Under the pieces are notes generated by a model. It worked only from the letters and a program-made list of their open reading frames with translations. It made no database searches and was not told the origin of the DNA. From Sphyrna mokarran (lineage: Eukaryota): DNA of 64,000 nt. The DNA lies in assembly GCA_024679065.1 (NCBI GenBank), contig JAGIQG010000009.1:81778001-81842000 (forward strand). Reading direction: 5' to 3'. This document shows positions 1 to 64,000 of this stretch, piece by piece; positions within the stretch are counted from its first letter, which is position 1, and the number at the start of each line of letters is the position of its first letter. Position numbers and translations under genes: made by a program.

Positions 1-255
1 ATTTGCATCAGAGGCCCAGCAATTTCACCTCGCACCTCCCTAAGCAGGCTGGGATAAATGCCATCCAGCCCAGGAGATTTATCAGTTTCAATGCTACCTA
101 GAAGCTCTAACACTTCCTCCCTTGGTATGGATATTTCCCTCAACTGGTCCACAGCTCCATCAGAGACAGGAGCTGTCAACAAGCCCCTCTCCTTCGTGAA
201 TACCGACGCAAAGTGTTCATTCAGGATCTCCGCCATTCCCTCGGGCTCGAAGCAC
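1..255 (-). mobile_element. CR1-type LINE ORF2 fragment
   Basis: Reverse strand reads like the KSPGxDGIYP...EIAGPL segment of CR1 ORF2. Confidence 0.7.
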
Positions 256-2523
256 AGTTCCCCTGTGGTTAACACTGCTGTCTAACAGCTCCAAGGACCT
301 GGGCTTGAGTTCCAGTGTGGATCACTGTGGAATGTGCACATTCTCCCCGTGTATACGTGGGTTTACTTTGGGTGCTCCAGATTCCTCCTACTGTCAAAGG
401 TGTGTGGGTTAGGTTGATTGGCCATGCTAAATTGCCCCTTAGTGTCCCAGAATGTGGAGGTTAGAGGGAGTAGTGATGTAAATGTGTGGGGTCGTAGCGA
501 TAGGACGTGGGATGGGATTGCTGATGGTGTAGATTCGATGGGCCGAATGGATTCCTTCTGCACGTTAGGGATTCTGTGGAAAATAATTTAACACATTCAG
601 GACCACTGTTATTTTCTACTTGGGGACAGGAGATCTGATATGGACACACAGATCAATAAGAATCTGACCTTTCAGCAAGTGACCTTTGAGATACAAAGAT
701 GTTATCGAAGATAAAGAATATGTGTTAATAAACATGTGAGACTTTCAATCTGGATACGAAGCTACACACATCAGGAAGAAGGAGTTTCAATTTTGATAGT
801 GGAAATTATAATTCTTACAAAGTTTAAAGGTTCAGGTTTGGATCCTGATAATGTTCTCAACAGGAAATGTTTATTGTAGAAGGTTTGACAACAATTGACA
901 CAAATCCAAATGCTGAAAGCTTCTGTGCTGAAAGAAGAGTTTAAAATGTGTTTGTCTCTTCACAAAATATAAACCCAAACGTTTGATGGATGCAATTTGT
1001 AGCAGGGTTAAAGAAGGCAGATCAACAATAAAACTATTCGGATCTGGAATCATTTTAAAATCACCAGCAACAATCTCCAGAGTTACTTTTGAGAGAGTAG
1101 AATGTTGTTTCAGGTGTAAAGACCCACACTGATGTTAAATGTGACACTAATGTCACTGTGTATGACATTAACACACACACTATTACATGAAGCTCCCGCT
1201 TTCTTCTCAATCACCTCTGTTTCCTGAACATTGAGATTTCCCTTTGTTCCAAAACAACATCCAATATTCTGTAACTCTGAGCTAAATCCAGTGAATAATT
1301 ATCACACACAGGTTATATGGCAGCATTCGGGATCCCTGACTCCTTTACGGTGACAAACTCTCATCGTGTGGGTCGGACCCTCACTGGTTATGTATTCAGT
1401 CCAAGGTGGGACAGAATGTTAAACATCGACACTAGCCCAGACCGAATGTCTCGGGTTGCAGTGGAGAGAACCCTGATCACAACCAGAAAGTTTCTGGAAC
1501 AAAGCAATGGAACAATCCCAAGGGGAAGGGGGCAGGTGAACCTGGTCAGCGGAAAGAGCAGGAAAGTGGAGGATTCAGTGAGAAATGGAGGGGAGATGGT
1601 GAGAATGCAGAATAAATGGAGGGAAGTAGGGAGGGTGACAGCAGCTGGTGAAACTGTTGGAGTTGAATAGTTAGTGTGTGTATTTGATGTTATCAGAGAC
1701 TGTTGCTATCCAAAGTGGTAGAGATGCTGATTGTAATAAGTGGAGGAGAGTGGATTTGGAAATAACTAACTAAAGGCTTTATTGATGAGAAAAACTATTT
1801 CCAATGAAGGGTTTAACAACACAAGCAGACAGATCTATTACCAACAACATCCTGACTCCAACTGAAGCCTCCAGTCCCAGGAATGATCACCCTCACTCCC
1901 AATTGGCCCAGGTTCACATCCTCACAGTCCATTGGCTCCGCTCTGGTCATGTGGCCTGTGAAGGATTGCCCCTTAAAGGGGCCAGGTTCACACACTCCTT
2001 CCCCTGGAACATCTTGAACTCCCTGTGATCAAACAAAAAGTACAACAGTTAACACACAGGCAGAGAAACAACAATATTACAGGAGGGACACCAGGGAAAG
2101 ACAGTTGATAATGTCAGCTGGTCCAGAGATTTCTGGAACCTTGCGGAATGCTGCAACTCTATCAGGGGCACTTCAGCAGCCATCGATACAGGATCCACTG
2201 ATGGGATGGATGTGCTAACCATCTCTGGAGCTCGGCCTTGGGCAGTTCCTTTTCTCTGCCTCACCCACCCAAGCCAGACGCTGCCTTGGCCACACGATGG
2301 ACATGGAATTGTCTTGTTCAGAGGCTGGTACACACAAACTGGTTACGGGGCCCAATTGCTCATCTCCTGGAGCTTGCTCTAGTCTCTTGCGTAGGTAACC
2401 AATATGTTCCTTGACTCCACAGCCCTGTGTCTCCCCCAAATATGAGACTGGTCCTGTCTTCTCCACAACTGGGTCCACCATCCAAATTTCCACTCAACAT
2501 GAGGTTGCCATCATGAAACAATC

Positions 2524-3349
2524 ATAGAACATAGAACATTACAGCACAGAACAGGCCCTTCGGCCTTCGATGTTGCGCCGACCAATATAAAAAGCAATGC
2601 CCCTCCAAACTAAACCATTCCCTTCTCTTCCATATACTTATCAACTAACCTCTTAAACGCCACCAAACTTGGCGCATCTACAACTGCTGCAGGCAGGGCA
2701 TTCCACTCCCGAACCACCCTTTGGGTAAAGAACCTACCTCTGATATCCGTCCTATAACTATCACCCCGTAATTTAAAGCTGTGTCCCCTCGTGCTAGCTT
2801 TCTCCATCCTAGGAAAAAGGCTATCACTGTCCACCCTATCTAAACCTCTAATCATCTTATATGTTTCAATAAGGTCCCCTCTTAGCTGCCTTCTTTCTAA
2901 CAAAAACAACTTCAAATCCCTCAGCCTCTCTTCATAAGACCTGCCCTCCATACCAGGCAACATCCTGGTAAAACTCCTCTGTACCCTCTCCAATGCCTCC
3001 ACATCTTTCTTATAATGTGGGGACCAGAACTGCACACAATACTCCAAGTGCGGCCGCACTAGAGTTTTGTACAGTTGCAACATGACGTTGCGGCTCCGAA
3101 ATTCAATCCCCCTACCAATAAAAGCTAAGACTCCGTATGTCTTCTTAACAACCTTCTCGACTTGACTGCCTACTTTCAGGGATCTATGCACATACACACC
3201 AAGATCCCTCTGTTCATCAAGACTACTAAGAATCCTACCATTAGCCCTATACTCTACACATTTATTATTTCTGCCATAGTGCATTACCTCACACTTTTCC
3301 ACATTAAACTCCATTTGCCACCTCTCAGCCCAGTTCTGCAACTTGTCCA
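2524..3349 (-). mobile_element. 5'-truncated CR1-type LINE, unit 1-specific, TSD AATC
   Basis: RT C-terminus in ORF 2610-3470; tail; empty site in unit 2 at ~33930. Confidence 0.95.
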
Positions 3350-3785
3350 AATCTGTCCCCTTTCTGACAGTCACGATACCCTTTCTGAGAGGCTCGCTGA
3401 GCCTCATCCTCCACAACAAATTTGGGAACAATAAATCTAAACAGGTACACAGGCATCGACCCATTAACAACTCTGCGGGTGTGACCCCGGCATGACCCCA
3501 GTGATGGCGTGAAGATAGGTCTTGTAGGACAGCAAATAACTGGCCAATCGCAATGGCAGCGGTTCATGAACCTGCTTCATATTTAGCCTTAACATCTGCA
3601 TGGCTCGCTCCACCAACCCATTCGAGGCAGGATGGTCGGGGGCTGGCCTGACATGACAAATGTGATTAGACTTGATCAAAGTGTGAAATTCATCAGCATG
3701 AATGCTGCTCCGTTGTCTGATAGCAACACTTCAGAAAGACCATGGATCACAAAGATCTGTTTCATTTTATCAATGGAAAACGATG

Positions 3786-5178
3786 GTTTTCGTTAGAAAG
3801 GAGGCAGCTAAGAGGAGACCTTATTGAAACATATAAGATGATTAGAGGTTTAGATAGGGTGGACAGTGATAGCCTTTTTCCTAGGATGGAGAAAGCTAGC
3901 ATGAGGGGACATAGACAGACCCCTGAGTGGTGTGCCTCAGGGGTCTGTTTTGGGGCCCCTGCTGTTTGTAATTTTTATAAATGATCTGGATGAGGGTATT
4001 GAGGGATGGATCAGTAAATTTGCAGATGATACTAAAGTTGGTGGTGTGGTAGATAGTGAAGAGGGGTGTTTTAGTTTACAGAGTGACTTGGACAAGTTGC
4101 AGAGCTGGGCCGAGAGGTGGCAAATGGAGTTTAATGTGGAAAAGTGTGAGGTAATGCACTTTGGCAGGAACAATAAATGTGTAGAGTATAGGGCTAATGG
4201 TAGGGCTCTTAATAGTGTTGAGGAACAGAAGGATCTTGGTATATGTGTCAATAGATCCCTGAAAGTAGGCAGTCAAGTGGATAAAGTTGTTAAGAAGGCT
4301 TATGGAGTCTTAGCTTTTATTGGTAGGGGGATTGAATTTAGGAGCCGCAGCATCATGTTGCAGCTGTACAAAACTCTAGTGCGGCCGCACTTGGATATTG
4401 TGTGCAGTTCTGGTCGCCACATTATAAGAAAGATGTGGAGGCATTGGAGAGGGTACAGAGGAGGTTTACTAGGATGTTGCCTGGTATGGAGGGCAGGTCC
4501 TATGAAGAGAGGTTGAAGGATTTGAGGTTGTTTTCGTTAGAAAGGAGGCGGCTAAGGGGGGATCTTATTGAAGCATATAAGATAATTAGAGGTTTGGATA
4601 GGGTGGACAGTGATAGCCTTTTTCCTAGGATGGAGAAAGCTAGCACGAGGGGACACAGCTTTAAATTAAGGGGTATGAGTTATAGGACGGATATCAGAGG
4701 TAGGTTCTTTACTCAAAGAGTGATTAGGGAGTGGAATGCCCTGCCTGCAGCTGTTGTAGATGCGCCAAGTTTGGTGGCGTTTAAGAGGTTAGTTGATAAG
4801 TATATGGATGAGAAGGGAATGGTTTAGTTAGGAGGGGCATTGCTTTTTAATTTGGTCGGCACAACATCGAAGGCCGAAGGGCCTGTTCTGTGCTGTATTG
4901 TTCTATGTTCTATGTTCTATAGCTTTAAATTAAGGGGTGGTGGTTATAGGACGGATGTCAGAGGTAGGTTCTTTACCCAGAGGATGGTAAGGGTATGGAA
5001 TGCCCTGCCTGCGTCAGTTGTAGATGCGCCAAGTTTGGTGGCGTTTAAGAGGTTAGTAGATAAGTTTATGGACGAGAAGGGAATGGTTTAGGTTAGAGGG
5101 TCATTGCTTTTTCCTAATTGGTCGGCGCAACATCGAAGGCTGAAGGGCCTGTTCTGCGCTGTAATGTTCTATGTTCTA
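3786..5178 (+). mobile_element. Composite CR1-type insertion (three joined pieces, two 3' tails), unit 1-specific
   Basis: Pieces ~3786-3912, ~3925-4919 and ~4918-5178; empty site in unit 2 at ~34360. Confidence 0.92.
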
Positions 5179-6194
5179 AATGGAGGATGTGATGGATCTC
5201 ATGAGCTGATCATCCAGTCACTTGGAATGGGCATCGAATAACACCAGGAACATCTGTCCAAAACCTACATGAAGCCGTGACCAAGAGAGTATGTTCACTG
5301 ATGGAAGTAACACTTGCTGAGTTGGACAACTCTCACACTGCCCAATGTGTTTGTTCAATGTCTCTGTCAATACCATAACTTCTGGCCAACACTATCATTC
5401 TGCTCTGGCCAGGATGGGCATCATGTAACTCTTGGAGCAGTGGTCATGCCAGGGGGTTGTTTTCTGACAGAGACCTCCCCAACATTAGCGCCCCCTCTTC
5501 ACAGAGTATCTGGTCCCTGCAATGTAAATACAGCTTCATTTATTCTGCCTTGTTGAAATGCCATCCGGTCAGTACCATTTTCTTGCCCTTTGCTAACATC
5601 AGCTCCGTATCTATCCACATCTGAATGTGGGCTGCTGAGACAGGCAGGGTGTCCAAATAATGCAGAGCCAAAACTATCTCCTGTGGAACAGGCGGTGATG
5701 GTATGGTCTGTGGTAGCAGCAGGCGGCTCAATGCATCTGCATTTGAGATCTGTGTTCCCGGCCTATGCTGGAAGGTTTAGCTGTTTAGTGCCAGCAGCAA
5801 TGCCCATCTCTGCACCCTGGCAGAGGCAATAGGTGGCACTGGTTTAATGTCCTGGAAAAGCCTCAATAATGGCTTATGGTCTGACATGATGGTGAAATGC
5901 TGCCCATAGACATATTGGTGAAATTTTTCACTGTGTGGATACCTGCTGGGATTTCTATGTCAATTTGTGAGTACATTTTGTGAACATTTAACGACGTCCT
6001 CGAAGAAAATGAATTTCGCCTCTCCATTCCATCTGCCATTTTATGGGACAGAATTGGTCCAACAGAAACAGGGATCACGGGTAGAAGTGGGAACATCGAA
6101 GTGGTGGCGTGGGCTCGTTGGGTCGAAGGGCCTGTTTCTCGTGCTATTTTGTTCTTTGTTCTTTGTTTTGACCTTGTTAGTCACTCTGACACTA

Positions 6195-6390
6195 AGGAGA
6201 AATTTAGCATGGCCAATCAGTCTAACTGCACATCATTGGACTGTGGGAGGAAACCAGAGCACCCAGAGGAAACTCACACAAACACGGGGAGAACATGCAA
6301 ATTCCACACAGACAGTGACTCGATGCTGGAATTGACCCTGGGTCCCTGGCGTTGTGAGGCAGCAGCGTTAACCACTGTGCCACCGTGCCA
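6195..6390 (-). mobile_element. V-SINE (HE1-like); paralog at ~35390-35575
   Basis: Reverse complement of the tRNA head and V-domain. Confidence 0.82.
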
Positions 6391-6627
6391 CCCCTTTCAC
6401 ACTGAGGTGATTCTATTAATATTGGTGAGGTTGAAATCCCCGACTACTATAGCCCTATTCCTCTCACACCTTTCTCTGTGATTTGCCTACATAACTGCTC
6501 CTCTATCTCCCTCTGAGTGTGGGGAGGGCTGTGCTATAATCCCATACAATGATTGCTCTTTATATTTCTCAGCTCCATCCATATGGCCTTATCTGAAGAG
6601 CGTTCCAACATATCCTGCCTCATTATC

Positions 6628-7263
6628 CAAGAAGGCATATGGTGTACTGGCTTTCATTAATAGAGGAATTGAGTTTAGGAGTCGGGAGGCAATGCTGCAA
6701 CTTTATAAGACACTTGTCAGACCCCACTTGGAGTATTGTGTGCAGTTCTGGTCGTCTCACTATAGGAAGGATGTGGAAGTTATTGAGAGGGTGCAGAGGA
6801 GATTTACAAGAATGTTGCCTGGTTTGGGGAGCATGCCTTATGAAGATAGGTTGAGAGAGCTAAGTCTCTTCTCCCTGGAGAGACGAAAGTTGAGAGGCGA
6901 CCTGATAGAGGTTTATAAGATGTTGAGAGTAATAGATAGGGTGGATTCTTGGAGGCTATTTCCCAGGGCTGAAATGGTCGCTATGAGAGGACACAGGTTT
7001 AAGGTGCTGGGGGGCAAGTACAGAGGAGATGTTAGAGGTAAGTTTTTCACTCAGAAGGTGATGAGTGAATGGAATCGGTTGCAGTCAGTGGTGGTAGAGG
7101 CGAACTCACTGGGGTCATTTAAGAGACTTCTGGATGAGTACATGGGAGTTAATGGGATTGGGTGTTACAGATAGTTCTATGGCCTGGTAGGTACTGATAT
7201 TATCGGCACAATATGCGGGCTGAAGGGCCTATTTGTGCTGTAGTGTTCTATATTCTATGTTCT
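6628..7263 (+). mobile_element. 5'-truncated CR1-type LINE, unit 1-specific
   Basis: ORF 6692-7174; ttctatg tail; empty site at ~35810. Confidence 0.92.
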
Positions 7264-9225
7264 ATTATTGCAGTGATGGTCTCTTTAATCGCTTACATCT
7301 TCACTACCATCACACCTGGAACTTCTATATCCTGGGATGTCAAGATACCAGTTCTGCCCTTCTTTCAATCATATCTCAGTGATTACAACAATCTCATATT
7401 TCCCCGTGCTGACCAACTCTCTAAGTTCATCTGCCTGACCAGACAGGCTCCTTGTATTAAAATAGATGCTGTTTAGCCTTCCAATCCTCCCTTGATAAGA
7501 CTTATCAAGCCCAAGTCTTCTCTGCCTGCTGGATTGACCAACATTTCCTTCTATATCTGACTGAACCTCATTCCCAACTGTCCATCTACTGTGTGTTCAT
7601 CCCCCACAAAGTATGACAAGGCCACAAATGATTCCGAATGGTTTGCTCAGGTCAAAGTGCACAAGCAATGACAATGATCAGAAAGCTGGTTTGACTTTTA
7701 CTAAAGTTTCTTTCTGTGTCTCCACAATTCCATCGCTGATGTTTTTTAAAAGCTCAGGGTGGTGGGTGGGGGTGCGGGGTGCAGTGCAGGATTGTTGCTG
7801 AGTTGAGCAGGAACCTTCTAATTGAGGAAGCTATTGGGAATCCGGCGATCAGGGAGGGGGCCGAGAATTGGGGGGATGAGGGATGGGAGCCATTGGGAAG
7901 GCATTCGGTTGGGGAAGGGGAGTAGGGGTGGGGGTTGGTATCGGTGATTGGATGGAGAGTTGTTGAAGGGGGCTGGCAACTGGGCAAAGAGGGATGGGCT
8001 TGGGCGTGGGGAGCCGGGGCCGGTGATTGGGGGGGAAGGTTGGGAGGCCAGTCGATTCGGGAAAGTGAGATTGGGGGTTGGGGGTGTCAGGGCCTGTGAT
8101 CGGAGGAGTGGGGGATTAGATTGGGGATGACTTCGCAAGGCAGGGATGAGGGAGTGTTGATCCTGGCCTCACAGATGGGATTAACCCCATCCACTGGTGT
8201 AAAACCCTGGCAGATTTTGTGAAATACTGAGTGCTGGAAATTCAACTGAGTAAATATGCCCAGAAAATGGTGGGAAAATGTCCTGTTTTCCTGCTGCAAT
8301 GGGCGCTTAGTTTTTCAGAAAATTTGACTACGTTTTTTCGAGGAAGTAATGGACAAACTATACATTGGACATGACCCACTAATAACACTCTGTCTACCTT
8401 CAACTCATTGTTTAACCTCCAACCCATCTCCTGTTCCAATCCAGATGTTTCAGTCAAGGAGTCAGATAGATCTACAGCACAGGAGGAGCCATTCAGCCCC
8501 TCATTTCTGTACTGGCTGTTTTACTAGAGTCAATCACAGCTGAGAGCTCGGTTTAATGTGTGTTGTGGGAAAGTGACTGGAATGTTTTATTAGAGACAGA
8601 ACGAGTGAGAAACATGAACTGATCAGAAAGAGTCAACACGAATTTTAAAAGATTCAGACATGTTCAACTAAGCTGCTTACATTTGTTAATGAGTCACTAA
8701 TGTGCTCGATAAAGGCATGTTCTGTATGTTATTTCTTTGTATTTCCAGAAGATATTTGGGAAGGTTCCATATGAGTGGCTGTGAATAAAAATGGAAGCAT
8801 ATGGAATTTGAAGAAAGCTTTTGCCATTGATAAGGAATTGGTTCAGAGATAGGAGACAGAGAGTAGGGATAATGTGTGTGTATTTTCCAATCAGCAAGCT
8901 GTGAATAGTGATGTCCCCAGGGATCTGTGCTGAAGCCTCAGCTTTTCACTATATTGGTCAATGACTTGGATGAAGGAATAGAGAGTCACATATCCAAGAT
9001 TACTGAGCACACTAAATTAGGCAGCTTGGAGGAGGTTACAGAGATAGGGAGGGTGCAGGATAGGGAGGGATTTGATAGGCAGAATGAGAATGTTAAAATC
9101 AGGGCATGGCTGGACCGGGGATCAATGTAGGTCAGTGAGAACAGGGGGTGATGGGTGAACAGGATTTGGTGTGAGTTCAGATCCAGGAAGCAGAGTTCTG
9201 GATGAGCTGATGATTACAGAGGGTG

Positions 9226-10051
9226 AACATAGAACATTACAGCGCAGAACAGGCCCTTCGGCCTTCGATGTTGTGCCGACCAATTATGAAAAAAGCAATG
9301 ACCCTCCAAACTAAACTATTCCCTTCTCTTCCATAAATTTATCAACTAACCTCTTAAACGCCACCAAACTTGGCGCATCTACAACTGCCGCAGGCAGGGC
9401 ATTCCACTCCCTAACCACCCTCTGGGTAAAGAACCTACCTCTGATATCCGTCCTATAACTATCACCCCTTAATTTAAAGCTGTGTCCCCTCGTGCTAGCT
9501 TTCTCCATCCTAGGAAAAAGGCTATCACTGTCCACCCTATCTAAACCTCTAATCATCTTATATGTTTCGATAAGGTCCCCTCTTAGCCGCCTCCTTTCTA
9601 ACGAAAACAACCTCAAATCCCTCAGCCTCTCTTCATAAGACCTGCCCTCCATACCAGGCAACATCCTGGTAAACCTCCTCTGTACCCTCTCCAATGCCTC
9701 CACATCTTTCTTATAATGTGGGGACCAGAACTGCACACAATACTCCAAGTGCGGCCGCACTAGAGTTTTGTACAGTTGCAACATGACGTTGCGGCTCCGA
9801 AATTCAATCCCCCTACCAATAAAAGCTAAGACTCCATATGCCTTCTTAACAACCTTATCGACTTGACTGCCTACTTTCAGGGATCTATGCACATATACAC
9901 CAAGATCCCTCTGTTCATCAACACTATTAAGAATCCTACCATTAGCCCTATACTCTACACATTTGTTATTCCTGCCAAAATGAATTATCTCACACTTTTC
10001 CACATTAAACTCCATTTGCCACCTCTCGGCCCAGCTCTGCAACTTGTCCAA
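9226..10051 (-). mobile_element. 5'-truncated CR1-type LINE, unit 1-specific, TSD GGTG
   Basis: Intact ORF 9311-10051; empty site at ~37755. Confidence 0.95.
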
Positions 10052-10429
10052 GGTGGTAGGTGTGAGATCGACCAGGACAGCATTGGAATAGTAATGTTCA
10101 GAGGGAACAAAGACACAGATGAGATTTTCAGCAGAAGATGATGTGAGGCAGGGGGCACACGGGAGATGTTACCAAGGTGGACATAGGTGTTCTTAGTGAT
10201 GGAGTGAATGATGTGGTGGGAAAATCATCTCAGGGTCAAATAGGACACCATGGCTGTGGACTGTGTGGGTCAGTGTCAGACACTTCAAAGGGTGAGGGAT
10301 GGAGTTTGTATCGGGAGCTGAAGACCATGGCTTTGATCTTCCCAATGTGTTTCCCAGTGAGCCTGGCTCCTCAGTCCTGACTGCTCTGAGCTGTTGTTCT
10401 TTTCACTGATTGGACAGTTATTGTTAGAG

Positions 10430-10568
10430 ATTCAGACCACAGCACAAATCCCCAGTGTCAAAAATAACTGCAAAGACTGTCAGATCGGAAGATTGAAACG
10501 TAACCAACAGAGGAAGTGAAAGAAGGAGCTCAGAGCAGCTGGATGTTTGTTACTGAGACGGGAGAAAA
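10430..10568 (+). promoter_or_regulatory. EICE-containing non-coding element upstream of V1
   Basis: ACCACA (RUNX) 10436, GGAAGTGAAA 10512-10521, CAGCTG 10536; paralogs at 39840-39975 (+) and 26147-26229 (-). Confidence 0.5.
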
Positions 10569-10599
10569 TGGTGAACCGTGTTCACTACCTCCAATCTCC

Positions 10600-11545
10600 C
10601 AGCACAGAAGGCACAGTGGGATACAGTCAGGAGGGAGTTATCCTGGGACATCACTGCAGGAGATCCTCAGGGTCGTGTCAGACACAACCATCTTCAACTG
10701 CTTCAGTAATGACCTTCAGAAGTGGGGATGTTCACTGATGATTGCACAATGCTCAGCACCATTCACAACTCCTCAGATATTGAAGCAGTCACATTCATGC
10801 CACATCAGTACCACGGAATCACCATCTCCAACATGAGAGAATTTTAACATCTCCCCTTGACATTCAATGTCATTACCATTGCTGAATCCCCCACTGTAAA
10901 ATCCTGTTGGTTATGATTGATCAGAAACTGAACTGGATCATCCTATAAATACTGTGGCTACAAGAGAAGGTCAGTGGATAGGAATCCTGCAGCGAGTAAC
11001 TCACATCCTGACTCTCCAAAGCCTCTCCACCATCTACAAGGCACAAGTCTGGAGTGTGATGGAATACTCTCCACTTGTCTGGATGAGTAGAGCTCCAGCA
11101 ACACTCAAAAAGCTCAACATCATCCAGGACAAAGCAGCCCCACTTGATTGTCACCCCATTCACAAACATTAAATCCCTCCACCACTGTCACACAGTGGCA
11201 GCAGTGTGTGCCATCTATAAGATGCCCTGCATGAACTCACCAAGGTTCCTGAGGCAGCACCTTTGAATACCATGACCACTATCATCTGGAAAGACAAGTG
11301 TAGCAGATCCCTGGGATCAACATCACCAGGAGATTCCCCTCCAAGCCACATGCCATTCTGAAATGGAAATACATCTCTGTTCATGCACTGTCGCTGGGTC
11401 AGAATCCTGGAAATCCCTCCCTAACAGCACTGTGGGTGTATGTACACCTCATGGACTGCAGCGGTTCATGAAATCAGTTCTTCACCACCATCTCAAGGAC
11501 AATTAGGGATGGGCAATAAATGTTGGGACACCCACATCCCGTCAA
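10600..11545 (+). mobile_element. Degenerate CR1/L2-group LINE of a different family (paralog ~40020-40985; antisense relatives ~21500-22350 and ~52450-53310)
   Basis: TIYKAQVxSVMEYSPLVWM...LNIIQDKAA, an RT C-terminal signature. Confidence 0.75.
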
Positions 11546-12312
11546 TGAATACATTTTTAATAATTCCTACTTTACACAATGTCCCATTCTGTGTGTTGAA
11601 GTCTGGATCCTGTCAGCAGGATATTCACCACTGTGTCTAATTCTGTCTCCAACCAAAATCCACACAGAACCTGAACTTATATAGCACTGTAGTGTACAAC
11701 ATAGCCCATTGTGTTTCACAGAGCAGCATAAGAGGAATGGGGAAGGGGCTGGGGGTAGTATAGAAAGAGAGGTCGAAGGCTTGGGTGAAAGAATTTGATT
11801 GGGAGAAAGATTTGGAGAGGGGGGTGGATTAAGGATGAGAGGTCAGAAAGCAGGGCCTGGGTATCTGAAGACCCTACTGTCAATGGTGGGAGGAAGGAAG
11901 CAGCGATTGGCCAGGGAGCAGAATCAGCAGATGGAAGGTGAGGGAGAAATGTGAATCTGGAGCAGGAACACAAGGATAGGGAGGAGTGAGGCCATGGAGG
12001 GAATTGGAGGGCATTGAGGTCAGAGGTAACAGGTCAGTGAGGAGAGGGCTAGATCATAGAGATCAGGAGTGGTGTTGGAACGAAACTTCGTGTGAGAGAG
12101 AGTCTGGTCCCACTGCATTTGGGACAAGCTGGGGTTTATGGAGTGTGGATGAAGGGAGCTGGGAGGAGATATCAGAATAATAGAATTCGTAGGTGGGACA
12201 TGCAGGGATAAGAGTTACTGTGCTTAAGGGAATGATGTAGTATAGAGACGGATAATGATGTGGAAATAAGAAGCTGACGTGATGGAGAGGATGAGTTTGA
12301 AGCTCAGCTGCT

Positions 12313-12415
12313 GGAGGCTCCAGTGGGAAGCAGGCCCATGTTTACTGGTCCCTATTGGAGGTTCCAGTGGGAAGGAGGCCCATGTTTACTGGTCCCTATT
12401 GGAGGCTCCAGTGGG
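12313..12415. repeat. 44-bp tandem repeat, ~2.3 copies
   Basis: Unit ggaggctccagtgggaaggaggcccatgtttactggtccctatt. Confidence 0.9.
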
Positions 12416-12479
12416 ACATGGACATCATGGTCGATATGGAGCAGTTTCTTTCTATTATACATAATTCATTGTCCACCTT

Positions 12480-14410
12480 TGCGAAAGTCACAACTTATAG
12501 CTGTGATGTGCAGGGAATTCGAAAAGGTCTTTGATAAATTACCACATCAAATGTTACTACACAAGATATGATGGTGTGTGGGTAAGAAGATGCTGTGTGG
12601 GTAACATATTAGCATTGAGAGAGGATTGGTTAGCTCACAAAAATGAGAGAGAGGGGATAAATGATTGATTTGGGGTTGGGAAGCTGTGATTAGTAGAATT
12701 CTGGAACAATCAGTGTTGGGACCACAACTACTCACAATCCATATCAATGACTTGGATGAAGGGAATGAATGGAACTAACATTCCAATGACACTAAGATTG
12801 GTGAGAAAGTAAGTTATCAAGACAAGGTGGAGAGTCTGCAAAGGGATAGAGACAGGGGAAGTGGCTAAACACTTGGAGTACAACCTGGGTAGATGTGAAG
12901 GTGTCCACTTTGGCAGGAAGAATAGAAAAGCAGTAAACTACTGAAATGGAGAGAGATTGCCCAACTCGGTGCTACAGAGGGATCTGGGTGTCCTGGGACA
13001 TGAATCACAACAAGTTAGTCTGCAGCTACAGCAAGTGATTAGGAAGACAAACGGAATGTTGGTGTTTATTACAAGGAGAATGGAATATAAAAATAGGGAA
13101 GTTTTACTGCAGTTGTACAGGGTCTCGCTGAGATGACATCTGGAATACTGCATGTAGTAGTTTAGGTCTTCTTGTTTGAAAAAGGATATCATTGTGTCAG
13201 AAGCAGTTCGGAGAAGATTCACTCAACATATTGAGGGGTGAGGGGTTATCATTTGAAGAAAAGTTGGACAGGTTGGGCCTAAACCCACTGGAGTTTAAAA
13301 GAATGAGAGGTGATCTTATTGAACCATGTCAGATTGTGAGGGGACTGACAGAGTGGATACCAGGAGGATGGCGCCTCTTCTGGGGCAGAGTGAGGTGAGA
13401 ATACAGAGGAACAAAGAGAATGAGTGATGTGCCACAAGGATCGATGCTGGGTCAATGTGATTTGTCGTTTATATTAATGATTTGGATGAGAATATAGGAG
13501 ATATGGTTAATATGTTTGCAGATGACACTAAGACTGGTGGCATAGTGAACAGTGAAGAAAGTTATCTCCGATTGCAACAGGAATTGGACCAGTGGGCTGA
13601 CAAATGTTAGCTGCAGTATAATTTCGATAAATGCAAGGTGATGTATTTTGGTAGATTGAACCAGGGCAGGACTTACTCAGTTACTAGTGGGGCACTGGGA
13701 AGAGTTACAGAACGAAGAAATTGAGGGGTACATCTTCATAGCTCCTTGAAGGTGGAGTCACAGATGGTCAAAGGGGTGAAGAAGGCATTCGGCATGCTTG
13801 CTTTCATTAGTCAGAACATGAAATATCGGAATCAGAACATTATGTTGAAGTTGTACAAGACATTGGTAAAGCACATTTGGAATACTGTGTACAGTTCTGG
13901 TCACCCTGTTGTAGAAAAAAATTATTAAACTAGAAAGAGTGCAGAAAAGACTAGAATGCTACGGATTTGATGGTTTGGGTTATCAGGAGAGGCTGGATCG
14001 ACTGGGACTTTTTTGTCTGGAGCGTGGAAGACTGAAGGGTGACCTTAAAGAGGTCTATAATGTAATGAGGGACATAGGTCAACATGACAATCAATATTTT
14101 TTCTCAAAGTTGGGGATTCTAAAACTGGAGGACAGACGTTTAAAGCGAGAGGGCAGAGATACAAAAGTGTCCAAATAGGCAATGTTTTCACACAGAGGGT
14201 AGTGAGTGTCTGGAACAAGTTGCCAGAGATAGTAACAGAGGCAGGTACAATTTTGTCTTTTAAAAAGCATTTCGGCAGTCACAGGGGTAAGATGGGTATC
14301 GATGGATATGGGCCAAATGCAGCAACTGGAGTAAAGAGTTTAAAAAAAGGGCAGCATGGACAAGTTGGGCTGAAGGGCCAGTTTCCTTGCTGTAAACCTC
14401 AATGACTCTA
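12480..14410 (+). mobile_element. Old degenerate CR1-type LINE fragments (paralog ~44870-46830)
   Basis: Decayed RT motifs with many stops; shared by both duplication units. Confidence 0.8.
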
Positions 14411-14454
14411 TGAGATAAAGTGAAGGAAAGTGGACTACTTACTACTTACTAAAG

Positions 14455-15620
14455 TGGACTTTAGTAAGGCGTTTGATAAGGTGGCCCATGGAAGACTTCT
14501 GCAGAAAATGCAGATGTATGGGATAGAGGGTGATTTAGCTAATTGGATTAGGAATTGGCTAGCAGATAGAAGACAGAGGGTGGGGGTTGATGGGAGATAT
14601 TCATCGTGGAGTTCGGTGACAAGTGGTGTACCTCAGGGGTCTGTTTTGGGGCCCCTGCTGTTTGTAATTTTTATAAATGATCTGGATGAGGTTATTGAAG
14701 GATGGATTAGTAAATTTGCAGATGACACTAAAGTCGGTGGAGTGGTAGATAGTGAAGAGGGGTGTTATTAGTTTGCAGAGAGACTTGGACAAGTTGCAGA
14801 GCTGGGCCGAGAGGTGGCAAATGGAGTTTAATGTGGAAAAGTGTGAGGTAATGCACTATGGCAGAAATAATAAATGTGTAGAGTATAGGGCAAATGGTAG
14901 GATCTTAGTAGTCTAGATGAACAAAGGGATCCTGGTGTGTATGTGCATAGATCCCTGAAAGTAGGCAGTCAGGTCGAGAAGGTTGTTAGGAAGGCATATG
15001 GAGTCTTGGCTTTTATTTGTAGAGGGATTGAATTTCGGAGCCGCAACGTCATGTTGCAACTGTACAAAACTCTAGTGCGGCCGCACTTGGAGTGTTGTGT
15101 GCAGTTCTGGTCCCCACATTATAAGAAAGATGTGGAGGCATTGGAGAGGGTACAGAGGAGGTTTACCAGGATGTTGCCTGGTAAGGAGGGCAGGTCTTAT
15201 GAGGAGAGGCTGAGGGATTTGAGGTGTTTTCGTTAGAAAGGAGTCGGCTAAGAGGAGACCTTATCGAAACATATAAGATGATTAGAGGTTTAGATAGGGT
15301 GGACAGTGATAGCCTTTTTCCTAGGATGGAGAAAGCTAGCACGAGGGACACAGCTTTAAATTAAGGGGTGATAGTTATAGGACGGATATCAGAGGTAGGT
15401 TCTTTACCCAAAGGGTGGTTCAGGAGTGGAATGCCCTGCCTGCAGCAGTTATAGATGCGCCAAGTTTGGTGGCGTTTAAGAGGTTAGTTGATAAGTATAT
15501 GGAAGAGAAGGGAATGGTTTAGTTTGGAGGGGCATTGCTTTTTATATTGGTCGGCGCAACATCGAAGGCCAAAGGGCCTGTTCTGCGCTGTAATGTTCTA
15601 TGTTCTATGTTCTATGTTCT
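14455..15620 (+). mobile_element. 5'-truncated CR1-type LINE ~400 bp upstream of the V1 promoter, unit 1-specific
   Basis: DFSKAFDKV...QGSVLGP...FADD; 4x ttctatg tail; empty site at ~46850. Confidence 0.95.
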
Positions 15621-16019
15621 AAAAACTGAGGAATAGAGGGAGGGAGAAAGAGGAGAGAAAAAGAAAGAGTGAATGAGAGGGTAAACAAACAATGTGAGAC
15701 AGGAAGGACAAGAAACAGAGACAGTGAGAGGGTGGGGGATAGAAACAGAGATTAATGGAGTGAAAGAGACAGCAATGGAGGGAGAGACATCAATAAAGCG
15801 AGGGAGACAGAGACTGAGGGACAGATATCGAGAGAGAAAGACTGAGAATGAGAGAGAGAGAGAGACAATGAGTGAAATAGAGATATCGAGAGAATGAGAG
15901 AGAGAAACTGAGGGACAAGTCTCAGGGACAGAGACTGAGGGTCACTGTCCCTCGGTTTCTGTCTCTCAGACTCTGTCCCTCAGTCTCTGTCCCTCAGTCA
16001 CTCTGGAGAAAGAAGAAGA

Positions 16020-16113
16020 GGAAGTGAAAGATGCTGACGTGGTTTCTCTGGGTCAGACCATTTACAAACTGAGGAACAGGCAGTGAGACTCTCACAGGCT
16101 GCAGCTTTATAAA
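16020..16113 (+). promoter_or_regulatory. V1 promoter: EICE, CRE/UPRE-like motif, degenerate octamer, TATA
   Basis: GGAAGTGAAA 16020-16029; TGACGTGG 16035-16042; ATTTACAA 16060-16067; TATAAA 16108-16113, ~60 nt upstream of ATG; conserved in cluster 2. Confidence 0.75.
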
Positions 16114-16173
16114 GCAGAGCCCAGTGAAGGGAGAGTTTATCAGTAACCAGGCACAGGGACACGAGCACACACC

Positions 16174-16222
16174 ATGATTTCAGCCATCCAGCTGCTCTGG
16201 CCTCTGGCATTCTGCATCGCAG
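16174..16222 (+). CDS. IGKV: Ig kappa-type light chain cluster 1, leader exon (MISAIQLLWPLAFCIA-G)
   Basis: ACCATGA start context, hydrophobic signal peptide, phase-1 GT donor at 16223 matching the V exon acceptor; identical to the cluster 2 leader. Confidence 0.95.
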
Positions 16223-16408
16223 GTACTAATCTCTCTCCTTCCACCTTGAATATTTTCCTGCTCTCCATTTCAATCCAATTCTCCTGACTTGTGATTGAAG
16301 GGAAAATGCTGAAAGGAGAGGAACAGTCAGTGTCTTCAACAATATCTCATTGTACAGCCTCTTTCTGTGATAGTTCTCACTTCACTCTGTTTCTCTATTA
16401 CCCCTCAG

Positions 16409-16708
16409 GTATCAATGGGGAGATCATCATGACCCAGACTCCCGCGGTGCTGTCAGTGAGCCTGGGCCAGACCGCCACCATTACCTGTACGGCCAGTCAA
16501 GGCATTAGCGATGATTGTGCCTGGTACCAACAGCGAGAAGGACAGAAACCGGCTCTGCTGATCTATGAGGCAACATATCGATTCACAGGAGTATCTGACC
16601 GATTCACCGGCAGTGGATCTGGGACAAGATTCACCCTGACAATCAGCAATGTTCAGAATGAGGATGTCGCTGATTATTACTGTCAGCAAGATAACAGCTG
16701 GCCCCTTA
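16409..16708 (+). CDS. IGKV: Ig kappa-type V exon, cluster 1 ([12 protein letters not shown]...C..WYQQ...[15 protein letters not shown])
   Basis: cccctcAG acceptor at 16407-16408; Cys23, Trp35 (WYQQ) and DxAxYYC motifs; directly followed by a 12-RSS. Confidence 0.97.
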
Positions 16709-16736
16709 CACAGTGATACAGAGCCTTACAAAAACC
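16709..16736 (+). other. V1 recombination signal sequence, 12-bp spacer
   Basis: CACAGTG + atacagagcctt (12 nt) + ACAAAAACC, perfect consensus; V-12/J-23 is the kappa-type configuration. Confidence 0.98.
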
Positions 16737-16741
16737 CCAAC

Positions 16742-16912
16742 ACACACAGCACCACCTCCTGTACTGACACATCCCACAGTTTTATATAATATATAATAAT
16801 GGACACACAGTCCCACCTCCTGTACTGACACATCCCACAGTTTTATATAATATATAATAATGGACACACAGTCCCACCTCCTGTACTGACACATCCCACA
16901 GTTTTGTATAAT
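16742..16912. repeat. 61-bp minisatellite, ~3 copies, in the V1-J1 spacer
   Basis: Unit acacacagtcccacctcctgtactgacacatcccacagttttatataatatataataatgg. Confidence 0.95.
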
Positions 16913-17180
16913 AATTAACAAACACAGGAAAGGAAACTGAACAAATTCTTTGCACTGTCCACTACACACTCCAGTCCCTGTGGTGTCTACCGCTCACTGA
17001 AGGCCTCGAGTTTCCCTCTTACTCTTCATGTTCGCATATGAAGAGTGGCTGAAAGATTTATCATCTCAAATTAAAATTCTCAACTCTCTCAATAAAACAC
17101 AGAGACATTCAGGGAAACAGGGAGAGAGAAAGAGTGAGAGAGAAAGAGATGAGTGAGTGAGTGAGTGAGTCAGAGACAGA

Positions 17181-17219
17181 GGTTTTTGTACAGCTCCTGC
17201 ACTGGAAGCTGTCAGTGTG
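17181..17219 (-). other. J1 recombination signal sequence, 23-bp spacer
   Basis: GGTTTTTGT (17181-17189) + 23 nt + CAGTGTG (17213-17219; one mismatch from CACTGTG, CAC core intact). Confidence 0.96.
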
Positions 17220-17254
17220 CCTTACGTTTGCTAAAGGAACCAAACTCAGAATGA
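17220..17254 (+). CDS. IGKJ: Ig kappa-type J segment, cluster 1 (LTFAKGTKLRM)
   Basis: Follows the 23-RSS; F-A-K-G variant of FGxG, then GTKL; GTAAGT donor at 17255, phase 1, in frame with C1. Confidence 0.93.
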
Positions 17255-17775
17255 GTAAGTAAAGTCCAATCCTCCGTTATTAACCCTTTCAATGCTGAAA
17301 CTTTCTCAAACACAAATACTGAATAGTTGAAGGTGTTAGTGAGGAAGTTGCAGTCAATGAAATGGTTGATTGAAGAACATTGTGTAGAACAGGGAGTCCA
17401 GCTGTTTTTCTTTCCTTCCATTCCCCTCTTTAAACAGCAAGATTTCAGTAAGCAGCTTTTACCCACCGTGTGGAGGAGATCTGGACGTTTGCAGACTGTG
17501 TTCACATTCCTGCAGCATGGAGTGAAATCACTCTCTAGACTCCTGTCGGTCTCAGTGTGACACAGACAGGCAGAGTTTGATGTGAAGTAGAACTCTCTGT
17601 CTCACTCTCTGATATAACTGATCACAGCAGCAGCACAGTGAGACACCGAGGTGCCACCTGCCCCAGCTTTCACTCTGCTCTCTCCACTCCCTGCTTATCT
17701 CTTGCTGAAGTTCTGATGACAAACAGCCACAGCAGGGCTCACAATCCAGTGGCTTCAGTGTTCCAGGCTTTTGTT
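17255..17775. promoter_or_regulatory. Candidate J-C intronic enhancer, cluster 1
   Basis: Non-repetitive block almost identical to 48825-49345; GAGGAAGT (ETS) 17341, CAGCTG 17399, CCACCTGCC (kE2-type E-box) 17654-17662. Confidence 0.55.
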
Positions 17776-18648
17776 TCTTTCTCTTTGGGATGAGTTCAAT
17801 CTGACATTTTCCCAAATCCAACGTCACTGGAAATGCTGATTGTTCTCATTGCTGTGTGTGGGATCTTGCTGTGTACATGTTGTGACCAGTCCTCAGACAG
17901 GATCCCTGATTTGTTAACTTCCTGAACTGGATCCCAATTTTGTTTTCCTCTGAATGAGGAATAATCAGCTGGAATCCTACCCTCGATTGGTCACAACAGG
18001 ATTCATTTAAAATGGATCCTTTCACGGTGGAAATCTTACACCGTCCGTGTAGTTTTTTATTAGCCATTGAATCTCTACAGTGCAGGAGGAGGATATTCAG
18101 TCCATCAGCAGAATTATGAGAGACAGAGATAGGGTAGATATGAGGAAACTTTTCCCGTTAATCACAGAGGCAGCAGATTTTGAGAGGCGTGAGGGAAATC
18201 TTTTCATCCAATTGTCCAAAAGAGCTTCTTACCCAGGCTCCCTGTAACCCTGCACACTTACCATTGCTAACCCACCTAAAGAACACACTAGGGGCAATTT
18301 AGCATGGCCAATCCATCTGACCTGCAGACTTTTGTAATTACTCAGAGGGTAGTGAGGGTGTGGAATGCCCTGCCTGCAGCAGCTGTGGACTCACCAATTT
18401 TAAAGGCATTCAAATGGTCAGTGGATATGGATAATATTGGAATAGTTTAGGTTAGAGGGTCATTAGATTGGTTTCACTGGTCGGTGCAACATCGAGGGCC
18501 GAAGGGCCTGTACTGCGCTGTAATGTTCTATGTTCTATGCACATTGGAATTTTCCAGAAGTTGGTCACTTTATATTCTCAGCCATCTTGGCTCAGTCCGA
18601 GTGCTGTAGAAATTTACAGCACAGAAAGAAGCCTATCCTGTATCCTGT

Positions 18649-18906
18649 ATTTCCACCGTGAAAGGATCCATTTTAAATGAATCCTGTTGTGACCAATCGA
18701 GGGTAGGATTCCAGCTGATTATTCCTCATTCAGAGGAAAACAAAATTGGGATCCAGTTCAGGAAGTTAACAAATGAGGGATCCTGTCTGAGGACTGGTCA
18801 CAACATGTACACAGCAAGATCCCACACACAGCAATGAGAACAATCAGCATTTCCAGTGATGTTGGATTTGGGAAAATGTCAGATTGAACTCATCCCAAAG
18901 AGAAAG
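18649..18906 (-). repeat. 258-bp inverted duplicate of 17777-18034
   Basis: Reverse-complement match with ~2 mismatches; flanked by direct repeat aagcctatcctgtatc (18629-18644, 18904-18919). Confidence 0.95.
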
Positions 18907-20224
18907 CCTATCCTGTATCTGCTGGCCATCAAGCTCCTAACTATTCTAATAGCATTTTCAAACACTTGGTCAGTAGCCTTGTATGCTTTGGAAGTTCAAA
19001 TGCTCATGTAAATATTTCTTAAATGTTGTGACGGTTCCTGCCTCTAGTACCCTTTCAGGTAGTGAGTTCCAGATTCCCAACACCCTCTAAGCGAAAAAGT
19101 TTTTCCTTCAATCCCTCGAAATCTTCTGCTTCTGAAATTAAATCTATGCTCCCTGGTTTTTGAATCTACTGCTAAAAGGGAAAAAGTTCTTTCGCATCTG
19201 TTCTATATCTTCATAATTCGGACCTGCTGCGGTTATACAGGACTTTGGTGAGGCAGCACTGGGAATATTGTGCACAGTTTTGGTCTCCCTATCTCAGGAA
19301 GGATATTTTTGCTGTAGAGGAAGTGCAGAGAAGGTATCCCAGACAGCTTCCTGCTGTAATGGGACTGATGTATGAGGAGAGATTGAGTTGGTTAAGACTT
19401 ATATTCACTGGAGTTCAGAGGAAGCAAATGAAGAGAAATGAGGAAGTAACTCATGGAGACTTATAAAATTCGAACAGGTTAGGGGGAATAGTGAGATAAA
19501 TACATGGGGTTTATGGGGTAAGAGTTGATGGAGACTCGATGAGCTGAATGGTCTCCATCTGCACTTTAGAGATTCTATTGTCCATGTCTGTGCTGGCCAT
19601 TAAGCATCTATCTATTGTAATCACATTTTCCAGCATTTGGTCCGTTGCTTTGTTTGCTTTGTAATTTCAAGTGCTCATCTAAATGCTTCTTAAATGTTGT
19701 GAAGGTTCCCACCTCCGCCATCCTTTCAGGCAGTGAGTTCCAGATTCCCAGCACCCTCTGGGTGAAAAGATTTCCCTCAATTCCCTCAGAATCTGCTGTC
19801 TCTGTGATTAAGGGGAAAAGTTTCCTTTGGAAAGAGTTCAGAGATGGTTCACGAGGCTGATTCCACTGAGTAAGGGATTGTCTTAGGAGGAAAGCTGGAG
19901 TAAGTTGGGCTGATACTCATTAGAATAGAACTTATTCCACCACCTCAGCACCATCTTCACCAGGGCAATTAGGGATGGATGATAAACACTGGTCTGCATA
20001 GAATCACAGCAAGTATCTCCCCTATCCCTGTCCCTAGTAATTCTGTCTTTCTGCAGTTATACAGGGCCTTGGTGAGACCACACTGGGAATAATGTGCACA
20101 TTTTTATGTCCTTATCTGAGGAAGGATGCTTTTGCGACAGAGGAAGTGTAGCAAATCTTTACTGGAATGATTTCTGTGATAGTGAGATTGATGTTGGAGG
20201 AGAGATTGCATTTTTTTCTCAGTT

Positions 20225-20515
20225 TATTTATTAGTCACAAGTAGGCTTACATTCACACTGCAATGAAGTCATTGAGAAAATACCCACATGGCCACATTCT
20301 GGTGCCTCTTCTGAAGGAGAATTTAGCTTGGCCAATTCACCTAACCTGCACACCTTTTGGACTGTGGGAGGAAACTGTAGAACCTGTAGGAAACCTATGC
20401 AGACATGGGGAGAATGTGCAAACTCCACACAGACAGTGAGCCAAGCTGGTAATTGAACCTGGGTCCCTGGCACTGTGAGTCAGCAGTGCCAAGCACTGTG
20501 TCACCGTGCTGCCCC
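20225..20515 (-). mobile_element. V-SINE (HE1-like) in the J1-C1 intron; paralog at ~51155-51455
   Basis: Reverse complement of the tRNA head (ggcagcacggtg...) and V-domain. Confidence 0.82.
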
Positions 20516-23500
20516 CACTGCAGTTCAGAAGAATGAGGGAGATCACAGAAAAACCTATAAAATTCCAACAGGATTAGTCAGGAGAGATATACGAAGCATC
20601 CAGTATGAAATATCATAGTCTGGGAATATGGGGTAAACCTTTTAGGACTGAGGTGAGGAGAAATTCCTTCACCCAGTGAGGGGTAAACCTGTGGAATTCA
20701 CTATCACAGAAAGCAGTTGAGGACAAAATATTGTACATTTTCAAGAAGGAGTTAGATGTATCTCTTGACATGAATAGGATGAAATAATTTGACGGGGAAG
20801 GCAGGAATTGACTACTGATTGGATGATCAGCCATGACCATGATGAATAGTGGAACAGGCTCAAAGGGCCAAATGGCCTATTCCTGTTCCTATTTCCTGTG
20901 ATTCTCTGCAGACCAGTATTTATCACCCATCCCTAATTGCCCTGGTGAAGATGGTGCTGAGGTGATGGAATAAGTTCTACTCCAATGAGTATCAGCCCAA
21001 CCTGCTCAACCTTTCCTCATAAGACAATCCCTTACTCGGTGGAATCAGCCCAGTGAACCATCTCTGAACTCTTTCCAATTCTACTATATCTTTCCTTAAG
21101 TACGGAGACCCTAAGTGTCCACAATATTCTCAGTGTGATTTTCCCAGTGTGCTGGTGCAAAACATCCCTCCTTTTATACTCATCCTCATTGGAATGAAGA
21201 GCAACATTCCATTTGTCTTCCTAATATTTTTCTGTTCCTGGATGCAAACACACCCAGATCACTCAATAGAATTTCACCAGTTTACTAGTATTCTGCTCTA
21301 TTCTCCTGCCAAAGTGGACAACCTCGTTTTCCCACATTATTCTCCATCTGTCGATGTTTCCCCACTCACTGAACCGATCTCTATCCCTTTTCAGACTCTG
21401 TATCCTCCTCACAACATGCATTTCTACTTTTCATTTTATCATCAGCAAGTTTAGTGACATTCCTCTCATTCCTTTCATCCAGCTCATTAATATAGATTGT
21501 AGAGTTAAACCCCAAACAACAACCATCTTCCTTTGTGCCGGGTACAACTCCAACCAGTGGAGAGTTTTCCCCTGATTCCCATTGGCTCCAGTCTTGTGAG
21601 GGCTCCTTGATGCCACACTTGCTGAAATGCTGCCTTGATGTTAAGGACAGTCTCTCTCACCTCACCTCTGGAGTTCAGCTCTTTTGTCCATGTTTGAAAC
21701 AAGACTGTAATGAGATCAGGAGCTGAGTGATCCTGGTGAACACAAACTGAGTGTCAGTGAGCAGATTATTGCTGAGTAAGTGCTGCTTGGTATCGCTCTG
21801 GATATGTTCAGATCACGTTGCTGATGATTGAGAGTAGACTGATGGGGTGGTTATTGTGTAGATTGGATTTGTCCTGTTTTTTGTGCAGAGTTCATAACCG
21901 GGTAGTTTGTTACAATGTTGTGTTGATGCCAGTGTTGTAGATGTACTGGAACAGCTTGGTTAGGGACACGGAAAGTTCTGGAGCACAAGTCTTCAGGGCC
22001 TCTGGAGGAGGTTGAGATGGATCATCCACTCAGAACTTCTGGCTGAAGATTCCGGCAAATGCTTCAGCCTTATCTTTTGCACTGATGTGCTGGGTTCCTC
22101 CATCATTGAGGGTGGAGATATTTGTGGTGCCTCCTCCTCCAGTGAGTTGTTTAATTGTCCACCATCATTCACGGCTGGATGTGGCAGGACTGCAGAGCTT
22201 AGATCTGATCCATTGGTTGTGGGATGGTTTAACTCTGTCTATCACTTGCTGCTTTGCTGATTGGCACACAGTCATAGCTTGTTGTAGCTTCACCAGGTTA
22301 ACACCTCATTTTTCAGTCTGTCTGTTGTTGCTCCTGGCATGTCCTCCTGCACTCTTCATTGAACTGAAAGCAGCAGAGAATCCACAGAAACAGACTGATG
22401 TTTGTCTGATGTGTCTGCGTGTTTATTAGATGTGACTGAGCAGATAGCAAGAGTTTCAGCAGCAACAAAGATGTTTCTCTAGTTCACCTCCCACTTTCCC
22501 CATCCATTTCCAAACTCTTCATGGGGAAAGGGCCAGCACCTGTCATATCCCCCCTCTAAACTACAGGCCTCCCATCTTTCAGATGAGACAATCTGATATC
22601 TGCCCTCTCAGGGGGTGTAAAAGATCCCATGGTACTATTGGAAGAAGAGCAGGGAAGTTCACCCCGGTGAACTGGTTAATATTCATCCCTCAATCAACAT
22701 CACCAGAAATTTGCTTATCTGTTCTTTCTCACTCTGCTCCCTGGGATCTTGCTGTGCACAATGAGCTGTAAAACACATTGGGACATTCTGAGGTGGTGTC
22801 AGGTGCTATAGAAATGTAATTCTGTCTGTGAGGTTGGAGATTCCGAATCCTGACTCTCTCCCATTGATAACATAAAAGCACCCTCCAGAGTTCATGGGGT
22901 CGTTCGGAGCAGTGACCCTGTCTGACCCCTGGACACTGAGACTAATTCTAGCCTCACCCTTGACCTCAGCCCAGTGCTGGACAGTAAGGTTTGAAATGAA
23001 ATCTCAAAGTTTCTACACCAGCCAATGGGAATCCTGTGTGCTGTGTTGATCCAAGTCTGCTCTAATGTTCTGGGATAAAGTTCTCCTGATCTGTGTGTGA
23101 TCTGAGGTTTCTTGATGCTCAACCTGTTTCCCCCAGACAGACTGAGCAATAGTTCCAGCTTCCTGATTGGTTAACAGTCTCTTAAAGGGACACTGTGTCT
23201 TTAAATACTCTCAAAATTAACCATTTCAGTGCTGAATTTGTAGTAATCTTCTTTACAGTTTCAGTAACATTGCAAAATGATTCAACCGGCTTCAAATCAA
23301 ACCTTTTCCCTCAGACACTGAACTAATTTAAAATCGAATGTGCCACTTTCCCTTGGATTCCATCAGCTTTTAATTTTGAAAAGCATGATCCATCCTCCAG
23401 TCCACCTACACTAACACCTGTACCCAGAGAGGATTGGAAAATAATGGTCAGAGTCTCTATTATTTCTTCCTGTTCTTCCCTTCACATCCTGGGATATATT

Positions 23501-24156
23501 TCACCCGGCCCTGGGAATTTCTCCATTTCAAATGGTGATAAACACATTAATACCTCCTCGCTCACCATCATTATCCCATTAATTATTTCACAATCCCTCC
23601 TCTCCTGAACCACAATGTCAACTTTGTCCTTCCACACACAAGTTACCTTTTTGCTCTCTAATCAGCCCTATTTAATCCTTAGTTATTCTCTTTGCAATGT
23701 CCCACACTATTGCTTGATGAACATATATGTCCTGAACTCTATCTCCAGCTCGAATATCCTCCCACTGCTCTGACACTGATTTACCTTCAAGTCACTGTTT
23801 CCTTTCCATTTTGACAAATTCCAATTTTGTGAAATTGACCTTTTCCCATTTAAAACGTTTACTCTTGATCGATCTTTCCCCTTTTCCGGAGCTACTCTAA
23901 ATCTATTATGGTCATTATTACCCAAATGCTCTCTCACTGATACACCTTCCACATGCTGAGTTTCATTCTCTAAAACTGCTAAAATTGACCCTTCTCTTGT
24001 TGGGATTGCTCCGTACTGGTTAAAAACGTTCCCCTGGAATGGATTTTCAGAATTCTGCAACATCAAATCATTGACACTGATTTGATCCCAGTTAATATTC
24101 GGGATGTTGAAAGGCTGAAAATGGCAGTGATTAAAATTCCTTCTCTTCTGTTCCAG

Positions 24157-24485
24157 CCCGTGAGAATTCACAACCCACGCTGACCCTGCTGCCCCCCTCC
24201 CCGGAGGAGGTCAAGACCAAGGGCACTGCCACCCTGGTGTGCCTTGCCGATCACTTCTATCCCGATGAGTTGGAGGTGAAGTGGAAGAAGGACGGTGCAG
24301 CCATTTCCAACGGGATTCAGACCAGCAACTACCTGCGAGCTTCAGACAACACCTACAGCGTCAGCAGCCTGCTGACCCTCTCTGGCTCCGACTGGGAGTC
24401 CAACGCTCGCTTCTCCTGTGCCCTCACCCACGTGAGCCTCTCCTCTCCCCTCAGCAAGAGCATCAGGAGTTCAGAATGTGCCTAG
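24157..24485 (+). CDS. IGKC: Ig kappa-type constant exon, cluster 1 (RENSQPTLTLLPPS...ATLVCLA..FYP...W...YSVSSLLTL...FSC..TH...SSECA*)
   Basis: Polypyrimidine tract and ttccAG acceptor at 24155-24156; C1-set motifs; penultimate Cys for the H-L disulfide; TAG stop. Confidence 0.96.
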
Positions 24486-24864
24486 AGTGTTAGAGACAGT
24501 CCACAGAGGAGACAGAACTTGGAATAGAACAGGGGTGAGCTGGGAGGATAAAGGTCATTGTCAGCATTGAATTACAATTCTCTTCCTTCCTGGGACTGGG
24601 TCTGAGACACTTCTGAGGGTCAGGGGTTAAAGAACATTGTTGGGATATTGTAGAGGGAGCTTTACTCTGTATTAACCCCGTGCTGTTCCTTTATTGGGAA
24701 TGCTGAAGACTGTCAGCTGTACAAAAATAATGTGACCCTCTGAAGTATCTGCTTCAGTAAACCAGACCTCCTTCCTGCTCACCCTGCAGTTACAATTGAA
24801 GATTTAGTCACTGTTTAAAGGGACAGGATTCTCATGTTAATGAGAAAATCTCCACAAGTGTTTT

Positions 24865-24965
24865 AATAAACCTCCATTCTCCCTGTGAATTTCTCCAGCT
24901 TCCTCTGGCTGGGCAGTTTATTCAAGTCTTTTTTCTGTCAATGTCAATGTGTAAAAGGTAATAAA
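24865..24965 (+). terminator. Candidate polyadenylation signals, cluster 1
   Basis: AATAAA at 24865-24870 and 24960-24965, both conserved in cluster 2. Confidence 0.7.
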
Positions 24966-25092
24966 CATTAAGAATATTCAGTATATGTCTGGTGAGTGCT
25001 TTGGAAATGTCCCACCTCCCCATCAGCTGATTGGCTGCATTTCACCAAGTGATTGTCCTGATTGGTTGCTTGGACTGTCAATCAATGACACA

Positions 25093-25410
25093 GTAAGCAG
25101 TCTGACACCAGGTTAAAGTCCAGCAGGTTTATTTCGTAGCACAAACCACTCGCTTTCAGAGCACTGACCCTTCATCAGGTGAGTGGGAATTCTGTTCACA
25201 AACAGGGCATATAAAGATATAAACATAATTTACAATTTTGTGTTTAAATGCCCTGTTTGTGAACAGAATTCCCACTCACCTGATGAAGGGTCAGTGCTCC
25301 GAAAGTGAGTGGTTTGTGCTACTAAAAATAAACCTGTTGGACTTTAACCAGGTGGTGTGAGATTTCTTACTGTGTTTACCCCAGTCCAACGCCGACACCT
25401 CCACATCATC
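25093..25410. mobile_element. Palindromic Penelope-terminus-derived insertion, 12-bp TSD atcaatgacaca
   Basis: ~120-bp inverted arms matching the 58178-58330 terminal repeat; TSD 25081-25092 and 25411-25422; one related arm at the paralogous position ~56540-56680. Confidence 0.85.
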
Positions 25411-25434
25411 ATCAATGACACATCAGCAGAAGAT

Positions 25435-25808
25435 TGTTTGTATCCCTCCATTCCCAGTCTGCTCATGTGACTATCCAGGTAAGTCTTAAACGATCCCAGC
25501 GTGTCCGCCTCTACCACCCTATTTGTTAGTGCATTCCAGGCCCCCACCACCCTCTGTGTAAAAAACATTCCTCTGATATCTGAGTTATATCTCGTTTCTC
25601 TCACCTTCAGCCTGTGACCCATCGCGATCGTCATCTCCAACCTTGGAAAATGCTTTCCACTGTTCACCTTATCTATACCCTTCATAATTTTGTACACATC
25701 AATTAGATCTCCCCTCATTCTCCATCTTTCCAGGGAGAACAACCCCAGTTTACCCAATCTCTCCTCATAGCTAAGACCCTCCATACCAGGCAACATCCTG
25801 GTGAACCT
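25435..25808 (-). mobile_element. CR1-type LINE 3' fragment
   Basis: [18 protein letters not shown]... within ORF 25344-26090. Confidence 0.85.
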
Positions 25809-26146
25809 CAAGGAGTAACTCTTGATGATGGACATTGAAGTCCTCACCCAGAGTACATTCTGTGTCCTTCCCACCCTCAGTGCTTCCTCCAAGTGATGTT
25901 CAACATGGAGGAGAACTGATTCATCAGCTGAAGGGGGGACAGTATGTGGTAACCAGAGGAGGTTTCCTTGTCTGTGTTTGTCATGGTACCGAGAGACTAC
26001 ATGGAGTCTGGAATGTTGTTGAGGATTCCCAGGATAACTTAGATTGTTCCTGTCGGTGTCAGTCTCCAAGATTCCTCCCACCCCCTCCACTGCTAGTGTT
26101 TTTATTTCTTTTGAGTCTGAAAGTTTAATGTTGTTCAGATAATTGT

Positions 26147-26229
26147 TCCCGTCTCAGTAACAAATATTCGGCTGCTTCTTTCACTTCCTCTGTTGGTTAC
26201 GTTTCAATCTTCCAATCTGATAGTCTTTG
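26147..26229 (-). promoter_or_regulatory. Inverted copy of the EICE element downstream of C1
   Basis: Reverse complement aligns with 10471-10563; TTTCACTTCC at 26179-26188. Confidence 0.5.
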
Positions 26230-26515
26230 GGAAAATATTTCAAAATATATATATAAGAAGCGGATGGGCTCGCTGCACTGACAATTCCAGGCTCGGATCT
26301 GTATTCCGCCCGGATCCGGCCCTTAAGCTCTGATTGGTAAAATCAGGCCCAGAGTGAACTCTTTACAACAACAGCTTAAACTTTCAGATTGCTGAATCCA
26401 TTCCCTCGAGCAGAATGCACCTTGTGTTTTTATTTCCAAAGAACCACAAATGGAACAACGTTGCCAGCAACATGAAGATTTTTATTCCCACACCATGGTC
26501 ATGGTTTAGAACCAA

Positions 26516-26835
26516 GTGGCACAGTGGTTAACACTGCTGTCTAACAGCTCCAAGGACCTGGGCTTGATTCCCAATTTGGATCACTGTGGAATTTGCACAT
26601 TCTCCCCGTGTCTGCATGGATTTTCTTTGGGTACTCTGGTTTCCTCCCACAATCAAAGATGTGTGGGTTAGGTTCATTGGCCATGATAAATTGCCCCTTC
26701 GTGTCCCGGGATGTGAAGGTTAGAGAGATTAGTGAGGTAAATGTGTGGGGTCGCAGAAATAGGACGTGGGATGGGATTGTTGATGGTGTAGATTTGATGG
26801 GCCAAATGGACTCCTTCTGCACATTAGGGATTCTG
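26516..26835 (+). mobile_element. tRNA-derived V-SINE (HE1-like); paralog at 266-575
   Basis: A box gtggcacagtgg, B-box-like, central tgtggaatttgcacattctccccgtgtctgc domain. Confidence 0.85.
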
Positions 26836-27545
26836 TGGAAAATGATTTAACCCCTTCAGAACCACTGTTATTTTCTACTTGGGGACAGGAGATCTGATAT
26901 GGACACACAGATCAATAAGAATCTGACCTTTCAGCAAGTGACCTTTGAGATGCAAAGATGTTATCTACGATAAAGAATATGTGTTAATAAACATGTGGGA
27001 CTTTCGATCTGGATACAAAGCTACACACATCAGGAAGAGGGAGTTTCAATTTTGATAGTGGAAATTATAATTCTGACAAAGTTTAAAGGTTCAGGTTTGG
27101 GTCCTGAAAATGTTCTCAACAGGAAATATTTATTATAGAAGGTTTGACAACAATTGACACAAATCCAAATGCTGAAAGCTTCTGTGCCGAAAGAAGAGTT
27201 TAAAATGTGTTTCTCTTCCCAAAATGTAAACCCAAAAGTTTAATGGATGCAATTTGTAGTAGGTTAAAGAAGGCAGCTCAACAATAAAACTATTCGTATC
27301 TGGAATCATTTTAAAATCACCAGCAACAATCTCCAGAGTTACTTTTGAGAGAATAGAATGTTGTTTGAGGTGTTCAGACCCACACAGATGTTAAATGTGA
27401 AAGGATCTCAAAGCTCAGAATGGGAACATGGAACACTGGTTCTTAGTGCTGTAGATTTTCACTTTAGTATCCTGTGAGAAAAGTGTGTGAACCAGGGAGA
27501 AATAGTCCAGTCTTTGTGTGAACAATTAATACAGAATATTCATTC

Positions 27546-28276
27546 ATAGAACATAGAACATAGAACACTACAGCACAAACAGGCCCTTCGGCCCATAAGT
27601 TGTGCCGATCATATCTATACTTACCAGGCCATAGAACTATCTGTAACTCCCAATCCCATTAAATCCCATGTACTCATCCAGAAGTCTCTTAAAAGACCCC
27701 AGCGAGTTCGCCTCTACCACCACTGACAGCAACCGATTCCATTCACTCACCACCCTCTGAGTGAAAAACTTACCTCTAACATCTCCTCTGTACTTGCCCC
27801 CCAGCACCTTAAACCTGTGTCCTCTCGTAGCAACCATTTCAGCCCTGGGAAATAGCTTCCGAGAATCCACTCTATCTATTCCTCTCAACATCTTATAAAC
27901 CTCTATCAGGTCGCCTCTCAACCTTCGTCTCTCCAGGGAGAAGAGACCTAGCTCTCTCAACCTATCTTCATAAGGCATGCCCCCCAATCCAGGCAACATC
28001 ATTGTAAATCTCCTCTGCACCCTCTCAATAGCTTCCACATCCTTCCTATAGTGAGGCGACCAGAACTGCGCACAATACTCCAAGTGGGGTCTGACAAGGA
28101 TCTTATAAAGTTGCAGCATTACCTCCCAACTCCTAAACTCAATTCCTCTATTAATGAAGGCCAGTACACCATATGCCTTCTTGACCACATCCTCCACTTA
28201 CAGGGCAGATTTAACAGACCTATGGGCCCAGACCCCAAGATCCTTCTGCTCCTCAACACTGCCAAGACTCCTACCC
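27546..28276 (-). mobile_element. CR1-type LINE 3' part, interrupted; remainder at ~32350-32508
   Basis: ORF 27637-28197 is the RT C-terminus ([17 protein letters not shown]); (catagaa)n tail at 27546. Confidence 0.92.
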
Positions 28277-31200
28277 ATCATAAGGAGGCTTACCGGTAGT
28301 TGTAGTTTTTCTCTCTGACCCTATAAATTGGTACAAAGAGGAAACCCGATACTCTACACAGGTAGAGTATCCCGCCCTCCCCCCTCCTCTAACCTAATAA
28401 TAAAAGTGAGTGGGAAGATATTTTTTTCTCTCTCCTGGAAATTGAAGTATCAGAGATGGCAGTACAGGCAGTAGATTGCGCCTCCTGCGGTATGTACGAG
28501 GTGAGGGACACCAGTAGTGTTCCTGCTGATTATACCTGCAGGAAGTGTGCCCATTTGCAGCTCCTTGAGGATCGTGTTAAGGAGCTGGACTGGAATTAGA
28601 GGAACTCCGGATAATTCGGGAGATTGAGGCGGATATTGACAGGAGTTACAAAGAGATAGTCACTCCTAAAAGAGATTCTTGGGTAACTATTAGGAAGAGG
28701 GGTAAGAAGCAATCGGGGAGACAATCCCCCAGGGCTGTTCCCCTCCAAAATAAGTTTGCTGTCCTGGAGGCTACAGTTGAGGAAGAATCAACTGGAGATA
28801 GCCAAAGGGAGCAGATCTCTGGGGGTGAGCCTGCTGTGAATGCTCAGGTGGGTAGGAGAAATAAGAGATTGGGCCTGGTAATTGGAGACTCCATAGTTAG
28901 GGGGACAGTTGGAGAGTAAATAGTAATGAACGGGACTCAGGGCTGGTGTGTTGCCTCCCAGGGGCCGGGCTCCGGGACGTCTCAGAGTGGGTGTTCAAGA
29001 TTCTTAAGGGAGAGGGGAGTCAGCCCCAAGTCATAGTTCATGTAGGGACACATAATGTAGGTAGGACAAGGGAAGGGGATATTAAACAGAAATTTATGGA
29101 GTTGGGGTGGAAACTTAGGGCCAAAACAAACAGAGTGGTTATCTCTGGACTCTTGCCGGTGCCACGGGATAGTTTAGAGAAGAACAGAGAGAGGGAATGT
29201 TTCAACTCGTGGCTACAGGGATGGTGCAGGAGGGAGGGGTTCAGGTTCTTGAACAATTGGGGCTCATTCTCGGGTAGGTGGGACCTCTATAAGAGAGATG
29301 GTCTACACCTGAACCACAGGGGAACCAATATCTTGGGGGGAAATTTGTAAAGGCTATGCAGGGGGGTTTAAACTGATTCAGAGGGGCGGTGGGATCTTGA
29401 GTAGCTTGGATGTTAGGAGGGACGAGAATAGGGGGGTCATAGACGATGACTGTGAAGCACAGCAGCGTATGGGTGAAGTAGAGCATAGTTTGAAATGCAT
29501 ATACTTTAATGCAAGGAGTATTCGCAATAAGGTGGAGGAACTTGCAGTTTGGATCAGTACCTGGAACTTCGATGTTGTGGCCATTTCAGAGAATGGAAAG
29601 AGCAGGGACAGGAGTGGTTGTTGCAGGTTCCGGGGTTCAAATGCTTCAGTCGGAGTAGAGAAGGAGGTAGAAGGGGCGGAGGAGTGGCATTATTAGTCAA
29701 AGACTGTATCACAGTGACAGAAAGGAAGTTTGATGAGGACTTGTCTGTTGAGGTAGTATGGGCTGAGATTAGAAACAGGAGAGGAGAGGTCACCCTGTTG
29801 GGAGTCTTTTATAGACCTCCTAAAAGTTCTAGAGAGGTAGAGGAAAGGACTGCAAAGTCGATCCTGGACAGGAGTGAAAGTAATAGGGTAATTGTTATGG
29901 GGGACTTTAACTTTACTAATATTGATTGGAATAGCTATAGCTCTAGCTTGTTAGAGGGGTCAGTTTTTATACAAAGTGTGCAGGAAGGTTTTTTGACTCA
30001 GTATGTAGATAGGCCAACTAGAGGTGAGGCTACATTGGATTTGGTGCTGGGCAATGAGCCAGACCAGGTGTTAGACTTGGAAGTTGGTGAACATTTTGGT
30101 GATAGTAACCACAATTCGGTTACGTTCACCTTAATGATGAATAGGAATAGGCATGAAGCTGGGGGCAGTAGTTATAGCTGGAGGAATGGTAATTATGAGG
30201 CTATTAGGAGAGAATTAGGGTGCATAGGTTGGAGTAGGAAACTACAGGGACTGGGAATATCTGAAATGTGGAGCTTATACAAGGAGCAGCTACTGCGAGT
30301 CCTTGATAAGTATGTCCCTGTCAGGCAGGGAGGAAATGGTCGAGTAAGGGAACCATGGTGTACTAAAAAAGTTAATTTGCTGGTTAAAAGGAAAAAGGAG
30401 GCTTATGTCAGGATGAGGCTTGAAGGCTCAGTTAGTGCACTGGAAAGCTATAGATTAGCCAGGAGGGAGCTAAAGAGTGAGTTGAGAAGAGCTAAAAGAG
30501 GACACAAGAAGACTTTGGCTGATAGGATCAAGGAGAATCCTAAAGCTTTCTTTAGATATGTTAAGAATAGAAGATTGGTTAGGGCAAGATTAAGGCCAGT
30601 CAGAGACAGCAGTGGGAAGTTGTGCGTGGAGCCTGAAGAGATTGGAGAGGCACTGAACAAATATTTCTCTTCGGTATTCACGCAGGGAGATATAAATGTA
30701 GTTGTGGAGAACACTGGGATACAGGGTTGTAAACTGGAAAGTATTGAAGTAGATAAGGAGGATGTGCTAGATATTCTTGAGGGTTTGAAGTTAGATAAGT
30801 CCCCTGGGCCGGACGGGATTTACCCTAGGATTCTCTGGGAGGCGAGAGAGGCGATTGCAGAGCCTCTGGCTCTGATCTTCAGGTCGTCGTTGGTTACAGG
30901 TATAGTGCCGGAAGACTGGAGGATAGCGAATGTGGTCCCATTGTTCAAGAAGGGGAAGAGAGACTTTCCTGGGAATTATAGGCCGGTGAGTCTTACTTCT
31001 GTTGTGGGCAAAGTATTGGAGAGAATTATTAGGGATAGGATTTATAGTTATTTAGAGAGAAATGAATTGATTGGGGATAGTCAGCATGGTTTTGTGAAGG
31101 GTAGGTCGTGCCTTACTAACCTTATTGAGTTTTTTGAAAAAGTGACCAAAGAGGTGGATGGGGGTAAGGCAGTTGATGTGGTATATATGGACTTTAGTAA

Positions 31201-32349
31201 GGCGTTCGATAAGGTGGCACATGGAAGGCTTCTGCAGAAAATGCAGATGTATGGGATTGAGGGTGATTTAGCTAATTGGATTAGGAATTGGCTAGCTGAT
31301 AGAAGACAGAGGGTGGTGGTTGATGGAAATTATTCATCATGGAGTTCGGTTACAAGTGGTGCACTTCAGGGATCTGTTTTGGGGCCCCTGCTGTTTGTAA
31401 TTTTTATGAATGATCTGGATGAGGGTATTGAAAGATGGATTAGTAAATTTGCGGATGACACCAAAGTCGGAGGAGTGGTAGATACTGAATAGGGGTGTTA
31501 TAGTTTGCAGAGAGACTTGGACAAGTTGCAGAGCTGGGCCAAAAGGTGGCAAATGGAGTTAAATGCAGATAAGTGTGAGGTAATTCACTTTGGCAGGAAT
31601 ACCAAATGTGTAGAGTATAGGGCTAATGGTAGAACTCTTAATAGTGTTGATGAACAGAGGATCTTGGTTTATATGTGCATAGATCCCTGAAAGTTGGCAA
31701 TCAAGTCGATAAGGTTATTAAGAAGGCATACGGAGTCTTAGCTTTTATTGGTAGGGGAATTGAATTTTGGAGCCGCAACATCATGTTGCAACTGTACAAA
31801 ACTCTGGTGCGGCCGCACTTGGAGTATTGTGTACAGTTCTGGTCGCCACATTATAAGAAAAATGTGAAGACATTGGAGAGGGTGCAAAGGAGGTTTACCA
31901 GGATGTTGCCTGGTACGGAGAGCAGGTCTTATGAAGAGAGGCTGAGGGATTTGAGGTTGTTTTCATTAGAAAGAAGGCGGCTAAGAGGAGACCTTATTGA
32001 AACATATAAGATGATTAGAGGTATAGATAGGGTAGACAGTGATAGCCTTTATCCTAGGATGGAGAAAGCTAGCACGAGGGGACATAGCTTTAAATTAAGG
32101 GGTGGTAGTTATAGGACGGATGTCAGAGGTAGGTTCTTTACCCAAAGGGTGGTAAGGGTATGGAATGCCCTGCCTGCTGCAGTTGTAGATGCGCCAAGTT
32201 TGGGGGCATTTAAGTGGTCAGTAGATAGGTTTATGGATGAAAAGGGAATGGTTTAGGTTAGAGGGTCATTGCTTTTTCTAAATTGGTCGGCGCAACATCG
32301 AAGGCCAAAGGGCCTGTTCTGCGCTGTAATGTTCTATGTTCTATGTTCT
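28277..32349 (+). mobile_element. Near full-length CR1-type LINE, decayed (ORF1 zinc finger/coiled coil + SGNH esterase; ORF2 APE endonuclease + RT), nested in an older antisense CR1
   Basis: ORF1 from ATG 28456 (CASC...CRKC; VIGDS; VHVGT; DGLHLN); ORF2 [30 protein letters not shown]; frameshifts and a stop at 31490-31492; (TTCTATG)n tail; ctaccc at both ends. Confidence 0.95.
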
Positions 32350-33449
32350 ACCCTTGATATTATACTGCTTCATTCCATTGGTCCTGCCAAAATAGACCAC
32401 CACACATTTATCAGCGTTGAAGTCCATCTGCCACTTCTCCACCCAGTCTTGCATCCTATCTATGTCTCGCTGCAACTTCAGACATCCCTCCAGACTATCC
32501 ACAACATGTAAAAAGAAAACAAAACACACAAACTCTATAATACACGACAATGCATTTAACTATATGCATGAACTCAGGGCTAGACACACACACTAATACA
32601 TGAAGCTCCCCCTTTCTTCTCAATCACCTCTGTTCCCTGAACATTGAGATTTCCCTTTGTTCCAAAACAACATCCAATATTATGTAACTCTAAGCTAAAT
32701 CCAGTGAATAATTATCACACACAGGTTATATGGCAGCATTCGGGATCCCTGACTCCTTTACAGTGACAAACTCTCATCGTGTGGGTCGGACCCTCACTGG
32801 TTATGTATTCAGTCCAAGGTGGGACAGAATGTTAAACATCGACACGAGCCCAGACCGAATGTCTCGGGTTGCAGTGGAGAGAAGCCTGACCACAACCAGA
32901 AAGTTTCTGGAACAAAGCAATGGAACAATCCCAAGGGGAAGGGGGCAGGTGAACCTGGACAGAGGAAAGACCAGGAAAGTGGAAGATTCAGTGAGAAATC
33001 GAGGGGAGATGGTGAGAATGCAGAATAAATGGAGGGAAGTAGGGAGGGTGACAGCAGCTGGTGAAACTGTTGGAGTTGAATAGTTAGTGTGTGTATTTGA
33101 TGTTATCAGAGACTGTTGCTATCCAAAGTGGTAGAGATGCTGATTGTAATAAGTGGAGGAGACTGGATTTGGAAATAACTCACTAAAGGCTTTATTGATG
33201 AGAAGAAGTATTTCCAATGAAGGGTTTAACAACACAAGCAGAAAAGTCTATTACCAACAACATCCTGACTCCAACTGAAGCCTCCAGTCCCAGGAATGAT
33301 CACCCTCACTCCCGATTGGCCCAGGTTCACATCCTCACAGTCCATTGGCTCCGGTCTGGTCATGTGGTCTGTGAAGGATTGCCCCTTAAAGGGGCCAGGC
33401 TCACACACTCCTTCCCCTGGAACATCTTGGACTCCCTGTGATCAAACAA

Positions 33450-35250
33450 AAAGTACAACAGTTAACACACAGGCAGAGAAACAACAATATTACAGGAGGG
33501 ACACCAGGGAAAGACAGTTCATAATGTCAGCTGGTCCAGAGATTTCTGGAACCTTGTGGAACGCTGCAACTCTATCAGGGGCACTTCAACAGCCATCGAT
33601 ACAGGATCCACTGATGGGGTGGATGTGCTAACCATCTCTGGAGCTAGGCCCTGGGCAGCTCCTTTTCTCTGCCTCACCCACCCAAGCCAGACGCTGCCTT
33701 GGCCACACGATGGACATGGAATTGTCTTGTTCAGAGGCTGGTACACACAAACTGGTTACGGGGCCCAATTGCTCATCTCCTGGAGCTTGGTCTACTCTCT
33801 TGCATAGGTAACCAATATGTTCCTTAACTCCACAGCCCTGTGTCTCCCCCAAATATGAGACTGGTCCTGTCTTCTCCACAACTGGGTCCACCATCCAAAT
33901 TCCCACTCAACATAAGGTTGCCAACATTAAACAATCTGTCCCCTTTCTGAGAGTCACGATACCCTTTCTGAGAGGCTCGCTGAGCCTCCATCCTCCCCGA
34001 CAAATTTGGGAACAATAAATCTAAACAGGTACACAGGCATCGACCCATTAACAACTCTGTGGGTGTGACCCCGACATGACCCCAGTGATGGTGTGAGGTG
34101 TAGTGTTGTGGGACAGCAAATAACTGGCCAATCGCAATGGCAGCGGCCATGAACCTGCTTCACATGGAGGCTTGAACATCAGCATAGCTCACTCCACCAA
34201 CCCATTCGAAGCAGGATAGTCGGGGGCTGGCCTGACATGACCAATGTCATTAGACTTGACCAAAGTCTGAAATTCATCAGCGTGAATGCTGCTCCGTTGT
34301 CTGATAGCAACACTTCAGGAAGACCATGGATCACAAAGATCTGCCTCAGTTTATCGATGGTAAATGGAGGATGTGATGGGATCTCATGAGCTGATCGTCA
34401 AGTCACTTGGAATGGGCATCGCCAACACCAGGAACATCTGTCCAAAACCTACATGAAGCCGTGACCAAGAGAGCATGTTCACTGACGGAGGTAACACTTG
34501 CTGAGTCGGACAACTCTCACACTGCCCAACCATTTGTTCAATGTCTCTGTCAATACCATAACTTCTGACCAATACTTTCATTCTGCTCTGGCCAGGATGG
34601 GCATCATGTAACTCTTGGAGCAGTGGCCATGCCCAGAGGGTTGTATGCTGACACAGACCTCCCCCACAATAGCTCTTCATCTTCACGGGGTATCTGGTCC
34701 CTGCAATGTAAATACAACTTCATTAGCTGTGCCTTGTCAAAGTCCCACCCGGTCAGTACCATTTTCTTGCCCTTTGCTGACACCAGCTCCCTATCTATCC
34801 ACATCTGAATGTGGGCTGCTGAGACAGGCAGGGTGTCTAAATAATGCAGAGTCAATACTATCTCCTGTGGAACAGACGGTGACGGTATGGTCTATGGTAG
34901 CGGCAGGCGGCTCAATGCATCTGCATTTGAGATCTGTGTTCCTGGCCTATGCTGGAAGTTTTAGCTGTTTAATGCCAGCAGCAATGCCCATCTCTGCACC
35001 CTGGCAGAGGCAATAGATGGCACTGGTTAAATGTCCTGGAAGAGTCCCAACAATGGCTTATGGTCTGACACGATGGTGAAATGCCGCCCATAGACATATT
35101 GGTGAAATTTATCACTGTGTGGATAATTGCTGGGCTTTCTATGTCGATTTGTGAGTACATTTTGTCAACATTTAACAAAGTCCTCGAAGAAAATGAATTT
35201 GGCCTCTCCATCCCATCTGCCATTCTATGGGACAGAATTGGTCCAACAGA
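33450..35250 (-). mobile_element. Gypsy-type LTR retrotransposon pol remnant (RNase H-integrase); split paralog at ~2050-6050, fragment at 59771-60040
   Basis: YSQID/E...IHTVKNF (RNase H), LHDAHPGQSRMKVLVRSY...C..C (zinc-binding), HPASNGLVER (integrase core, read in the unit 1 copy). Confidence 0.85.
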
Positions 35251-38200
35251 AACAGGGATGACAGGGATCACGGGTAGAGGTGTGAACATCGAAGTGGTGG
35301 CGTGGGCTCGTTGGGTCGAAGGGCCTGTTTCCCGTGCTGTTTTGTTCTTTGTTCTTTGTATTTACCTTGTTAGTCACTCTGACACTAAGGAGAAATTTAG
35401 CATGGCCAATCAGCCTAACTGCACATCATTGGATTGTGGGAGGAAACCAGAGCACCCAGAGGAAACTCACACAAACATGAGGAGAACATGCAAACTCCAC
35501 ACAGACAGTGACCCGATGCTGGAATTGACCCTGGGTCCCTGGCGTTGTGAGGCAGCAGCGTTAACCACTGTGCCACCCCTTTCACACTGAGGTGATTCTA
35601 TTAATATTGGTGAGGTTGAAATCCCCGACTACTATAGCCCTATTCTTCTCACACCTCTCTCTGTGATTTGCCTACATATCTGCTCCTCTATCTCCCTCTG
35701 AGTGTGGGGAGGGCTGTGTTATAATCCCATACAATGATTGCTCTTTATATTTCTCAACTCCACCCATGTGGCCTCATTTGAAGAGCGTTCCAAAATATCC
35801 TGCCTCATTATTGCAGTGATGGTCTCTTTAATCTCTTACATCCTCTTTTACGTCTCCACCACCATCACACCTGGAACTTCTATATCCTGGAATGTCGAGA
35901 TTCCAGTTCTGCCCTTCTTTCAATCATGTCTCAGTGATTACAACAATCTCATATTTCCCCGTGCTGACCAACTCTCTAAGTTCATCTGCCTGACCAGACA
36001 GGCTCCTTGTATTAAAATAGATGCTGTTTTGCCTTCCAATCCTCCCATGTGCCTTATCAAGCCCAAGTCTTCTCTGCCTGCTGGACTCACCGACTTTTCC
36101 TTCTATATCTGACTGAACCTCACTCCCAACTGTCCATCTACTGTGTGTTCATCCCCCACAAAGTACGGCGAGGCCACAAATGATTCCGAATGGTTTGCTT
36201 TGGGTCAAAGTGCACAAGCAATGACGATGACGGTAAAGCTAGTTTGGCTTTTACTAAAGTTTCTTTCTGTGTCTCTCCACAATTCCATCGCTGATGTTTG
36301 TTTAAAAGCTCAGGGTGGTGGGTGGGGGTGGGGGGGTTGCAGAATTGTTGCTGAGCTCAGCAGGAACCTTCTAATTGGGGAAGCCAATGGGAAGCCGGCG
36401 ATCGGGGAGGGGACCGACAATTGTGGGGATGAGGGGGTGGGAGCCATTGGGAAGGCATTCGGTTGGGGAAGGGGAGTAGGGGTGGAAGTCAGTATCAGTG
36501 ATTGGAGGGAGAGTTATGGAAGGCATCAGGGGCTGGCAACTGGGCAAAGAGGGTGGGGAGTCGGGGCCGGTGATTCAGGGGGGAGTTTGGGAGGCCAGTT
36601 GATTCGGGAAAGTGAGATGGGGTGGGGTGGTGTCAAGGCCTGTGATTAGGGGAGTGGGGAATTAGATTGGGGAAGATATCGCAAGGCAGGGATGAGGGAG
36701 TGTTGATCCAGGCCTCGCGGGTGGGATTAACCCCATCCACTGGTGTAAATCCCTGGCAGATTTTTTGAAACACCGAGTGCCGGCGTTTCAACTGAGTAAA
36801 TATGCCCAGAAAATGGTGGGAAAATGTCCTGTTTTCCAGCCGCAATGGGCACTTAGTTTTTCAGGAAATTTGACCCCATCTTTTCGAGACAATAATGAAC
36901 AAAGTGTACAATGGACATGACCCACTCATAACACTCTGTCTACCTTCAACTCATTCTTTAACCTCCAAACCATCTCCTGTTCCAATCCAGATGTTTCAGT
37001 CAAGGAGTCAGATAGATCTACAGCACAGGAGGACACCATTCAACCCCTCATATCTGTACTAGCTATTTTACTAGAGTCATTCAGTTTAATGTGTGTTTTT
37101 GGAAAATGACTGGAATGTTTTATAAGAGACAAAACGAGTGAGAAACATGAACTGATCAGAAAGAGTCAACACAAATTTTAAAAGATTCAGACATGTTCAA
37201 CTAAGCTGCTTACATTTGTTAATCAGTCACTAATGTGCTCGATAAGGGAATATCTCTGGATATTATTTCCATGCATTTCTAAAAGACATTTGGGAAGGTG
37301 CCACATGAGAGGCTGTGAATAAAAATGGAAGTGTTTGGAATTTGAGGAAAGCCTTTGCCATTGATAAGGAATTGGTTCGGAGATAGGAGACAGAGAGTAG
37401 GGATACTGTGTGTATTTTCCAGTCAGCAAGCTGTGAATAGTGATGTCTCCAGGGATCTGTGCTGAAGCCTCAGTTTTTCACTATATTTGTCAATGACTTG
37501 GACGAAGGAATAGAGAGTCACATATCCAAGATTACTGAGCACACTAAATTAGACAGCTTGGAGGAGGTTACAGAGATAGGGAGGGTGCAGGAGAGGAGGG
37601 ATTTGAGAGGCAGGATAGGATTGTTAAAATCAGGGCATCGCTGGACCGGGGGTCAGTGTAGGTCAGTGAAAACAGGGGGTGACGGGTGAACGGGATTTGG
37701 TGCGAGTTCAGATCCAAGCAGCAGAGTTCTGAATGAGCTAATGATTACAGAGGGTGGTAGGTGTGAGGTCGACCAGGACAGCATTGGAATAGTAACGTTC
37801 AGAGGGAACAAAGACACGGATGAGATTTTCAGTGGAAGATGATGTGAGGCAGGGGGGACTCGAGAGATGTTACCGAGGTGGAAATAGGTGTTCTTAGTGA
37901 TGGAGTGGATGAAGTGGTGGGAAAATCATCTCAGGGTCAAATAGGACACCATGGCTGTGGACATAGATACTAAACATGAAACTATTTGCAGTGATGTCTG
38001 CTCTTTTTTTAAGAAGTAAGTCAAAGATCATAAGTGCTGAATATTGTTGGATGTCTTTTAACTTATTTTTAGTGACAGACCCTTAGGCGCTGGATTTTTT
38101 TTACAGTCCACCATGGCTGTGGACTGTGTGAACAAAGAACAAAGAACAACACAGCACAGGAAACAGGCTCTTTGGCCCTAGAAGCCTGCACCACCCATTT

Positions 38201-39839
38201 TAACACTCAGTGAGTGCCTCATTCCAATCCTTCTTCTACCTATAACTTTTGTCTACGCCTCTTGGACTCCACAATAAAGGCATGCAAATTTAGAAAATTA
38301 GAGATTAAGGGAGGTCTAATTTAGGGACAATTTGTTCACACCAATCAACCTAAAAGCATGTTTTTGAGACTTGGGAGGAAACCGGAGCACCCAGACCAAA
38401 CCTGCAAGCACGGGGAGAATGTGCAAACTCTCACAGCACTGATCCAAGTTGGAGATCCAAAAGGGAAAACTTTCGAACAGGGTCTTTCTGGGCAATGGAA
38501 GTCAGCAAGAAGAGAGGATAATGGGTGAAGAGAATTAGGTGAGGGTTGGGATACAGTCATAAAGTTTTGACTGAGTCAAGTTTACTGAGGCTGTAAATTG
38601 GGAGGCTTGCCATGAAGGTATTGGAATAATTGTGTACAATTTCAACAACTAAATTGTTAATCAATTCTTATTGGGTTTTATTTTCCACCGTTTCTCCAAA
38701 TTAAGAATGAAATGAATAATTATTTTAATTAATTAAATAATCAGAGTCTGATAGATTATTTCCTCTACTCCCTTCCTATCACCTTTTAAGATAAGTTTTG
38801 ATTTTGTCAAGGAATCCTACTGAAAAGCAATTCAAAACCTTTAAATAATAATAATTTATGGAAATGACCTAAAGTCAACAAGTTATGAGATTGAGACTCC
38901 AAATCTGTTGAGGAGTTTTTGTTTTTCCCCTTGCCCTTCCTAGTGGCAGAGGTCAGGGGTTTGGAAGGTGCTGTCGAAGAAACTTTGGTGAGTTGTCTGC
39001 CACTGTTTCTAGCGTTCCACCATTTAGATCGTGCTCAGTTCTATCCTGTCCAAGGTCACCTCATATTTACTGACAGTGAAATCAATTGCCCACAGTTGTA
39101 CTCATTTTCTTTGTAATTATCAACTGTTATTGCAATGTTACCTCTTTCTATGCCATTAACAATCTGAATATGGGGCTTTTTAAGTAATCAGACAAGTTAT
39201 TACATTTAGTGATTCGATACCCAGGTGGGATGATGGTGGGAACTGAGTGGCAGGAATAAGAAAGGCCAATCTAAAGGATTCTTCTATACATGGTGTTGTC
39301 CAAGATGGTCAGCAATGTTAACAGTTAATTGTGCCCATTCCAACAACCAAGAGAGCAGGTCTATAAAGAGAAGGAATTAGAGATTTTTATCAGATATCTA
39401 CATTTAAAAGAATGCTTCTCCTATTAGAAGTCGTGGTGCACAGTCCTTTAAGCTGTTGTAAGGACAATGTTTAATGGAATTAGTGTTGAGGGTACAGAGT
39501 TTGTGATGGAGTCTAAAGGCAATGGCAGATGGGGAGTGTGAAAACACCCACTTTGGACCGAGGAAAGAGTGAGCAGACTTGTGATGTGGAGGATTTGTGG
39601 CAGGGGAGGGGCAAGGGGGAGGAGGGTGGCGGAGCAGATCAGGGTCAAAGTTGAGGCCAATGTTGTAGAGAGTGTGGTTGAGCAGCAGACAGTGCTCAGG
39701 GGGGAGGGATGGAGTTTGTATCGGGAGCTGAAGACCATGGCTTTGATCTTCCCAATGTGTTTCCCAGTGAGCCTGGCTCCTCAGTCCTGACTGCTCTGAG
39801 CTGTTGTTCTTTTCACTGATTGGACAGTTATTGTTAGAG

Positions 39840-39975
39840 ATTCAGACCACAGCACAAATCCCCAGTGTCAAAAATAACTGCAAAGACTGTCAGATCGGAA
39901 GATTGAAACGTAACCGACAGAGGAAGTGAAAGAAGGAGCTCAGAGCAGCTGGATGTTTGTTACTGAGACGGGAGA
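39840..39975 (+). promoter_or_regulatory. EICE-containing non-coding element upstream of V2
   Basis: Near-identical to 10430-10565; GGAAGTGAAA 39922-39931. Confidence 0.5.
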
Positions 39976-41109
39976 AAATGGTGAACCGTGTTCACTATCT
40001 CCAATCTCCCAGCACAGAAGGCACAGTGGGATACAGTCAGGAGGGAGTTATCCTGGGACATCACTGCAGGAGTTCCTCAGGGTCGTGTCTGAGACACAAC
40101 CATCTTCAGCTGCTTCAGTAATGACCTTCAGAAGTGGGGATGTTCACTGATGATTGCACAATGCTCAGCACCATTCACAACTCCTCAGATATTGAAGCAG
40201 TAACATTCATGCCACATCAGTACCACGGAATCACCATCTCCAACAAGAGAGAATTTTAACATCTCCCCTTGACATTCAATGTCATTACCATCGCTGAATC
40301 CCCCACTGTAAAATCCTGTTGGTTATGATTGACCAGAAACTGAACTGGACCAGCCTATAAATAGAGTGGCTATTTATAGCCACAAGAGAAAGTCAGTGGA
40401 TAGGAATCCTGCAGTGAGTAACTCACATCCTGACTCTCCAAAGCCTCTCCACCATCTACAAGGCACAAGTCTGGAGTATGATGGAATACTCTCCACTTGT
40501 CTGGATGAGTAGAGCTGCAGCAACACTCAAGAAGCTCAACATCATCCAGAACAAATCAGCCCACTTGATTGTCACCCCATTCACAAACATTAAATCCCTC
40601 CACCACTGTCGAACAGTGGCAGCAGTGTGTGCCATCTATAAGTTCATGCCCTGCATGAACTCAACAAGGTTCCTGAGGCAGCACCTTCGAAACCCATGAC
40701 CACTATTATCTGGAAAGACAAGTGTAGCAGATCCCTGGGATCAACATCACCAGGAGATTCCCCTCCAAGCCACATGCCATTCTGAAATGGAAATACATCT
40801 CTGTTCATGCACTGTCGCTGGGTCAGAATCCTGGAAATCCCTCCCTAACAGCACTGTGGGTGTATGTACACCTCATGGACTGCAGTGGTTCAAGAAGGCA
40901 GTTCATCATCACCTTCTCAAGGACAATTAGGGATGGGCAATAAATGTTGAGATAGCCAGTAACACCCACATCCCGTCAATGAATACATTTTTAATAATTC
41001 CTACTTTACACAATGTCCCATTCTGTGTGTTGAAGTCTGGATCCTGTCAGCAGAATATTTGACTGCAAGAGCCTTCACCACTGTCCCCAACCAAAATCCA
41101 CATAGAACC

Positions 41110-42908
41110 ACTTTAGATATGTTAAGAATAGAAGATTGGTTAGGGCAAGATTAGGGCCAGTCATAGACAGCAGTGGGAAGTTGTGCGTGGAGCCTGAAGA
41201 GATTGGTGAGGCACTGAATAAATATTTCTCTTCGGTATTCACGCAGAGTGCTGGAAATGTAGCTATGGAGAACACTGAGGTACAGGGTTGCAAATTGGGA
41301 AGTATTGTAGTAGATAGGGAGGATGTGTTAGAAATTCTCGAGGGTTTGAAGTTGGATAAGTCCCCTGGGCCGGACGGGATTTACCTAGGATTCTCTGGGA
41401 GGCAAGAGAGGAGATTGCAGAGCCTCTGGCTCTGATCTTCAGGTCCTCGTTGGTTACGGGTGTGGTTCCGGAGGACTGGAGGATGGCGAATGTGGTCCCA
41501 TTGTTTAAGAAGGGGAAGAGGGACCTTCCTGGGAATTATAGGCCAGTGAGTCTTACTTCTGTGGTGGGCAAGGTATTGGAGAGAATTATTAGGGATAGGA
41601 TTATAGTTATTTAGAGAGAAATGAATTGATTGGGGATAGTCAGCATGGTTTCGTGAAGGGTAGGTCATGCCTTACTAACCTCATTGAGTTTTTTGAAAAA
41701 GTGACCAAAGAGGTGGATGGGGGTAAGGCAGTTGATGTAGTATATATGGACTTTAGTAAGGCGTTTGATAAGGTGGCACATGGAAGACTTCTACAGAAAA
41801 TGCAGATGTGTGGAATAGAGGGTGATTTAGCTAATTGGATTAGGAATTGGCTGGCAGATAGAAGACAGAGGCTGGTGGTTGATGGGAGATATTCATCGTG
41901 GAGTTCGGTGACGAGTGGTGTGCCTCAGGGGTCTGTTTTGGGGCCCCTGCTGTTTGTAATTTTTATAAATGATCTGGATGAGGGTATTGAGGGATGGATC
42001 AGTAAATTTGCAGATGATACTAAAGTTGGTGGTGTGGTAGATAGTGAAGAGGGGTGTTTTATTTTACAGAGTGACTTGGACAAGTTGCAGAGCTGGGCCG
42101 AGAGGTGGCAAATGGAGTTTAATGTGGAAAAGTGAGAGGTAATGCACTTTGGCAGGAACAATAAATGTGTAGAGTATAGGGCTAATGGTAGGGCTTTTAA
42201 TAGTGTTGAGGAACAGAAGGATCTTGGTGTATGTGTCAATAGATCCCTGAAAGTAGGCAGTCAAGTGGATAAAGTTGTTAAGAAGGCATATGGAGTCTTA
42301 GCTTTTATTGGTAGGGGGATTGAATTTAGGAGCCGCAGCATCATGTTGCAACTGTACAAAACTCTAGTGCGGCCGCACTTGGAGTATTGTGTGCAGTTCT
42401 GGTCCCCACATTATAAGAAAGATGTGGAGGCATTGGAGAGGGTACAGAGGAGGTTTACCAGGATGTTGCCTGGTATGGAGGGCAGGTCTTATGAAGAGAG
42501 GCTGAGGGATTTGAGATTGTTTTCGTTAGAAAGGAGCGGCTAAGAGGGGACCTAATCGAAACATATAAGATGATTAGAGGTTTAGATAGGGTGGACAGTG
42601 ATAGCCTTTTTCCTAGGATGGAGAAAGCTAGCACGAGGGGACACAGCTTTAAATTAAGGGGTATGAGTTATAGGACGGATATCAGAGGTAGGTTCTTTAC
42701 TCAAAGAGTGATTAGGGAGTGGAATGCCCTGCCTGCAGCTGTTGTAGATGCGCCAAGTTTGGTGGCGTTTAAGAGGTTAATTGATAAGTATATGGAAGAG
42801 AAGGGAATGGTTTAGTTTGGAGGGGCATTGCTTTTTATTTTGGTCGGCACAACATCGAAGGCCGAAGGGCCTGTTCTGTGCTGTATTGTTCTATGTTCTA
42901 TGTTCTAT
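41110..42908 (+). mobile_element. 5'-truncated CR1-type LINE, unit 2-specific, TSD AACC
   Basis: ORFs 41136-42815; empty site at ~11670. Confidence 0.95.
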
Positions 42909-43555
42909 AACCTGAATTTATATAGCACCTTAGTATACAACATAACCCATTATGTTTCACAGAGCAGCATAAGAGGAATAGGGGAGGGGCTGGGGTAGTT
43001 TAGGAAGAGAGATCAAAGGCTTGGCTGAAAGGATGGAGATTGATGGGGAGAAAGATTTGGAGAGGGGGAGGGATTAAGGATGGGAGGGCAGAGAGCAGAA
43101 GCTGGGCGTCTGAAAGCTCTGTTGTCAATGGTGGGATGAAGGAAGCAGCGATGGGCCAGGGAGCAGATGAGGGAAAAATGTGAACCTGGAGCAGGATACA
43201 GGGGTAGGGAGGAGTGAGGCCGTGGAGGGAATTGGAGGACAGTGAGGTCAGGGGTGACATGTCAGTGCGGTCAGGGGTAACAGGTAAATGAAGTCAGGGC
43301 TGATAGACCAGTGAGGCCAGGGGCGATAGATCACAGAGATCAGGAGTGGTTTTGGAACAACACTTAGTGTGAGAAAGAGTCCGGACCAACTGCATTTGGA
43401 ACAAGCTGAGGTTTATGGAGTGTGGATGAGGGAATTGGGAGAGGATATTGGAATAATAGAGTTAGTAGGTGGGAAATGCAGGGTTAAGGGTTACTGTGCT
43501 TAAGGGAATGATGTAATGTAGACACGGACAATATTATGGAAATAAGAGGCCAACA

Positions 43556-44065
43556 TCACAGTGTACAAGAGCTGGCCTTTAATGTTGCAGTTGTATAGAA
43601 CATTGGTTAGACCTCATTTGGAATACTGCATCCAGTTCTGGTTGCCCTACTACCGGAAGGACGTGGAGACTCTGGAGAGAGTGCAGAGGAGGTTTACCAG
43701 GATGCTGCGGTATGGAAGGTCTGAGTTACAAGGAGAGGTTAGGCAAATTGGAACTGTTTTCCTTAGAAAGACGTAGACTGAGAGGTGATCTAATAGAGGT
43801 GTACAAGATTATGAGGGGTATAGATACAGTAAACAGGGTTAAGCTTTTTCCTAGGATGGACTCGAATAGCATGAAGGGTCATGAGCTTAGGGTGAGGGGG
43901 GTAAGGTATAATTTGGATGCTAGAGGGAGTTTTTTCACACAGAGGTGGTGGGGTATGGAATGCGCTGCCAAGTAAAATGGTGGAGGCAGGCACTCTGGAG
44001 TTATTTAAGAGATACTTAGATGGGCACGTGAACCGAATAGGGATGGAGGGTATAGAAAACTGATT
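43556..44065 (+). mobile_element. CR1-type LINE 3' fragment, unit 2-specific
   Basis: ORFs 43561-43975 ([17 protein letters not shown]). Confidence 0.85.
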
Positions 44066-44643
44066 TAAAATAGGGATCATGAGCCTTGGGAGTCCCTAGG
44101 AAGTGTGTAAATTGTGAATGATATAGATGTATTTCTGTTTTATCCTACAGGTACTTCAGTCTGCCTTGTTGTCTAATGAGGGGCATACACACAATGGGTC
44201 GTGAGAGGGCTGCTCTTGGATTTTTTTTCGAGAGTATCCTAGTGCTTCACGTCGTTAGTGTATGCTTGACCTGGACCATCTGATGGGCAACATGACAGCT
44301 CAGTGACTATTGCTGTGCTGTGCAGATACATGGATTTGGGCCTGTGTCTGTGGGAGTTTGCGCATTCTCCCCGTGCTTGTGTGGGTTTTCTCCGGGTGCT
44401 CTGGTTTCATGCCACATCCCAAAAATGTGCTCTTAGGCTAATTGGCAAAACAAATTCTCCCTGAATTGTTTTGCAAATTTCGTTCCAATGCTGATTTCTA
44501 TAAACATGGACAGGGATCATGGGTAGAAGTGGGAACATTGAGGTGGCAGCGCGGGCTCATTAGGCCGAAGGCCCTGTTTCCCATGCTGTTTTGTTCTTTG
44601 TTCTTTGTCATGGAAAGGATGTGAGTTTGAAGCTCTGCTACTG

Positions 44644-44832
44644 AGGCTCCACTGGGAAGGAGGCCCATGTTTACTGGTCCCTATTGGAGGCTCCAGTGGG
44701 AAGGAGGCCCATGTTTACTGGTCCCTATTGGAGGCTCCAGTGGGAAGGAGGCCCATGTTTACTGGTCCCTATTGGAGGCTCCAATGGGAAGGAGGCCCAT
44801 GTTTACTGGTCCTGATTGGAGGCTCCAGTGGG
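44644..44832. repeat. 44-bp tandem repeat, ~4.3 copies
   Basis: Same unit as 12313-12415, expanded in duplication unit 2. Confidence 0.92.
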
Positions 44833-47225
44833 ACATGGACATCATGGTCGATGTTAAGCAGTTTCTTTCTGTTATAGATATGTCATTGTTCACCTTTGTG
44901 AAGGTCACAAAATAGATAAAGGGGAACTTGTAGCTGTGACAGGAAATTCGAAAAGATATCGAATAAATTGCCACATCAAATGTTACTACACAAGATATGA
45001 TGGTGTGTGGGTAAGAAGATGGTTTGTGGGTAACATATTAGCATTGATAGAGGATTGGTTAGCTCACAAAAATGAGAGAGAGGGGATAAATGATTGATTT
45101 GGGGTTGGGAAGCTGTAATTAATGGAATTCTGGAAGAATCAGTGCTGGGACCACAACTATTCACAATCCATATCAATGACTTGGATGAAGGGAATAACTT
45201 GAACTAATGTTCCAATGACACTAAGATTGGTGGGAAAAGTAAGTTCTCAAGAGGAGGTGCAGAGTTTGCAAAGGGATAGAGACAAGGGAAATGAATAGCT
45301 AAACATGTGAAGTACAACCTGTGTAAATGTGAAGGTGTCCATTTTGATGGCAAGAATAGAAAAGCAGTAAACTATTGAAATGGAGAGAGATTGCACAACT
45401 CAGTGCTACAGAGGGATCTGGCTGTCCTGGGACATGAATCACAACAAGTTAGTCTGCAGCTACAGCAAGTGATTAGGAAAACAAATGGAATGTTGATGTT
45501 TATTTCAAGGAGAATGGAATATAAAAATAGAGAAGTTTTATTGCAGCAGTGAGACCACATCTGGAATACTGAGTACAGTTTTGGTCTCTTTATTTGGAAA
45601 AGGACATCATTGTGTTAGAAGTTCAGAGAAGATTCACTCGACATATTCCTGAGTTGAGGGGTTATCATTTGAAGAAAAGTTGGAAAGGTTGGGCCTGAAC
45701 CCATTGGAGTTTAGAAGAATGAAAGATGGTCTTATTGAACTATATCAGATTGTGAGGGGACTGACAGAGTGGATCCCAGGAGGATGGTGCCTCTTCTGAG
45801 ACAGAGTGAGATGTGAATACAGAGGAACAAAGAGAATGAGCGAGGTGTCACAGGGATTGATGCTGGGTCCATTGTTATTTCTCATTTATGTTCATGATTT
45901 GGATGAGAATATAGGAGTAATGGTTAATATGTTTGCAGATGACAACAGGATTGGTGGGACAGTGGACAGTGAAAAAAGTTACCTCCGATTCAGCCAGAAT
46001 TGGACCAGTGGGCTGACGAATGACAACTGGAGTTTAATTTACATAAATGTGAGGTGATGGATTTTGGTAGATTGAACCAGGGCAGGACTTACTCAGTTAC
46101 TGACAGGGAACTGGGGAGAGTTACAGAACAAAGAAATCTAGGGGTACATGTTCATATCTCCTTAAAAATGGAGTCACAGGTGTTCAAAGTGGTGAAGGCA
46201 TTCGGCATGTTTGGTTTCATTGGTCAGAACATTGAACACAGTCGTCAGAACTCTATGTTGAACTTGTACAAGACATTGGTAAGGCCACACTTAGAATGCT
46301 GTGTACAATTCTGGTCACCCTATAATAGAAAGGATATTATTAAACTAGGAAGAGTGCAGAAAAGATTTACTCGGATGCTACAGGGCTTGATGATTTGGGT
46401 TATCAGGAGAGACTGGGTCAACGGGGACTTTTTTGTCTGGAGCGTGGAAGGCTGAGGGGTGACCTTATAGAGGTCTATAAAATAATGAAGGGCATAGATC
46501 AACGAGATAATCAATAACGTTTCTCAAAGGTAGGGGATGCTAAAACTAGAGGGTATAGATTTAAGGCGAGAGGGGAGAGATACAAAAGTTTTCAAATGGG
46601 CAATTTTTTTCATAGAGGGTGGTGAGTATCTGGAACAAGCTGCCAGATGTAATAATAGAGGCAGGTACAATTTTGTCATTTAAAAAGCATTTAGGCAGTT
46701 ACATGGGTAAGATGGGTATAGACAGATATAGGCCAAATGCAGCAATTGGAGTTTGGGGTTTAAATAAAAGGGCAGCATGGACAAGTTGGGCTGAAGGGCC
46801 TGTTTCCTTGCTGTAAACCTCTATGACTCTATGAGATAAAGTGAAGGAGAAACTGAGAGGAATAGAGGGAGGGAGAATGAGAAGAGAGAAAGAAAGAGAG
46901 AAAGAAATGAGAGGGTAAACAAAGAGTGTGAGACAGGAAGAACAAGAAACGGAGACAGCGACAGTGTGGTAGATAGAAACAGAGACTAATGGAGAGTTAC
47001 TCAGAGAGTGAAAAAGACAGATTGAGGGAGTGATATCAAAAGATTGAGGGACACAGAGACTGAGGGACAGATATCGAGAGAGTAAGATTGAGAATGAGAG
47101 AGAGAGAGACTGAGGGACAAATATTGAGAGAGAGAGAGAGACAGCAGGTGAGGGAGAAATATCAAGATAGTGAGAGACAGAGACTAAGGAGCAGACTGGG
47201 GGACAGAAACTGAGAGAGAAGAAGA

Positions 47226-47319
47226 GGAAGTGAAAGGTGCTGACGTGGTTTCTCTGGGTCAGACCATTTACAAACTGAGGAACAGGCAGTGAGACTCTCA
47301 CAGGCTGCAGCTTTATAAA
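47226..47319 (+). promoter_or_regulatory. V2 promoter: EICE, CRE/UPRE-like motif, degenerate octamer, TATA
   Basis: GGAAGTGAAA 47226-47235; TGACGTGG 47241-47248; ATTTACAA 47266-47273; TATAAA 47314-47319. Confidence 0.75.
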
Positions 47320-47379
47320 GCAGAGCCCAGTGAAGGGAGAGTTTATCAGTAACCAGGCACAGGGACACGAGCACACACC

Positions 47380-47428
47380 ATGATTTCAGCCATCCAGCTG
47401 CTCTGGCCTCTGGCATTCTGCATCGCAG
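47380..47428 (+). CDS. IGKV: Ig kappa-type light chain cluster 2, leader exon
   Basis: Identical to the cluster 1 leader; GT donor at 47429. Confidence 0.95.
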
Positions 47429-47610
47429 GTACTAATCTCCTTCCACCTTGAATATTTTCCTGCTCTCCATTTCAATCCAATTCTCCTGACTTGTGATTGA
47501 AGGGAAAATGTTGAAAGGAGAGGAACAGTCAGTGTCTCCAACAATATCTCATTGTACAGCCTCTTTCTGTGACAGTTCTGAATTCACTCTGTTTCTCTAT
47601 TACCCCTCAG

Positions 47611-47909
47611 GTATCAATGGAGAGATCATCCTGACCCAGACCCCCGCGGTGCTGTCAGTGAGCCTGGGCCAGACCGCCACCATCACCTGTACGGCCAGTG
47701 AATATGTCAGCGATGATGTGCATTGGTATCAACAGCGAGAAGGACAGAAACCGGCTCTGCTGATGTATGATGCATCAACTCGATTCACAGGAGTATCCGA
47801 CCGATTCACTGGCAGTTACCAATACAACACATTCACGCTTACGATCAGCAATGTTCAGAATGAGGATGTTGCTGATTATTACTGTCAGCAAGATTACAGC
47901 CCCCCCCTA
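47611..47909 (+). CDS. IGKV: Ig kappa-type V exon, cluster 2 (EIILTQTP...[16 protein letters not shown]...[10 protein letters not shown]...[11 protein letters not shown])
   Basis: AG acceptor at 47609-47610; canonical Cys/Trp/YYC; followed by a 12-RSS. Confidence 0.97.
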
Positions 47910-47937
47910 CACAGTGATACAGAGCCTTACAAAAACC
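47910..47937 (+). other. V2 recombination signal sequence, 12-bp spacer
   Basis: CACAGTG + 12 nt + ACAAAAACC, identical to the V1 RSS. Confidence 0.98.
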
Positions 47938-47942
47938 CCAAC

Positions 47943-48478
47943 ACACACAGTCCCACCTCCTGTACTGACACATCCCACAGTTTTATATAATATATAATAA
48001 TGGACACACAGTCCCACCTCCTGTACTGAAACATCCCACAGTTTTATATAATATATAACAATGGACACACAGTCCCACCTCCTGTACTGACACATCCCAC
48101 AGTTTTACATAATATATAATAATGGACACACAGTCCCACCTCCTGTACTGACACATCCCACAGTTTTATATAATATATAATAATGGACACACAGCCCCAC
48201 CACCTGTACTGACACATCCCACAGTTTTATATAATATTTAATAATGGACACACAGTCCCACCTGTACTGACACATCCCACAGTTTTATATAATATATAAT
48301 AATGGACACACAGTCCCACCTCCTGTACTGACACATCCCACAGTTTTATATAATATATAATAATGGACACACAGTCCCACCTCCTGTACTGACACATCCC
48401 ACAGTTTTATATAATATATAATAATGGACACACAGCAACACCTTCTGTACTGACACATCCCACAGTTTTATATAATAT
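47943..48478. repeat. 61-bp minisatellite, ~9 copies, in the V2-J2 spacer
   Basis: Same unit as 16742-16912; nine consecutive copies visible. Confidence 0.97.
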
Positions 48479-48750
48479 CTAAGAAACACAAGAAAGGAAA
48501 CTGAACAAACTCTTTGCATCGTCCACTACGCACTCCAGTCCCTGTGGTGTCCACTGCTCATTGAAGTCCTCGAGTTTCCTTCTTACTCTCCATGTTCACA
48601 TATGAAGAGCAGCTGAAAGATTTATCATCTCAAATTAAAATTCTCAACTCTCCCAACAAAACACAAAGACATTGAGAGAAACAGAGAGAGAGAAAGAGTG
48701 AGAGTGAAAGAGTGAGAGAGAAAGAGATGAGTGAGTGAGTCAGAGACAGA

Positions 48751-48789
48751 GGTTTTTGTACAGTTCCTGCACTGGAAGCTGTCAGTGTG
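48751..48789 (-). other. J2 recombination signal sequence, 23-bp spacer
   Basis: GGTTTTTGT (48751-48759) + 23 nt + CAGTGTG (48783-48789). Confidence 0.96.
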
Positions 48790-48824
48790 CCTTGCGTTCG
48801 GTAAAGGAACCAAACTCAGACTGA
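48790..48824 (+). CDS. IGKJ: Ig kappa-type J segment, cluster 2 (LAFGKGTKLRL)
   Basis: Canonical FGKG-TKL; GTAAGT donor at 48825. Confidence 0.96.
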
Positions 48825-49345
48825 GTAAGTAAAGCCCAATCCTCCGTTATTAACCCTTTCAATGCTGAAACTTTCTCAAACACAAATACTGAATAGTTGA
48901 AGGTGTTAGTGAGGAAGTTGCAGTCAATGAAATGGTTGATTGAAGAACATTGTGTTGAACAGGGAGTCCAGCTGTATTTCTTTCCTTCCATTCCCCTCTT
49001 TAAGCAGCAAGATTTCAGTAAGCAGCTTTTACCCACCGTGTGGAGGAGATCTGGACGTTTGCAGACTGTGTTCACATTCCTGCAGCATGGAGTGAAATCA
49101 CTCTCTAGACTCCTGTCGGTCTCAGTGTGACACAGACAGGCAGAGTTTGATGTGAAGTAGAACTCTCTGTCTCACTCTCTGATATAACTGATCACAGCAG
49201 CAGCACAGTGAGACACCGAGGTGCCACCTGCCCCAGCTTTCACTCTGCTCTCTCCACTCCCTGCTTATCTCTTGCTGAAGTTCTGATGACAAACAGCCAC
49301 AGCAGGGCTCACAATCCAGTGGCTTCAGTGTTCCAGGCTTTTGTT
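48825..49345. promoter_or_regulatory. Candidate J-C intronic enhancer, cluster 2
   Basis: Paralog of 17255-17775; ETS site 48911, kE2-type site 49224-49232. Confidence 0.55.
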
Positions 49346-50094
49346 ACTTTCTCTTTGGGATGAGTTCAGTCCGACATTTATCCTGGATCCAACGTTACTG
49401 AAAATGCTGATTGTTCTCATTGCTGTGTGTGGGATCTTGCTGTGTACATGTTGTGACCAGTCCTCAGACAGGATCCCTCATTTGTAAACTTCCTGAACCG
49501 TATCCCAATTTTGTTTTCCTCTGGGTAAGGAGTAATCAGCTGGAATCCCACCCTCGATTGGTCACAACAGGGTTCATTTAAAATGGATCCCTTCATCAAT
49601 GGAAACCTTAAACAATCCACGTAGCCCTTTATTAGCCATTGAATCCCTACAGTGCAGAAAAAGGCTATTCAATCCGTCAATTTTGCACCGACTCTCCAAA
49701 AGGCGTTCTTATCCAGGCTCCCCATCCTGTCCCTGTAACCCTGCACATTTACCATTACTAATCTCCCTAATGAACACAGTAGGGATAACTTATCATGGCC
49801 AATCCATAACCTGTATATCCCATTTTCCAACACTTGATCCATTACCTTGTCAGCTTTGGAATTTCAAATGCTTATCTAAATACTTCTTAAATGTTGTGAG
49901 GGTTCCTGCCTCTAGTACCCTTTCAGGTAGTGAGTTCCAGATTCCCAACACCCTCTGAGTGAAAAGGTTTTTCCTCCAATCCCTCAAAATCTTCTGCTTC
50001 TGAAATTAAATCTAGGCTCCCTGGTTTTTGAATCTACTGCTAAAAGGGGAAAGTTCTGCTCTATGTCTTCATAATTCTGACCTGCTACAGTTAT

Positions 50095-50361
50095 GATGTA
50101 GAGATGCTGCCACTGGACTGGGGTAAGTACAGTAAAAAGTGTCACAACACCAGGTTAAAGTCCAACAGGTTTATTTGGCAGCGCTAACTTTCAGAGTCTC
50201 AAGCTCCTTCATCTGGTCAGTGAGGACTTGTGTTCACAAAAAGGGCATCCCTGATGGTGAACACAAGTCCTCACTGATCAGATGAAGGAACTTGAGACTC
50301 CAAAAACTAGTGCTGCTAAATAAACCTGTTGGACTTTAACCTGGTGTTGTGAGACTTCTTA
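50095..50361. mobile_element. Palindromic Penelope-terminus-derived insertion in the J2-C2 intron, 13-bp TSD
   Basis: Inverted arms; TSD ctgct(a/g)cagttat at 50082-50094 and 50362-50374; empty site at ~19225-19237. Confidence 0.88.
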
Positions 50362-53300
50362 CTGCTGCAGTTATACCGGGCTTTGGTGAGGCAGCACTGG
50401 GAATATTTGTGCGCAGTTTTAGTCCCCCTATCTCAGGAAGGATATCTTTGCTCTCAAGAAAGTATTAGAGAACATACCCCAGACTGATTCCTGTTTTAGT
50501 GGGACTGATGTATGAGGAGATATTGAATTGATTATGACTTATATTCACTGGAGGTCAGAGGAATGAGGGTACAACTACTAGAAACCTGTTAAATTCGAAC
50601 AGGTTAGGGGAAATAGTGAGGTAAATACATGGGGTTCATGGGTTTAAGAGTTGATGCAGACTCGATGGGCCGAATGGTCTCCGACTGCACTTTAGAGATT
50701 CTATTGTCCATGTCTGTGCCGGCCATTAAGTATCTATCGATTCTAATCCCATTTTCCAGCATTTGGTCCGTTGCTTTGTTTGCTTTGGAATTTCAAGTGC
50801 TCATCTAAATGCTTCTTAAATGTTGTGAAGGTTCCCACCTCCGCCATCCTTTCAGGCAGTGAGTTCCAGATTCCCAGCACCCTCTGGGTGAAAAGATTTC
50901 CCTCAATTCCCTCAGAATCTGCTGCCTCTGTGATTAAGGGGAAAAGTTTCCTCATATCTACCCTATCCCTGTCCCTTGTAATTCTGTCTTTCTGCAGTTA
51001 TACAGGGCCTTGGTGAGACCACACTGGGAATAATGTGTACAGTTTTATCTCCTTATCTGAGGAAGAATGTTTTTGGTACAGAGAAAGTGCAGCAAATGTT
51101 TACTGGAATGATTTCTGTGACAGTGAGATCAACATAGGATGAGAAATTGTTTAAGTTTATTTATTAGTCACAAGTAGGTTTATGTTCACACTGTCATGAA
51201 GTCACTGTGAAAATCCCCATGCAGCCATATTTCGGCGCCTGTTCTGGTATACTGAGGAAGAATTTAACTTGGCCAATTCACCTAACCTGCACACTTTTTG
51301 GACTGTGGGAGGAAACCGGAGCACTTGGAGGAAACCCATGCAGTCATGGGGAGGATGTGCAAACTCCACACAGACAGTGAGCCAAGATGGCAATTGAATC
51401 TGGGTCCGTGGCACTGTGAGGCAGCAGTGCTAATCACTGTGTCACCGTGTTGCCCCACTGGCAGAAGAATGAGCGGGGATCACATAAAAACCTATAAAAT
51501 TCCAACAGGACTAGTCAGGATAAATACAGGAAGCATGTTCCCAATGCTGGAAGCGTCCAGTTTGAGGCATCATAGTCTGAGAATATGGGGTAAACCCTTT
51601 TAGGACTGAGGTGAGGAGAAATCCCTTCACCCAGAGAGGGATAAACCTGTGGAGTTCACTATCACAGAAAGCAGTTGAGACCAAAATATTGTACGTTTTC
51701 ACAAAGAAGTTAGATTTAGCTCTTGGGGTGAATGGGATGAAAGGATTTGTTGGAGAAGGCAGGATCTGGCTACTGATTGGATGATCAGCCATGATCATGA
51801 TGAATAGTGGAACAGGCTCAAAGGGCCAAATGGCCTATTCCTGTTCCTATTTCCTGTGATTCTCTGCAGACCAGTATTTATCACCCATCCCTAATTGCCC
51901 TGGTGAAGATGGTGCTGAGGTGTTGAAGTTCTACTCCAATGAATATCAGCCCAACCTGCTCAAGCTTTCCTCATAAGACAATCCCTTATTCATCAATCTT
52001 CTCTGAACTCTTTCCAATGCTACTATATCCTTCCTTAAGTATGGAGACCAAAAGTGGCCACAATATTTCATGTATGATTTTCCTAAAGTGTTGTATGGGT
52101 GGAGTAAGGCATCCCTCCTTTTATACTCATCCTCATTGGAATGAAGAGCAACATTCCATTTGCCTTCTGAATTTTTTGCTGTTCCTGGATGCAAAGACAC
52201 CCAGATCACTCGATAGGATTTCTCCAGTTAACTAGTATTCTGCTCTATTCTCCTGCCAAAGTGGACAACCTCACATTTTCCCACATTATTTTCCATCTGT
52301 TGATGTTTCCCCACTCACTGAACCGATCTCTATCCCTTTTCAGACTCTGTATCCTCCTCACAACATGCATTTCTACTTTTCATTTTATCATCAGCAAGTT
52401 TAGTGACATTCCTCTCATTCCCTTCATCCAGCTCATTAATATAGATTGTAGAGTTAAACCCCAAACAACAACCATCTTCCTTTGTGCCGGGTACAACTCC
52501 AACCAGTGGAGAGTTTTCCCCTGATTCCCATTGGCTCCAGTTTTGTGAGGGCTCCTTGATGCCACACTTGCTGAAATGCAGCCTTGATGTTAAGGACAGT
52601 CTCTCTCACCTCACCTCTGGAGTTCAGCTCTTTTGTCCATGTTTGAACCAAGACTGTAATGAGATCAGGAGCTGAGTGACCCTGGTGAACATAAACTGAG
52701 TGTCAGTGAGCAGATTATTGCTCAGTAAGTGCTGCTTGGTATCGCTCTGGATATGTTCAGATCACATTGCTGATAATCGAGAATAGACTGATGGGGTGGT
52801 TAATGTGTAGATTGGATTTATCCTGTTTTTTGTGCACAGTTCATAACCAGGTAATTTATCACAATGTTGTGTTGATGCCAGTGTTGTAGATGTACTGGAA
52901 CAGCTTAGTTAGGGACACGGAAAGTTCTGGAGCACAAGTCTTCAGGGCCTCTGGAGGAGGTTGAGATGAATCATCCACTCGGAACTTCTGGCTGAAGATT
53001 CTGCAAATTCTTCAGCCTTGTCTTTTGCAGTGATGTGCTGTGCTACTCCATCATTGAGGATGGGAATATTTGTGGTTCTTCCTCTTCCAGTGGATTGTTT
53101 AATTGTCCACCACCATTCACGACTGGATGTGACAGGACTGCAGAGCTTAGATCTGATCCACTGGTTGTGGGATGGTTTAACTCTGTCTATCACTTGCTGC
53201 TTCTGCTGTTTGTCACACAGTCTCTGTATTGTAGCTTCACCAGGTTAACACCTCATTTTTCAGTCTGTCTGTTGTTGCTCCTGGCATGTCCTCCTGCACT

Positions 53301-54196
53301 CTTCATTGAACTGAAAGCGGTAGAGAATCCACAGAAACAGACTGATGCTTCAAATCTCACTCCTGATACTTGAGCACATCATCCAGGCTGAGATTGCAGT
53401 GCACTATTGAAAGAGTGCTGCACTGTCAGAGGTGCCATCTTTCAGATGAGACGAACAGATATCTGCCCTCTCAGGGGGTGTGAAAAATCCCACGATACTA
53501 TTGGAAGAAGAGCAGGGGAGTTCACCCCGGTGAACTGGTCAATATTCATCCTTCAATCAACATCACTACAAATCTGTTCTTTCTCATTCTGCTCCCTGGG
53601 ATCTTGCTGTGCCCAATGAGCTGTAAAACACATTGGGACATTCTGAGGTGGTGACAGGTGCTATAGAAATGTAATTCTGTCTGTGAGGTTGGAGATTCCT
53701 GATCCTGACTCTCTCCCATTGATAACATAACAGCATCCTTCAGAGTTCATGGGGTCATTCGGAGCAGTGACCCTGTCTGACCCCTGGACACTGAGACTAA
53801 TTCTAGCCTCACCCTTGACCTCAGCCCAGTGCTGGACAGTAAGGCTTGAAATGAAAACTAGAAGTTTCTACACCAGCCAGTGGGAATCCTGTGTGAAGTG
53901 TGTTGATCCAAGTCTGCTCCAATGTTCTGGGATAAAGTTCTCCTGATCTGTGTGTGATCTGAGGTTTGTTGATGCTCAACCTGTTTCCCCCAGACAGACT
54001 GAGCAATAGTTCCAGCTTCCTGATTGGTTAACAGTCTCTTAAAGGGACACTGTGTCTTTAAATACTCTCAAAATTAACCATTTCAGTGCTGAATTTGCAG
54101 TAATCTTCTTTACAAATGTTTCAATAACATTACAAAATGATTCAACCAGCTTCAAATCAAACCTTTACCCTCAGACACTGAACTATTGAATGACTC

Positions 54197-54672
54197 AGGC
54201 ATTGGAAAGGCCGCAGAGGAGGTTTACCAGGATGTTGTCTGGTATGGTGGGAAGGTCTTAATGAGGAAAGTCTGAGGGACTTGAGGTTATTTTCATTAGA
54301 GAGAAGAAGGTTAAGAGGTGATCTAATTGAGGCATACAAGATGATCAAAGGGTTAGATAGGGTGGACAGTGAGAGCCTTTTTCCTCAGATAGAGATGGCT
54401 AACATGAGGGGACATAGCTTTAAATTAAGGGGTGGTAGTTATAGCACAGATGTTAGAGGTGGGTTCTTTACTCAGAGGGTAGTAAGGACGTGGAATGCCC
54501 TGTCTGCAGCAGTTGTGGACTCGCCAAGTTTAAGGGTGTTCAAATGGTCAGTGGATAGGCATATGGATAATATTGGAATAGTTTAGGTTAGAGGGTCATA
54601 AAATTGGTTCCACTGGTCAGTGCAACATCGAGGGCTGAAGGGCCTGTACTGCGCTGTAATGTTCTATGTTCT
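54197..54672 (+). mobile_element. CR1-type LINE 3' fragment in the J2-C2 intron, unit 2-specific
   Basis: ORF 54281-54586; tail; empty site at ~23325. Confidence 0.9.
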
Positions 54673-55560
54673 AATTTGAAATCGAATGTGCCACTTTCCA
54701 TTGGGTTCCATCAGCTTTTAATTTTAAACAGCGCTATCCATCCTCCAGTCCACTCACACCACACTTGTAGCCAGAGAGGATTGGAAAATAATGGTCAGAG
54801 TCTCTGCTATTTCTTCCCTTCCTTTCCCTCGCGCCTTGAGATAATTTCACCCGAGCCTGGGAATTTCTCCATTTTAAAAGATGATAAACACATTAATAAC
54901 TCCCCTCACTCTATCATTATCCCATTAATTATTTCACAATCCCTCTCCTCCTGAAATACAGTATGAACTTTGTCCCTCTCATTTGTGATATCTGATTTAA
55001 ATTATTCATTAAGAACATTTCCATGTCTTCTCCCTCCACACACAAGTTACCTTTTTGCTCTCTAATCAGCCCTATTTAATCCTTAGTTATTCTCTTTGCA
55101 ATGTCCCACACTATTGCTTGATGAACATATATGTCCTGAACTCTATCTCCAGCTCGAATATCCTCCCACTGCTCTGACACTGATTTACCTTCAAGTCACT
55201 GTTCCCTTTCCATTTTGGCAAATTCCAGTTTAGTGAAATTGGCCTTTTCCCATTTAAAACATTTATTCTTGATCAATCTTTCCCCTTTTCTGTAACTACT
55301 CTAAATCTATTATGATCATTATTACCCAAATGCTCTCTCACTGATACACCTTCCACATGCTGAGTTTCATTCCCTAAAACTGCTAAAATTGCCCCTTCCC
55401 TTGTTGGGATTGTTCCGTACTGGTTAAAAACGTTCCCCTGGAATGGATTTTCAGAATTCTGCAACATCGAAACATTGACACTGATTTGATCCCAGTTAAT
55501 ATTCAGGAAGTTGAAACCCTGAAAATGGCAGTGATTAAAATTCCTTCTCTTCTCTTTCAG

Positions 55561-55889
55561 TCCGTGAGAATTCACAACCCACGCTGACCCTGCTGCCCCC
55601 CTCCCCGGAGGAGGTCAAGACCAAGGGCACTGCCACTCTGATGTGCCTTGCCGATCACTTCTATCCCAATGTGTTGGGAGTGAAGTGGAAGAAGGATGGT
55701 ACACCCATTTCTAACGGGGTTCAGACCAGCAACTACCTGCAAGCTTCGGACAACACCTACAGCGTCAGCAGCCTGCTGACCCTCTCTGGCTCTGACTGGG
55801 AGTCCAACGCTCGCTTCTCCTGTGCCCTCACCCACGTGAGCCTCTCCTCTCCCCTCAGCAAGAGTGTCAGGAGTTCAGAATGTGCCTAG
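55561..55889 (+). CDS. IGKC: Ig kappa-type constant exon, cluster 2
   Basis: tttcAG acceptor ending at 55560; open C1-set domain ending SSECA*; 9 amino acid differences from C1. Confidence 0.96.
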
Positions 55890-56321
55890 AGTGTTAGAGA
55901 CAGTCCACAGAGGAGGCACAACTTGGAATAGAACAGGGGTGAGCTGGAAGGGTAAAGGTCATTGTCAGCATTGAATTACAATTCTCTTCCTTCCTGAGAC
56001 TGGGTCTGAGACACTTCTGAGGGTCGGGGGTTAAAGAACATTCTTGGGATATTGTAGAGGCAACTTTACTCTATGTCTAACACCATGCTGTTCCTTTAAT
56101 GTGAGTGTTTGATGGGGACAGTGTAGACTCGTGATAACAAGTAAAACCTCTCGAAGATGCTGAAGACTGTCAGCTGTACAAAAATAATGTGACCCTCTGA
56201 AGTATCTGCTTCAGTAAACCAGACCTCCTTCCTGCTCACCCTGCAGTTACAATTGAAGATTTAGTCACTGTTTAAAGGGACAGGATTCTCATGTTATTGA
56301 GAAAATCTCCACAAGTGTTTT

Positions 56322-56422
56322 AATAAACCTCCATTCTCCCTATGAATTTCTCCAGCTTCCTCTGGCTGGGCTGTTTATTCAAGTCTTTTTTCTGTCAATG
56401 TCAATGTGTAAAAGGTAATAAA
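56322..56422 (+). terminator. Candidate polyadenylation signals, cluster 2
   Basis: AATAAA at 56322-56327 and 56417-56422. Confidence 0.7.
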
Positions 56423-57189
56423 CATTAAGAATATTCAGTATATGTCTGGTGAGTGCTTTGGAAATGTCCCACCTCCCCATCAGCTGATTGGCTGCATTTC
56501 ACCAAATGATTGGCTGCCTGTCCTGTCAATCAACGACACAATAAGAAATCTCACAACACCAGGTTCAAAACCGACAGGTTTATTTGGTAGCACAAGTCAT
56601 TGGCTTTCGGAGCCATCATCAGCTAAGTGGTAGTTCTGTTCACAAACAGGGCATATAAAGACACAAACTCAATTTACAATTAACAATTACAATCCACAAC
56701 TCTTCGAGATGTCTGTGTTCATCTAATCCTGGCCTTTTGGGTATTCCTGATCATAATAGTTCCACCACTGGTGGCCATGCCTTCAGCTGGCTGGGTTCCA
56801 AGCTCTGGAATTCCCTCCCTAAACCCCGCCACCTCTCCAACTCACTTTGACCCTTTCAAATTCTCAATGCCCACCTTTTTATCCCATCTTTGGTTGGTCT
56901 GACCTCCTGACCAAAACTTCCAATCTCCAAATGGTTGTATCCCAGATATATACGTGGAATTCCCCTGAATCTGGAACCCTCTGAATCTCGGACTGAAATC
57001 TGGAGAATTTGGATGTTTCTGGCTTACGACCCAGAATCGTTACTCAGGAAAATTTAGAAACATTCAGAGCAGTTCCAACACCGGGGTAAGTATAAAACTG
57101 AAACATGTCCCCTGCCTTGAAAGGGCAACCTGCCTGACCTCCTCACCTTCCTGAATACCCATCTGACCAACTGGCAGTATCAAAACACA

Positions 57190-58177
57190 AAGAACAATAC
57201 AGCACAGGAACAAGCCCTTCGGCCTTCCATGCCTGCATCAATCATGTGTTCGTAACTAGACCATCTGTTTATATTCCTCTATTCCCAGCCTGTTCATGTG
57301 GCTACCTAGATAAGTCTTAAATGATCCCAGCATGTCTGCCTCAACCACCTTGCCTGGCAGTGCATTCCAGACCCCCACTACCCTCAGTGTAAAATACATC
57401 CCCAGCACATCTGTATTGAACCTTGCCCCCTCTTACCATCAGCTTGTGACCCCTTGGTGTTTGTCATTTCCGACCTGGGGAAAAGAATCCAACTGTTCAT
57501 CCTATCTATGCCCTTCATAATTTTATAAACTTCTATTGGGTCGTTCCACAACCTCCGTCTTTTCAGGAAGAAGAATCCTAGTTTATTCAATCTCACCTCC
57601 TAGCTAAGACCCTCCACACCAGGCAACACCCTGGTAAACTTTTTCTGCATTCTCTCTAAAGCCTCCACGTCCTTCTGGTAGTGTGATGACCAGAACTGGA
57701 TGCAGTATTCCAAATGTGGCCTAACCAACGTTCTATATAACTGTAATATCATATGGCAACTTTTATATTCTATGTCCCATCCAGTAAAGACAAGCATGCC
57801 ATATGCCTTCGTCACCAACTTTTCTATCTCTATTGCCACTTTAAGGACCTGTGGATTTGCACACACAGATCCCTCTGTGTGTCCATACTCCTGATGGTTC
57901 TGCCATTTATTGTATAGCACCCTTCCTTGCATTCAATCTACCGATATGCATCATTTTGCATTTATCCGGATTAAATTCCATCTGCCATTTCTCCGCCCAA
58001 TTTTCCAGCCTATCTATATTCTGCTGTATTCTCTGACTGATCACTAACCGCAATCCAACAATCTTTGTGTCATCCGCAAACTTACTAATCAGACCAGCTA
58101 CATCTCCTTCTAAGTCAATTGTATATAACACAAATAGCAGGAGTCGCAGTACAGAGCCCTGCGGAACACGACTAGTC
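57190..58177 (-). mobile_element. CR1-type LINE 3' portion
   Basis: ORFs 57384-58230 ([19 protein letters not shown]). Confidence 0.9.
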
Positions 58178-59740
58178 ATGATGTGGAGATGCTGGTGTTG
58201 GACTGGGATAAACACAGTAAGAAGTCTCATAACACCAGGTTAAAGCCCAACAAGTTTACTTGATAGTAAACCCACAAGCTTTTGGTTTGCCCTTCGTCAG
58301 GTGAGTGGAGAGTTTTGGTCTCAAGCAGAGCATATAAAAGCCCAGACAGTTTACAGAATACTGATTAGAAAGTGAATCTTTATAGCTAATCAATTCTTAA
58401 AGGTGCAGACAATGTGAAAGGAGATAGCATTAAGCACAGGTTAAAGAGATGTGTATTGTCTCCAGACAGGACAGTTAGTGAGATTTTACAAGCCCAGGCA
58501 AATCATGGGGTTACAGATAATGTGACGTGAACACAAGATCCTGGTTGAGACCGTCCTCATGTGTGTGGAACTTGGCTATCGGTCTCTGCCCAGCGACTCC
58601 GTGCTGTCGTATGTTGTGAAGGCTGCCTTGGAGAATGTTTACCCAAAGATCAGAGGCTGAATGCCCGTGACCACTGAAGTGTTCGCCAACAGGAAGGGAA
58701 CAGTCTTGCCTGGTGATTGTCGAGCAGTGTTCATTCATCTGTTGTTGTAGTATCTGCATTGTCTACCCAATGCCTCGGGACATCTTTCCTGCAGCGTATC
58801 AAGTAGACAATGTTGGCGGAGTTGCAAGAGTATGTGCCGTGTACCTGGTGGGTGGTGTTCTCACATGAGATAATGGCATCTGGCATATCTTGCAGAGGTT
58901 GCTGTGGCAGGGTTGGGTGGTATTGTGGTCACTGTTCTCCTGAAGGCTGGGTAATTTGCTGCAAACAATGGTCTGTTTGAGGTTGTGCGGTTGTTTGAAG
59001 GCAAGAAGTGGGGGTGTGGGGATGACCTTGGCAAGATGTTCATCTTCACCAAAGACATGTTAAAGACTCCGGAGAAGATGTCGTAGCTTCTCCGCTTCGG
59101 GGAAATACTGGACAACGAAGGGTACACTGTCCACCGTGTCCCATGTTTGTCTTCTGAGGAGGTTGGTGTGGTTTTTCACTGTGGCGCATCGGAACTGTCG
59201 ATTAATGAATCAAGCGCCATATCCTGTTCTGATGAGGGCATCTTTCAGCGTCTGGAGGTGTCTGTCACGATCCTCCTCACCTGAGTAGATCCTGTGTATA
59301 CGGAGGGCTTGTCCATAGGGAATGGCTTCTTTAGCATGTTTAGGATGGAAGCTGGAGAAGTGGAGCATCGTGAGGTTATCCGTGGGCTAGCGGTACAGTG
59401 AGGTGCTGAGGTGACCGTCCTTGATGGAGATGCGTGTGTCCAAGAATGCAACCGATTCCAGAGAATAGTCCATGGTGTGTCTGATGGTGGGATGGAACTT
59501 GTTGATGTCATCATATAGTTGTTTCAGTGATTGTTCACTATGAGTCCAAAGGAAGAAAATGTCATGGATGTATCTAATGCATACCATCGGTTGAAGATCC
59601 TATGCGATGAAGAAGTCCTGTTTGAGTCTGTGTGTGAATATGTTGGCATATTGAGGTGCGAACTTGCTCCCCATTGCTATTCCGTGTGTCTGGATGAAGA
59701 ACTGGTTATTGAAAGTGAAGACATTGTGGTCTATCAGCAC
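58178..59740 (-). mobile_element. Penelope-like retroelement remnant (RT + GIY-YIG endonuclease + terminal repeat)
   Basis: RYIHDIFFLW...FLD...TSLYR (RT); PVGEHF..HGH...KFHTHEDGLNQD (endonuclease C-terminus); terminal repeat with decayed hammerhead. Confidence 0.85.
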
Positions 59741-59770
59741 TCTACACCAGCATCCCCCAGATTTTGCTCT

Positions 59771-62700
59771 TTAGTGCCAGCAGCAATGCCCATCTCTGCA
59801 CCCTGGCAGAGGCAATAGGTGGCACTGGCTTAATGTCCTGGAAAAGCCCCAACAATGGCTTATGGTCTGACACGATGGTGAAATGCTGCCCATAGACATA
59901 TTGGTGAAATTTTTCACTGTGTGGATAACTGCTAGGCTTTCTATCTCGATTTGTGAGTACATTTTCTCAACACCTGACAAAGTCCTCAAAACAAATGAAT
60001 TTGGACTCTCCATTCCATCCTCCAGTCTATGGGAAAGAACTCTCCAACTCCATATCACATTATACAGTCACACAGCACTGAAATAGTCCCACCATATCTA
60101 TATTGGCCATCTAATACCAATCTATACTAATCCCATTTACCTGCTCCCATATTCCAACCCCGGCTAATGAAGGCAAGCATTCCAACTGCCTTCTTCGTCA
60201 CACTATCTCTCTCTGTAATACAACCTTCAGGGATTCATGGATTTGTAAACCAAAGTCCCTTTGTTCTTCAATTCTCCCTCGGGACCCACCGTTCATTGTG
60301 TATATCCTACCCTTACTAAATCTCCCAAAATACAGCACCTCACACTTATCAGGATTAAATTCCATGTTTCATTGCTCTGTCCACCTACCCCATCCCCAAA
60401 ATGCTCACCCCACTGACACTTCAACATTCCTGAGGATTAAATCAAGCACTAGCCATCCCAAAATTATCTATCAACTGACAGAAAAAACTCTCCTGGAATC
60501 ACTTCAAAAATTCCACCCTATCTAATCCTTTCACACTGAGGTGATTCTATTAATATTGGTGAGGTTGAAATCCCCAACTACTATAACCCTATTCCTCTCA
60601 TACCTCTCTCTGTGATTTGCCTACATATCTGCTCCTCTATCTCCCTCTGAGTGTTGGGAGGGCTGTGCTATAATCCCATACAATGATTGCTCTTTATATT
60701 TCTCAGCTCCACCCATATGGCCATATTTGAAGAGCGTTCCAATATCTCTCCCATGTTACTTCAGGCTTGGTCTCTTTAAACAATAAAACAAGATCTTCTC
60801 CTATCTTACATCCCTCCCATCCCCATCACGCCTGGAACTTCTATACCCTGGAATGTTGAGATTCCAGTCCTGTCCTTCTTTCAACCATGTCTCATGATTG
60901 CAACAATCTCATATTTCCCCGTGCTGGCCAACTCTCTATGTTCATCTGCCTGACCAGACAGGCTCCTTGTATTAAGATAGATGCTGTTTAGTCTTCCAAT
61001 CCTCCCATATTAGCGAAAGTAGCAGGGTAGTTGTTATGGGGGACTTTAACTTTACAAATATTGATTGGAAAAGCTACAGTTCAAGCACGCTAGAGGGGTC
61101 AGTTTTTGTCCAATGTGTGCAGGAAGGTTTCATGACACAGTATGTGGATAGGCCAACAAGAGGTGAGGCTATATTGGATTTGGTTCTGGGTAATGAACCA
61201 GACCAGGTGTTAGACTTGGAGGTAGGTGAGCACTTTGGTGATAGTGACCACAATTCAGTTACATTTACCTTAGTGATGGAAAGGGGATAGGCATATATAC
61301 TGAAGGGCAGAAGTTATAGCTGGGGGAAAGGTAATTGTGAGGCTATTAGGCAAGATTTAGGATACATAGGGCGGAGTAGAAAACTGCAGGGGGGCTGGAA
61401 ACATCTGAAATGTGGAGCTTATTCAAGGAGCAGCCTCTGCAAGTCCTTGATAAATATGTACCTGTCAGGCAGGGAGGAAGTGGTCGAGCGAGGGAACTGT
61501 GGTGTACTAAGGAAATTGAATCTCTGGTGAAGAGGAAGAAGGAGGCTTATGAAAAGATGAGACATGAAGGCTCAGTTAGGGCACTGGAGAGTTACAAATT
61601 AGCCAGGAGGGAACTAAAGGGAGAGTTAAGAAGAGCTAGAAGAGGACATGAGAAGATTTTGGCAGAAAGAATCAAGGAGAACCCTAAAGCTTTCTATAGG
61701 TATGTCAAGAATAAAAGATTGGTTAGGACAAGATTAGGACCAGTCAGAGACAGCAGTAGAAAGTTGTGCGTGGAAAATGAAGAGATAGGAGAGGCACTGA
61801 AGGAGTATTTTTTGTCAGTATTCACGCAAGAAAAAGTCAGTATAGTCGAGGAGAAAACTGAGATACAGAGCTGTAGACTAGACGGGATTGAGGTACAAAA
61901 GGAGGAAGTGTTAGCAATTCTTGAGAATATGAAAATAGATAAATCCCCTGGGCCAGATGGGATTTACCCTAGATTCTCTGGGAGGCTGGGGAACAGATTG
62001 CAGAGCCTTTGGCTTTGATCTTCATGTCGTCATTGGCTACAGGTGTACTGCCAGAAAACTGGCGGATAGCCAATATTGTCCCCTTGTTCAAGAAGGGGAG
62101 TAGAGACTATCTTGGGAATTATAGACCGGTGAGCCTTAATTCTGTTGTGGGCAAAGTTTTGGAAAGAATTATAAGGGATAGGATTTATAATCATCTAGAG
62201 AGAAATAAATTGATTAGGGATAGTCAACACGGTTTTATGAAGGGTAGGTCGTGCCTCACAAACCTTATCGAGTTCTTTGAAAAGGTGATCAAAGAGGTGG
62301 ATAAGGGTGAGGCAGTTGATGTGGTGTATGTGGATTTCAGGAAAGCGTTTGATAAGGTGCCCCATGGTAGGCTACTGCAGAAAATGCAGATGCATGGGAT
62401 TGAGGGTGTTTTAGCAGTTTGGATCAGGAATTGGCTAGCTGATAGAAGACAGTGGGTGATGTTTGATGGGAAATATTCAGTCTGGACTGCAGTTACAAGT
62501 GGTGTACCTCAGGGATCTGTCTTGGGGCCACTGCTATTTGTCATTTTTATAAATGACCTAGATGAGGGTGTAGAAAAATGGGTTAGTAAATTTGCTGAGT
62601 CGGAGGAGTTGTAGACAGTGAGGATGGATGTTACAGTTTGCAGATGCACATAGATAAGCTGCAGAGCTGGACCAAGAGGTGGCAAATGTAGTTTAATACG

Positions 62701-64000
62701 GAAAAGTGTGAGGTGATTCACTTTGGTAAGAGTAACAGGAGTACAGAATATAGGGCTAATGGAAGGACTCTTAATAGTGTCGACGAGCAGAGAGATCTTG
62801 GTGTACGTGTGCATAGTTCCCTGAAAGTTGGCACCCAAGTTGATAAGGTTGTTAAAAAAGCAAACAGTGTGTTAGCTTTTATTGGTAGAGGGATTGAATT
62901 TCAGAGCCGTGAGGTCATGTTGCAACTGTTCAAAACTTGGTGCGGCCGCACTTGGAGTATTGTGTACAGTTTTGGTTGCTGCATTGTAAGAAAGATGTGA
63001 AGGCATTGGAAAGGGGTACAGAGGAGGTTTACCAGGATGTTGCCTGGTATGGTGGGTAGGTCTTATGAGGAAAGGCTGAGGGACTTGAGGTTATTTTCAT
63101 TAGAGAGAAGACGGTTAAGAGGAGACCTAATTGAGGCGTACAAGATGATCAGAGGGTTAGATAGGACGGACAGTGAGAGTCTTTTTCTTCGGATGGTGAT
63201 GGCTAACACGAGGGGACATAGCTTTAAATTAAGGGGTGGTAGTTATAGGACAGATGTCAGAATGAGGTTCTTTACTCAGAGGGTAGTAAGGGCATGGAAT
63301 GCCCTGCCTGTAGCGGTTGTGGACTCGCTAACTTTAAGGGAGCTCAAATGGTCAATGGATAAGCATTTGGATAGCATTGGAATAGTTTAGGTTAGAGGGT
63401 CATCAGATTGGCTCCACTGGTCAGCGCAACATCGAGGGCTGAAGGGTCTGTACTGCACTGTAATGTTCTATGTTCTATATCAAACCCATGTCTTCTCTGC
63501 CTGCTGGACTGACTGACTTTTCCTTCTATATCTGACTAAACTTCACTCCCAGAGGCCAGAGTTGTTGCTGAGTTCAGCAGGAACCTTCCAGTTGAGGAAA
63601 CCATTAGGAGGAGGCTGGTGATCAGGGAGTTGGGGGTCAGGGCCGGCAAGTGGAAGGAGGTGGGGGCTTTGGCAAAGCCATTGGGAGGCCAGTCTATTGG
63701 GGAAGGGGAGATGGGGAGAGGAGGTCAAGCCCTGTGATCAGGGAAGTGGGGAATTAGGTTGTGGGAAAACCATCGCGAGGCAGGGATGTGGAGTTTCTGA
63801 TCCAGTTCTCACTGGTGGGATTAACCCCGTCCACTGGTGTAAATTTCCAGTGGATTTTGTGAAACACCAAGTGCCAGAAATTCAACTGAGTATGCCCAGA
63901 AAACAGCGGGAAAATCTCACATCGTTTTTTGGGAAATTTGTCCCCATCTTTTCAAGAGTGTGATTAGTGGGACACTAATAACACTGTATCTACCTTCAAC
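59771..64000 (+). repeat. Start of a third, more diverged duplication unit
   Basis: 59771-60040 ~ 5785-6045; 60527-61007 ~ 6393-6620 + 7305-7490; 63481-64000 ~ 7506-8403. Confidence 0.85.
61010..63478 (+). mobile_element. 5'-truncated CR1-type LINE (EN C-terminus, RT, tail), unit 3-specific
   Basis: ORFs 61036-63390; the flanks are contiguous in units 1 and 2. Confidence 0.95.

What the first reader, a model, noticed from the sequence alone, without database searches (positions are those of the whole stretch)
17777..21078. Three separate inverted, locally templated insertions in 3.3 kb of the cluster-1 J-C intron
Seen: (a) 18649-18906 is the reverse complement of 17777-18034 (258 bp, ~2 mismatches). 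(b) 19827-20009 is the reverse complement of 20896-21078 (~182 bp, more diverged, spanning a local repeat junction). (c) 18109-18210 is the reverse complement of 19759-20045 as it was before insertion (b), including a locus-specific internal deletion. None is present in cluster 2, which shows clean empty sites for (b) at ~50952 and (c) at ~49680. Implied order: c, then b, then probably a. Inference: recurrent germline break repair by template switching just downstream of J. This is notable because germline-joined Ig genes in cartilaginous fish imply RAG activity in germ cells.
Basis: partly seen in the sequence, partly recalled or inferred. Interest (0 to 1): 0.7.

Follow-up and report, generated by a model that had tools for sequence, protein, structure and literature searches.

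The report
Inverted copy scars in shark intron
One shark antibody light-chain gene carries three short backwards copies of nearby intron DNA, likely ordinary scars of faulty DNA copying or break repair, with no sign at their ends that the antibody-gene cutting enzymes made them.

Summary
The three inverted copies are real and sit at the stated coordinates, in the J-C intron of an unjoined shark kappa-type V-J-C cluster. (a) 258 bp, 256 of 258 identical; sides with its own cluster at 24 of 25 diagnostic sites; flanked by a 16-bp duplication with microhomology. (b) 183 bp, 92%. (c) 102 bp, 89%, spanning b's empty site. Only (a) is shown to be local. (c) matches cluster 2 better and keeps 4 ancestral bases that both donors lost, and cluster 2 cannot test (a) because its target is deleted there. 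The form matches known germline inverted duplications (<1 kb, within 5 kb; PMC4617611). No RAG or AID trace: 0 of 11 breakpoints at a CAC, 4 of 11 near WRC (background 55%), targets 0.9-2.6 kb from J, both clusters unjoined. Three other non-transposon inserts lie elsewhere in the window, one also with a 16-bp duplication. This scan has noted similar copies in non-Ig shark genes (unchecked notes). Some clustering remains (post hoc P 0.003-0.05). No read support or genome-wide control was obtained.

The parts
16409..16708 (+). Cluster-1 V exon (kappa/NS4-type by architecture), followed by a 12-spacer RSS at 16709
   Evidence: the 186-bp leader intron and 511-bp V-J spacer fit NS4 in PMC2193156
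17220..17254 (+). Cluster-1 J segment, preceded by a 23-spacer RSS ending at 17219; J-C intron runs 17255-24156 (6902 bp)
17257..17776 (.). Intron block 99% identical between clusters (5 mismatches in 520); possible enhancer or conversion tract; ends where donor a begins
17777..18034 (+). Donor of a; low-copy in the window
18109..18210 (-). Insert c; about 9-13 nt of target lost beside it
18338..18539 (+). 3' fragment of the window's common LINE-like repeat, absent from cluster 2 at this place
18629..18644 (+). Left copy of the 16-bp target duplication of a; followed by 4 extra nt (18645-18648) that repeat the preceding 7-mer
18649..18906 (-). Insert a
18904..18919 (+). Right copy of the 16-bp duplication; its first 3 nt are shared with the donor end; an 8-nt donor/target match lies beside it
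18914..19385 (+). First copy of an older direct duplication (77% identical to 19585-20208 once b is left out), present in both clusters
19759..19826 (+). Donor of c, left part, with the 36-bp locus-specific deletion
19827..20009 (-). Insert b, inside the donor of c; no duplication; 2-4 extra nt at 20010-20013
20014..20045 (+). Donor of c, right part
20896..21078 (+). Donor of b; joins two repeat pieces
24157..24485 (+). Cluster-1 C exon, open frame
49680..49692 (+). Cluster-2 empty site of c
50885..50986 (+). Cluster-2 uninterrupted orthologue of the c donor; holds the empty site of b at 50952/50953

Best explanation
The intron holds three inverted copies of nearby intron DNA that likely arose at separate times as germline copy-and-paste accidents, when a stalled or broken DNA end briefly copied 100-260 bases from the opposite strand and then rejoined its own track. 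Shown: the three copies, their orientation, their junctions, the local origin of a, and the empty sites of b and c. Inferred for a: the growing end slipped by a 7-mer, primed on the opposite strand 0.6 kb upstream, copied 258 nt, and returned through microhomology 16 nt before its exit point, so duplicating those 16 nt. Inferred for b and c: similar switches to templates 1.2 and 1.8 kb downstream, with near-blunt rejoining (b) or a loss of about 10 nt (c). Also inferred: patchy gene conversion between tandem kappa clusters later reshuffled the donors, and the inserts persist because this repeat-filled part of the intron tolerates change. The source of the breaks is not shown; nothing at the junctions points to RAG or AID.
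For: Form and scale match the commonest inversion-type variant in human germline genomes: 54% of 229 verified inversion sites were inverted duplications, nearly all <1 kb and within 5 kb of the other copy, with replication errors proposed (PMC4617611 section 9). a sides with cluster 1 at 24 of 25 sites where the clusters differ. An 8-nt donor/target match lies at a's return junction; 0.5% of 5000 random intron zone pairs reach that. There is no poly(A) or LINE tail, and the 16-bp duplication differs from the 3-5 bp at 5 of 5 LINE-like inserts checked. No RAG or AID signature was found. Adjacent substitutions exceed expectation by a similar 1.5-1.7-fold in this stretch and in the upstream control. 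Other non-transposon inserts lie outside the stretch: 37963-38108 with an exact 16-bp duplication and a 9-nt fold-back, 22401-22571, and the fold-back 15888-16003. Cluster-to-cluster divergence swings from 1% to 18% between 200-bp bins of this intron, as expected with patchy conversion.
Against: All three spaced, low-copy inverted pairs of 60 bp or more that one search found in 64 kb lie here, with targets within 1.72 kb. Under uniform placement P is 0.003 for 3 events and 0.05 if all 6 non-transposon inserts are counted (post hoc), so plain chance may not be the whole story. b landed inside c's donor arm (about 0.03-0.06 by chance). Local origin of b and c is not shown. No read support and no genome-wide background were obtained.
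Confidence: 0.72

Rival explanations
1. Ig-specific germline breaks: RAG or AID leaking in germ cells cuts downstream of J, and repair leaves the inverted copies.
For: Germline joining of NS4 kappa genes with hairpin-type joints is published (PMC2193156). The inserts lie 0.9-2.6 kb behind J and are clustered. Shark hypermutation reaching about 2 kb into the J-C intron and making duplications is recalled (Zhu and Hsu 2010); searches did not find that paper.
Against: 0 of 11 breakpoints at CAC (2.5 expected; P 0.06 for so few); WRC at 4 of 11 (6 expected). No excess of tandem substitutions over the upstream control. Both clusters are unjoined with perfect V RSSs. The published RAG products end exactly at the RSS, and that paper calls germline joining infrequent. 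Cluster 2 shows no such insert in its intron. Old breakpoints may have decayed, so the motif test is weak for b and c.
Confidence: 0.07
2. b and c were copied from a paralogous kappa cluster (ectopic template in the tandem array), not from the neighbouring kilobases; only a is local.
For: c matches cluster 2 at both sites where it can side with one cluster and keeps 4 ancestral bases lost by both donors. Insert-private changes outnumber cluster-1-private ones 19 to 4 (P 0.003). About 50 NS4 clusters exist in nurse shark, and a third cluster remnant lies at 59759-63918.
Against: With the older paralogues as outgroup, c's branch (5-7 changes) and the donor branch to cluster 1 (about 6-7) are similar, which fits an old local copy followed by conversion. 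b shares 19 bp with cluster 1 that cluster 2 lacks and sides with cluster 1 at 5 of 7 sites, though these may be ancestral states. Known inverted duplications are nearly all within 5 kb.
Confidence: 0.15
3. Self-seeding: the inverted repeat made by c folded or stalled forks and provoked b (inside its arm) and later a (inside its loop).
For: b's target lies in c's 102-bp donor arm (about 0.03-0.06 by chance), a's target lies between the arms, and a's donor ends 75 bp from c. It would also explain why only cluster 1 has them.
Against: The arms are 1.5 kb apart and were already decayed when a arose; widely spaced inverted repeats are weak break inducers (recalled). The stretch was unstable before c: an older direct duplication and a 36-bp deletion are shared by both clusters, and cluster 2 has its own deletion and element insertion here.
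Confidence: 0.12
4. a is a retro-copy: a retroelement endonuclease made a 16-nt staggered cut, and reverse transcriptase copied a fragment of J-C intron RNA into it.
For: Exact 16-bp duplication and a short slipped repeat at the end that would prime. A palindromic element in cluster 2 has a 13-bp duplication, and another insert has 16 bp, so long staggered cuts occur in this genome.
Against: No poly(A) or LINE tail; the site does not read as a TT/AAAA endonuclease target (read; consensus recalled); the donor is only 0.6 kb away; b and c have no duplication. The human inverted duplications were 'not typically associated with retrotransposition'.
Confidence: 0.08
5. a is an assembly or chimeric-read artefact.
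For: 99.2% identity; no read support obtained.
Against: Its two differences look biological: one is a CpG transition and one is the base seen in cluster 2. It has a clean 16-bp duplication. b and c are 8-11% diverged from their donors and cannot be such artefacts.
Confidence: 0.03

Closest known systems
Germline 'Inverted Dup' variants of the 1000 Genomes SV map (PMC4617611; passages and section 9 read)
   Same: Copy under 1 kb (102-258 bp), inverted, inserted within 5 kb (0.6-1.8 kb) of an intact original; no retro tail.
   Different: Those are human polymorphisms verified by long reads. Here there are three copies of different ages within 1.7 kb of one shark Ig intron, not read-verified.
Local 2-jumps: loss plus nearby inverted duplication, and duplications linked by inverted junctions (PMC7025897; passages and section 9 read)
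   Same: c is a small loss plus inverted copy; a is a small duplication plus inverted copy; two junctions each; copy-and-paste.
   Different: Described as somatic events in tumours; these are germline and a few hundred bases long.
MMB-TI, microhomology-mediated templated insertions (PMC8421209; passages read)
   Same: Found as germline variants, with microhomology or microhomeology at junctions, as at a.
   Different: b shows no junction microhomology and c at most 2 nt. Template distance and size were not compared, as those passages were not read.
Germline-joined NS4 kappa genes of nurse shark (PMC2193156; outline, section 12 part 1 of 2 and section 20 part 1 of 2 read)
   Same: Same gene architecture (186-bp leader intron, about 500-bp V-J spacer).
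   Different: Those events cut exactly at the RSS and join V to J. Here both clusters are split and the changes lie 0.9-2.6 kb into the intron, away from RSS-like sites.
Inverted duplications of avian IGH loci (bioRxiv 10.64898/2026.09.05.749481; passages read)
   Same: Recurrent inverted duplication in an Ig locus.
   Different: Gene-sized copies that supply V pseudogene donors; here they are short intron pieces with no coding role.

Membership tests
Local inverted duplication (Inverted Dup / local 2-jump) | Inserted segment under 1 kb is the reverse complement of another segment | tested here: met
   258, 183 and 102 bp
Local inverted duplication (Inverted Dup / local 2-jump) | Original stays in place within 5 kb (copy gain) | tested here: met
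   Gaps of 615, 875 and 1549 bp between copies; donors intact, except c's, which b later split
Local inverted duplication (Inverted Dup / local 2-jump) | The neighbouring copy, not a paralogue, was the template | tested here: inconclusive
   Met for a (24 of 25 sites); b 5 of 7; c 0 of 2; only two full clusters available
Local inverted duplication (Inverted Dup / local 2-jump) | Empty ancestral site exists | tested here: met
   b and c in cluster 2; for a it is inferred from the 16-bp duplication only
Local inverted duplication (Inverted Dup / local 2-jump) | Verified by long reads | not tested
   No reads or contigs were laid on the stretch
MMBIR/FoSTeS template switch | Microhomology at the junctions | tested here: inconclusive
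   a: 3 nt at the junction plus an adjacent 8-nt match (P 0.005) and 2 nt on the left; b: none; c: 1-2 nt
RAG-mediated germline rearrangement | Break at the edge of an RSS or cryptic CAC heptamer | tested here: not met
   0 of 11 breakpoints within 3 nt of CAC; background 23%
RAG-mediated germline rearrangement | V-J joint or loss of RSS | tested here: not met
   Both clusters split, RSSs intact
AID-initiated lesions | Breaks near WRC/WGCW, excess of tandem substitutions | tested here: not met
   WRC 4 of 11 against 55%; WGCW 1 of 11 against 15%; tandem fraction 0.26 against 0.16 expected here, 0.20 against 0.13 upstream
RAG or AID activity in germ cells | Enzyme expressed in germ cells of this species | not testable with these tools
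   No expression data
Retro-copy by target-primed reverse transcription | Target-site duplication | tested here: inconclusive
   a has 16 bp; b and c have none
Retro-copy by target-primed reverse transcription | Poly(A) or element tail at the 3' end | tested here: not met
   None at any end
Cartilaginous-fish kappa (NS4/type III) cluster | V-12RSS, 23RSS-J, C; 186-bp leader intron; 502-524-bp V-J spacer | tested here: met
   Cluster 1: 186 bp and 511 bp against PMC2193156; V matches antibody light chains. No tree was built, so the isotype rests on architecture.

The most novel reading that the evidence does not exclude
The first 3 kb of the shark kappa J-C intron, just behind a conserved enhancer-like block, is a heritable break hotspot opened by leaky Ig-locus activity in germ cells, and each inverted copy helps seed the next. 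These introns would then be a fossil record of germline RAG/AID-era damage in clusters that never joined V to J, countable across the dozens of clusters in any shark assembly.
Probability: 0.1. Interest if true: 0.6.

Novelty: new member of a known kind. Interest (0 to 1): 0.17.

Why it matters
Most likely it matters little: these are further examples of a known mutation class. They are useful as lineage markers for ordering kappa cluster duplications and conversions, and insert a would form a 258-bp near-perfect duplex in the pre-mRNA (predicted; no effect shown). If J-proximal introns of shark Ig clusters proved enriched for such scars, they would give a sequence-only test of whether antigen-receptor enzymes damage germ-cell DNA beyond the rare V-J joints.

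Tried and rejected
No whole genome is held, so no genome-wide density or donor search was possible. Run search: 24 runs listed, none holding half of the words (best 0.48); no RNA holder listed; not used as evidence. No reads or contigs were laid, so read support, polymorphism of a, and presence in relatives stay open. Metagenome scan with the V protein: 333 pattern hits, 0 relatives. Scan look-ups by place, by sequence, and by two Ig word sets returned nothing. Candidate controls rejected: 3786-3914 against 2779-2907 (96%, inverted) is one LINE fragment split by a nested LINE, not a templated copy; 38948-38994 against 40658-40704 looks like two old repeat fragments (repeat identity recalled); the palindromes 25088-25375 and 50130-50364 are a dispersed element with several copies; 26147-26229 against 10471-10563 lies 15.6 kb away and was not resolved. 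Two cluster-2-only stretches of 55 and 58 bp (54976-55030, 56099-56156) were left out of the count of 6 non-transposon inserts because their polarity is unknown. One serial event making both b and c was considered: the ages fit, but it needs conversions on both sides of b that spare b, so it is less parsimonious. Mutagenic synthesis as the cause of the long insert branches was rejected for c, as 4 of 11 differences are ancestral. An excess of large indels in this stretch is marginal (6 in 2.2 kb against a hand tally of 15 in 13 kb; P 0.04-0.07). Enhancer motifs in 17257-17776: 2 E-boxes, 1 ETS and 1 RUNX-like hit, no kB or octamer; uninformative. Literature searches listed no paper on such inserts in shark Ig introns; the library lacks most subscription journals. 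No supplements were opened.
Full report
Setting. The window is a tandem array of cartilaginous-fish light-chain clusters. Cluster 1 has V at 16409-16708 with a perfect 12-spacer RSS, J at 17220-17254 behind a 23-spacer RSS, a 6902-bp J-C intron and an open C exon at 24157-24485. Cluster 2 repeats this about 31 kb downstream, and a third remnant lies at 59759-63918. The 186-bp leader intron and 511-bp V-J spacer match nurse shark NS4 (kappa) split genes, of which about 50 exist per genome (PMC2193156). The isotype rests on this architecture; no tree was built. Both clusters are unjoined.

(a) 18649-18906 is the reverse complement of 17777-18034 with 2 mismatches; (b) 19827-20009 of 20896-21078 at 92.35%; (c) 18109-18210 of cluster-2 50885-50986 at 89.2% without gaps, and of the cluster-1 donor on both sides of b. 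Thirty shuffles gave at most 34.6 bits, against 457, 269 and 88-135. The donors of b and c are repeat-derived but carry locus-specific joints: b's donor spans two repeat pieces, and c includes a 36-bp deletion absent from the older paralogous copies. Cluster 2 has empty sites for b and c but has lost a's target region.

Junctions. a is flanked by an exact 16-bp direct repeat. Its left junction has 4 extra nt that repeat the preceding 7-mer. Its right junction shares 3 nt with the target, next to an 8-nt donor/target match that 0.5% of 5000 random zone pairs reach. b is near-blunt with 2-4 extra nt and no microhomology. c has 1-2 nt of microhomology and about 9-13 nt lost beside it. No insert has a poly(A) or LINE tail. 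Five of five LINE-like insertions checked have 3-5-bp duplications; a palindromic element has 13 bp.

Which template, and when. For a, the insert sides with cluster 1 at 24 of 25 sites where the clusters differ, so the template was cluster 1 or a very close sister. One difference is a CpG transition, and at the other the insert has the cluster-2 base, which argues against an artefact. For b, 9 changes are private to the insert, 2 to cluster 1 and 5 to cluster 2, and cluster 2 lacks 19 bp that the insert has. For c the counts are 10, 2 and 0. Pooled, 19 against 4 is lopsided (P 0.003). With the older direct duplication as outgroup, 4 of c's 11 differences from cluster 2 are ancestral in the insert, 5 are derived and 2 ambiguous. 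So c was copied before the two clusters' donors last shared an ancestor. Divergence between clusters swings from 1% to 18% in 200-bp bins of this intron, which fits patchy gene conversion (inference). The order c, b, a is therefore likely: a is clearly youngest (P 0.001), and c precedes b if its template was local. Local origin of b and c is probable but not shown.

RAG or AID. The targets lie 889, 1425 and 2607 bp from the J cut site. None of 11 breakpoints has a CAC within 3 nt (background 23%), 4 of 11 are near WRC (55%) and 1 of 11 near WGCW (15%). Adjacent substitutions, recalled as a mark of shark hypermutation, exceed expectation by the same factor here (0.26 against 0.16) as upstream (0.20 against 0.13). 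The published germline RAG products end at the RSS, and the authors call them infrequent. The test is weak for old breakpoints, but nothing supports the link.

Is the cluster special? Among pairs within 3.5 kb, all three spaced, low-copy inverted matches of 60 bp or more in the window are these. Other non-transposon inserts exist outside the stretch: a fold-back at 15888-16003 upstream of the V promoter, 171 bp replacing 87 bp at 22401-22571, and 146 bp at 37963-38108 in cluster 2 with an exact 16-bp duplication and a 9-nt fold-back. Three targets within 1718 bp have P 0.003 among 3 events and 0.05 among 6; the test is post hoc and the window was picked from a large scan. The stretch is unstable in other ways too: an older direct duplication (77%), a LINE fragment, and in cluster 2 a deletion and a palindromic element. 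Large-indel density is about twice that elsewhere (P 0.04-0.07, using a hand tally). b lies inside c's donor arm (about 0.03-0.06), a hint of self-seeding. No genome and no reads were available, so the two decisive controls remain open.

Comparison. In 2,504 human genomes, 54% of 229 verified inversion sites were inverted duplications, nearly all under 1 kb and within 5 kb of the other copy, and SVs also clustered at 3,163 regions (PMC4617611). Tumour genomes show the same two-junction forms (PMC7025897), and microhomology-linked templated insertions occur as germline variants (PMC8421209). Earlier notes of this scan describe like copies in introns of non-Ig genes of shark-type genomes (APCDD1, SLBP, MAN2A2, TEX261, an immune adaptor). 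These are unchecked AI notes that I did not test; they agree with the reading but are not evidence. Searches listed no paper on such inserts in shark Ig introns.

Verdict. These are real inverted duplications of a known class, likely neutral scars of template switching (confidence 0.72). Insert a is predicted to fold with its donor into a 258-bp RNA duplex, with no function shown. The RAG reading is unsupported (0.07). A modest, unexplained clustering is what remains of interest. Interest 0.17.

Noticed in passing
37947-38127: Cluster-2-only 146-bp insert with no in-window source, an exact 16-bp target duplication and a 9-nt fold-back end; a further 1.5-kb cluster-2-only stretch follows (38131-39638).
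   Followed up: partly
15888-16003: Cluster-1-only fold-back of GA-rich units about 100 bp upstream of the V promoter TATA-like site; cluster 2 has the units in direct orientation.
   Followed up: partly
22401-22571 against 53348-53434: 171 bp with no in-window match replace 87 bp present in cluster 2, in the distal J-C intron.
   Followed up: partly
17257-17776: 520-bp intron block 99% identical between clusters, ending exactly where donor a begins; enhancer or recent conversion tract.
   Followed up: partly
16742-16913 and 47943-48482: 61-bp minisatellite directly behind the V RSS (2.8 and 8.9 copies); each unit holds a weak 23-spacer RSS look-alike (1 heptamer and 3 nonamer mismatches). It lengthens the cluster-2 V-J spacer by about 370 bp.
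   Followed up: no
25088-25375, 50095-50361, 56536-56666, 58174-58338: Dispersed palindromic element; the copy at 50095-50361 has a 13-bp target duplication and sits in cluster 2's J-C intron.
   Followed up: partly
3781-5176: Nested LINE-in-LINE insertion that mimics an inverted local copy.
   Followed up: yes
26147-26229: 83-bp inverted match (84%) to 10471-10563 and its cluster-2 orthologue 39881-39973, in the spacer between clusters; origin unresolved.
   Followed up: no
16498-16521: Cluster-1 V has an unpaired-looking extra cysteine just before the conserved tryptophan at the end of CDR1; cluster 2 does not.
   Followed up: no
59759-63918: Remnant of a third cluster's upstream region (80-90% to 34957-36828).
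   Followed up: no
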